Shown: positions 1 to 64,000 of the stretch, one piece after another
Position numbering within the stretch: the stretch's first letter is position 1
Layout of the letters: each line of letters starts with the position of its first letter
NCBI RefSeq assembly: GCF_963921235.1
Contig: NC_086108.1
Span: forward strand, 59,398,001-59,462,000
From: Mobula hypostoma
Lineage: Eukaryota
Direction of reading: 5' to 3'
Length of the DNA: 64,000 nt
The notes under the pieces: generated by a model
The model's input: only the letters and a program-made list of their open reading frames with translations
Databases searched by the model: none
What the model was told of the DNA's origin: nothing
Made by a program: the position numbers and the translations under genes

Positions 1-21
1 TGCGCCAATCTGCCAAACTCA

Positions 22-590
22 GGCCTAAGGTAGAAGGAGTCAATTTTAGAAAACCTAGCGCATTTATTTTTCCTACATATGCACACTTAGTCCAGTGGTC
101 TTGGAGCATACGGATCCCTTCTTTGTAGAAGTGGTCCACAGCAGGGGTGATTGATAAGTTTGTGGCCTAAGGTAGAAGGATATGAGTTATTAACTTCAAA
201 CTTTCTGCATTATCACTCAAAGAATTGAACTGCATGTGCATGTAACGAGAGCGTCTTGGACCCCCAGGTGGTCCACAGCAGGGGTAATTGAGAAGTTCGT
301 GGCCTTAGGTAGAAGGAGATGAGTTATACAGCTCTCGTTGCATGCATGTGCAGCTCAACTCTTTAAGTGAAAATGCAGAAAGTTTGAAGTTAATAACATA
401 GGCCATGAACTTATCAATCACCCCTGCTGTGGACCACTTTCTGGAGGTCCAAGACGCCGACTTCCACAAAGTAGGAATCCATATGCTCCACGACCGCTGG
501 ACTACGTGTGTAAATGTAGGAAAAATAAGTGTGCTAGGTTTTCTAAAGTTGACGCCTATCTTAGGCCACGAACTTATCAATCACCCCTCG
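22..590. mobile_element. Mariner-type palindromic MITE, left end truncated
   Basis: Right TIR ...GGCCACGAACTTATCAATCACCCCTCG is followed by TA (591-592). Internal TIR-like copies GGGGTGATTGATAAGTTTGTGGCCTAAGG occur in both orientations. Same family as 42246-42561. Confidence 0.8.
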
Positions 591-1185
591 TATATCAGAA
601 TACCTCATTCTGATCACTTGCAGAAAAATGCACAAAAAGAAATCTGCTGCGATTCATACACTGCAGAGGTGATTCCACTAAATGCATATCATCCGTGGCT
701 ATTGATGAGAATACATAACCAATTTATGTATTTTACATTATGTATTTTGATAGTTACCCTAAGTCTGTGTAAGTTTAATTTGTATTTTCAGTTATTTACA
801 TTACAGTGAGCTCTGTAACATGATAAATGACATACATGTTGGAATAGTAATGATTACAATGGACTGCATTTAGGAAAAGCATACATAGTTGGCAACAACA
901 ATTCATTTTTGGCAGTGTTGAATTTGTCCCTTTTCATTGAGCAGCATTCTGAATGGGCCGCAGAAACATTCCACACTCGACGAAGAAGGGATTGCTGGAG
1001 GAGAGGAGCAGTCCAGTGAGCACAAGTAGTAAGTAGATAAATCTTGTCAGTGTCAGGTTGGGCAGATGAATGGAGCAACTAATTCTGAGGACACTGGAAA
1101 CAATGGATCATGCAATGATATTAAAATAAAAAGGCAACTGTTTCTAGGTTGCCAAATGGTGCTAAATTTTCACTTCAAATCCTCA

Positions 1186-1667
1186 AGTTAAGACTTTTTC
1201 GTGTGCTTTCACAGAACTTGTTTGTACAGTTGCATTTTGTGTCAGTGGCTTCTAAGGAGCACCCCTTGAATTTTGATATTACATTCATGTCCAGTCCCTT
1301 TGGATGACCGCTGTTCAATACAAAAAACAACCTTTATGTGATCATCATCTGTACTGCCCTGTATGTGCTTTGCTGTAAATGAAAGAAATCATCATGAAAT
1401 GTGATGGGATGATATACTCTCGGACTGGAGTGCCTAGACCTTTAGCACCAAATCTTTCAGCTGGTGTGAGCTTTTTTTTCCCAGATCAGAGAGAACAAAT
1501 ATGGACCATAATTGTTGTAGGACCTTCTAAGTGCATGACCAGCTAGTGCTTAGAAACTTCAGGGCATGAATGTGGTACCCATAGTTGGAGGTGCTCCTTA
1601 GAAGCCACTTACACAAAATGCAACTGTGCAAATAAGTTCTGTGAAAGTACAAGAAAAGGACTTAACT
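1186..1667. mobile_element. Old non-autonomous DNA element with about 80-bp terminal inverted repeats
   Basis: 1186-1264 (AGTTAAGACTTTTTC..GGCTTCTAAGGAGCACC) is a near reverse complement of 1588-1667. Termini are TTAAG...CTTAA. Confidence 0.65.
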
Positions 1668-1804
1668 GCGGGGGTGGGGGGGTAGAGGTGATTATTTAGC
1701 ACCTCTTTTGGCAATCTAGAAACAGTTGCCTTTTTTTTCCAATATCTTTGCATGCTCTATTACTTCCAGTGGCCTCAGAATGATTTGCTCCATTCGTCTG
1801 CTCA

Positions 1805-2320
1805 ACCTGACCAGAAATTACTCTCCTCACCACCAGTGTCCCTTTGATCACTAAACTCCACCTCTCCTCCAGCAATACCTTCTTTAATATAAACACAGAA
1901 AGGTGTTGGGAAAGGGCCAGTAACATCATGAACGATCCCACCCATCTAGCTCATGGACTCTCATCAGGGAGGAGATTATGTAGCATTCAAGCCAGGACCA
2001 CCAGACTCAAACATTTACTTTCCCCAAGCAGTAAAGCTGATCAACACCCCGACTCACTAACCCACCCCACCATACCCCAATCACCTATACTTTATCATTT
2101 TCTGTCAGTCACCTTATATACAGACACTCCTTGCCTGGCATCATTTTATGGACATACAATAAATCAAAACATATAAGCTACCTTACATATTTAGATTTAT
2201 TGTTTTTATTATTAACGCATTTTTTATTTTATTTTATTTTTTGTGCTATATTGGATCAGGAGTGACAATTATTTTGTTACTGATTTACACGTGTACTGAA
2301 ATAACATTAAGCAACCTTGA
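1805..2320 (+). mobile_element. Rex1/Babar LINE 3' fragment
   Basis: C-terminal motif IMNDPTHLAHGL..SGRRLCSIQARTTRL followed by an AT-rich 3'UTR. Confidence 0.75.
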
Positions 2321-2442
2321 ATCTCCTGAACTTAATTGCTCCACGGTCTCTGCAGAGGATGGAGAATCCAAACATTGCTACCATGCATGGCATAACTTCA
2401 CAAGTCAAAGTAGAATTTTGATGTCCTATTCACTTAATTAAT

Positions 2443-2773
2443 TTCACAGGACGTGGACATCATCGGTCATTTCAACGGACATGACCGTTCCCTAATTGCT
2501 CTGAATTGACAAATTAAACAGGTCTCAAGTCGTATATACTGTAGGTCAGAAAAAGCAGATACCTTCCCTGAAGGACAATACAGTACAAAATAGGTTTTTA
2601 ATGATAATCTGGACATCACAAAACTGATTCTGCTATCTTTAACTCCAGATTTATTTAATTAATTTTAATTAAAATCCCTAATTGTTATGTAGGACTTCTA
2701 GCAAAGGCTCTAGGTCAATGGACCAAAACTATCACTACTATTTCAGTAATTTAACCACTATATCACTACACCC
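2443..2773 (-). mobile_element. SacSINE1-like tRNA-derived SINE, degenerate
   Basis: The minus strand reads GTGATATAGTGGTTAAATTACTG...AAATCTGGAG...GTCCTTCAGGGAAGG...GCAATTAGGGA, resembling a shark SINE consensus recalled from memory. Confidence 0.55.
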
Positions 2774-2794
2774 TGAGTAGCCTAATAACCATTA

Positions 2795-3060
2795 TGGAGG
2801 GGTGAAGAGATTAGCTGTTTAGAATTGAGATGAGGAGAAATATCTGGACTCAATTGCCAATTTTTGGAAATCTTTAGCCTCAAGGACTGTAGATGCTCAG
2901 TCGCTGAATATTCTCTGAGATATTTGGACATTGAGTGAATAAAGGTATTTAGGGATTAAGCTGGAAATTAGATAAAGCAGAGATCAGCCATGATGTCAAT
3001 GAACAGTGGTTCTTGTGAGGCAGATCATATCATCCACAGGTGTTTCTACTTCTTATGAGC
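2795..3060 (+). mobile_element. CR1 LINE 3' fragment
   Basis: TTTAGAATTGAGATGAGGAGAAAT and AGATCAGCCATGAT CR1 3' motifs. Confidence 0.65.
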
Positions 3061-5029
3061 TCTAGCTTCACTCCTATCTATATTTTCTGCATGCTTACAG
3101 TAATAGACTATTATAATCATTTAATTTAGATCGGGGCATTACAGAAGTTCTAACGATAGCACAACAATAAATCAAGTCAAAGAATCTGGCTTTCTAAACA
3201 CAAATGCTCCTAAAAGTTTGAGAAAGCTAACACTATCTGTAATATCCATTCAATATGGCAGATTAACTTCTGCTAACTCCAATTGCCTGAAGACTCTTCA
3301 TACTTGTGAGGGGCTTATTTAACTGTTAAATAATTAAGCCTGCATGTAGTATTAACTCTAAACATAATCAGTTGAAGGTGTACACTTATCACTGGTACTG
3401 CTGTATTCTTAAAAGAAACTCTTTAAAGTTCTAACCTTAATCATAAAGATGGGATCTAACAAATAATTACAGTACCTGCTACTGGAATGTCACAGTCAAG
3501 AGGAACATTTACTTATTTTCATATGAAAGTATACTTCAATACAAATTATCATAATTCCCACCAATTAAAAGCAATCTATATTCTTCCTTAAGTAAATCTT
3601 AGCCATATCTGTACCTTAATGTTGACAAGCTTGAATCATACGTATTCATAAATAAATGGTACTAACTAAATGCACTAAATAAGCTATTTTTAAACAATAA
3701 TATCCAGTTTTTAAATCAACCTTGCAAATAGTACTTTATTCTTCTTTTGCCATTAGATCTTCTTGTCCATTCCCAGGCTAAATACAGTCCTACATGGAAG
3801 GTGTGGCAACCTATTCGAGTTTACTGATGAAACTGTTCTGTTCATGCCATGTTTAAAAATAATCATAACTGAATGTTTGATTCACTGTGCATGTGAGGTA
3901 TACCTAATGTTTTCGCATTATTATATCTAGGTTATAGCACAATCGATGAAGGAAACAACCTCCATCCCTTCATTGCTCCTTTTGAATAATCTGTATTAAA
4001 TTCTAAATCTATACTGGAAGCATGTGCTACTGCCAACATAAAGCTTGCACTGTACATACAGAGAGAGTTTGCTAGCTTGTGCTGAATCATGGACAGCTAT
4101 GCTATCCAAACTCAGGGCAGGGAGAGTCCCTGTAGCCACAGGAAATAAACATTGTGTCATCAAAATCAGCATGCTAACCCATTTTCCATTTTGCTTCCTA
4201 TCCATTCATCTCATATTTAGTGGAATCCATTGTTCCCTTAAGCAGCCATGCAGCCTTTTTTTAAAACAGTCAGCTCCCACTGACATTTATCTCCATATCG
4301 TACATGGGCATACTTTATGCAAGTGACTGAGTTAATGTTATGTGAGATATTGTGCAGTTCAATTTGTAAGTTACTTTGTGCCACAATAGAATATGATAAG
4401 AGTTGCTTGGTAATTCAGTACACAGCTGTTCATGGATTGATAAGAGAATAAATAGATAAACACTTGCTCAATTCAATGGATTCCTTACGTAATTCAAAAA
4501 TGGCAATCTCTCTGTGTGATCACTTTCAAAGACTCCAACAAAAGTCACTTCCCTCCATAGTCTCTGCTCCTTGGTCTCTGCTCCTTGGTCTCTACATCTG
4601 ATCCATAATTTCTCAGCACAACATAAAGAACAGGAAGGTCCTGGTGCAAAGGTACAACGTGAAATTCTCAACAATTAGAAGTTGCTAAATAGTAACATTC
4701 TTTGGATCTCAGGGAAGTTCCCATCTTGCATTGTAATTAATACTTGTGTCTACAAAACACAGCTCTGATAGGGACCATCTCTGGAAATTTATTCTTTCCA
4801 AGCAAGCTTTTGCTGAAATATATATTTTGGAACAATCGAACATTAAGCAACTACTATAAAAAAAAATTGAGGCAGATTTGTAAATCAGATTTGTGAAGCA
4901 TACAATATTTTCTTCCATCACACTAACCACTATACTCAAAGTTCAGAGTAAATTTATTATCAAAGTATATGTATGTCATCATATACAACCCTGAGGTTCT
5001 TTTTGTGGGCATTCACAGTAAAAACATGA

Positions 5030-7590
5030 AAAGGGTGAATGCAGGACTGAAGGTGTTATGTGTGAATGCACACAGTATACAGAATAGGTAGGTGAACTTG
5101 CAAGCATGGTTGCAGATTGGCAGGTATGATGTTGTAGACATCACTGAATCATGGGTGAAAGAAGATTATAGCTGGGAGCTTAATGTCCAAGGATACACAT
5201 TGTATTGAAAAGACACGTAGGAAGGTGGGGGGAGAGGGGGGCAGCATTGCTCTGTTGGTAAAAAATGAAATCAAATCATCAGAAAGAAGTGACTTAAGGT
5301 CGGAAAGTGATGAATCATTGTGGATAGAGATAAGGAACCGCAAGGGTAAAAAGACTCTGATGGGAGTTGTATACAGACCCCCAAACAGTAGTAAGGATGT
5401 GACCTACAAATTACAATGGGAGATAGGGCAATGTTACAATAGTCATGGGGGATTTCAATATACGAGTAGATTGGGAAAATTATGTTGCTGCTGGATTCCA
5501 GGAGGGGGAATTTCTAGAGTGCCTACAAGAGGGCTTTTTTAAGCAGCTCGTCCTTGAGCCCACTGGGGGATCAGCTATTCTGGATTGGGTGCTGTGCAAT
5601 AAACTGGAATTGATTAGATCACTTAAGGTAAAGGAACCCTTAGGGACAAGTGATCATAATATGATCGAATCTATCGTGAAATTTGAGAAGGAGAAGCTAA
5701 AGTCAAATTTATCAGTATTACAGTGGAGAAAAGGGAATTACAGAGCCCTGAGATAGGAGTTGGCTGAAATTGATTGGGATAGAACACTGGAAGGGATGAA
5801 GACAGAGCAGCAACGGCTGGAACTTCTGGAAGCAATTCGGAAGGCACAGGATATATCTATCCCAAAGAGGAAGAAGTATTCTAAAGGTAGGATGACACAA
5901 CCATGGCTAACAAGAGAAGTCAAAGCCAACATAAAAGCCAAAGAGAGTACATATAATACAGCAAAAATTAGTTGGAAGTTAGAGGATTGGGAAGCCTTTA
6001 AAAACCAACAGAAGGCAACTAAAAAAGTCACTAAGAAGGAAAAAGATAGAATATGAAAATAAGCGAGCCAATAATATTAAAGAGGACATCAAAAGTTTCG
6101 TCAGACACATAAAGTGTAAAAGAGAGGCGCAAGTGTATATCGGACCGCTGGAAAGTGATGCTGGAGAAGCAGTAGTGGGAGCCAAGAAAACAGCAGACAA
6201 ACTGACTAAATATTTTGCATCAATCTTCAGTATGGAAGACACCTGCTGTACGGTGTAAGTTTCAGAGTGTCAGGGGTCAGGAGCGTGTGAAGTTGCCATT
6301 AATAGGGAGAAGGTCATTGGAAAAAAGAAAGGTCTGAAAGTAGATAAGACACCTGAACCAGATGGTGTTCTGGAACCCCAGTGTTCCAAAAGAGGTGGCT
6401 GAAGAGGTTGTGGAGGCATTAGTAATGATCGTTCAAGCATTACTAAATTCTGGAATGGTTCTGGAAAACTAGAAAATTGCAAATGTCACTTCACTCTTCA
6501 AGAAGGGAGAGAGGAAGAAGAAAAGAAATTATAGGCCAGTTAGTCTGACCTAAGTGGTTCGAAAGATATTGGAGTCAATTGCTAAGAATGTGGTTTTGGG
6601 GTACTTGGAGGCACAAGAAAAAATAGGCCAAGGTCAGCATAATTTCCTCAAGGGAAAATCTTACCTGACAAATCTATTGGAATTATTTGAAGAACTTGGA
6701 TTTTCAGAAAGCCTTTGACAAGGTGCCACACATGAGGCTGCAATAACAAATTAAGAGCCTATGGTATTACAGGAAAGATACAAACATTGATAAAGCAGTA
6801 GCTGATTGGCAGGAGGCAAAGTGTGGAAACAAAGGAAGCCTTTTCTGGTTGGCTGCTGGTGAGTAGTGATGTTCCACAGGGGTCTGTGTTGGGACTGCTT
6901 CTTTTTGCATTATATGTCAATGACTTGTATGACGGAATTGATGGTCTTGTTGCAAAGTTTGCTGACAAAATGAAGATAGGTAGAAGGGAAGGTTGTTTTG
7001 AGGAAGTAGAGAGGCCACTTAAGTATGTAGACTGGCAAGGAGAATGGGAAAAGAAGAGACAGATGGAATATAGTGTCAGGATGTGTGTAGTCATGCACTC
7101 TGGTATGAAAAAGAAAAGAGTAGACTATTTTCTTAATGGAGAGAAAATTCAAAAATCTGAGTCGCAAAGGAACTTGGGAGTCCTTGTGCAGGATTCCCTA
7201 AAGATTCATTTGCAGGTTAGTCAGTGGCAAGGAAGGCAAATCTGATGTTAGCATTCATTTCAAGAGGACTAACCTATAAAAGGAAGAATGTAATGTTGAG
7301 ACTTTATAAGGCACTGGTAAGACCTCACCTGGAATACTGCGAACATTTATCTTAGAGAGGATGTGCTGACACTGGAGAGGATTCAAAGTAGGTTTACGAA
7401 AATGATTGCAGGATTCAATGGCTTGTCATGAAGAACATTTGATGGTTCTGGGTCTCTATTCATTAGAATTCAGAAGAATGAGGGGTAACATAATTGAAAC
7501 CTATCAAATGATTAAAGGCCTTGATAGAGTGGATGTTTACTAAGGTGGGAGAGTCTAAGACCAGAGGACACAGCCTCAGAATCGAAGGGC
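5030..7590 (+). mobile_element. CR1 LINE ORF2 remnant (endonuclease + RT), frameshifted
   Basis: ORF fragments GVVYRPP, MGDFN, LGTSDHN, PWLTRE, VPQGSVLG and KFAD, with multiple stops and frameshifts. Confidence 0.9.
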
Positions 7591-7594
7591 GTAC

Positions 7595-7900
7595 AGAGTT
7601 TTGTGTTGCACCTGTACTGATGGAGATTCTGGAGGAGATGTTGTTGCCAATCCGACTGACTTGTGTCTGCAAGTGAGGAAATTGAGGATTCACTTACACT
7701 AGAAGGCACTTAGGCCTAGGTCTTGAAGCTTATTGATTAGCTCTGAGGGGATGAGAGGTCGAATGCCGAGCTATAATCTATGTACACTGTTTTGATGTAC
7801 GCTGTCCAGATGCACTGGGGTTGAGTGATGTGCCAATGAAATAGCATCTGTTGTTGACCTGTTATGGCAGTAGGCAAATTGGATCAGGTCGGAGTACATT
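7595..7900 (-). mobile_element. Rex1/Babar RT fragment
   Basis: The minus strand resembles the QFAY..STTDAI / DYSSAF / STGATQ region of Rex1 RT (compare 44280-44580 on +). Confidence 0.65.
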
Positions 7901-8324
7901 CTTCCATCCAGCCCTATTTCTTTTTGCATCATCTCTGGAAAGAAATTTCTGCCAGCTCAATTACATCTGGCCTTTAACTCTCCATTTGACGTAATGTTTT
8001 GCTCCAACACATTCTCATCTCTTTGACATTTGCTCACTTTAAAACAAAATACCTCACTTGACTCACCAGCCCATACTGTGGACAACCCTCATCTCTGTTC
8101 CACGTCTCAAAGCACAAGAGGCACTAACCCAAATAAATGGGATAACTGTTTAACCATTCACATTCAAATCTGGTTCACTTAGGTAAAGCCCAATCAGACT
8201 TTTCTCCAATTTACAAAAAATAAATACTGTTTACAACCTAGAGGATTATCCTGGAATGCATAGGTAATTTTAGGCTGTAATTTCCTGCTGAATTTTTTAA
8301 AATGCATTTGTGCATCTCAGAGAT

Positions 8325-8948
8325 TACTCAAGTTCCTGGGTGTCAAGATCTCCGAGGATCTAACATGGTCCCAACATATCAATGCAGCTGTATTTCATTA
8401 GGAGTCTGAGGAGATTTGGTTTGTCACCTAAAACACAAAAGCTTCTATAGATGCACCATGGAGAGCATTCTGATAGGCTGCATCGCTGTCTGGTATTGGC
8501 GGGAGTTAGGGGCTATTGCACAGGACCAAAAGAAGCTACAGAAAGTTGTAAAATTAGTCAGCTCCATCATACGTACAAACCTCCACAGTATCCAAGACAC
8601 CTTTGCGCCTTGAGTCACCCAGAACATGCCCTCTTCTCCTTGTTACCATCAGGAAGGAGGTACAGAAGCCTGAAGGCAGACCTTCTGTGATTCAGGAACA
8701 GCTTCTTCCCCTCTGCCATATGATTTCTAAATGGGCATTGAACCCATGAACACTACCTTACTATTTATATATATATATATTTCTGTTTTGCACTATTTCC
8801 AGTCTAACTATTTAATATATATCCTTACTATAATTGATTTACTTATTTTTTTTCTTTCTATATTATCATGTATTGCATTCTGCTGCTGTTGCTAAGTTGA
8901 AAAATTTCACGACACATGCTGGTGATAATAAACCTGATTCTGATTCTA
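8325..8948 (+). mobile_element. Rex1/Babar 3' fragment
   Basis: FYRCTMESIL and HALFSLLPSGRRYRSL motifs, ending in AATAAACCTGATTCTGATTCT. Confidence 0.85.
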
Positions 8949-9670
8949 GCATCTTGAGGAGTTTTGCAGAAGTTGATGATTAGTAGAGTCTATTTTAAAA
9001 TTGGTACAAGACTCTTAGATTTTGTTTAATTGACATGATTAACACAGACAAACGCAGAGGTGAAGGAGGATTACATCTTTTTTTTATATGTGCAGAAATA
9101 AAGAGCAAACATAACATAAAACACTGGCTCAGTATAACTGACTGTATTTTGAGCCAAAAAATAAACAACACAACTAAATAAAAGCACAGGCTCTATGGTT
9201 TGCACCATCCCTTCATTCCATTATTAGCACAAAAACATATTTTTTACAAAAGGAACATCAGAACCACCACATAAACACTGCAACAACATATTTTTTTTAT
9301 TTGCTAAAGATATTTCTACCTTGTTAAGGTATGTTCAAATTGCAGTTTTGGAACAATATGGCTTGCAGGCAGTTATCTGTTAACAACATCAAAGACAACA
9401 GCTTGAACTCGAGCTGGAAGGAATGAACAATTGAAAGACAAATACACTTTGACCCACTGAACAGAAATTCTTTGACAGCTTGGGATGGTTATAGTGCAGT
9501 GGCAGTAATGCAATAGTTCAGGACTGGAGATGCCGGCAATAAAGACGATGAAGATCAAGAAAGACAGAGGACAAGAAAGGAAGCATATGGGGAGGCAGGT
9601 TTGGTGGAAAATGTATCTAGTAGTAAAAAATGCATAACAAGAATAGTCTGCAAACACTTTCACAAAAAAA

Positions 9671-11151
9671 CAACACACATCAAAGTTGCTGGTGAACGCA
9701 GCAGGCCAGGCAGCATCTGTAGGAAGAGGTACAGTCGACGTTTTGGGCCGAGACCCTTCGTCAGGACTAACTGAAAGAAGAGTTAGTAAGAGATTCAAAA
9801 GTGGGAGGAAGAGGGGTAGATCCAAAATGATAGGAGAAGACAGGAGGGGGAGGGATGGAGCCAAGAGCTGGACAGGTGATTGGCAAAAGGGATATGAGAG
9901 GATCATGGGACATGAGGCCCAGGGAGAAGGAAAAGGGGGAGGGGGGAAAAAACCCAGAGGATGGGCAAGGAGTATAGTCAGAGGGACAGAGGGAGAAAAA
10001 GGAGAGAGAGAGAAAGAATGTGTGTATATAAATAAATAACGGATGGGGTACGAGGGGGTGGTGGGGCATTAGCAGAAGTTAGAGAAGTCAATGTTCATGC
10101 CATCAGGTTGGAGGCTACCCAGACGAAATATAAGGTGTTGTTCCTCGAACCTGAGTGCGGCTTCATCTTTACCTAGAGGAGGCCGTGGATAGACATATCA
10201 GAATGGGAATGGGATGTGGAATTAAAATGTGTGGCCACTGGGAGATCTTGCTTTCTCTGCCGGACAGAGCGTAGGTGTTCAGCAAAACAATCTCCCAGTC
10301 TGCGTCGGGTCTCGCCAATATATAGAAGGCCACATTGGGAGCACCGGACGCAGTATATCACTCCAGCCGACTCACAGGTGAAGTGTCGCCTCACCTGGAA
10401 GGACTGTCTGGGGCCCTGAATGGCGGTAAGGGAGGAAGTGTAAGGGCATGCGTAGCACTTGTTCTGCTTACAAGGATAAGTGCCAGGAGGGAGATCAGTG
10501 GGGAGGGATAGGGTGACGAATAGACAAGGGAGTCGCTTAGGGAGCGATCCCTGCGGAAAGCAGAGAGGGGGGAGAGGGAAAGATGTGCTTAGTGGTGGGA
10601 ACACGTTGGAGGTGGCGGAAGTTACGGAGAATAATATGTTGGACCCGGAGGCTGGTGGGGGTGGTAGGTGAGAACCAGGGGAACCCTATTCCTAGTGGGG
10701 TGACGGGAGGATGGAGTGAGAGCAGATGTGCGTGAAATGGGGGAGATGCATTTGAGTGCAGAGTTGATGGTAGAGGAAGGGAAGCCCCTTTCTTTAAAAA
10801 AGGTGCACATCTCCTTGTCCTGGAATGAAAAGCCTCATCCTGAGATCAGATGCAGCGGAGACAGAGGAATTGCGAGAAGAGGATGGCATTTTTTCAAGAG
10901 ACAGGGTGAGAAGAGGAATAGTCCAGGTAGCTGTGAGAGTCAGTAGGCTTATAGTAGACATCAGTAGATAAGCTGTCTTGAGAGATAGAGACAGAAAGAT
11001 CTAGAAAGGGGAGGGAGGTGTCGGAAATGGAACAATGCAGTCGTCAATGTAGCGAAGGAAGAGTGGGGGACAGATACCAGAATAGGTTTGGAACATAGGT
11101 CGTTCCACAAAGCCAACAAAAAGACAGGCATAGCTAGGACCCATACGGGTG
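9671..11151 (-). mobile_element. Neptune-type Penelope-like element, 5'-truncated (left arm of inverted dimer)
   Basis: RT motif LFLRYIDDCI, Cys linker GTYPCKQNKCYAC and GIY-YIG motif GVIYCVRCSQCGLLYIGET. There is an internal deletion of about 80 nt near 11030. It is the reverse complement of the 3' part of 11353-13638. Confidence 0.92.
9733..9768 (-). ncRNA. Penelope minimal hammerhead ribozyme motif, core mutated (GAAA->AAAA)
   Basis: AGTC-CTGACGA-A-GGG TCTCGG CCC-AAAA-C-GTC-GACT. Confidence 0.7.
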
Positions 11152-11298
11152 AACAAAAAGACAGGCATTGCTAGGACCCATATGGGTGAACAAAAAGACA
11201 GGCAGAGCTAGGACCCATACGCGTGAACAAAAAGACTGGCATAGCTAGGACCCATATGGGTGAACAAAAAGACTGGCATAGCTAGGAGCCATATGGGT
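11115..11298. repeat. 5 x 37-bp tandem repeat of Penelope RT sequence
   Basis: Unit AACAAAAAGACAGGCATAGCTAGGACCCATAYGGGTG starts at 11115, 11152, 11189, 11226 and 11263. Confidence 0.95.
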
Positions 11299-11352
11299 TT
11301 CTCCTTTGGCTCCTCCCACTTCCTCCAAACTAAAGGTGTAGCTATGGGCACC

Positions 11353-13638
11353 TTGTTCCCATTCCAACCTTACTCCTTCCAAACGGTCTGCTCTCCACTC
11401 CCTCCACACTAATCCTAACCTTACTATTAAACCTGCCGATAAGGGGGGTGATGTTGTAGTCTGGCGTACTGGTCTCTACCTTGCCGAGGCACAGTGACAA
11501 CTTGCGGATACCTCGTCTTATTTACCCCTCGAGCGTGACCCCACTAAGGAGCACCAGGCCATTGTCTCCAACACCATCACCGACTTTATTCGCTCAGGGG
11601 ATACCAACCTTATAGTTCCCACACCTCGCACTTCCCGTTTCTACCTCCTACCCAAGATCCACAAACCTGCCTGTCCTGGCAGACCTATTGTCTCACCTTG
11701 CTCCTGCCCCACCAAACTCATTTCTGCATACCTGGACACGGTTTTATCTCCCCTTTTTCAATCCCTTCCTACCTATGTTCATGACACTTCTCACGCTCTT
11801 AAACTTTTCGATGATTTTAAGTTCCCTGGCCCCCACCACTTTATTTTCACCATGGATGTCCAGTCCCTATATACCTCCATCCCCCATCAGGAAGGTCTCA
11901 AAGCTCTCCACTTCTTTTTGGATTCCAGAACTAATCAGTTCCCCTCTACCACCACTCTGCTCCGTCTCGCGGAATTAGTCCTTACTCTTAATAATTTCTC
12001 CTTTGGCTCCTCTCACTTCCTCCAAACTAAAGGTGTAGCTATGGGCACCCATATGGGTCCTAGCTATGCCTGTCTTTTTGTTGGCTTTGTAGAACGATCT
12101 ATGTTCCAAACCTATTCTGGTATCTGTCCCCCACTTTTCATTGACGACTGCATTGGCGCTGCTTCCTGCATACATGCTGAGCTCGTTGACTTCATTAACT
12201 TTGCCTCCAACTTTCACCCTGCCCTCAAGTTTACCTGGTCCATTTCAGACACCTCCCTCCCCTTTCTAGATCTTTCTGTCTCTATCTCTGGAGACAGCTT
12301 ATCCATTGATGTCTACTATAAGCCTACTGACTCTCACAGCTATCTGGACTATTCCTCTTCTCACTCTGTCTCTTGCAAAAATGCCATCCTCTTCTCGCAA
12401 TTCCTCCGTCTCCGCCGCATCTGCTCTCAGGATGAGGCTTTTCATTCCAGGACGAGGGAGATGTCCTCCTTTTTTAAGGAAAGGGGCTTCCCTTCCTCCA
12501 CCATCAACTCTGCCCTCAAACGCATCTCCCCCATTTCATGCACATCTGCTCTCATTCCATCCTCCTGTCACCCCACTAGGAATAGGGTTCCCCTGGTTCT
12601 CACCTACCACCCCACCAGCCTCCGAGTCCAACATATTATTCTCCATAACTTCTGCCACCTCCAACGTGATCCCACCACTAAGCACATCTTTCCCTCCCCT
12701 CCTCTCTGCTTTCCACAGAGATCACTCCCAATGCGACTCCCTTGTCCATTCATCCCCCCCATCCCTCCCCACTGATCTCCCTCCCGGCACTTATGCTTGT
12801 AAGCGGAACAAGTGCTACACATGCCCTTACACTTCCTCCCTTACCACCATTCAGGGCCACAGACAGTCATTCCAGGTGAGGCGACACTTCACCTGTGAGT
12901 CGGCTGGGGTGATATACTGCGTCCAGTGCTCCTGATGTGGCTTTCTATATATTGGTGAGACCCGGCGCAGACTGGGAGATCGTTTTGCTGAACACCTACG
13001 CTCTGTCCGCCAGAGAAAGCAGGATCTCCCAGTGGCCACACATTTTAATTCCACATCCCATTCCCATTCTGATATGTCAATCCATGGCCTCCTCTACTGT
13101 AAAGATGAAGCCACACTCATGTTGGAGGAACAACACCTTTTATTCCGTCTGGGTAGCCTCCAACCTGATGGCATGAACATTGACTTCTCTAACTTACGCT
13201 AATGCCCCACCTCCCCCTTGTACCCCATCCGTTATTTATTTATATACACATATTCTTTCTCTCTCTCTCTTTCTTCTCCCTCTGTCCCTCTGACTATACT
13301 CCTTGCCCATCCTCTGGGCTTTCCCCCCCTCCCCCTTTTCCTTCTCCCTGGGCCTCCTGTCCCATGATCCTCTCATATCCCTTTTGCCAATCACCTGTCC
13401 AGCTCTTGGCTCCATCCCTCCCCCTCCTGTCTTCTCCTATCATTTCGGATCTCCCCCTCCCCCTCCTACTTTCAAATCTCTTACTCACTCTTCCTTCAGT
13501 TAGTCCTGATGAAGGGTCTCGGCCTGAAAGGTCGACTGTACCTCTTCCTAGAGATGCTGCCTGGCCTGCTGCGTTCACCAACAACTTTGATGTGTGTTGC
13601 TTGAATTTCCAGCATCTGCAGAATTCTTCGTGTTTACA
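11353..13638 (+). mobile_element. Neptune-type Penelope-like element, 5'-truncated (right arm); disrupted RT-GIY-YIG ORF
   Basis: Motifs KPADKGG, DVQSLYTSIPH, GVAMGTHMGPSYA, FLDL, YYKPTD, CKRNKCYTC and GVIYCVQCS. A 9-nt deletion turns LFLRYIDD into LFIDD, and there is a stop at 12933-12935. Confidence 0.93.
13502..13537 (+). ncRNA. Penelope minimal hammerhead ribozyme motif, stem III mutated
   Basis: AGTC-CTGATGA-AGGGTCTCGGCCT-GAAA-G-GTC-GACT. Confidence 0.7.
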
Positions 13639-13842
13639 TTCACAAAAAAACAGTTTTCTCTGCACTTCTACTGACCCATGACAGAAAGTTGAAGTTCCTA
13701 TCAGTAGGATGCTAAATGATACTTTTTCACCAAATGACAACCATCATTATAGAAGACGCTACATTTCTGTAGTTAGCATTTTAGAAACAGTCACAGAGTT
13801 TTTCCACCCATTCTGATTTCAATTATTAAGATCTTTCATATA

Positions 13843-14465
13843 CACAGGATTCTGCAGATGCAGGAAATCCAGAGTAGCACACTCAAAATTCAAGAGGAAC
13901 TCAGCAGGTCAGGTAGCATTTATGCAGAGGACTAAATAATTGATGTTTGGGGAAAAACCTTCAAAAGGACTGGAAAAGAAGAGGGAAGAAGAAGGTGGGG
14001 GGGGGAGGGGAAAGAGTACAAAGTAAGGTGAAGCCAGGTGAGAGAGGTGGGATGAAATGAGAAGCTGGACGGTGATAAGTGAAAAAGATAAAGGACTGAA
14101 GAAGAAGGAAATGGATAGAAGAGGAGTTGATCATGGAAGAAAGGGAAGGAGGAGGGGCATCAGAGGGAGGTGATAGACAGTTGAGGAAAAGAGAAGGGGT
14201 AAGACAGGATTCAGAATGGGGGATGGAAAAAGAGAAAAGGGGATGGGGAGAAATTACCAGAAGTTTGAGAAATCAATGTTCATGCCGCCAGGTTGGAAGC
14301 TACCCAGATGGAATATGAAGTGTTGCTCCTCCAGCCTTGAGAGCGGTTCTATCATGCCAGTAGAGGAGACCAGGGATCAGCATATCGGAATTGCAATGGA
14401 CAGTAGAATTAAAATGGTTGGCAACTGGGAAATCCTGCTTGTTACAGACGGAGTGAAGGTGCTTG
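13843..14465 (-). mobile_element. Older Penelope-like 3' fragment
   Basis: Same tail type (ATTCTGCAGATGC..CAGCAGGTCAGG) and GIY-YIG end (ATGTTCATGCC..GGTTGGAAGCTACCC) as 9671-10260, but more diverged. Confidence 0.8.
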
Positions 14466-14724
14466 AGATCTTTCTTTGAATATGATTTTAAAAACTAACC
14501 ATCTTCCCCAAATACACTCATAATATGCATAAGATATTGTATCATCATCAAGATGCATACATGTATATCATTAAACTTACTTTCATAAGCATGTACAGTA
14601 CTGGACTATCCCAGAATATTCTTACATGGTTTTCTGATTTTCCTGACCATTTGTATGCACTCTGGTGAGACTTTTTCATTCCTTTCATTTGCTTTTCAGA
14701 GAAAGCAATGTCAATCATTAATCA

Positions 14725-15510
14725 GAGTCATAAGTTCATAGACCAGTGCAGCATGTGTACAGGCACTTTGACCAATGAGTCTCTGCAGACCTCTGTGCCC
14801 AGCTAACTAGTCCTAATTTCCCCCATTCAGCCATTGTTTTTCCAAGCTCCACCGTCTCCATGTGCTTATCCAACTGCTTCTTAAATTTCATTATTATACC
14901 CACCTCAACCACTTGCTCTGACACCTCATCCCATATAATCGCCATCCTCTGTGTGAAAAGGTTGTTCCTCAGGTCACTTTCAAATCTTTCCAATCTGCCC
15001 CTTCTCTAGGGAAAACACGTATCTATGACTCTCATCATTTTAAACACTTTGATAATGGTGCCCCTCACTCTCCTACTAAAACCTAGCCTGGCCAACCTCT
15101 CCCTATAACTCAGGCCCACTAGACCTGGCAACGTTTTCATAAATCTAAGTTTAACCATTTCTTTTCTATAATAGGGTGAGCAAATCTGCACACAGTACTC
15201 TGTGTGCAGCCTTATTAATGACACAAGCAGCTACAAGATACTGCACCATAACTCCTATATTCCCCCCTCGGACTGATGGAGGGCAGCATACTAAACAGCT
15301 TGTTTACCATCCTGTCTTCTTATGACACCACTTTGAAGGAGCTATGCGTGAACTCCCAGGTCTCTCTGTTCCATTACAGGCCGTAGCACACCATTGTTCA
15401 TATTATAAATTCTACACTGGCTTGGCTTTCATTCTACACTGGTTTTGAATCACTTTATACTTTACTGAAATCCACTGCCATTCCTTGACCCACTTCCCTA
15501 ACTAATCAAT
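14725..15510 (-). mobile_element. CR1 3' remnant
   Basis: ORF pieces RLHTEYCVQICSPYYRK and LRNNLFTQR. Confidence 0.8.
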
Positions 15511-16791
15511 AAACGACAATAACCTTCTACGAACATACATGTAGTGCTCAGGAAATTTCATAATTCAAGTTAATGGCCCTATTAAATCCAACCAATGCAC
15601 CACTTTTCTCCTCTTACTGTTGTTCTCAGTGAAAGCTATAGCTTGGAAAATGTGAAAATATAGATAATTGAAGCAAAATATTTTACCATAAATATTCACT
15701 CTGGGGATTGAAAACCTATAAATCATATATATGCAGATCATATAAAACCAATAATTCAAAGAATTACATAAAATGAAACAAGCTACATCAGAGTTTGCAT
15801 ATTCAAGAGATGAATTCTTCCAACAGCTTGAGGGGCTGTGGATGAAAGCACCATGTGTCTATAACTGAGTGTTTTGATTAGAAAAGTTTTAGGCTCTGTG
15901 TGAAGAGTAACCATGTTTTTCAGAGTGCTGTAATTTAGTATTTGCAGACTGGGTAAAGAATGAAAATGTGATCTGTGAGACTAATTCAGATCACTGTCCA
16001 ATGACCTCGGCTAGAATGTATTAGTGTAGACATTCATTGAAGACGGAACTGAACTCATCTGCTATATTGTTCATGATTAAACAGCCCACTAACTGTAGAT
16101 ATCCAGACAAATGAAAAATGGCATGGGTGGGTGATGTAGCAGAGTGATGTTAGTACGGTATCTATGAGAATGTAACAAAGCAAATGAGAAGAGAAAAGTA
16201 ACAAATCTCAAAATAACTTCCATCGGGCACATTTTTGTATTACTGTGCAAAAATATAATTCCACTATCTTGGAAATATTAAGTCTTTGATTAATTGTTAT
16301 CACATAGGTGTTAATAACCCTCTGATATCCAATTATCAAATCCAGTCTCAGCAATAATGAGAATTAAACTTTTTTGGTTTACAGAAAAAAATATTTTCAT
16401 ATGACATCCATGTTGTAGCAGGGGTTTCAAGTTGCTAGGTGCAGGGATAAAGCCCATGTTTTCTGATTCAGGGACATTACTCCCATGATCAAACATCAGA
16501 ATTTATCAACCTTTGCGCAAACTGTGAAATGATCCTAAATCAGCTGAACAGGCTACTTTAAAATGTATCTTAGCTGGATGCAACCCATGTGTAGCATATT
16601 CTGCTCCTTTACCATTTTCCAATTTTAAAATTCAACTGGAAGGGCAAGATGTGCTTATCCTTTATTGACAAATGTAATCTGAATAGCAGAATGATGTTTC
16701 CATACCCATCAATATTTCTTTTATTTTTGCTAATGCAAAAGTAAAATTCATCATACCTGAAAAAGGATCCAGTACTTCCCCATTGTATATG

Positions 16792-16977
16792 ATGAATAAA
16801 CTCTTCTTGAGCTTCTAGCCAGATGCAGGAATCAATTGTAACCAACACTTCGATGACAAACTCTGCCATCTTCATCAGAGATATAGATCCCTGATGAAGA
16901 TAGCAGAGTTTGTTATCGAAATATCGATTATAATTGATACCTGTAACCGGCTGGAAGCCCGGTAAGAGTTAATTCAT
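16792..16977. mobile_element. 186-bp palindromic element made of two inverted hammerhead-like motifs (probably Penelope-derived)
   Basis: Arms at 16792-16882 and 16887-16977 with a 4-nt spacer. The right arm reads CTGATGA-A-GATAGCAG AGT TTGTTATC-GAAA-TATC. Confidence 0.75.
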
Positions 16978-18589
16978 TAATCATATCTGTGTAGATCAAA
17001 TATGAGTGATAGTATATACTTAAGTGGTGGAAGGCATTTTCTAAAACCCAAAATATACGGTGTGAGTCAAACTGGGCAGAAGCTTAAAGAAAAGCAAAAT
17101 AAGCATAGCTTTCTCTGAAAGGATTCCTACTTAGCCAGTTTTAATCACAGCTGAGGAAGAGGATTACAGGGAGTAATTTTCTTATAACATCACAGGAGAA
17201 GGATAAAATCTAAGAGTGAACAGACTTCTTTTGATGTAACTCAAAAAATATTGTTAAAACGAAACTGTTCCTACCTAATGAAACCCTGATCAAGCCGAAC
17301 ATAGGCACAATGGTTTCAATAAACTGAATTGAACAATCTTAACATACACTTCAGATTAAAATTTTGATTTCTGCAATATATATGCCCATTTATTCTCTCT
17401 AAATAGATGTACCTAACCAATTGACAATGTAGGATCATTTAATCTAGGTTGAAAAACAGGGATTCAAGATATCTACTGTACTACTGTCGATTTCCTCAAG
17501 TTGCAGGAACAATAAACATCATTCTTATTGTTATTTAATTGTAACTCTTCATTCCTTGTCAGAAATGCAATGCCTAAGATTTCCAAGACAAGGTCCTACA
17601 AGCAGCAATAAAAATAACAATGAATATTGGCCAGGGCACTAAATGCACTTCCCTGCTTTATTTTTCACGTTGCTTTATCCACCCAAGATGGAAGATAAGA
17701 CTTAATGTGACATCTTAACTAAATATGATGCCCACACACTAATGTATCGATGGGCTAATGTAGATAATAACACTCATGAAGGAAAACACATATGGGCCCA
17801 CAGATAAAAGATTTATTCTATCTGCATTGCCCTGTATACAAAATCTATGAGACACCGGAGATTTTTTTAAAAATTTGTTCTTAATATGCCCAGCAGAATG
17901 ATGTTCCAATGAATATCCCTAATGAAAAACCTGAAGAAAGATTGGGACACACATCCATGCAAACATACAGAGCATCAAAGAGCAGGAGGGAAACAGATTC
18001 AACAGCTGCTATTAGAAATAAAATTTCTTCTTCATATCAATGAAATATATCTGTCATGGTTTTTCAGTTCTTCAAAACCATACTGTCCTACCCAATCCAA
18101 ATGATCACACACCAGAACCTTATTACAACATTCTTAATGGAAGATTCCAAGGACATTGAACCATTTGATGTTTCAGATTATTAGTACAAGATTATTTGTA
18201 ATATGAAGGAATACTTGGCATTGACCTGGAAATGTATCTGTGCAGTGATAATTTTTCAGGCTCTGAATAGATCACCAAGCTCACAACATGGGGGAAAAAG
18301 CACACCATTTGCCCTTTGGAATAATGCTGACAGGACACATAGCAAACATTTTAGTTAATTCAAATTTTGGTAATCTATGTCTTGTACATGTTATGCTTTT
18401 CCAATGCACTACTTATCATTTGCAACTCACACAACATATTACGGGCTCCCTGGTGGGAAGACTTCCATACTTACCCTAATGTGAATATGAAGTTCCATTC
18501 TTCCAGGGTGATCTGGCTTCCTCCCACGTCCTAGAGGTGTCCTGATAGGTTCGTTGGCTTCAGTAAATTAACCCTCTGGTCTGCCAGCA

Positions 18590-19140
18590 CAGCAATATGT
18601 TGAGACTTTATAAAGCACTGGTGAGGCCTCATTTGGAGTATTGTGAGCAGCTTTGGTCACCTTATCTTAGAAAGGATGTGATGAAACTGAAGAGGGTTCA
18701 AAGGATGTTCACAAAAATGATTCCAGGATTGAATAGCTTGCCATATGAAGAGCATTTGATGGCTCTGGGCTGTATTCACTAGAATTCAGAAGAATGAGGG
18801 GTGACCTCATTGAAACTTATTAAATAGTGAAAGGCCTTGATATAGTAAATGTGGAGAGGATATTTCCTGTGGTGGGATTGTTTAAGACCAGAGGACACAG
18901 TCTCAGAATAGATGGGGCATTCTTTTGGAAACAGAGATGAGGAGGAATTTCTTTAGCCAGAGAATGGTGACTCTGTGGAATTCTTTGCCACCAACAGCTG
19001 TGGAGGCCAAGTCTTTATGTATATTTAAAGCAGAGGTTGATAGATTCTTGCTTGGTCAGGGCATGAAGGAATATAGGATGAAGGCAGGAGCAGACTCAAT
19101 GGGCCAAATAGCCTAATTCTGCTCCTATATCTTATCGTCT
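18590..19140 (+). mobile_element. CR1 3' fragment
   Basis: LYKALVRPHLEYCEQLWSPYL and RRNFFSQR motifs plus a CR1 3' tail. Confidence 0.9.
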
Positions 19141-20039
19141 AATATGTCTATGGAGGAATGTTGTCAACTGGCATATTCCGGTATTGAGGGACACATGCAA
19201 AAGCTTGGTGGGGAAAAATCACAGTTCTTCTGTTACTGAACATAGAGAGTCTGGGTCAGATGAGGAAGTTTTTCAGTTAGTTCAGTAGTGTACAGCCCCA
19301 AGGACACATGAGTGGTAAAGGTTCTAATAGATTTAAATAATGCAATTTAACACAAAACATATTGTAAATGAATATAAGAACAAAAAGGTGTTGCACAGTT
19401 TTTTTTGCTGGCAAGTACTTTTTATTATAAACAATGTTTATTTTAGATTAACAAACCCTGAAAGTAAATGACAAAAGAATCAAAGGGAAGGGAGTTGAGA
19501 AGCATGTGGAAGACTGTAAGTTGCAGACCTACAGGGGAATACGACTCTTGTAGTTGCCCTCTTGACAGCCGGCATAGGCCCACTGAGGCAAGTGGTCTCC
19601 CTTTGTCTTGGGGTAAGTAAGTAATAATAGGTGGAGGATTTTAAAATTAAGTCTGATATGGCCACTGGATCATTTAATATTAATTTTGGGTTACCCAATG
19701 AGAAATATCCTATACCAGTTTGCAGATTATATTAATGGACCAGTAGTTTCGAAGCTTGGGCTAAATTTCAAATCTGTCCATGGAAGTTAGAGATCTTGAA
19801 TTTAATCTTATTTTAGGGATGTAATAAAATAAAATCCTGGGTGCTTGTGTATATAAAAGTGGATATGAAGATGCTAGATTGTTATTAAACATTCGATTGA
19901 TTCACTAAGATGGGTTTAAGAAACCTGCTTTGCTCTCCCACGTTTTGCCCAGCATGGACAATATTCAATACCCTGGAATGCTCATATGGTCTGAATAGTT
20001 CAGAGGCAAAAAATATCAACAGAGGGACACATTCATCTC

Positions 20040-20437
20040 AGCTCTGCATATGCAGGGCTCTTGGTATTATCAAGGATCACAAGCATCCATCCAGCATCCT
20101 CTTTGACATTCTACCATCAGACAGTAGATTTCGATGCATGAAAACAAGAATGGTCGGGATGGGAAACAGCTTCTTCCCTCGGGCGATGAGGCTTCTGAAC
20201 ACCCTGCCACATCACATTCGAAGTGTCACCGGATAATTTTTACTGTACCTTACAATATTACACTTCTGTGCTTTACCTTGGTTATTTATGTGTGATTCAT
20301 TTGTAGATTTAATTCTTACTTTGAGTTATTGTGTGTTAGGTGTACTACTCTGCTTTACAGCCTGGTCCGGAGAAACGCTGCCTCATTTGGCGAAATACAT
20401 GTATGTAGTTAAATGATGATAAATTTGACTGACTTGA
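20040..20437 (+). mobile_element. Rex1/Babar 3' fragment
   Basis: IIKDHKHPSSILFDILPS..NSFFPRAMRLLN, with a TTGACTGACTTGA tail. Confidence 0.8.
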
Positions 20438-20479
20438 TAGATGTTTATGTCCATTTATCAATATGCACACAACTGCATT

Positions 20480-22600
20480 TGCAAACAAAAATGCGCAGAG
20501 TTAGTTTAAAAAAACGCAGAGGTTACCGGAACTTTAATTCCTCAAGTAATCTAGGATAGTAAACACACAATAAGAATCTCTGTTGCTGGATGGTTCACGA
20601 GGAGAAGCAACAAATTTCTTAGTTTTTTAGCATAACTACCCACGTCACGTCAAAAAAACTCCGGATCACAACAAGTTTATGTTGTACTACCGCCTGATTG
20701 CAATATTTCTCCTGTATTTTTGAACGAAAATATACTTGAGTATTACGGATTGATCTCCTTCCACGCTTGGATACAGGAGATTAGAATTCGGAGCCATTAC
20801 CACGAGTTATTTTCCCCTGCGCAAATCATGCACGAAAACTATTAACCTGTAATTATTTCCCAGTGAAATCGCGCTCATTGTATACAGTACAATTCACTAG
20901 TGTAGTTAGTATTTCCACCAACATCCTTCACACACCCGATGATGTCAGAGGTACAAAGTGTACAGTTCCTCCTTTGCTGGTAGAAAGTTGAGCTTTTAGA
21001 TACAACAGGCGACCTTGTAAAGCAGTCGCAAAAATAAACAAGGAGTACTGTACAGCGCGATGAGATGGCTAATGATACATCAATTGATCTGTGGGAGCTC
21101 TGCCATTGCAGCATTTTTTCGTTTTAATTTGCATAATGCATATCAGATCTACAAGCTACAACCGCTGACACACAGTGTAGAGAAGGCATTAAGATTGGGG
21201 ATGTGCTCACTGCCCACTTCACCTCGCACCTTCCCTCAACTCCATGATAGTCCCAGACAACTGCCCTGCCAAAACCATTGAGAAGAGTTCCCTCAAGGTT
21301 TCCCTGTGGTCGGCATGACAAAATAGCGGCTGCTCATAGCTCGCTACAAAGCTCCCATTGGGAATTGCGCAATCCCGTTTCGGCCCATGGTTTTATGTGT
21401 AAATCAGCATTGCGGCGTTATTAATGTATTTTAGGCAATTTTACAATTTATAGATGATTCATTTAGGTATTTTTCCTCTTTGCAGAACATATCTCAGCCA
21501 TTAAAAATCTGATGAAGTTTCTCTCAGCATTTTGCTGAACTCTTCCACCCGCACACCCGGGACTACGTTGTTTCCGGGTTGTCAAGGACGCTAAACGGCG
21601 ACTTTGATTTGCCGATTTGTGTCCCTTACCTAGTCTTAACCCCCCCCCCCGTCTTTTTTCCCCCAGTCTTGATGAAGGGTCTCGGTCCGAAACGTCGCCT
21701 ATTTCTGGCTTGTTGCGTTCCTCGAGCATTTTGTGTGTGCTGCTGCCAGCGTCTCTATGGGCGGGCGGTCTCCGCTTTGAAAGACCCTGACTTTTCCCAA
21801 GTTAGTGATCGGATCTTCCCCATGGATTGGGATATGGAGGATTGGACGGGATTGTGAGGTCAGATTTAGCGAAGAAAACACTTTCGAACTGCCCTGGGGA
21901 TATTAATGCTTTTTAAAAATAAACAGACTGCAAGTTTTTTTTTGTTTTTCTTGCAGATGAATGGGATGGAAGCCTTAGTGATCTCCTGTTAGTTTGGAGC
22001 GGTGCATATATGAAGCTCTTCCCGCTCCATGAAGGACCTAACGATAAATGCCTCCAAGGAGTTCCCTGTCAATGGCAAGGAGGACATTAAATTATGTCAG
22101 CGGCGTGCACGGAGGTCTCCTCGCTTCCCCATATGCCAGTGATCGACAATCAGAAAGGCACTCGCCGAAGACGCAGCACGCTGAACCCAGCTGCATTGTC
22201 GCAAGATGGGCAGCGCTATCTGCAAGCAGCCCATGACTCGTAGCCGCATCCAATGAGTGAGCTACCCAACACAAACTAGGAAACTGTTCCAGCACCATCT
22301 GTATAACATTGCTTACATTACAATAGTAACTATAGTTCAAAAGGAGTTCATTTAGAGTTCGCCGATTAATTAAATACAATTCAAACCCATGGCTTTCTCT
22401 TCTAATGGGATCAAGGTTCGAAAAACAACAGAAAACCAGAAGATTGGCAAAGCAGACTGAAGAATGGCAGTAAAGCAGTTCCATGATCTTCGAAAGGAGT
22501 ATTCTTACATCATAGAAAAACATCAAAGGACTGATTAACCAAGGCTCTGCCATAAGCCCGTTTGGGGTGAGGGAATAGCAACGCGCAGCTGGCTTATTTA
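20480..22600. promoter_or_regulatory. Intronic CpG-rich island, promoter/enhancer-like
   Basis: I counted 19 CpG in 21541-21780 versus 2 in 3001-3240. Motifs: CRE-like CACGTCACGTCA (20641), octamer TAATTTGCATAAT (~21125), C/EBP palindrome ATTGCGCAAT (21364-21373) and ETS-like TTTCCGG (~21571). Confidence 0.55.
21665..21700 (+). ncRNA. Penelope minimal hammerhead motif (C3->U variant) in a short Penelope tail at ~21625-21755
   Basis: AGTC-TTGATGA-A-GGG TCTCGG TCC-GAAA-C-GTC-GCCT, with CpGs retained. Confidence 0.6.
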
Positions 22601-23228
22601 AATCAACTATTAAATTATGACCTTTATTAAGCATCAGTCTTGGGAAAAGCTCTGAACAGAATGCACACTTTGCCTACTAAGATTCCTGGATTCTGGATTA
22701 CAATTCTCTCATGAGAGAAAGGATTTATATGGATGTAGGAATATAATGACATGTTGAACTTCCAATTGCTCTTTCCTGACTTATTTTGCTTAGTTTGGAT
22801 TGATATATTTAGCTTTGAAATTAGCCAATATAAATTTGTAAGAAGGACACCTTCCTCTGCTGGGTTTCCCAGTATCTGATGGAATAGCAAAGTGGAGCTG
22901 ATTGGAGAAGTACCTCATGGTTTCTGAACCAAAGGAATTCTAGGATAGCATAATTAGGGGAGAAAGGTTCTTCGCAGTGTAAAACTCATTATTAAATATC
23001 AACTGAAGAAGTTTTGGAAGGTTTACCAAGCTTCAACAGAGTGCTATGTTGGGTGAACATGAGGTGCTTGGGATGAAAGGCAGCACAATGGATAAACTCA
23101 ATTATAGATTGAAGCCATGATAACGGGACTTAGAGGGAAGAGTAAGATTGGCAATACATTTGTTTTCTGGCAGGAGAGCATGTACTTGGGATGACCTAAA
23201 GAAAAACTAATCAAACATTGTTCGGTTT

Positions 23229-25518
23229 ATAGAAACATAGAAACATAGAAAATAGGTGCAGGAGTAGGCCATTCGGCCCTTCGAGCCTGCACCGCCATTT
23301 ATTATGATCATGGCTGATCATCCAACTCAGAACCCAGCCTTCCCTCCATACCCCTTGACCCCTGTAGCCACAAGGGCCATATCTAACTTCCTTTTAAACA
23401 TAGCTAATGAACTGGCCTCAACAGTTTGCTGTGGCAGAGAATTCCACAGATTCACCACTCTCTGTGTGAAGAAGTTTTTCCTAACCTCGGTCCTAAAAGG
23501 CTTCCCCTCTATCATCAAACTGTGACCCCTCGTTCTAGACCTCCCCAACATCGGGAACAATCTTCCCGCATCAAGCCTGTCCAATCCCTTTAGGATCTTA
23601 TACGTTTCAATCAGATCCCCCCTCAATCTTCTAAATTCCAACGAGTACAAGCCCAGTTCATCCAGTCTTTCTTCATATGAAAGACCTGCCATCCCAGGAA
23701 TCAATCTGGTGAATCTTCTTTGTACTCCCTCTATGGCAAAGATGTCTTTCCTCAGATTAGGGGACCAAAACTGCACACAATACTCCAGGTGTGGTCTCAC
23801 CAAGGCCTTGTACAACTGCAGTAGTACCTCCCTGCTCCTGTACTCGAATCCTCTCGCTATAAATGCCAGCATACTGTTCGCCTTTTTCACCGCCTGCTGT
23901 ACCTGCATGCCCACTTTCAATGACTGGTGTATAATGACACCCAGGTCTCGTTGCACCTCCCCTTTTCCTAATCGGCCACCATTCAGATAATAATCTGTTT
24001 TCCTATTTTTGCCACCAAAGTGGATAACTTCACATTTATCCACATTAAATTGCATCTGCCATGAGTTTGCCCACTCACCCAACCTATCCAAGTCACCCTG
24101 CATCCTCTTAGCATCCTCCTCACTGCTAACACTGCCACCCAGCTTCGTGTCATCCGCAAACTTGGAGATGCTGCATTTAATTCCCTCATCCAAGTCATTA
24201 ATATATATTGTAAACAACTGGGGTCCCAGCACTGAGCCTTGCGGTACCCCACTAGTCACCGCCTGCCATTCTGAAAAGGTCCCGTTTATTCCCACTCTTT
24301 GCTTCCTGTCTGCTAACCAATTCTCCACCCACACCAATACCTTACCCCCAATACCGTGTGCTTTAAGTTTGCACACTAATCTCCTATGTGGGACCTTGTC
24401 AAAAGCCTTTTGAAAATCCAAATATACCACATCCACTGGTTCTCCCCTATCCACTCTACTAGTTACATCCTCAAAAAATTCTATGAGATTCGTCAGACAT
24501 GATTTTCCTTTCACAAATCCATGCTGACTTTGTCCGATCATTTCACCGCTTTCCAAATGTGCTGTTATCACATCCTTGATAACTGACTCCAGCAGTTTCC
24601 CCACCACCGACGTTAGGCTAACCGGCCTATAATTCCCCGGTTTCTCTCTCCCTCCTTTTTTAAAAAGTGGGGTTACATTAGCCACCCTCCAATCCTCAGG
24701 AACTAGTCCAGAATCTAACGAGTTTTGAAAAATTATCACTAATGCATCCACTATTTCTTGGGCCACTTCCTTAAGCACTCTGGGATGCAGACCATCTGGC
24801 CCTGGGGATTTATCTGCCTTCAATCCCTTCAATTTACCTAACACCACTTCCCTACTAACATGTATTTTGCTCAGTTCCTCCATCTCACTGGACCCTCTGT
24901 CCCTTACTATTTCTGGAAGATTATTTATGTCCTCCTTAGTGAAGACAGAACCAAAGTAATTATTCAATTGGTCTGCCATGTCCTTGCTCCCCATAATCAA
25001 TTCACCTGTTTCTGTTTGCAGGGGACCTACATTTGTCTTTATCAGTCTTTTCCTTTTTACATATCTATAAAAGCTTTTACAGTCCGTTTTTATGTTCTCT
25101 GCCAGTTTTCTCTCATAATCTTTTTTCCCCTTCCTAATTAAGCCCTTTGTCCTCCTCTGCTGAACTCTGAATTTCTCCCAGTCCTCAGGTGAGCCACTTT
25201 CTCTGGCTAATTTGTATGCTACTTCTTTGGAATTGATACTATCCCTAATTTCTCTTGTCAGCCACGGGTGCACTACAAATCACTACTTGATTTATTCTTT
25301 TGCCAAACTGGGATGAACAATTGTTGTAGTTCATCCATGCAACCTTTAAATGCTTGCCATTGCATATCCACCGTCAATCCTTGAAGTGTCATTTGCCAGT
25401 CTATCTTAGCTAATTCATGTCTCATACCTTCAAAGTTACCCCTCTTTAAGTTCAGAACCTTTGTTTCTGAATTAACTACGTCACTCTCCATGTTAATGAA
25501 GAATTCCACCATATTATG
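23229..25518 (-). mobile_element. Young 5'-truncated CR1 LINE
   Basis: (TTTCTATG)n tail at 23229-23251, an uninterrupted RT frame and retained CpGs. Confidence 0.95.
23327..25273 (-). CDS. CR1 ORF2 RT + C-terminal domain, 648-aa open frame (no ATG start, endonuclease missing)
   Basis: Motifs KSPGPDG, NYRPVSLTS, YLDFQKAFDKV, GVPQGSVLGP, KFADD and RPHLEYC. The frame begins at GTG after an indel at 25277-25287. Confidence 0.85.
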   Translation of the reverse strand: MHPWLTREIRDSINSKEVAYKLARESGSPEDWEKFRVQQRRTKGLIRKGKKDYERKLAENIKTDCKSFYRYVKRKRLIKTNVGPLQTETGELIMGSKDMADQLNNYFGSVFTKEDINNLPEIVRDRGSSEMEELSKIHVSREVVLGKLKGLKADKSPGPDGLHPRVLKEVAQEIVDALVIIFQNSLDSGLVPEDWRVANVTPLFKKGGREKPGNYRPVSLTSVVGKLLESVIKDVITAHLESGEMIGQSQHGFVKGKSCLTNLIEFFEDVTSRVDRGEPVDVVYLDFQKAFDKVPHRRLVCKLKAHGIGGKVLVWVENWLADRKQRVGINGTFSEWQAVTSGVPQGSVLGPQLFTIYINDLDEGIKCSISKFADDTKLGGSVSSEEDAKRMQGDLDRLGEWANSWQMQFNVDKCEVIHFGGKNRKTDYYLNGGRLGKGEVQRDLGVIIHQSLKVGMQVQQAVKKANSMLAFIARGFEYRSREVLLQLYKALVRPHLEYCVQFWSPNLRKDIFAIEGVQRRFTRLIPGMAGLSYEERLDELGLYSLEFRRLRGDLIETYKILKGLDRLDAGRLFPMLGRSRTRGHSLMIEGKPFRTEVRKNFFTQRVVNLWNSLPQQTVEASSLAMFKRKLDMALVATGVKGYGGKAGF

Positions 25519-26116
25519 TAATTTAAGGCCAAATTACCATTCGATTAATAGAGCAGCTTGGGTCTGCTTAGTAAGTTGAAAGTTTGCTCAGTATTTGAGC
25601 TTGATATTTACTTGTTCCAGGGAATAACATTTAAGGGACTGCTTGCCATGAAATGCATCATTCAGACAGGCCTCTGTTGGATTAAACATAAAAAAGAGAT
25701 TTGCTTTGAAAGTCAAATCTCAAAAAAAAAATGTTGTTTTCAACACCAAAGATCAGATAAATCTTTTCTTAGAAGGTTTGACTGACAGAGAGGTTACAAG
25801 AGTTCACTGAAAGTTACTTCTACTGGGAGCATAAATTAAGGATGATGACATCTTGGGAAGAAGTAAAAATATTCTTGAGGGAGACAAAATAACTGAACCC
25901 ACTTAGCTGTCTCAGTGAACATTATATACACTCTTAGGATCTCAAGTAAAAGTATAAGTATGTTAATAATGAAGCAAACCACTTGGGATTTAACATCTTC
26001 AAAAGGTCAGTGATTCAAAGCCACTATTATATCCGCTATACACAAAGTACAATCCAAACCAATGCTCCTGATTTTCTTTCTGTTTTGGACATTTGACTTG
26101 GTGTTGGGTTAATACA

Positions 26117-26662
26117 CACTCAGTGGCCACTTCATTAGATACACCTGTACACCTGCTCTTTAATACAAATATCAGCCAGTCACGTGGCAGCAACTCAATG
26201 CATAAAGACATGGTCAAGAGTTTCAGTTGTTGTTCAGACCAAATATCAGAATGGGAAGAAATGTGATCTAAGTGACTTTGACCATGAAATGATTGTAGGT
26301 GCCAGATAGGGTGGTGTGAGTACCTCAGAAACTTCTGATCTCCTGGTATGTTCATTGCACAACAGTCTCTAGAATTTACAGAGAATGGTGTGAAAAACTG
26401 AGGAACATCTAGTGAGCAGCAGTTCTGTGGGTGAAAATGCCTTGTTAATGAGAGAGGTCAGAGAAGAATAGCTAGACTGGTTCAAGATGACAGTAACTCA
26501 GATAACCATGCATTACAACTGTGGTGTGCAGAAGAGTACCTTTGAATGCACAGCATGTCAAACCTTGTAGTGGACGGTCTACTGAAGCAGAGGACCACAA
26601 ACATACACTCAGTGACCACATTATTAGGTACAGGAGGTACCTAATAAAGCAGTCACTGAGTG
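26117..26662. mobile_element. Tc1-like non-autonomous element
   Basis: TIR CACTCAGTGGCCACTTCATTAG ... CTAATAAAGCAGTCACTGAGTG followed by TA. A third TIR copy lies at about 26606. Confidence 0.8.
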
Positions 26663-28150
26663 TAAAGAGCAGCCTCTGATAATTTTTTCAGTTAATAATT
26701 TCTGATTACCCTCTATTGTCTTATTTTTGGCACCAAAATACTGCTAATTGTATAAATACTCAAGAAACATGAGAACACAGTTTAGTTCCTTCTTTATTTT
26801 TATAGAGACTTTAAATCATATACCCAGTAATAATTAAGTATTCTCCTCAGAAATGATGGGATAAATATAAAGTTATAAATATTGTCCAGATAATTTGAAG
26901 GACAAAGTCTTTGACTGATTTAGTAATACTTAATTTCAACACAGTTAGCAAGTAAGCAATTATTGATTTCATTGTGGGGCAAATTTAAAATGCAGAGATT
27001 AGGAATTCGATCTACCTTGTTATATCAATCTGACTGTTTTACAATGAAGTTTTAGTTATAATGTAACTGTGCCAACAAAAATAAAGAAATTAATGAAGGT
27101 TCGATTGTTGATCACTATCCAATGACTGTATTGTAAATTCTGCATGTGCATTTCAGGTAAGGACATTTCTCTGGATGAAGTGACTACTGCACTCTCTGAT
27201 CAGACAAAAAATGGCAAACTAACAGAACCTGGAGGCAGCCGCAGAACTGTCAACATTATTAAAAGTTTCATAATTCTAAAATGGATTGCCCTTCTGCCTT
27301 TATTTGTCCATGATTAACATTGACATTAATTAAAAAATATAATCCGAGCATTCATATTAAGCCAGCAAAGTCAATAAGCATCTAAAGTCCTTGGTCTGAA
27401 ATTAGTTAAAATGTGACTTGCTCTGAAACCATAAAATGCTGCTCTCCTTCCATCCACATTCCAGAATGACAGAATAATTATGACTATTAGAATAGCTTAT
27501 TTTATTATTTTGCTACTACTGTTTTGCAAATTTTTTATCGAAATAAGAAATCTTATATAATACTGAAAACATATCCGAATTGCATTGCATTGAATTATAT
27601 TATTTTGTTAGACAATTGGTATTCACCACACACCTATTCTTTCAGATCCAATTGACATAGGCTGCTATTTGAAGCTATCACATCCATGCCATTTTACTGT
27701 AGACCAATCCAGTTAGTCCCATTTACCCATTTTCCCCATTGCCCTGCAAATTATTTTCCCTCAAATATCTATCCAATTCTCTCTATGAATTACAAATTGA
27801 TTCTGTTTCCACCATATTATTAGTAATGAACTGCGAATTATAATCACTTGCTTAATAAAATAGTTTTCCTTAAATCTACCACAGCTACCCTTCCACATTT
27901 TCCCTGCGCATCCAATCTAATCATGTATACCTTTCATTCTCCAGTCAGCCATTCAAGCTGGAGTTGAATGGCACAGAACCATATTTAAATTAGAAAGGAA
28001 ATTCAAACCTGTAACTTTGTGATTTTGACTGCCCATAGTTTCCAGTAGTTGTCTTGGAACAAAGCACCTCAGCTGATGCTGCACATAACGAAATCCTGTA
28101 GTTTATACTATTTATGTTGCTTGCAGACTGTAATTTTCATTTCTCTAAAT

Positions 28151-29599
28151 CAGCCTTTTTCAACTTTTTTTCCCTGGAGGAACCCTTGAAATAATTTTCA
28201 GGTCCCAGGGAACCCCTGAATAAAATTATTATATCTCCAGCTCACGGTTTGTTAGTGTGATTATTAAGTTGCTGATACAATAATCCAAAAATAATTGTCA
28301 ATGCCGTTTTGAGTAGATAATGAATTTTTAACTTACCTTTCTTGAAATTAATCTCTTTCTTTCCCTTTTATAAATTTTAAAAACTCATAAGGCAAACATA
28401 TTACATTTCTGTTAAATAACTGGCTTAAGCCAAAATTGGATTTAATTGTTCTAAAGGTAGGCACAGTAGACTTATCTTAAATAAAGTTTATAAATTGATT
28501 TTAATTAATGCTATTTACAACATGAAGATTTATTGACAATGGTGTATAGTAAAATTACTAAACAACATAAGCCAAAGGAATATGAATAAAAATATAGCCT
28601 AATACACAATTTTATACAAGACTTTGGAAAAGCATTTTCTTACTAAGTGCCATGATCAGACTCAAATACAAGCCTAGCATGTGAAACTTGTGCTTAGTCT
28701 TTGCTGCACAAATACTCAATCCTAGGTCAAACTTGAGATAAGCATACATGGATTTCACCTTCAACTGAAATGAGACAATTTCTATTCTTGCTCCTGATCT
28801 TTGTTAAACAAGAAAAATCTTGCTCATATTTGTAAGAAGTTGAAAATTGCAGCAAGGTGTTCATTGTTTTCCTATGAATGGCAGAATACTCTTCTTTCAT
28901 AGAAATCCAGAACTTGTCAAGAGGCAGGTCAGTAAATCACATCTTGAGTGCATGATCAGACTGCAGCTCATAAAGTTTCAGGCTGAGCAGAAGATTAAGA
29001 GAAATGGTCCCTCACCCAGTCATACACTTGTGTTGAACGGGAAGAAAAATTTTGTTCAATTTTTTGTTCTGCAGTTCTTCCAGGTGGTTTTCGTATAAGA
29101 TTTGAGACTGAGCAGCTGAGTCACATAAAAATTCTTTCTTTAGAATGAAAATTTCCCTCCAATTTTTTACTGCATCAGCAGAGTTTATTCACTCCTATAA
29201 ATCAGTCAGCGATGCATAAGGGGAAGCTGGGGGAGGTAATTCAGGATGGAGAGACTGACATCACAGCCCAAGTTAGGCCAGTCCATTCAATGCTCGTAAA
29301 ACGCACTTCATGCTCCTCAGCATCCTATCGTCCTCCCCTCTGTGCAATACAGCGCTCAGCAATTATCAATGGCCTCCCCTATCTCACATCAAAAAATGAG
29401 AATAGACTCAACCAAATAAATATGGTCCTACTGCGCATTGCCATATTGGGCTGAAAGACCTCTAATAAGTTTGCTAACAGATCTGCTCGGTCACTGCCCA
29501 CCACTGCGAGCACTAGCATTACGTGCTGTGCGAAGTTCAAAAAGCAAAGTTTTTTTTTTAAATGATGATCTCTCATGGAACCCCGACTGAGAAAACCTG
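28151..29599 (-). mobile_element. hAT (Charlie/Buster-type) internally deleted transposon with perfect 8-bp TSD
   Basis: Ends are CAGCCTTTTTCAAC.. and ..GACTGAGAAAACCTG. TSD CTCTAAAT lies at 28143-28150 and 29600-29607. The minus strand carries a hATC-like remnant LLQFSTSYKYEQDFSCLTKIRSKNRN at ~28680-28860. Confidence 0.9.
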
Positions 29600-30408
29600 C
29601 TCTAAATATTCTTTCTACGTCAAAATAAATATATGCAATATGGGAGAAAAAAGGAAAGTTGATGTGATCAGTTAGAGGTTGACTCAGCTTCGGCCACTGT
29701 GTTGAACTGTGTACAACACTCAATCTGACTATTTGCCGACTGTGTTCTGTAAACAGCATATGGTGGAATTTAATTTCAAATGGAATATGTTTTAAATATA
29801 TTTTTATAATGCATTTGTGTCATGTACAACTAAACAAAATGTATGTTTGTTTTACCTCGTCCACTCTGGTGATAACTGCCCAGTTAGAAGGGTAAAAGTT
29901 AGAAGGGTAAGATACTTCTATAATTAAGTGTTGCATTATCATTCTGACCAACAGACTGAAATAATAGCTTCACTCTCACACTAGGTTCACAAGATGCTTA
30001 ATAATCATCAATTCCAGGTGTATTATGAAAGCTAATATATTTTCATGGAGGTTGAAGAAATAAAAGTTTTTAAAAATCAGTTACTTTGTGGGCATCAAGT
30101 GAGATTGAGTTTGTCAGTTCCTGCAGGAAGATTTCTTGGTGACCTCCTTGTGCACTGTCCTACACAAATCGTTAACATTTATCTAGCACATCCATCCTTG
30201 AGTACTGTATCTCCCAGAACAAATGGAAAGCAAACACATCCTGCTTGATTCAATGAGAAATAGAAACTAATAAACAGAGGTTTTCATAGACTGTGCTGGG
30301 AAAGTCAGCACATTTGAGCTCTGCTGCTTCATAGCAACATCATGAAGATTACAGAATTAGCTGTTTTCACAAAACAAGTTGTTAACTGGTGTCTTTGAGT
30401 TTGCCAGG

Positions 30409-30455
<47 letters not shown>

Positions 30456-30483
30456 GACACATATATATATGTATATATATATA
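30409..30483. repeat. Compound (GT)n(TA)n(CA)n(TA)n microsatellite
   Basis: Seen directly in the sequence. Confidence 0.95.
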
Positions 30484-31249
30484 GGCAGCTGATAGTCAGT
30501 TTGTCATCAATTTATGGTTGTCTTGTGGAAGACTGCAACGTATTTAGCTGCAAGTAGTTGGTGGTTCTCTGCAGTAGCTATTGGCCACAGACTTCTTCCT
30601 TGGGACTACATTAATATCCATTAATTCGCAGCACTGGGCTTGTGCATTCAATAAACAGGAGAGGATTCAAGAGCAGTCACAATATTTCCTCCCTGTCAGC
30701 AAATTGAGAAGATCACCAATCATAGACTAGCAATGCGGTATAGATAAGACATTGGGAAAATATGCTGGATTTTAAGGATAATCATAGTAAAAAATGAAAC
30801 AATAGCAATGTTATATTTGCTTTTATTGATTTCTTCAGGTCTTAGCATTTTCTGCTGTTTACATCTAATACTACATAACTTTCACAGCTGCAACCATACT
30901 CCTGCTTCCAGCTCTCAGTACAATATCCTGTCTGAGTTCAGAGCTGTACATGGAGTGGAACACACAGATAATCTGCCTAAGTAAGCTACAAAAACTGGGG
31001 CAGCTCTTTCTTTAAATCCTACCACCAACCCACCAAAATAAAATTAAACTATCTCATCATCTCAGTTCCCACATGGCTATGTCCAGTTCCTGGAAATGAA
31101 TATCTAAAGAGAAACAGAGAGAATAGCAAATACTACAGAACCAAAAATTCAGCAGTGGAAAAGAAAGAGGGTGAATACAAAAAGAATACTTTTAAACTCT
31201 AAGTAATATTTTAAACGAAAGATCCAAACAGGCTTCATATTCTTAATCA

Positions 31250-31695
31250 CTTTTTTACAGCTGCGCAGACCAATCATTGCTCTAAGCAGGAAATTTTTAC
31301 ATGGCCTGAAAACTGTGTAGCACTTTAAATGTTTTTTTTATAACATGCTTATTACCACATTGGCATTCAGCGGGCCGGTGGGTTATTAGCAATGAGCTAC
31401 CAACTTCCATTCTGTGTTTATTCTTACAATTTGTAACTTTAAACACCGATAATTTAAATATGTCGAAGCTCTAAAATATTTCAAAGTAAAGGTTGTGGTA
31501 TGTTTATTATTTAGAAAATTTATGGATTATATTCATTAACATAGTTAATTACAGGGTATTTCACAATTATAGTAGCATAATTTCAAAATTATATTAACAT
31601 TACATAAAATAAAATTTCAGCTGCGTGACAACAAAGACTATGTGCGCGGGAGCATTTCAGTTACTGTGCACCCATGCAGCTTAGAGGGAACAGTG
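31250..31695. mobile_element. hAT-type MITE remnant (one TIR)
   Basis: Ends in GCAGCTTAGAGGGAACAGTG, a typical hAT terminus. I did not find the left TIR. Confidence 0.5.
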
Positions 31696-32079
31696 ATCAT
31701 GATCCTCAGCTAAACTTCCTTGGAGAACAATAGTATTAACAATTAACTGCAAATGAAGAAAAAGGTATTAAATAGCAGCATTTTTTCATGCTACTTAAAT
31801 TACTTATTATACCATACAAGTTTAAATATGGTGCATCTGGAGAGTGTTTTTTACATATTGTCACCTAAAAATGCAAGTTTCATGCTGGCTCACATAAACT
31901 ACTATTGTTTTAACAAAATCATAGTTTTTCATCAGCACATTTGAATTACTAGTTCAACTTTTAATCCAATATTTCTTTCAACACAAATATTCCCAACTAA
32001 AATCTTAACAACATCACCCACTTCCTTCTCAACTTCTGCAATCTATTGCTGAAGCTCTCATCAATGTCTTTGTTATCTC

Positions 32080-32305
32080 TGGAATCAACCTGGTGAATCT
32101 TCTCTGCACCACCTCCAAAACCAGTATATCCTTCCTCAAGTAAGGAGACCAGAACTACATGCAGTACTCCAGGTGTGGCCTCACCAGTACCCCGTACAGT
32201 TGCAGCATAAGCTCCCTGTTCTTAAATTCAGTCTCTCTAGCAATGAAGGCCAACACTTCATTTTCCTTCTTGATAGCCTGCAAGCCAACCTTTTGTGATT
32301 TATGA
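32080..32305 (-). mobile_element. CR1 fragment
   Basis: Reverse complement of the LVRPHLEYCMxFWSPYL coding region. Confidence 0.8.
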
Positions 32306-32593
32306 CATTAAACTCTGTCCGGAGCCATTTACAGCAAGTAGTATCTAAATACAAGTAACAAGATTTTTTTGTTCAAGTTTAGGTTTATAGTCATCTGACA
32401 GAACTAATACAAGCAAATGAAACAATGTTCCCCTGAAACATGGTGCACCCACACAACAGCAAATAAACCAAAACGTTATAAAATAAATAAATTAATTAAT
32501 AAAAAATAATTCAAAATGTACGTAGTAATTTGCAACGCAGGTAAACAGTAAACATTCATCTTGGAGGTTGTGAAACAATGTATTGAATCATTC

Positions 32594-33026
32594 CAACCTG
32601 ATGGCATGAACATTGACTTCTCTAACTTCCGCTAGGCCCCACCTCCCCCTCGTACCCCATCTGTTACTCCTTTTTATGCACACATTCTTTCTCTCACTCT
32701 CCTTTTTCTCCCTCTGTCCCTCTGAATATACCTCTTGCCCATCCTCTGGGTCACCCCCCCCGTCTTTCTTCCCGGACCTCCTGTCCCATGATCCTCTCGT
32801 ATCCCCTTCTGCCTATCACCTGTCCAGCTCTCGGCTCCATCCCTCCCCCTCCTGTCTTCTCCTATCATTTTGCATCTCCCCCTCCCCCTCCAGCTTTCAA
32901 ATCCCTTACTCACTCTTCCTTCAGTTAGTCCTGACGAAGGGTCTCGGCCTGAAACGTCGACTGCGCCTCTTCCTACAGATGCTGCCTGGCCTGCTGCGTT
33001 CACCAGCAACTTTGATGTGTGTTGTT
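32594..33026 (+). mobile_element. Penelope 3' fragment with 13-bp TSD
   Basis: Matches 13160-13598. TSD TATTGAATCATTC at 32581-32593 and 33027-33039. Confidence 0.9.
32927..32962 (+). ncRNA. Penelope minimal type-I hammerhead ribozyme, core intact
   Basis: Stem I AGTC/GACT, core CTGACGA, stem II AGG/CCT, GAAA, palindromic stem III (ACGT), and a GTC cleavage triplet ending at 32958. Confidence 0.75.
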
Positions 33027-33616
33027 TATTGAATCATTCGGTTGTTTGCATAAATTGCAATTAATATATAAGTATGGTTATTTGGCAAAGCTATTCTCTG
33101 GCATATTTTATTGTGTGCTGAATTTAATTGGCAACAGAGGGAAATCTACAAATGGTGGTATTCTTGAGAGCCTGCTGCCATTGTTCTTCTTTGTGCTAAA
33201 GTTTCAGGTTTATGAGGTGCAACCAGAGTAGTCAAGATGAGTATAAAGATCAACATCTTCAATACTAAGGATCATGAAAAAACGTCACAGATTTTATGGT
33301 AACACCACACTGAAACCGCTATAGTTGCCTGTAACATGACGTTCTGTATTGATGTTCTGTAAGTTCTTGCAGCTGTTGGCATTGCAAACTCTAAAACCAG
33401 CACTTAATTGACACTCTACAATGTCAGCAACACACTTCCAACTCCAGATGAATGGCTGCTGCAATGTTACTAGGAGGTGGGAAAGTAATCCCACAGGGTC
33501 TGAACATGCTGGGCAAGCTGAAGATCTGAATCTGCAGGAGAAAGGTTCTTTGCCCAAGGAGACCATGGAGCCCTTTCAGCACTACAGCCAAACACTTTTG
33601 CTAGGGAATAGACATG

Positions 33617-34643
33617 ACAAGTCAAGTCACTTTTTATTGTCATTGCAACCATAACTGCTGGTACAGAACATAGTAAAAATGAGACGATGTTTTCCAGGAC
33701 CATGGTGCTACATGAAATGATACAAAAACTACACAGAACTATGTAAGAAAAACACAAAAACTATACTAGACTACAAACCTATCCAGGACTGCATAAAGTG
33801 CACAAAACAGTGCAGGCATTACAATAAATAATAATAAATAATAAACAAGACAGTAGGCACAGTAGAGAGCAGTAGGTTGGTGTCAGTCCAGGCTCTGGGT
33901 ATTGAGGAGTCTGATGGCTTGGGGGAAGAAACTGTTACATAGTCTGGTCATGAGAGCCCGAATGCTTCGGTGCCTTTTGCCAGATGGCAGGAGGGAGAAG
34001 AGTTTGTATGAAGGGTGCGTGGGGTCCTTCATAACACTGTTTGCTTTGTGGATGCAGCGCGTGGTGTAAATGTCTGTGATGGCGGGAAGGGAGACCCCGA
34101 TGATCTTCTCAGCAGACCTCACTATCTGCTGCAGGGTCTTGCAATCCCAGATGGTACAATTTCCAAACCAGGCCATGATGCAGCTGCTCAGGATGCTCTC
34201 AATACAGCCTCTGTAGAATGTGGTGAGGATGGGGGGTGGGAGATGGACTTTCCTCAGCCTTCGCAGAAAGTAGAGATGCTGCTGGGCTTTCTTTGCTATG
34301 GAGCTGGTGTTGAGGGACCAGGTGAGATTCTCCGCCAGGTGAGCACCAAGAAATTTGGTGCTCTTAACGATCTCTACGGAGGAGTCGTCGATGTTCAGTG
34401 GAGAGTGGTCGCTCTGTATCCTCCTGAAGTCAACAACCATCACTTTTGTTTTGTTTACATTCAGAAACAGGTTGTTGGCTCTGCGCCAGTCCATTAGCCG
34501 CTGCACCTCCTCTCTGTATGCTGACTCATCATTCTTGCTGATGAGACTCACCATGGTCGTGTTATCGGCAAACTTGATGATGTGGTTCTAGCTGTGAGTT
34601 GCAGCACAGTCGTGGGTCAGCAGAGTGAACAGCAGTGGACTGA
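33617..34643 (-). mobile_element. Rex1/Babar LINE 3' part, young (223-aa open frame at 33883-34554)
   Basis: Motifs [37 protein letters not shown] and SFFPQAIRLLN, with a (TGACT)n tail. Confidence 0.9.
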
Positions 34644-35144
34644 AAGGAAAAGTCTGCAATCTCTGAATGCCTGCACTTTGAAGAAATTGCAAAATAAAGG
34701 CAATTGCCTATGGTCACTCAGTATTCTCCAGAGACCCACAGAGAAAGTAGATGAAATCGCCTCTTGTTTAATTAGCTTATGGAAGACTGAGATCTGGTTG
34801 AGATCAGCTTCAGCAGCCCACAGTGATCCTAAGATGAGAAGTCTGAGAGTGTTAGTTAGTGGTCTTGATCCCCACAGGTAAAACATTTTCAGCAAGTGCA
34901 AGGCCATATTCAAGGTCACAGCTCTCCATAAGAACAAAACAAAAAGTAAATGACAGTTTTGGCTCCTTATATAGCACACTTGCAGGAGAAATGAAGTTAC
35001 TAAAAGCTGGTTACTTTCTGGATAAATAAGGTAAATGTTACACAATTGTTGAATTTTTGGGAGTATTTTACATTGCAAAAATGCATCAGAGCCATAGAAA
35101 TGGCTGAACTGCATATCCTGATAGGTACTAAGAAAAGCAGAAAT

Positions 35145-35280
35145 TGTCCTGACGAAGGTTCTTGGCCCACAATGTCAACTGTTTATTCATTCCCATAGAT
35201 GCTACCTGACCTGCTAAGTTACTCCAGCATCTTGTGAGTGCTGTTCTGGATTTCCAGCATCTGCAGAATCTCTTTTATGT
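35145..35280 (+). mobile_element. Penelope 3' tail with decayed hammerhead
   Basis: GTCCTGACGAAGGTTCTTGGCCCACAATGTC..GATGCTACCTGACCTGCT..CCAGCATCTGCAGAATC. Confidence 0.75.
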
Positions 35281-37429
35281 TTATGTTTCATATTTTGTTT
35301 GAAAACTGGATGAACAGAATTCTAGACCTCTTTCTTTAATTCTGTCCCCCTTCTTTCATCATGTCACTGTTACCTGCACTTCAATCGGTAATATTCTTGG
35401 CTCAGGATTTCCCTCCATAGCTTGTCCATTCATGTTCCTCACAACCTTAAAGAATGTACCAAAGCCCACCTTTTTGACCACGTTTTCATTGATCCTTGAT
35501 ACCTGCTTTATCATTTCATCATCCACTTTTCTCCCTACGCTTGTGATGCACCTGAGAATTTTCTATGAAAATGCAGCATAAATGGGGGGGGGGGGGGAGT
35601 TGATGGGAATGTGGGGAGAATAAAATGGGATTAGTGTTGGATTATCGTAATGCAAAATGCAAAAGGCTCCTTTCCATGTTCTAAGACTGAATATTTCCCC
35701 TGTTCTCAAAACAAGCTAACTCAAATTTCGAAACACATATCCACATATATTGAATGCTAACTATAGAATGCAACTGCAAGAACAAAATCACTATTAAATT
35801 TCGTGTATTGTTTGTTAGTATGTAGTTAGTGGGCTCCAGCAATATTATTGCATAAAGCCATTCAGTGTAAAATTACGTTTGCACCATAAAGATCTGACCA
35901 AGAGAAACATATAATAATAATAACGCGTTTTAAACGAGAATCCTGAGAGAAAGAAAACAACACCACTACAGAATGCAGTCAAAATTTGGAATGACAGAAA
36001 AGACTGTGTTTCAAGTAAAATTAAGAAATGGCTAAACAACAGCTACTGATGCTCAATAAATTCTCAATAACTGTGCACATTAGAGTGAGTGAAATCTCTC
36101 CTGCGTTTTCACTTAGTTACATAGCAATACTTTGTTTCCCCGTTCATTTGAGGTGCGACAATCTCGAAGTGGAAAGACATCAGTGCCACCTCTCTGATTG
36201 GCCAAAAGGAGGTGCACTACTCCAGCACCGAACTGGTCCCACCAATTATTCTTCCCCGAGGATTATATTCTTGTATGTTCTATCTCATACTCAAACAAAA
36301 GTTGATAAAATCCAATCACTGAACATCAGAAAATTCAAGTAACTGAGATCTTCACTCGGTTCTTGAAATATTTATTTCTGCTGCTGATAATTACACCTCC
36401 TAGACAATTAACATTTTTAACGTTGGGCTCATTATTTGATTATGAAATGAAGATTTACCTGAAAGTTTCATCATTTTAAAAACGGTTAGATTACAGATTT
36501 TTACTCTGCTAATCAATTAGACATCTGTAAAGTAGTTACAGCAATGAGTTTAGAGATGTATAAAAATACATTTCGCCCAATTTCACGCATTGAATAGAAA
36601 ATTTCTCATTCCTTGTCCGACATGGTACCAACATATGGTTTGATTCTACCGCATGCATGCAAAGCTACGCTACTTCTAAAGTTATCAACAACGCCTTACA
36701 TATTCTGAAGAAAATAAAAGATTTTCTTCTCTCTGCTATGGAAGTAAAATAATGGACAGTATATGCGTCAGGATAATTGCACTTTAATAACATAACATCT
36801 GTTTTCATTTATTTTAGGCTGTAAGTAGGGTGGTAAATAAAAAGGTGTGGCATATTGAAGTCTGGTAAATTTAAAAACAAACTCCTACAGGTTAACCATT
36901 AATACATCTATACTGTTGCAGTATTGCTGCAAATTAAACAATATACGATTCCAGTGACGGTATGTTTCATTCTGAGGATAGTGTCGGTATTTTTCATTTA
37001 ATTTTATCAATATAAAAACCCAGCAACTCATGAATGCCACGGGCACAAATAAATTGCGACGAATTCAATTCTTCCCAGTGAGAAACAGAAACGCAACGTC
37101 AGGCTGAGGTGTAGATTCGCTGCACAATGCAGTGCTTTGCTTGGCACAGAGCGTTCGCAGTGTACGGACACACACAGTTTTTGCACCCACTCCCAACTAT
37201 ACCCTCTGGGAACTATTAAAACGCACAGTTGTACAACAGGGAATATACCAGACTGGTCAACCATGAGCAACTTGAAACATTCGCCCAACAACCACATTGA
37301 CAGCACAGATGTTCATCATTACGTCTAAGAGAAAAAAATAAAGCGGAACAAGAATGTAAACAATAATGTTTTCCTCCCCCACCCTCCACGCCACAGGATG
37401 TCTGTCGCAGGTTGCTGTTGCACCCCTAC

Positions 37430-37605
37430 CTGAGGATGGCCGTGTCTCCCTGTCGCACCACGACGTTGTCCTCAGCTGGCCAGGGGAAATCCACGCTTTG
37501 AGCTGCTGCCGGGAGGCAAGTGGTCAGCAAGCAGCACAGACTCAGCATCAGAGCCGCTAGCCACTGGCCGGCAGAGCACGGGGAGGCATCCTGCAGGCTG
37601 TCCAT
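37430..37605 (-). CDS. NEGR1: NEGR1 (neuronal growth regulator 1, IgLON family), first coding exon: signal peptide and start of Ig domain 1
   Basis: Manual translation from the ATG at 37605 gives MDSLQDASPCSAGQWLAALMLSLCCLLTTCLPAAAQSVDFPWPAEDNVVVRQGDTAIL(R). This closely resembles the NEGR1 N-terminus as I recall it (QWLAAVLLSLCCLL..QSVDFPW..DNMMVRKGDTAVLR). The exon has 176 coding nt and ends at a phase-2 donor AG|GTAGGG (GT at 37429-37428), in CpG-rich context. Read-through hits TAG immediately (59 aa), so it is absent from the ORF track. Confidence 0.95.
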
Positions 37606-37827
37606 TGCTTCTGTTCTCCAACCTCCCTTTTCTCACAGAAAATCTCTCAAAGCCCTTTACTGTTTTTATGTTCTGTCTTCCCCCCACTGTCTCCTCCTCT
37701 TTCTGCCAAGGGAAGGGAGTTTTGCGCTGTCGCTGCCTGACTCTAAAGTACGAGCTCTTTATTCTCCGGCGGCTTCCACATCATCTACGGACGAACTGCT
37801 GTAAAATGCGTCTGTGTGTATGTATGT

Positions 37828-37931
37828 GGGAGAGAGAGAGCGAGAGAGAGAGAGAGAGAGAGAAAGGGAGGGGGAGAGGGAGGGAGGGAGGGAAAGGGAG
37901 AGGGAGGGAGAGAGGGAGGGAGGGAGGGAGA
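37828..37931. repeat. (GA)n/(GGGA)n polypurine tract upstream of the NEGR1 ATG
   Basis: About 100 nt of purines on the + strand, interrupted by a single C at 37841. Confidence 0.95.
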
Positions 37932-37970
37932 CAGCAGCCAGCCCCAGGCTCTGATCCAGTTGCCATGGCC

Positions 37971-37984
37971 GTTGCCCAGGCAAC
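37971..37984. promoter_or_regulatory. RFX X-box motif
   Basis: GTTGCCCAGGCAAC has palindromic GTTGCC/GGCAAC half-sites. A partial second site, GTTGCCATGGCC, lies directly beside it at 37959-37970. Confidence 0.6.
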
Positions 37985-39139
37985 ATGTCCGACTGACTGG
38001 GAGCATCGAGCATTAAAGGTATTACTGAATTTCACCCATCAGCATTGGCATGACAACTAATAAACGCTGAAATAGTAGTTAAATAAATAAATGCACTAAT
38101 TGATGCACAGAAAAGCTTAATATCGAAGTCACAATAAATTTCAAATCATTCGTGAAAAAGATAGTTATTTTGCAAGGAAATGATTCAGAACTCTATATAA
38201 TTCCAACTTTTATTGTTTTCTTGATGAATCTTGCTAAGTGAAGAAAGGCTTTACTCCTCACCTTATATCCTGGCTTATATAATGCAACTTGCTAAGTTAT
38301 CAAAACCTCTGCAGCAGCTTGTGCTCCGGATAAAAAACGTGGAGTTCTCTGAAGTCAGAAAGAAAATGAAGTATAACTCGCCACTCCACAGGATGTTGCA
38401 CTTGAGAGGATGCTAAGGAGACTCATATGTTGCCAATATGAAATGTTTCAGTAATGAGGAAAGACTTCATACGTTGGGTTTGTTTACTTTAGAGTAGAGG
38501 AGGCTGAGAGAAAATCTTATAGAGGTATGCAAAATTATGAGAGGCACAGATAGGATAGACGGAATTTTCCCCCTGTGATGGCAATGAGTTTGCTGACTGC
38601 AAAGTTCTAAACTCAAACAAATATATTAAGCCCTCTCCAACAGAGTTGATTTCAAGTACCCTCATTAAAGGGAGATTATACTGTAAGTATTTACTCTTGA
38701 AAAACTAGTTCACTTCCTGTTTATCCTCCATGCTGAGATTAGCTGCTAATACCCACTATTTGAGTGGTGGGTCCTGTCATCCCTACCAACGAGAAGGAAA
38801 TTTCAGCTAACAAAGCAGTTTAAGCAGATTTCATTTATTTTCAGTGATATATGTTTAAATTTAGATAGAATTCTTAGAGCAAATACATACCATTTCTAAA
38901 ACACAGGAACAATCCCAACAAGTTGCAAACCAACAAACTGTCTGCTGCAGAAATTGAAGGCAGAAGGATGGATTCATGTTCACCCCATGTTTCTGTCATT
39001 CGTCTTGATGTTCTTGGATCATTCTCTGAAAAGCCTGGACTGTTCCCTACATTTATACTGCTATTTTGCCACTTAGGTGACCACACATATGAAATATCCT
39101 TTCAGATGCCTCTCACACAGGTAGTCTAAAACCCACAAT

Positions 39140-40996
39140 TAAGACCATAAAATAAAGGTGCAGAATTAGGCCATTTGGCCCATCAGTCTGCTCCACCGCT
39201 TAATCATGGCTGATCCTTTATTTCCACTTCAGCCCACTCCCCAGCCTTCTCCCTATAACCTTTGAAAACATGGGAAATCAAAACCCATGACTCTTTGCCT
39301 TAAATACACTCAATGATCTGGCCTCCGCAGCTACCTGTGGAAACAAATACCACAAATTCACCACCCTCTGGTTAAAGAAATTCCTCCGCACCTCCATTTT
39401 AAATGAATACTGTTCTATCCTGAGGCTGTGGCCTCATGTCCTAGACTCCCCCACCATGGGAAACATCCTTTCCACATCCACTCTGTCTAGGCCTTTCAAC
39501 ATTTGAAAGGTTTCAATGCGATCTCCCCTCATCCTTCTAACTTGCAACAAGTACAGACCCAGAGCCATCAAACGTTCCTTGTATGATAACCCTTTCATTC
39601 CCGGAATCATCCTTGTGAACCTCCTAAGAACCCTCACCAATGCTGGCACATCTTTTTTTTTAGCTAAGGAGCCCAAAATTGTTTACAATATTCAAGGTGA
39701 GGCCTCACCAGTGCCCTTTAAACCTCAGCATCACATCCCTGCTCTTATATTCTAGACCTTTTCAAATGAATACTAACATTGCATTTGCCTTCCTCACCAT
39801 TGACTCAACCTGCAAGTTAAACTTTAAGGTGTTCTGCATAAGAACTCCCAAGACCTTTTGTATCTCAAATTTTTGAATTTTCTCCCCACTTAGAAAATAG
39901 TCTGTGTATTGATTTCTTCTACCAGAGTGTATTTTACAACATTGTTTTTCATTTGCCACTTTCTTGCCCATTCTCCCAATCTGTCTAAGATGTTCTGCAG
40001 CCTACCTGTTTCCTCAAAACTAATGGCCCCTTCACCAATCTTTGTATCATCAGCAAACTTAGCAACAAAGCTATCTATTCCATCATCCAAATCAGTGATA
40101 TACAGTTTAAAAAGAAGTGGTCGCAACACTGACCCCCATGGAACATCACTAGTCACCGGCAGCCAACTAGAAAATGATCCTTTTATTTCCACTCACTGCC
40201 TCCTACCAATCAGCCAATGCTCTAACCATGCTAATAAATTCCCTGTAATACCATGGGCTCTTAACTTGGTAAGCAGCCTCATGTGTGGCACCTTGTCAAA
40301 GGTCTTCTGAAAATCTAAATGTACAATATCCACTGTATTCCCTTTATCATGTAATCTTCTCAAAGAATTCCAACAGATTTATCAGGCAAAATTCTCCCTT
40401 AAGGAAACCATGCTGACTTTGCCCTATCTTATCTTGTGTCACCAAGTACTCCATAACCTCATCCTTAACAATTGACTCCAACAACTTCCCAACTACTGAA
40501 ATCAATCTAACAAGTCTATAATTTCCTTTCTGCTGCCTCCCTTCTTTCTTAAAGAGTGGAGTGATATTTGCAATTTTTCAGTCCTCTGGCACCATGCCAG
40601 AGTCCAATGATTCTTGAAAGATCATTACTAATGCCTCCACAATCTCTAACACTACCTCTTTCAGAACCCTAGGGGGCAGTTCATCTGGCCTGGGTGGCTT
40701 ATGTATCTTTAGGTCTTCTCAGCTTTTTGTGCACCTTCTCCCTTGTAATAGTAGCTGCACTCACTTCTCTTCCCTCACACCCTTCAACACCTGGCATGCT
40801 GCGAGCATCTTCCACTGTGAAGACTGTTGCAAAATACTCATTTGGTTCATCTGGCATCTCCTTGTCCCCTGTTATTATTTCTCCAGCCTCATTTTTTAGC
40901 AGTCCTATATCCACCTTCATTTCTCTTTTTTTTTAATATACTTGTAAATGCTTTTTCTATCCACCTTGATATTTTTTGCTAGCTTGCTTTCATATA
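39140..40996 (-). mobile_element. CR1 LINE RT remnant
   Basis: ORF pieces KFADDTK, DVPWGSVL and RFTRMIPG, with a CR1 3' tail at ~39140. Confidence 0.9.
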
Positions 40997-41789
40997 TACC
41001 AAGACATCTGGCTGTCTCCCCCCCCCCACCCCCCCGAAATGCTACGTTGCGAAGCTGATTCTTTGAGTACACAACTCTTTCAATTATTAATACATCAGCT
41101 ATTTTATGTGCTAAGTATTATATCAATCTCATCAGCAAGCCAATTAACATAACCCCATTGTCTTACACTGCATCTCTTGAACAATAAGCCCAGGTGCTCT
41201 GGGCCAGCAATCTGCTTTATAGACAGTGCTTGTTTGCAAATCTGTTCTATTGAACTTCAAACTGATTATCGCTGACTATTTGCATTAAGAACTGAAGACA
41301 GGCTCCTATTTATGACAAGAAACTTAACAAATAATATTGGTTGGAAGATTAACTCACTCAAAACAACACTTTAATCTCTAGAAGTGTCAGGTGATGTGTT
41401 TAGAAAGCTGAACTCAGCTGAAAAGCAAGCCTCCTTGCCCTGGACAGTGAATATCCAACACACCCCACAGTAGATACATCCTAGACCAAAGTACATAGGT
41501 TTAAGATGAGGAGTAGGAGGGTTAAAGTGGATATGAGAGGGTGATTTGAATCTGGAACATGAGAAACTGGCAGTGGTAGATACTGTCATGGTAACTGAAT
41601 TGCCATGGTTTAGTGGGCTACGTGCCATGGTCTAGGGAATTGAAGTAATATAGATAAATTAATGATCAACATGGACTCATTACACTATTTTGTAACTATG
41701 ACTCTATGATTCTAATAAGTAATATTATATATTGTTTGACTGAAATATCACCATTACATGAGATAGCTAATGTAGCAGGTAGAAATGCA

Positions 41790-42243
41790 AGAGACTACAG
41801 AGTTGTGGGCACTGCTCAGAGACCATGGAAACCAACCTCTCCTCCTTGGTCTCTGTCCATGCAGTATGTCTTGTTGCGTCAGTAAAGCAACTAGCATAAT
41901 CAAAGACCCCACCTACCCTGAACATTCTCTTTCCTCCCCTCTCCCATCGGGTAGAAGATACAACAGCCTGAAATCACAGACCCACCTGGGTCAAGGACAG
42001 TTTCTACCCATTATTGAATTATTCCCTATTAAAAGATGGACTCTTAACCTCACAGTCTACCTCATAATGATTGCGCACTTATTGTCTACCTGCAGATTCT
42101 CTTTTGCTGTTACACTTTATTGTGCATTCTATTATTCTTTTGCCTTGTACTTCCTCAGTGCATTGTCTAGTGAATTGATCTGTATGAACAGAATGCAAGA
42201 CAATGGTACATGTGAAAATAATAAACCAATTCTAATTCCAATT
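41790..42243 (+). mobile_element. Rex1/Babar 3' fragment
   Basis: IIKDPTYPEHSLSSPLPSGRRY motif and AATAAACCAATT tail. Confidence 0.8.
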
Positions 42244-42245
42244 TA

Positions 42246-42561
42246 CGAGGGGTGATTGATAAGTTTGTGGCCTAAGGTAGAAGGAGATGAGTTATTAACT
42301 TCAAACTTCAAACTTCAGACTTTCTGCATAATCACTCTTGTTACATGCATGAAGCCACAAACTTATCAATCACCACCCCTGCTTTGGACCACTTTCTGGA
42401 GGTCCAAGACGCCAACTTCTACTAAGAAGTGATCTGTATGCACCACGAGCGTTAGACTAAGCATGCAAATGAAGGACGAGACTTGTTGAAAAATAAATAT
42501 GCTAGGTTTTCTAAAATTGACCCCTTCTACCTTAAGCCACAAACTTATCAACTACCCCTCA
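42246..42561. mobile_element. Mariner-type MITE with TA TSD
   Basis: TA|CGAGGGGTGATTGATAAGTTTGTGGC ... GCCACAAACTTATCAACTACCCCTCA|TA. Confidence 0.85.
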
Positions 42562-43399
42562 TAAAATACATTGTATAAGATTGGATATAGTTAAAAGGCA
42601 TTTGTTCGATGTATTTCACAAAGCACTTTGCCAAATTTGGGAAAGATCTTGTGCAATTATCCTCCTGTGGAACCCATAACAATCACTGCTACAATGGTAT
42701 TAGAAACAACTGTCCTAGTACTGAAGAAAAAGAAGATAATAGTATGAAAGTCCATGTATCTCCTAATATTGGCAGTTAGTGAATGTTATTTTCAAATTTA
42801 TAAAAAACTGGCTGAGGAACAGCCCATCACCACAAGTCACCACAAAAGCAATAATACCTCAGTTTAAACTTGCTATGTCTCATCCAATACTGTATATCTT
42901 AGTGTTAACAGGAAACTACAATAGAAGGCTAGTTTTAAGCTAGATATATGCCTCCAATTTACCCAATTTATCTACTTGGCCACCAAAGTTATTTTGGTAT
43001 TTTCTTGGAGATCATGACCCTTCATGAGGCATTCTGAGGGATAAGGTATATTTATAATTGTAAAGGCAGGGCTTGAGTAGGGGTAATCAGCATAGCTTTG
43101 TGTATGGAAATCTTGTCTTACAATTTGACTGAGTTTCTTTTTTGATGAAGAATATGGATTTAATTAAGGTATTTGATACTTTATCTGCATAGTAGGCCTC
43201 TCTGGAAGGTTAGATTGCATAGCATTCACAGAGAGCTAGAAAACTGTAGATAAAATTCACAGGATGGTGGGAAACAAAAGGTGATGGTGGAGGGACATTC
43301 CCCAGAATAAATGTGTGTTACTATTGGTATATTCCAGGGATTGTTGCTGGGCCTATTATTATGTGTTATCTATATTAACCATTTGGATGAGAATCCAAA

Positions 43400-45388
43400 A
43401 CGTTATGGGAAAAATAAGATGGCAGTAACAGTGGTGAGGACCACATAGATATAGTCAAGGGAGGAAGTTGAGTGTTGACAGGTTTGCTTTGAATTGGTGG
43501 ACTGGACCATATTCAGTGATTCAATTCCGAAATGAATATGCCTTGGCTATCACCAACTTCATTTAAGACCTGTGTGGATGAATGTGTACCTTTGAAAACA
43601 TACCAAGTTTTCCCAGTCCAGAACTCCTGGATGAACCAGATTTGCGGTTTGCTGAGGGCTGGATCTGTGTCATTCAAGACCAGTGATCTAAAGCCCTACA
43701 AGGAGCCCAGGTACAACCTATTCTGAGATCTCAAAGGCAATTCTGTGTAAAGATTAAAGCACAACTAGATACATGAAAGCTGTGGCAGAATTGAATGCCA
43801 TTTCTTTTTATAAATCAAAATCAAACAGCATAATAGCAGTGGTGTTTCACTCCCCAATGAGTTCAACACCTTTTATGCATGACTTGAATGGAAGAATAAC
43901 ACTACAATTGTGCAAATCGCACAGCATCTGGTGACCTTGCGATCTCTTTTTCAGAGACTGATGTCAGAACATCTTTCAAGAAGGTGAATCCTCACAAGGT
44001 GTCAGGCGATAATGGTTTTTCTTGGCAGGGTGGTGAAAACCTGTGCCAACCAACTGGCTGGAGTATTCAAGGAAAATTTCAACATCTCACTGCTGCGGCC
44101 TGACATTCCAATCTGCTTCAAAAGAGCAAGAATCGTACCAGTCAGAGCCCAAGAAGAGCAGATGAGTTGTCTCAACAACTATTTCCTGGTAGCACTCATA
44201 TCTACCGAGATGAAGTGCTTTGATAGGATGGTTATGGCTTGAATTAACTCCTGCCTGAACAAGGACCTAGGTCCTTTGCAGTTTGCCTGCTGCCACAACA
44301 GGTCTAAACTGGATGCTCTTCACTTGGCAGTGGAGCGTGACAACAACATCAAAACATAGGTCGGGCTGCTGTTTATTGACGACAGCTCTTCATTAAATAC
44401 CATCACCCCTTCAGTACTAATCAACAAGCTTAAAAACATGGGCCTCTGTACCCCACCCACCCCCCAATGCATCTGGATTTTTGACTTCATCATAGTAAAA
44501 TCACAGTCTGTGCGGATGAGTAGCAGCATCTCCTCCATGCTGTAAATCAACACAGGCTCACCTCAAGGATGCCTGCTTAGACCAATACTCTACTCTCTAC
44601 ACTCATGAGCAGGTGGCTAGGAACAACTCAAACATGATCTATAAATTTGCTGGCAGACTCTTAGGTGGTGATGAGGAGGTGTAAAGAAGTGAGATATATC
44701 AGCTGGTTGAGTGGTATTACCACAAAAATTTTGCATACAACATCGGCAAGACCAAGGAATTGACTGCGAATGTCAGGGAAGGAAGTCAGGAAATTATTGA
44801 GGGGTTAGTGGTGGAAAGGGTAAGCAACTGCAAGCTCCTGGGTGTCAACATCTCAGCAGATCTGTCCTGGGCCAAGAACATTGATGTAATCATGAAGAAG
44901 GCACACCAGCAGTTGGTTTTCATTTGGAATTTCAGGAGATTTGGTATGTCACCAACGACTCTTACAAATTTCTACAGATGTATGGTGGAGAGCGTTCTGA
45001 CTGATTGCAACATGTTCAGGAGGATCCGATGCTCAGGACTAAAAGGAGTGCTCAGGGTTGTAGACTGAGCTAATTCTATCATGGAGGACAACTTCAAGAG
45101 GCAGTACTTCAAGAATGCACCATTCATCATTATGGATCTCATCATCCAGGACATGACCCTCTTCTTATTACTACCATCAGGAATGAGGCATAAAAGCCTG
45201 AAGACCTACACTCATCGACTTAGGAACATCCTTTTCCCCTCTGCCATTAGATTTCTGAATAGTCTATGAACCCATGAGCACCACCTCATTATTTCTCCTT
45301 TGCAATTTTATGCCTTGAACTGTACTGTTGCTGAAAACAAATTCCACAACACTTATCAGTGATAATGAATCTGAATTTGATTCTGAAT
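43400..45388 (+). mobile_element. Rex1/Babar LINE, long decayed RT
   Basis: Motifs CANQLAGVF, ALISTEMKCF and FYRCMVESVLT, with a GATTCTGA tail. Confidence 0.85.
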
Positions 45389-45808
45389 ATATGAAGACTG
45401 AAGTAGGTCTGCTGATGGCAGGTGGAGTCATGGACAGTGAAAACAAGTATCTAGAATTGCAGCAAGATCTTGATCGCTGGGTAGGTAGGATAAGGAATGT
45501 CAAAAGGAATTTAATTCTGTTAAGTTGAAGTGTAACGTTTTGAAAGGTCAAATCAGAGTAGGAATTTTAGATTGAACAGAAGGTACTGTTGTAGGACAGA
45601 GGGACCTAGATCTCCAAGTTCATTGTTCCATTAAAATGGAATCACAGGACAGTGAAGAAGACTTTTGCAAGTGAGCCTTTATCAGTCAGGGCATTGCATA
45701 TAGAAGTTGGTAGGTCAAGTTGCAATTGTATATGATCTTGGTGAGGCCACACTTGGAGAATTCAATTCCGATTTGGTCACCATTTTATTGGAAAGAAGAG
45801 CTTAAGTA

Positions 45809-46095
45809 GGGCAGCACAGTAGTGTAGTGGTTAGCACAAGCTTTACAGTGCCAGGGTGACCCGGGTTCATTTCCCACCACTGTCTATAAGAGTTTGTACA
45901 TTCTCCCCATGACTGCATGAGTTTCCTCCGGGTGCTCCGGTTTTCTCCCACGTTGCAAAAACGTACTGATTGGTAAGTTCATTGGTCATTGCAAATTGGC
46001 CCGTGATTAGGCTAGTGCTAAATCATGAGTTATTGGGTGGCACGGCTCAAAATCTGGAAGGGCCTATTCCACACTGTACCTCAATAAAGAAATCA
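45809..46095 (+). mobile_element. HE1/V-SINE-like tRNA-derived SINE
   Basis: A box TAGTGTAGTGG, B-box-like GGTTCATTTCCC, V-domain-like GTTTCCTCCGGGTGCTCCGGTTT and a CR1-like tail. Confidence 0.8.
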
Positions 46096-46509
46096 AAATG
46101 GTGTTAAAAATTACACAGATATTGCTAGGAATCAATGGACTGAGTTATTGGGAGAGGATAGACAGGCTGACCTTTACTCCTTGGAGTGTAGGTGTCTGTG
46201 AGGTGATCTCATAGAGGTATATAAGATTAAGGGGGGAATAGTTAGGGTGGATGGACTTTTTTCCAATGTTTGGGAAGTGAAAACTAAAAGACATAGTTTT
46301 AAGGTTACAGGTGAAAAGTTTACTAAGAACCTGAGGAGCAACTTTATTAACACAGCAGGTGGTAGAACATATGGAACCAACTGCCAGAGGAAATGGTTGA
46401 GGCAGGTACATTAGATACATTTAAAAAGTATGTGGACAAGTATATGTATGATAAGAGAAGGATATAACGTGCTGGGAGATGTGATTAGCTTAAATAATAT
46501 ATATACGAC

Positions 46510-48920
46510 ACCAGCCAGGCAGCATCAACGAAAATGAATAAACAATCGATATTTTGGGCCAAGTCCCTTTTCAGGACTGGAAAGGAAGGAGGAGGACACA
46601 GAATAAGAAGGTGGGGGTGAGGGGAAGGAGGCCAAGTTAGAAGGTGAAAGGTGAAGCCAGGTGGGTGAGAAAGGTAATGGGTTGGAGAAGAAGAAATCTG
46701 ATAGGAGCGGAGGGTGAATTGTGGGAGAAACCAAAAAAGGAGAAGCACCAGAGAGGCATAGGCAGATCAGGAGAAGAGTGGAGAGGCCAGAATGGGAAAT
46801 AGAAGAAGAGGGAAGGGGGAGGGAAAAAGAAAAAAAAGAGAAAAAATTACCAGAAGGAGAAATTGATATTTGTGCGAATAGGATGGAGGCTACCTAGATG
46901 GATTATGAAACGTTGCTCCTCCACCCTGAGAGTGGCTTCAATGTGGCAGAAGAAGAAGCCAAATACCGACATATTGGAACAGGATTGGGAATAGGAATTA
47001 AAATGGTTAGCCACTGGGAAATTCTGCTTTTGATAGATGGAGCAGAGGTGCTCAACAAAGTGGTCTCCCAATTTACATTGGGTCTCACCAATATGGATGG
47101 GGCCACATTGGGAGAACGGGTACAATTTACAACACCATCAGATTCGCAGGTGAAGAGTTGCTTCACCTAGAAGGACTGTTTGGAGCCCTAAATGTTGGAG
47201 AGGAAAAAGGTGAATGGGCAAATGTATCATTTCTCTCACTTGCAGGGATATATACCAGGCGGGAGTTTAGTGGCTAGGGACAAATGGACAAGGGAATCAT
47301 GGAAGGAGTGGAAGGAGCAATCTCTGTGGAAAGCAGAGAATGGGTGGGGGGAGGAAGTAAAGACATGTTTGATGGTAGGATCCCATTGAAGATGACTCAA
47401 GTTGCTGAGAATGGTGTGATGAATGTGGGGGCCCTTGGGGTGGTAGGTGAAGACTCTATGAAATCAAATTAAATCATGTTTAATTATCATTCATATCAGG
47501 AAAACAAGGCAGCATACCTCTGGGACCAAGGTACAAAAACATACAGGTGTATTCAAAATAATGAGAGAGAAAATAAAAGAAATTAGTCATGCAAGAAAAC
47601 ACATTTTTAGTCCAAGACCCTAAGCGACAAGTCACACAAACTTATGGCTCCTGGCAGTCCATCTGTAATTCCACTAATGCAAAACTGGAGGGCAGCACAA
47701 ATGGGAAAGGCCACCCCCAACTGAGCTTGGACACCATGCTACACTGTCTCCAGTGTCTCCTCCTCACCTGGGCTGAAGTAGCAGGCAAGCCCTCGGCTTG
47801 AGGCCTAGTCCTTGCTGCAACTGAGATGGAACTGTTACCTCACCTCCCGTCTCTCTACCAAACAAGAGAAACAGGCCTACGGCAATCAATGTCCAACAGG
47901 ATCTTGTGATCACAAAAGAAAGGTCCAAGACAGTCACTGATGGCTTCTCTGTATGCCACCTTCATGCACCAACTCCGGTTCAGGCAGCAGCATGGCCTAC
48001 ACACAGGTTAGCTCCTCCAAAACCAATTCAGCTCCTCCTGTGGCCTGGCAGCTCAGTGACCTGACTCTCCTCCCACAGCCTAGTGGCTCAACTCTCCCAT
48101 CGGAACCCGGCAGCCTGACACTCCTTCCACATCCCAACAGCTGGCCTCCCTTTCTCTAAACCATCAGCCTGCTTAAATGACACCCTAGACCGGCTACTCC
48201 AAACTACGAGCAGGTCTCTGATGCGGTAGACCTGTTGTACTCATAGTTATTGTTGTCTGGTATAGACTTACAATAAAAAAAATATATTTAACAAATAAAA
48301 AAGCAGCTTTGGTTGGCCCCTGAGAGGCTGCTGCTTCTGTTAAGGTAGCAGGAAAATGGGGTAAATAGTCCAGTAAACAGAGGAGATATGCGTAAGGGCA
48401 ACATCAATAGTAGAGGAAAGAAAGCCCTGTTCTTTGAAGAAGGAGGACATTTCTGATGTCCTGGAAAGTGAAGCCTCATCCTGAGAACAGACGCAGCAGA
48501 GAAGAAGGAACAGAGGAAAAGAGATAACATTTTTACATTAGAGAAGAGGTATAGTCAAGATAGCTGAGGGAATAGATAGGTTTATAAAAGATTTCGGTGG
48601 ACAGCTTGTCTCCAGAGATGGAGTCGGAGAGTTCAAGAAAGGGCAGAGAGGTGTCAGGAATAGACTAAGTGAATTTAAGGGCAGGGTGGAAGTTGGAGGC
48701 AAAGTTGATGAAATTGACAAACTCAGCATGGGTGCATAAAGCAACACCATTGCAGTCACCAATGTAGTGCAGAAAGAGTTGGGGGATATTGACAGGGAAG
48801 CCTTGGAATGTGGACTGCTCAATGTAGCCAATGAAAGGAGCCCACATGGGCGCCTATGGCTACCCCTTGAGTTTGGAGAAAGCGGAAGGAGCGAAGGAGA
48901 AACTGTTGAGGGTGAGGACC
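46510..48920 (-). mobile_element. Old Penelope-like element interrupted by an insertion at ~47460-48335
   Basis: GIY-YIG region (IHIGETQCKLGDHFVEHL), RT region (LFLHYIGD, FINFASNFHPALKFT) and a decayed hammerhead at 46544-46578. Confidence 0.85.
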
Positions 48921-51900
48921 AAGACAGTACAGAGCCACATATTTCTCACTGGGATCTTTTATTGAAAATTTGCTTAGCCAAACCATGACCATAGCCACAT
49001 TTTATATTGTGCACAATGACATCAATTTCATCAGTTACCTACGGGTCACAGAATTCGTACTCTGGAACCGAACAGGAAGTCTAAGGGGTAAAAGAAACCC
49101 CTTTTAAATTAAATAATGACAGTTGCAAACTATCTGTCACATCATTGTGATTTATCAGTGAATCATGAAGATTTCTTCTTGATTGAGTGGGAGGAAATGT
49201 GATGTCTCTCCATTCCTTCTCTCAGTGAACCAGACCCATCTCAAGCTACTTTTGACCATTAGTTCAATATGGTCACAATTATGTGAGCAAAGCATTTTTG
49301 TGCTCATACCCTCTATTGAGCTCTAGGAAACGTACATCCAATGGGCATACCGTTCCATCATGACATGGTGCAAAGACTGAATACAATTTCTCTCAGGTCC
49401 ATGGACATGTCCTTCCAAATATAGAGCTCTGTTGTTGTTTACATGATACCAATTTTACTATATATGCTGAAATAACTCCATATATGCATAGTGGAAGGCT
49501 GTCTGAAAGATTAGTGGTCTACATAATATAGCATTTATATTTACCTGTCAATGGTGAATGTTGAGCACATTAAATCACCAATTTTCCCAACTGCAGATGA
49601 AGCCCTACACACTTGGGAATCAGCTTTATATGGATTTACACTAGTAAGTGACATCATCAGGAACTTGGCTTGAAAATGTGGTATGGAAGTATCTCCTTGC
49701 CAAGTTCTGAAACTTCAATTGGTGTTACACTAACTCTCTACTGTCTCTATACCACAATGTTCATTACTATAGAAATGTATGGTCAGGTATTGTCCTGTAA
49801 ATGTCAGCCCAAGCTAGTAAGCAGTAAATTGCAGACTATGAAGCCCTTTGCCTCAAACATTTATCAGAAGATTCTGGTCTCCAGGTACTTACCTTGACTA
49901 CAATCCTAAACCCACCACTATCTCACTTCGGCAATGCTGTAAGGCACTTACTTGGTCAACGTTTATGGACTGACGACATACAGAGCTCTGAACTCACAGA
50001 AGTCTATCAATGGGATGGAGATTGTTCAGAGCAAGTGTCAAGCTGCCACTTCCTCCTGAGCATGCTTGCGATCATTTCTGCATGTGACTCTGTGTAAAGG
50101 TGAGAGAAAGCTTCAGAACTTCAGTGTGCCACTGTCCCTCAAGAGACTTTGAGACTTTGTCTTTACAGCAGTATCCCTGTACACAAGGTTCAACTATTGG
50201 CTTATTGTCTGAACAATGGGGTATCAACTGGGGTCTCTTAAGAATAGTTCACTGCTGATTACATCACTCAAACATGTAGTCAATAATATTGCCCCATAGC
50301 ATACTCAAGAAAAGAGTTATTCTGTTTACAGTACTTAGGAGTGGAAGTAATATAAATATTTAAAGCTGTACTTAACCTCTTGACTTCTTAAATTAGAAGG
50401 CAATGAGTACGCTCTCATTTTTGCAGCTAACGCTGCTAAGTGATTTCACTGCACTTTGAAACTTGCATACTGGTCCTTACCTAATGGCGCATCACCAAAG
50501 GTTACTTACCTAATGCATGAGTACTATGTGAGCATGGATGGAGAAATTATCTGGGGAATTAATTTGCATATTACACAGGCAGGATCACTCATACCATATG
50601 CCTGCGGACATGCACTGAAATAAAGATTGTCAGATTGAGAGACATGTTCCCTCAGGGGCAGGGGAGTGTGAAGATATCTTTTATATTTGACATCTTCTGT
50701 AACTGCCACCAGCTTCACACCTCTGACCACACTCCACTGGGCCCTATCAATGGACGTCAGGCATCGGATGTTTTCTCGAGAGTCTCCATCGAGGCAAAGT
50801 CTGGACCCGCCTATACAATAAGCTGTCCTGGAAAATTGCAGCTGGTGCTACTCTCAGATACAAGTCTCGCTGGCATGGGATGGACTGGGCAGCAGGAGCA
50901 CCAGCAGGAAAAAGAGAAAAAGTAGGTGTGTTGGGAAATGATGGCATAGAGAGAAAGATGGAGAGGAAGAGAGAAAGAACAAGACAGAAATAAAGCATGG
51001 GAGACAGAAATCTTTCTCTGCCTTCCTTTCTTTTCTCTTTTCTTTCTTTCAGCTTCCTTCTCTCTGTCGTTTCCTTCCCTCTCTCTCAATGGCATATTTT
51101 CCTTGTTCTCTCTTTATTTCTTCCTCATCACCCTTCCCTCATGCTTAAAAGCACAATCAGACCCTAATCCATTTGTCTGGCTCTCCTCTGCTTTTGAAAG
51201 AGAGAAAAAAATTCATGGATGCCTTGAATCTGAAGTAAAAGCAGAAGATTCCGAAATGCCGAGATAACTTCTGTGGGGAGATAATCAGAGTTAATGATTC
51301 GGGTCAATCCCCCTTCCATGGGAAGCCTAGAAGGATTGTTGATCTGAAGTACTAAAGTCTGTTTCTTGCTCACCTGCTGAGCACTTACAGCAATTTTTAA
51401 AATTTATTTTCTTGCCTGCTACCTGTTCCTTGGCTTACAAACTCATATCCAAAAAAAAAATCTCCTTATAAACATAAACGTAACTGAGTTATTTAATATT
51501 AGGCCACATGATGACATGAGGAGAAAGGAACCTTGGATCACATAAGAGGCTAGGTTTGAGAAATGATTGAATTTACTGTAGCATTGTTCTCAGTTCCTCA
51601 GGCTCAGTCCTGACAACCTCCTCCTCAATGCTGCTCAGGTATCCCTGCTAAGGCTCCTGCTGTACAGGTCATACATGCATCCCTCTACCTCATCATTAAA
51701 ATGGTAACTTGGTCTCAATAACTCTGTTCAGCCCTTGCCCAGCTGAACATACAGGGCAACAACCTGAAATAGCTTCCATCCTCTGCATGCTCTAGTCACC
51801 TGGCCTTTAAAACCTGAAGCCACGATGACAGTTAGTGCAGAATGAATTACATAGGTGTAATATTTATTTGCAAAAAAAAATACCGTCAGTGCAATAGCAG

Positions 51901-52524
51901 GAAAATAAAAAAAGTGATGTTCACTGAGAATGTAAACTGGAAAAAACAAGTTGTTTGCACAATGCCAGTATAACAAAATTATATAAGGATGGAGAAATTC
52001 CTAGTCATATGATCTTGCACGAACTGCAAGCAGCAAAATTGAATCTAGAATATTGTAATCCTATATCTGACCTGCATGCATTTTTATTTAAAATTTGCAC
52101 CTGGAGCAACGACTTGTTATTTCTGCCACTTACCAGAGCTTTGCAGTGTTACTATTAGACCTTTAAAAGATGAACAGGGCAATTTCAACTTGCTTTGCCC
52201 ATATGAGTTGAAATAGAGTAGACATTTTGGTGCATATGGACATGCCTGTCTTTTTAACTCAGATTTCCAGCTGGGTGCCTGGGTTCTCTTTAGGAATTGT
52301 TATAAATCTTCATTAATCTTTGCAAATCAGAGTCAATGATGTAAAAAGGATATAATTTAGGAGCATTTCTTGTGGATGGCTGCCACTAAAAATGGACATG
52401 AGGAAGTGGTCCCAAAGGGTAGATATATTTGTAGGGCTAGGAGGAACAGCAGATTTCATCTGAGTTCCACACTAGTAATATGAGAGCTTGTTCATGGTTC
52501 ACTATTGCTCTTGGCTCATCCTCC

Positions 52525-52836
52525 CCTTTATTTATTTATTAAATGATACAACACCGAGTAGGCCCTTCCAGCCCTTCGAGCCAAGCTGCCCCAGCAGCCC
52601 CCAACAAATCCAATTAACCTTAACCTCATCGCCGGACAATTTACAAGGACCAATTAACCTACCCAGCATGCCTCTGGACAGTGGGAGGAAACCGGAGGAC
52701 CAGGGCGAAAGCCCACGCATTCCAAAGGGAGGACATCCAGAGACTCCTTACAGAACAGTGCCGGAATTGGACTCTGATCTCCGAAACGCCCCGAGCTGTA
52801 ATAGTGTCACACTAACTGCTACACAACCGTGGCGCC
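52525..52836 (-). mobile_element. V-SINE-like tRNA-derived SINE
   Basis: The minus strand reads GGCGCCACGGTTGTGTAGCAGTTAG..TCCTCCGGTTTCCTCCCAC..AATAAATAAATA. Confidence 0.8.
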
Positions 52837-52920
52837 TTTCTTTGAATGCCTTTATCACCCAACATTTAATCACCCTTAAGCGCTTTATCATCTGACATGG
52901 ATCATAGAATATAAAGCGTA

Positions 52921-53225
52921 AAGTAAAGGCATCCGTTAGTCTTGCGAGACCATGGATCTGCGCCCAGAAAGTCTTCACTGTCCGGGGCGCAGGCCTGAGC
53001 AAAGTTGTATGGAAGACCAGCAGTTGCCCATGCTGCAAGTTTCCCCTCTCCACAACACCAATGTTGTCCAAGGGAAGGGCATTAGGACCCATACAGCTTG
53101 GCACCAGTGTCGTCGCAGAGCAATGTGTGATTAAGTGCCTTGCTCAAGGACACAACACGCTTTGCTCAAACTCACAACCTTCAGGTCACTAGTCCAATGC
53201 CTTAACCACTTGGCCACGTGCCCAC
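52921..53225 (-). mobile_element. tRNA-derived SINE with 12-bp TSD
   Basis: Head GGGCACGTGGCCAAGTGGTTAAGGC and tail GCCTTTACTT. TSD ATATAAAGCGTA at 52909-52920 and 53226-53237. Confidence 0.85.
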
Positions 53226-55419
53226 ATATAAAGCGTATGAAATGAAAATCTGAGCAAAAATATTGCAGATTCTGTAAATCTGAAATAAAAATAGAAAAAA
53301 AGTGGGCAACACTGAGCAGATGAAGCAGAGTTAGCATTTTAGGTTGAAAATCTTTCATCACTGAGTACAGAGGCCACTCACTGGACATTCAATGGCTGAA
53401 GTCAATGAGTATAATTTAACAGAAGACAGCCCACAGACTTTTTCCAATGAGTGATCAGGAAAATTTGTCGTAGTTCTTAGCCATACAGATCAGAAGGTGT
53501 TGTAATTAATTCTTTGATTGTAATAGGTATGTAACAGCAGATCTTGCTCAAATTGGCCATTTTTGCTAGCCTCTGGATTTCTGAGCACTGATCTCTTCTG
53601 CAAAGTATATGTGTATCAGCAATACATAAGGACATGATCAGGCTCAGCTGTGATGCTTTCTGTGATAAAGTAGCCTGCCAGCCCTCACTGACTAGGTTTA
53701 ACTATGAAGGATGACCACTTAGGGAAGACACTAGGGGTCTGCCAGGCCCTGTAAAGTCAATCACCAATGAAAATGAGCAACTTCAAGAGAGGAAGGGAAA
53801 CAAAAATGATAAAAATAAATCAACACAGTCATCAGTATACCTTTACTGCTGTTCTTCAGAGGATAGTTTTGGGATTATGCCCAACCCATTTAGTCTCCTT
53901 AACAAAAACTATGTGTTTCTCCCCCACAGAAGTAATTCAAGTGAAACTGAAAATACCGATCTAACCAAACATTCTGCATTACCTATCCGCGGACTGATGT
54001 TTTCCTCTGAGTTATATTTCCATGGTGAGGAAAATTAACTACAAGGACAAACTGACAGCCCTACATCCTACTTCTAATAACTAACACATAATGTTAGTTT
54101 ATGCACCCTGGGGCCAATTTTGAAGAATTACTATTAAAATAATTTATCAGTACAGGGTCCATGACCTGTAGTCTTAATACACTGTCTTGTTGTTAGCACT
54201 GCACTTACCATGCTATTATAAATTAACCTATCAAATTAAGTAGTTTTTCATTGCTCATGGCTTTCCATTCTTCAAACAACCTTTTGGCCTAAAATGAATG
54301 CAAAGGATCATTGTATTTTTAATATTTTAAATTGCTTTACCGCTGCTCATAGTGGATATTTGGCCTCCTTGTTATTGAACAGTTCAGTATTTTTACTTTT
54401 CCAGAATATTTGCTTTTCTTTTACATTTTCTCAGAAACTCCATTTGTAATTTATCAGAACGACATTTGAGAATTGATGTTGACTGGTGTCCATTATTTTG
54501 AATTTATACATGAGATACATATGATTATTTTGTGTGTGATTTTATTTTGGAAAAGAAGGAAATTATTTGTTGGGCTTGCCTGAAGGCCCAGAACTCTCGA
54601 TCTATTTCTTCCACTTAATTCTCACCTTTAGTCTTATGTAGAATTCTCACAGGATGTGTTAACTTGATGGTAGAAGATTTTAGTTTCCTGTTTTGTTCTA
54701 TTGAAGTCATACGGATGTCTAGCATATATATGCATCACAAAATTTCCAGCAGAAAATCAAATCAATAAAACAGTGAATCAAAATTAAATGGCAAAATTTA
54801 AATTTATCATGGGACATGCTCTCTGGTGGTGGGATTCTGTTTTTTTTTTATTTTGAAATGATGCACTGTATAATTTCCAGAGTAATGTGACATGCATGGA
54901 TTGGAATAGGCGATAGAATAATCTCAAATCAAGGTGGCAAATATAGTGACAGTGTCATCTTTAAAACCAATGGCAACTTTTAGCAAATTTCAGTCTCAGA
55001 TATTCCTTCTGACCACAATGATCAGTTGATTACTCATAAGATAGATAGATTGCAGAACAGTATTCCCAGGTTTGCAAAAACAGATAAGGAACTACGTGTG
55101 CCAGTTAGTTGGGGGAGGGACACAGATGGGCCATTTTAGTAATGGAGAACTACACAGGACAATATCTCACTAACTATCCTGGTTTTCTTCAACACACAAA
55201 TACTCTCAACATACTTTAGAATATGAGTGATTTTAAATTTTAGTTTCACAAAAGGTCTGAGAATCAGGTATAATCAGTGTGTTATTTTTAGCATATTTAC
55301 AGTATATTCATTAAACATGTAGTCCTTAATTAGGAGGGAAGCAGATATTTTCTGTGAGTAGTAGATTCTTCTAGGGATGGAAGTATTTTTTTTTCTGTCC
55401 TGATTCTATGCACTCTTCA

Positions 55420-56335
55420 CTTATAGGTATTAAAAGGGTTGATCCCATGATTGGCTGTCTCTCTGTATGGTACTATTTGATACACCAACTGTGAAGAAAC
55501 AAAAATTGGTGACGCTGTAGTTAATGAGGAGGGTCGTAATATGTTACAGATGTTATTGATCAGTTGGTCAATAGCAGGACAAATTAAATCTTGAAAGTGC
55601 AAAATGATGTACTTAAGGATGACCAGAAAAGTCATACACAATGAAGAAAGCATTGGTGAACAAAATGACCTTAGTATATAAGTCTGAATGAGTGGAAAAG
55701 GTGTGGGGAAGAAATAAGGAGCACTTGCCTTCATTAACCAGACAGAGGAGGTTTAAAAAACATTAATAAGGCTACAGCAAGAGTACTGTGTGTATGTCTG
55801 GCCACCAGACTATAGGAAAGACATGAATGCATGTGAAAGCTTGCAGAGAAAATTACTCAGCATAATAGTTTCTAACTGTGCTTATCCACTCATGAACCAG
55901 ATAACCTTGTTTAGAGAACCTGGATAGAATGAATTTGCTTTATTCCAAGTGAAGAAAGCTGAGAGGGGACTTATTTGGGGTATATAAAATTAGAGAGGCA
56001 TAAAGAGGGTAGGTAATAGAAAACATTTCCCCATGACAGAAGAGTCAAAAACAAGGTTATATACAGTAGGTTTAGGGTAATGGAAAAGAGGCTCAGACAG
56101 GATGCAAGAAAGAATTTTTTTTCACTCTGAGACTGATTGGAATCTAGAGCACACTGCCTGGGTGGTGGAAGCAGGTACTCGCAAAACATATTAGAAGTAC
56201 TTAGATGAGCATTTGAAATGCCAAGGCATACAATCCTGCCGACCAAGTTCTGGTGAATGGGATTAGATTACAACTAATGGTTGGCATGGAAATAGTGGGC
56301 TAAAGAACTTGTTTCTATGCAGTATCACTCTATGA
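55420..56335 (+). mobile_element. Highly decayed CR1 3' part
   Basis: GAGTACTGTGTG..CTGGCCACC and AAGAATTTTTTTTCACTCTGAG, plus a CR1-like tail. Confidence 0.7.
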
Positions 56336-56939
56336 AACTTCAGAGATCTGTGCCAGCTATTACCAGCCTGCTGCTGCTTGATATTCTCTGTGTATATCCA
56401 GAGATTTGAGTTGTGAATAGGCTGCTTATCTGTATAAATTGTCCTCTTGATGGATAGCAAAGAATTAATTTTCCCTACCATTTCTAGAATCAGCTCTACA
56501 GATCAATGAACTGCGGAAATAACAAAACTTCTGTGTATCCATAGTCATTTCCTATTTCCTCAATTCACATAAGTGACTCCTGGCTCTGCCCATTCTCATC
56601 ACTGAAATCAATTTATTCATGAGAATGCTATCAAAATAAATTTTGAGATTTGAATCTGGTGCTGTCTAGTCCTACATCCAATTGGAGAAACCAAATTCAA
56701 GAACTGCTTGATATAGCTCAGTATAGTTCAGTCATCTCTGTTGCCCTCCTCTGAACTCCTCTCTGGGAATATACTTCTTGAAGTAGAGTATAAATGAGGC
56801 ACATAATTCTTCAGAAAAAAAGATAGGCAAAATTTAAAATATAATCCCATTATCTCAAACTTTCTGGATAGCTTACGCACTAAAGCCCAGATATTCTAAT
56901 GTAGCTGTATCTTACTATTTCTTTGATTGGAGTCAAAAC

Positions 56940-58435
56940 CAGAATCAGAAAATAACCAGTGGTGATTATGGCAGATCCAGCCCTGGCAGGGTCTCTCCAG
57001 ATGAACCTCCGTTGACACGTGTGGGAGTTGTCTACTTTGGACCTTTTAATGTGAAAAGCAGAGGGACTACAGTAAAGAGCTATGGGGTTATGTTCACATG
57101 CTTAGCCAAACAAGCCATTCATATTGAAGTGGTATTTTCTTTGGACACAGATTCCTTTGTTACTGCACCTTGATGCTTTATAGCAAGACGAGGACAAGTT
57201 TGTGAATTTTGCTCTGATGATGTGACAAACTTTTTTGAAGCTGACCGTGAGTTGAGAGAAGCTATTGAGAAGTAGAATCATTTACAGACCAACTATGAAG
57301 GTGCAGAATCTTGACAAAGAGAGTCTTCACACAGATCTTTGTGAAGTAGAGGCTATTGTTAATACCTAAAGAATCATCCGATTGTCTGTTCCTTCTGAAG
57401 ACCTCACAATCCTTACCCCCAGAAGAGTTGCACAAGTAAGATGTTTATGCTCGTCATAGTTGGGAGCAAATCTAATACATGACAAACTTGTTTTTGAAAT
57501 GGTGGGTTAAGGAATATTTACCCCAGCTACAGGAATATCAGAAATGATCAAGTATAAGCTGCAATTTCCTCTCAGGAGATATTGTGCTTATAGTTGATGA
57601 CACAGTGCCTCGAAATTTATGGGTCAGTGGAAGAATTATTCAAGGTTTTCCAGACAGATGAGGATTTCTGCAACAGGTACACATCAAGACCAAGACAATC
57701 TGTTTGAATTGGCCTATAACCGAGATCTGTATCCTGCAGGAGGCAAAGGTTTGAGGAGCTGCAGCTTCAGAAGCTTCATGATTCTATCTTGTCAGAGAGT
57801 GTTGGTAAAGATCACTTGGCACTGGGTTAAGCACTGCTAACCTCTGGCCTAAATGAGTGTTGCATGACTGGTCTTGAAGAAGAAGAAAGAAGAGGACTTT
57901 GTGAATGTTAAGATTTCAGGTCTACTATGTTTTGGCAGTGTGTAGTTGTAATTATCTATAGCATAATAGATAGAACGCTGGGATGTAGAAGCCACGTATA
58001 TGTTTTCTATCTGCATTGTATTTTGTGGTGCAAGTTTATTATGTTTATTATGGTAGCTAGTCACATGGGTAGGGTATGGTATAGCAAAGGATTAATTACA
58101 TATTCATACTTTATTCTGGTTAGTTTTAGAGCTGGGGACAACCAGGTGTCATATCTTATGTTGACCTTAAATTTCTTTTAATTACATTTGAAATCTCTTA
58201 ATTCTAGTTAACTTTGCTTAAGTTCACTTAAGTACGTTTACTATCACTAGTTTTAATTTCGTAAGTTTCATTGCTTCAAGATTGTATGTTTTGATAATTG
58301 CTAATAAAGGATCGAATAGATTTCTTTAACTTTTTTGAACATTATTAGTAGATGGATCAGAGGGTGCATCATACCGGATAACACCCCATGCTTGGTCTCC
58401 AGTAGCGGCATTGTTTGTTCGAGTAACTGCTAACA
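56940..58435 (+). mobile_element. BEL/Pao LTR retrotransposon remnant (integrase, C-terminal domain, putative 3' LTR ~57984-58435)
   Basis: Manual translation gives DEPPLTRVGVVYFGPF..YGVMFTCLAKQAIHIEVV..FIARRG..SDD and WWVKEYLPQLQ..GDIVLIVDD. The TG...CA LTR boundaries are tentative. Confidence 0.8.
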
Positions 58436-58749
58436 CATTAACCACACTTCTACTTCCACAGATGCTACCCAGTCTTCTGAATATTTATAGAATTTTTCCA
58501 TTTAATACCACAGACCCTTTACAAGTGAGCTACACTACTTAAGCATGAATTCTCCATTTACCCTTTTATTCAAGACCACGTAGAACTTTGCTGTACTCAA
58601 ATTCAGATTCCTGAAAACTTTAATCAATCTATTTTCTGCTTTTCCATTTGTACTACATTACCTAGCATAATAATTGCATTTAATAACTACATTAATTATG
58701 TTATGTTTCAGATAATTGGTAAACAACAAAGAAGGCCAGAATAAGTAAG

Positions 58750-59960
58750 AACATAAGACTATTAGAGCAGAATTAGGCCATTTGGTCCATCAAGAATGCT
58801 CTGCCATTTCATAACGGTTGATCCAATTCCCTCTCAACCTCATTCTCCTGCGTTCTTCCTTTAACCTTTCATGCCCTGACCAATCAAGAACCTATCAATT
58901 TCTAGCTTAAATACACCAATGACGTGACCTCCACGGCCACCCGTTGCAACAAAATCCACAGATTCATCACCCTCTGGCTAAATAAATTCCTCCACATCTC
59001 CATTCTAAATGGATGTCCCTCCATTCTGAGCTGTGTTCTCTGGTTTTAGACTCTTCCATGTCCAATCTATCAAGGCCTCTTTCAATGAGATTCCCCTTCA
59101 TTCTTCTGAATTCTAGTGAGTAATGGTCTACAGCCATCAAATGCTCCTCATATGATAAGCCTTTCATTCCTGGAATCATTCTCATGGACCTCCTCTGAAC
59201 CCTCTCCAATGGCAGCACATCCCTTCTTAAATAAGGGGCCTCACTGCTCACAATACTGTACTCCGTGAGGCTTCACCAGTGCCTTATACAGCCACAGCAT
59301 TACGTCCTTGTTTTTATATTCTGGTCCTCTTGAGATTAATGCTAACACTATATTTGCCTTCCTCACCAATGATTCAACCTGAAAATTTACCTTCACGGAA
59401 TCCTGCACCTCAGATTTTTAAAAATGTTCTCTCTATTTAGAAAATAGTTTATGCTTTTATTTCTTCTTTGAAAGTGCACGGTCATACACTTCCCAACACT
59501 GTATTCCATCTGCCACTTCTTTGCCCGTTTTACTAATCTGTCAAAGTCCTTCTGCAGCCTCCCTGCTTTTTTAACACTACCTGCTCCTCCATCTATCTTC
59601 ATATCATCTGCAAACTTGGCCACAATGCCATCAATTCCATCATCCAAATCACTGACACACAAAAAAGTGGTCCTGACACTGGCCCCTGTGGAACACTATT
59701 AACTACTGGCAGCCAACCAGAACAGACTCCCTTTATTCCTACTCTTTGTCTACTGCCAATCTGCCAATGCTCTAACCATGCTAGAATCTACCCTGTAATA
59801 CCATGGGCTTATATCTCGTGAAGCAGCCTCATGTGTGGCACCTTGTCAAAAGCCTTCTGAAAATCCAAATACAAAACATTCATCAATTCTCCTTTGTTTA
59901 TCCTGCTTGTTATTTTCTCAAAGAATTCTAACAGATTTGTCTGGCAAGATTTTACGTTAG
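58750..59960 (-). mobile_element. CR1 RT remnant
   Basis: YLDFQKAFDKVPH, KFADD and RMIPGMKGLSYEE motifs, plus a 3' tail. Confidence 0.9.
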
Positions 59961-60350
59961 GTAAAATTGTAGAAAATCGCAATTTTCCACAAATGGTATA
60001 AATGCTACAAATATTAAATTCAATATTACTTGAGTAGAATATCCACCCTTTCAGAATTCTAAGAGCAGGCAGTGAAATATGTGAACTGAATATATTTCTC
60101 CGAACTTTGATGAAATCTGTAAGATGACACAGCAACCCTTTACAACAGCTGCGTAGAAATAAGCTATAAAGGTTGAGTTACCAAATCCTCCTGCAGTTTG
60201 TATGGGTGATTGGTCAGCTATAGTAAGAGAGGCACCTGCTGCAGCTCGAAACGAACCAAATGACTGAAGTTGAGATATGATGGCGCCTGGTAGCAAAGCT
60301 GCATAGTATCATCATCCTGATTGAATCCTAATCTTAAAAGAAGGGACTAC

Positions 60351-62755
60351 TGTTATGTGTTATACCTCCAAAACATAAAAAAAATTGCAAGGAGAAGATG
60401 TATGTCCAGGAGAATGTGTTTAGTTCAGTTTTACTTTAAGTGATGCATGTAATTATGACGTGGTGGCAAGCTGCCATTTACGTACTTTTACATAAAGTCC
60501 ATAATAAATTATTTAAACAAACATAGAATGCTTAATCAAGCAATATACAATATTTACAATATTACTGAAATATTAAATACACAACATTCCTCCCTGCTTA
60601 GCTATAAACTCTAACTCTATATATAATGCATCTCAACTATATACACAATATACTATATAATACAACTACTGTAGAGACATCCACAGCATAGTAAATTTTA
60701 AATTGTGGCAATCAGTCCTAAATATTTAATCGCTGTGGAGGATTTCTAACTGTTGTGGGATAACGTCTTTCCTGACAAGTGAGACGAGGGCAGGGTCACT
60801 CTGCTTGGCAGATGAGACTTGTGGCTGTGAAACAGTCTCAGGTTCTGAGGCCTACTCCATAGTGGTTGTAGCAGTTGACTCTGTGACTGCAGGAAGTCGT
60901 TCTGGATGTGTTGGCATCCGCAACAGTGCATGACATGCTGCTTGATCTGCTGATCTATCCCAGACAACTAGACAAAATGGGGCACTCTCTATGGATGGAA
61001 AGTAGACACTAGTGGTTGATGATCAGTAATGAAGGCAAACCCTCTCCCATAAAAGTAGTAGTTAGAATGGTTTACACCACAAACCAGACTCAAGGCCACT
61101 CTGTCAAACTATGTGTAATTTTACTCTGCAGTGGTAAGGGGACATGCTACAAAGGCCATGGGGCGTTCACTTCCATTACTCATAGCATGTGACATGACCG
61201 CACATATACCATAAGGCGATGCGTTGCAGGCAAGTTTCATTGGACGATGTGGTTCAGAATGTGTGAATAGTGCCTGAAGTCACCATTTCCTTTACTTTAT
61301 TCAAAGCTACCTCATACTGATTTGTCCATTGCCATTTCTTCCCGATCTGTAATAATGAGTTCAAGGGGTGAAGCTGAGTAGCCAGGTGTGGCAGGAACCT
61401 GTTATAGTAATTCACAAATCCTAAAAAAGACCACAACTGTGACAAGTTCTTTGGCCTTGAGGCATTTATTACTGCTTGAATTTTCTCAGCGCACTTCTGT
61501 AAATCTTGAGTGTCAATGGTGTGACCACAATAAGTGATGCTTGATGTAAATAAATCACAATTATTGCACTGCGCTCTTAGCCCATAATCTTCTAGTCTTT
61601 TTAACACTGTCTTGAGATTTTGGAGATGTTCATTTTCATCCTTACTAGTAACAATGCTGTCATTTATTTAACACTGAGTTTTGGGACAGTCTTGCACCAT
61701 CTAGTCCATAGCTTCTGCCGGAGAGCAGGTGCAGATGCTGCTCCAAAAATATGCCTATTATTGCAATAACGTCCTTTGTGAGTCTTGATGGTGACAAAAA
61801 ATTTGGACTCTTCTTCCACCTCCATCTGTAGGTAGGCCTCAGTTGAGTCCACTTAGTTAAAGTATTTTCCTCCAGAAAGGTTTTCAAATATACCCTCTGT
61901 CCTGGACGGGGGTATTGGTCTACTTTCAGTACTGGGTTTACTGTGACCTTAAAAGCAATGCAGATGCCGACAGACTTATTCCTCTTGGATATTGGAACCA
62001 CTGCTGTTCCCTATGGACCCTACTCAACCTTTGTAGGAATTCCTTCAGCCTCCATGCAAGTTGCTCTCGAGTTACTTTATCATGAATGATATAAGGAACC
62101 AGATGGGCTTTGTAAAACTTGCGTGTGGCATTTTTGCATAAAACTATTTTATCCTTAATACGTTTGAATTTTCCGATGGCATTCTCGAACACTACTATTG
62201 CATCATACAGTGCCTTTCTTAATTCACTTTCACCTTCACTCAGAATACAATACCCAGTTATCCCTTGCACAGTCAAATGTGTCTATCTTCCCAATGTAGC
62301 TAGCTATTTCTGCATTTATTTATTCATGATTAATATCAGCCAGTACTCATTGTTTATGAACCTACGAATTTGTCCATTTTCTGCCTTTTTTTAACTCAAC
62401 CATTTCTTCTCTATCCCTTCCAAAGAGACATGTTCTGCACTGCTTTTTTTTTACTTGAACATCTCACTGTGCTTCAACAGGTAGTCTTGGGTTAACTTAG
62501 AAAAATATTTCATCACTACTATGTTTTGTAACTCCAGAACATAAAACTAAATTGCAAGAAAAAGATAGGAGTCTAGGAGAACATGTCTTTGTATGTTTTT
62601 ACTTTAAGCAAGGTGTGTAGGTATGATATGGCAGCATAATGATGTATACTATTTACATACTTTTACATATAGTCTGCAATGCATTACGTAAGCTGCTTAA
62701 TCAAACAGTATCTTTACCATATTACAAATATTACTGAAACATTAAATACACAACA
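60351..62755 (-). mobile_element. Gypsy LTR retrotransposon, internally deleted; LTRs at 60351-60586 and 62522-62755
   Basis: Both LTRs are TG..CA and end AAATACACAACA. PPT GCAGGGAGGAA (minus) abuts 60587 and a PBS-like TAGTAGTGATG (minus) abuts 62521. ORF pieces: FLGFVNYYNRFLP, VNPVLKVDQYP, AYLQMEV. Confidence 0.85.
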
Positions 62756-62769
62756 ACCTTAGATTCAGT

Positions 62770-63720
62770 TATTGCTCCTTTAGATTGAAAATTGTAAATG
62801 TTACTCCTTTATTAAAAGAGGGAAGGAGACAGAAAACAATAAGCTACAGTTGCTTAGCTTTATTATTATTATTGGTTGAAACTATTATTACAGGGTTCTG
62901 AAAAAAAAATCAAGGTATTCAGGCAAAGTCAATTTGACTTTGTAAAAGAAAACTCATGTTTTGCCAATTTATTGGATTTCTTTGAAGAAGTAATGTATGC
63001 TGTGAATAAAAGAGGAAAACAGTGAATATGATATAATTAGATTTCTAGAAGATACTTAATAAGGTGCCACATCAAAGAAAAGTTTTTGGTGCAGGAGGTA
63101 ACATATTCATATCGATAGAATATTAGTTGGTTAATAGGAAACAGACAATAGGCCTATATGGTCTTTTTCTGCTTGGCAAGATGTAATGAGTGTGTGCTAC
63201 AGGGATCAATGCTGTAGCTTCAACTTTGTACAAATTATATTAATGACTTGGATCATCACTAAAGTTTGGGAAAGTAAATTTAGAAGAGGATGTAAGAAGT
63301 CTGAGAGGAATATACTGTAGCTAGGTTGTGAGGAGACCAAGGTTTGGCAAATAGAGCAAAATGCTGGAAAAGGTGAAAATTGTCCATTTTGGCAGGAAAA
63401 TATATTAAAAGATATTTTATGTAAATTATAAGTGATTGCAGAGCCTGGAGATATGGAGGGATCTGAATATCCTGGAGTGAGTGAGGTCTTTGTTGGATCA
63501 TAGAAGATTGTAATGGATCCTGCCAGGGCGAATGGAGGGAGAATACTTGTGTCGAAAACATCTGGGTTTTAAAATAACTTTTAAAGAACCGCAGGTTGCA
63601 CATTTAACAAACGTGGTGAAATCATCCCTTTGAGGGCTGTATGCCTTTAGAATTTTTATCTTTAATGGAAGCTGATTTGTTGAATATCATTCAGGTAGAG
63701 TGAGGAATGTGCTCCATAAG
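62770..63720 (+). mobile_element. Decayed CR1 RT fragment
   Basis: Remnants of the NVTPL.K.G, DF.K..KVPH and QGSML regions. Confidence 0.7.
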
Positions 63721-63747
63721 CAAATAATGAAAGATTAACAAAAAAGC

Positions 63748-64000
63748 ATCTGAATCAGGTTTGTATATCACTGGCATATGTTGTGAAATTTGTTGTTTAT
63801 GGCAGCAGTACATTGCAATACATAATATTGAGTATATATACAATATATACAGCATATTTATGTGTGTGTGTATATATAATTATATACTCTGTATGATTAA
63901 ATAAGTAGTGTAAAAAGAAAAAAAGAGAGGAGAAGTAATGAGATAGTGTTCATGGGTTGATTGTCCATTTAGAAATCTGATGACAGAGGGTAAGAGGCTG
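63748..64000 (-). mobile_element. Rex1/Babar 3' tail
   Basis: GAATCAGGTTTGTATATCACTGGCAT..GTGTTCATGGGTT is the reverse complement of the tail at 8700-8948. Confidence 0.7.

Follow-up and report, generated by a model that had tools for sequence, protein, structure and literature searches.

The fold-back hairpin at 16792–16977 of the window, by which we mean the whole 64,000-nt stretch of DNA analysed, is an ordinary decayed, doubly truncated insertion of a Penelope-like element (PLE), of a published pattern. It very probably records a single old insertion of an endonuclease-bearing PLE, likely of the Penelope/Poseidon type, of which both copies are 5'-truncated. Read on the minus strand, the locus consists of an inverted pLTR piece, a junction, a direct pLTR piece and a 34-nt tail, all lying between target-site duplications (TSDs) of 10–14 bp. 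A preliminary description had taken the hairpin for a 186-bp mobile unit with a ribozyme on either strand; it is partly confirmed, in that the hairpin is real and the sequence was rightly derived from the end of a PLE. The features of the locus are as follows.

16746–16759 (no strand): left copy of the TSD, 10–14 bp, matching 16976–16989 at 12 of 14 positions; its last 2 nt are common with the family end
16758–16791 (minus): PLE 3' tail, ~34 nt, at one end only, delimited by the family end in contigs of three DNA runs
16759–16869 (minus): putative first 37 codons of a PLE ORF, proposed from the open frame, the ATG opening stem II and the geometry
16792–16882 (minus): direct (sense) 5'-truncated pLTR copy that runs on into the tail, from inverted-repeat search, BLAST and contig depth
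16840–16882 (minus): decayed minimal type-I hammerhead with CUGAUGA, extra A, 8-bp stem II, GAA, G15.1 and U17, from a descriptor search
16883–16886 (no strand): head-to-head junction, a 4-nt spacer, from inverted-repeat search
16887–16929 (plus): minimal type-I hammerhead with intact core letters, palindromic AUAU and degraded stem I, from descriptor search and folding
16887–16977 (plus): inverted 5'-truncated pLTR copy, tail-less, with its 3' end at ATG +78, from inverted-repeat search, BLAST and contigs
16976–16989 (no strand): right copy of the TSD, matching the left copy at 12 of 14 positions; its first 2 nt are common with the arm

Architecture, age and family of the insertion

The inverted arms (16792–16882 and 16887–16977) are as first described, with 91 nt each, 80% complementarity and a 4-nt spacer, and a BLAST alignment of one arm against the other (E 4e-43) contains 18 differences, 14 of which are transitions. 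The boundaries of 186 bp, by contrast with this agreement, were drawn too narrowly: the insertion has ~34 nt more at the left (16758–16791) as well as the TSD, both of which had been missed. The TSD-flanked span is 16760–16975, and the insertion comes to ~216 bp in all. Because two bases per end are common with the element, the length of the TSD is given as a range of 10–14 bp, and in a scan of control positions a 12/14 match was reached by 5 of 2000 drawn at random from the window and by 2 of 2000 in the local flanks. Nor is the locus free of an open frame, as had been stated: on the minus strand, the left arm and tail can be read for 39 stop-free codons beginning at 16875, and stem II opens with an ATG.

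Of 24 public runs listed, 20 contain part of 16300–17500; we aligned contigs from four of them, three of which are DNA runs, to this stretch at 80% likeness. Run X9, presumed to be RNA, was left out as evidence of expression, because contigs show neither strand nor level. Contigs from other species run from the unique flank ~50 nt into the left end of the insertion and ~45 nt into its right end, with flank differences of 12 and 7 letters (~1–2%) in run X5 and of 43 and 39 letters (~7–9%) in run X13. Both insertion ends thus occupy the orthologous position in two further species, from which we take the insertion to be old; none of the listed pieces covers the stretch from end to end. An empty site did not appear among the contigs of the runs examined.

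The same alignments place the arms in a family of high copy number, as had been claimed, and exclude single-copy status. The three DNA runs, from three genomes, contribute 3259, 3457 and 2902 aligned contigs, whose summed depth over 16833–16873 is 35,733, 40,482 and 35,011 against ~7–14 in most flank bins, a pile-up that is not equal to copy number. In run X1, the summed depth over the left arm is 27,000–36,000, compared with 12–14 in most flank bins. Family sequence runs 34 nt beyond the left arm, on that side only, to 16758, and from there 79, 79 and 62 contigs pass into AT-rich sequence that is unrelated (agreement 0.38). The family also goes on past the fold point: in the three DNA runs, 115, 102 and 123 contigs extend behind 16882 and 114, 107 and 144 before 16887, and these upstream continuations enter one common sequence (agreement 0.64–0.67), which is known solely as 30-letter loose-end consensus strings.

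Only a small fraction of this depth crosses the junction itself: at 16885 the summed depth is 324, 186 and 217, or ~0.5–0.9% of arm depth. Among the 15 joints listed of 64, 11 connect the left arm with the right arm or the spacer end and do so at 11 different breakpoint pairs (in 7 of the 11, the intervening sequence between the pieces is indeterminate), while the other four joints (strand changes) are read as deletions within copies. In one contig the arms of this fold-back are separated by 38 nt, and another holds a head-to-tail repeat whose units are separated by the tail. There are also three listed pieces from other loci that span nearly the same junction at ~80–85% identity with 3–6 gaps, which indicates that a preferred junction point or a small subfamily exists, and in the three DNA runs 4, 2 and 3 contigs have a spacer that is shorter by 1 nt.

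The left extension, the upstream continuation, the low junction depth and the varied joints together argue that 186 bp is not the unit of the family, and the idea of a MITE-sized or retrozyme-like mobile unit of that length does not hold, since the family extends past both arm sides and its junctions vary among copies. MITEs carry inverted repeats at their very termini and have a uniform length among copies. Membership in this class was rejected on the 34-nt tail outside one arm and on lengths and junctions that vary among copies.

The hammerhead motifs

The identification of a PLE-type minimal hammerhead was correct, and its elements are present as claimed: CTGATGA at 16891 (plus) and 16878 (minus), the extra A, an 8-bp stem II with an AGT loop, GAAA-TATC in the right arm, GAAG-TGTT in the left arm, and a stem II pair that is A-T in one arm and G-C in the other. 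A descriptor requiring the core, a stem II of at least 7 bp and GAAA has its sole window match at 16891 and matches 1 of 200 shuffled windows; when GAAG is allowed, 16878 is added and 3 of 200 shuffles match. As the descriptor rarely matches shuffled windows, the motif is not a chance occurrence. Rfam gives 0 matches in the 64-kb window at the gathering level, and at E ≤ 10 around the fold-back it gives 18 matches, all sub-gathering and mostly to generic hairpin miRNA models, with no hammerhead family among them. This blank is uninformative because Rfam also misses a well-formed hammerhead motif at 13506, where it returns 2 unrelated matches.

Both motifs are decayed, so that the description of two ribozyme motifs is too generous. 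Core position 15.1 is a G in the left copy; to our knowledge, A15.1 of the hammerhead core is invariant. The right copy lacks the stem I pair 1.2–2.2, its stem I reading C-G, C/A, U/U, A-U. The palindromic ATAT of the right arm is most simply taken as a CpG-decayed ACGT, given that contig loose ends indicate GAAACGUC in the family (4 contigs, run X9) and that the CpG-decayed form of this site is found in 53 contigs of run X5. When the motif is folded alone, the first six pairs of stem II have predicted pairing probabilities of 0.92–0.98, whereas in the whole fold-back element the predicted probability is 0.0 on both strands. Because the arms pair with each other, in hairpins with predicted energies of -105 and -119 kcal/mol, stem II would be unformed in a transcript of either strand. 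The combination expected of an active hammerhead, an intact core with stem I that can fold in the transcript, is absent from the fold-back. The earlier proposal of a working ribozyme on either strand therefore fails on the lesions in both motifs and on their burial in the predicted read-through hairpin, and ribozyme function of this copy is, from these models, unlikely.

The motifs fit the minimal hammerheads of PLEs described in the available part of PMC4209133, which have a helix II of 7–8 bp, an extra base before helix II and palindromic positions 15.2–16.2, and which occur as pairs 100–700 bp apart on opposite strands. Here we likewise observe an 8-bp helix II, an extra base after A9, G10.1-C11.1, palindromic 15–16 positions and an opposite-strand motif pair; unlike in those pairs, the motif 5' ends are ~13 nt apart and both motifs have lesions. 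In the same excerpted source, single minimal PLE hammerheads are without cleavage and dimers cleave at a low level (PMC4209133), and cleavage by the hammerhead of PAc, the Poseidon of Anolis carolinensis, required the PAc protein (PMC11167929).

The compensatory-looking pair in stem II may stem from chance, from hairpin-templated DNA mutation, or from two template RNAs of two subfamilies. If the 18 differences are placed at random under a uniform model, such a pair with both changes in one arm arises with probability 0.087, and the pair together with an otherwise unchanged stem II with probability 0.007; without the same-arm condition, the corresponding values are 0.17 and 0.012. Core and stem II hold 4 differences in 33 nt between the arms versus 14 in the other 58 nt. 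We consider it rather unlikely that a hairpin mini-PLE was amplified as a small family or that the arms come from two RNAs of subfamilies covarying in stem II. Were the two-RNA origin true, it would leave in the genome the imprint of a dimeric PLE complex that primes each nick on its own template, and how the inverted repeats of PLEs arise, so far unexplained, could be tested from genome sequences.

Origin of the insertion

The locus resembles the insertion unit of EN+ PLEs. As given in the accessible text of PMC3846280, this unit comprises a direct pLTR and an adjacent inverted, shorter pLTR with an optional 31-bp tail, TSDs of 8–10 bp and mostly head-to-head junctions, and the portion of PMC8557442 available gives the same scheme with a 30–40-bp tail that is often at one end only. 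We find the inverted 5'-truncated and direct copies head to head, a one-sided tail of 34 nt (within the published 30–40 bp; PMC8557442), a TSD of 10–14 bp (12/14; the range applied to such units is about 8–14 bp, with the TSD optional), a minimal hammerhead in the pLTR, and varied truncation points and partial tandems among copies. Unlike such units, the fold-back is extremely truncated, at ~216 bp, and no RT or EN sequence is left.

A further likeness is to PAc, for which position +26 and an RT start at 111–118 are reported (PMC11167929). Counted from the stem II ATG (16869, minus), the fold-back has its cleavage position at +26, the end of the inverted arm at +78 and that of the tail at +110 to +112, so that the ATG opening stem II, the cleavage position and the 3' end all agree with PAc when compared by geometry, not sequence. 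The target is also AT-rich in both, with ATT at the start of the duplication; unlike PAc, the fold-back is decayed and its frame stops at 37 codons. It is this PAc-like geometry that places the parent probably in the Penelope/Poseidon clade. By itself, a 39-codon open frame is a weak sign of a PLE ORF.

Searches for an autonomous PLE sharing the fold-back end, which should encode a telomerase-like RT together with a GIY-YIG endonuclease, by DNA pattern in non-animal collections and in the window and by protein, did not find one. DNA-pattern searches gave 0 matches in viral contigs and 0 and 0 in metagenome contigs, and 0 for the family upstream motif in the 64-kb window. Protein searches with the putative N-terminus gave 1 and 8 candidates, none scoring, the decayed query of 39–41 residues being weak, and no Pfam family was found for the peptide. 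Two HMMER matches to it were rejected as summed-repeat artefacts in repetitive proteins without a Pfam match. Because these searches yielded neither an autonomous element nor a PLE protein, the link to an RT-GIY-YIG ORF is drawn from geometry, and the autonomous PLE parent is inferred. Literature searches on sharks and rays gave nothing specific to the family, which may already be catalogued in Repbase or Dfam.

The most likely route, by analogy, is double target-primed reverse transcription from two nicks. A PLE protein would nick both strands of the AT-rich target ~10–14 nt apart, and pLTR RNA would be reverse-transcribed from each nick. One copy would begin at the outer internal initiation site and so acquire the tail, and the other at the inner site, without the tail; both cDNA copies would stop after 90–125 nt and then be joined head to head. 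The inserted copy later decayed and has no likely ribozyme function. The arm ends at +78 and at the tail end fit a two-start-site account of the PLE tail. The pLTR carries the motif immediately before the start sites, which would make the two hammerheads passengers. Self-priming on an antisense template has been proposed for PLE inverted repeats (PMC3846280, in the part available), and the data here do not separate it from double target-primed reverse transcription. As a single locus the insertion matters little; its value is that of a clean specimen, and families of such mini-insertions could show whether the two arms derive from one RNA or two.

Could the fold-back, with or without its tail, instead be a small non-autonomous family, in which a PLE mobilised the transcript of one hairpin insertion in trans, leaving a minor subfamily with a shared junction? 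The pieces from three other loci spanning nearly the same junction and the shorter spacer recurring in three DNA runs would be accounted for, and pLTRs alone can act in cis for trans mobilisation (PMC3846280, in its accessible part). We nonetheless regard this as distinctly improbable: junction depth is below 1% of arm depth, 102–144 contigs per run and side enter the upstream family sequence, the other junctions vary, the arms have diverged by 20%, chiefly through transitions, and the recurrent junctions may stem from a short ATC/GAT repeat there. It is very unlikely, too, that the parent was a longer non-autonomous PLE derivative (a monomer some few hundred bases long, pLTR-only or retrozyme-like) rather than an ORF-bearing Poseidon. 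Like the fold-back, the non-LTR retrozymes are short, non-coding and PLE-related and carry type-I hammerheads, but in the available parts of PMC7229834 and bioRxiv 10.64898/2026.07.22.740005 they form head-to-tail tandems with canonical one-strand hammerheads and circular RNA, whereas the two motifs here face away from each other on opposite strands. Retrozyme membership was rejected on this orientation and on the lack of a tandem array at the locus, which also counts against a retrozyme-like parent. Such a parent would agree with the failure to find a protein relative and with the non-LTR retrozymes, which derive from pLTRs, also exist as solo monomers and were present in the one chondrichthyan genome sampled (1/1; bioRxiv 10.64898/2026.07.22.740005, as excerpted); yet the hammerhead is of the minimal PLE type and not the canonical type carried by retrozymes (PMC7229834, likewise), the geometry of ATG and tail is that of an autonomous Poseidon, and the short decayed query makes the protein blanks weak.

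That the insertion was retained because it serves the host, through ribozyme cleavage or as a long hairpin RNA, is barely credible. The presence of both its ends in three species, with flank differences of up to 7–9%, the lower divergence of core and stem II, and the pairing of stem II in both arms could be cited in its favour, but the left core is broken at 15.1 and the right stem I is broken, the predicted hairpin blocks both motifs, the arms are 20% diverged, and the published single minimal hammerheads (PMC4209133, in part) are without cleavage while that of PAc is protein-dependent (PMC11167929).

Other elements in the window

The window is animal DNA, apparently of a cartilaginous fish, and rich in retroelements, with RVT_1 matches at 11498–12772 and 23330–25279. 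A larger PLE at 9673–13638, earlier called Neptune, has an inverted copy (9668–11034) that is 93% identical to the direct copy (12236–13602), a 14/14 TSD at 9659–9672 and 13639–13652, a tail of ~36 nt at the right end only, and an RT (RVT_1) at 11498–12772. Because this element is built alike, a fold-back with a hammerhead on each strand appears to be a routine PLE leftover here. The fold-back is unrelated in sequence to the other PLE tails in the window, as previously noted: a BLAST match is absent, and a local alignment to 13480–13640 is equalled or bettered by 27 of 1000 shuffles.

The inversion junction of the larger PLE contains five 37-bp tandem repeats (11115–11298). At 32592–33027 there is a truncated copy of this element or a relative, which stops at the tail-less point and carries a short, intact hammerhead motif at 32931, and at 35146–35274 there is a diverged truncated copy of the element or a relative, tail included. 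Nested inverted-repeat clusters of another family, with arms of up to 98 nt and 87–94% identity, lie at 35–592 and 42237–42565 and probably represent a miniature element of DNA-transposon origin, and a palindrome at 26604–26664 has 28-nt arms, a 5-nt spacer and 89% complementarity. The minus strand at 23327–25279 holds an uninterrupted RT frame of 650 aa (RVT_1, E 5e-34), which we take to be CR1/L2-like, and several older fragments like it are found elsewhere in the window. Two short frames, at 56838–57173 (plus) and 61254–62282 (minus), presumably resemble LTR-retrotransposon integrase and RT/RNase H pieces.
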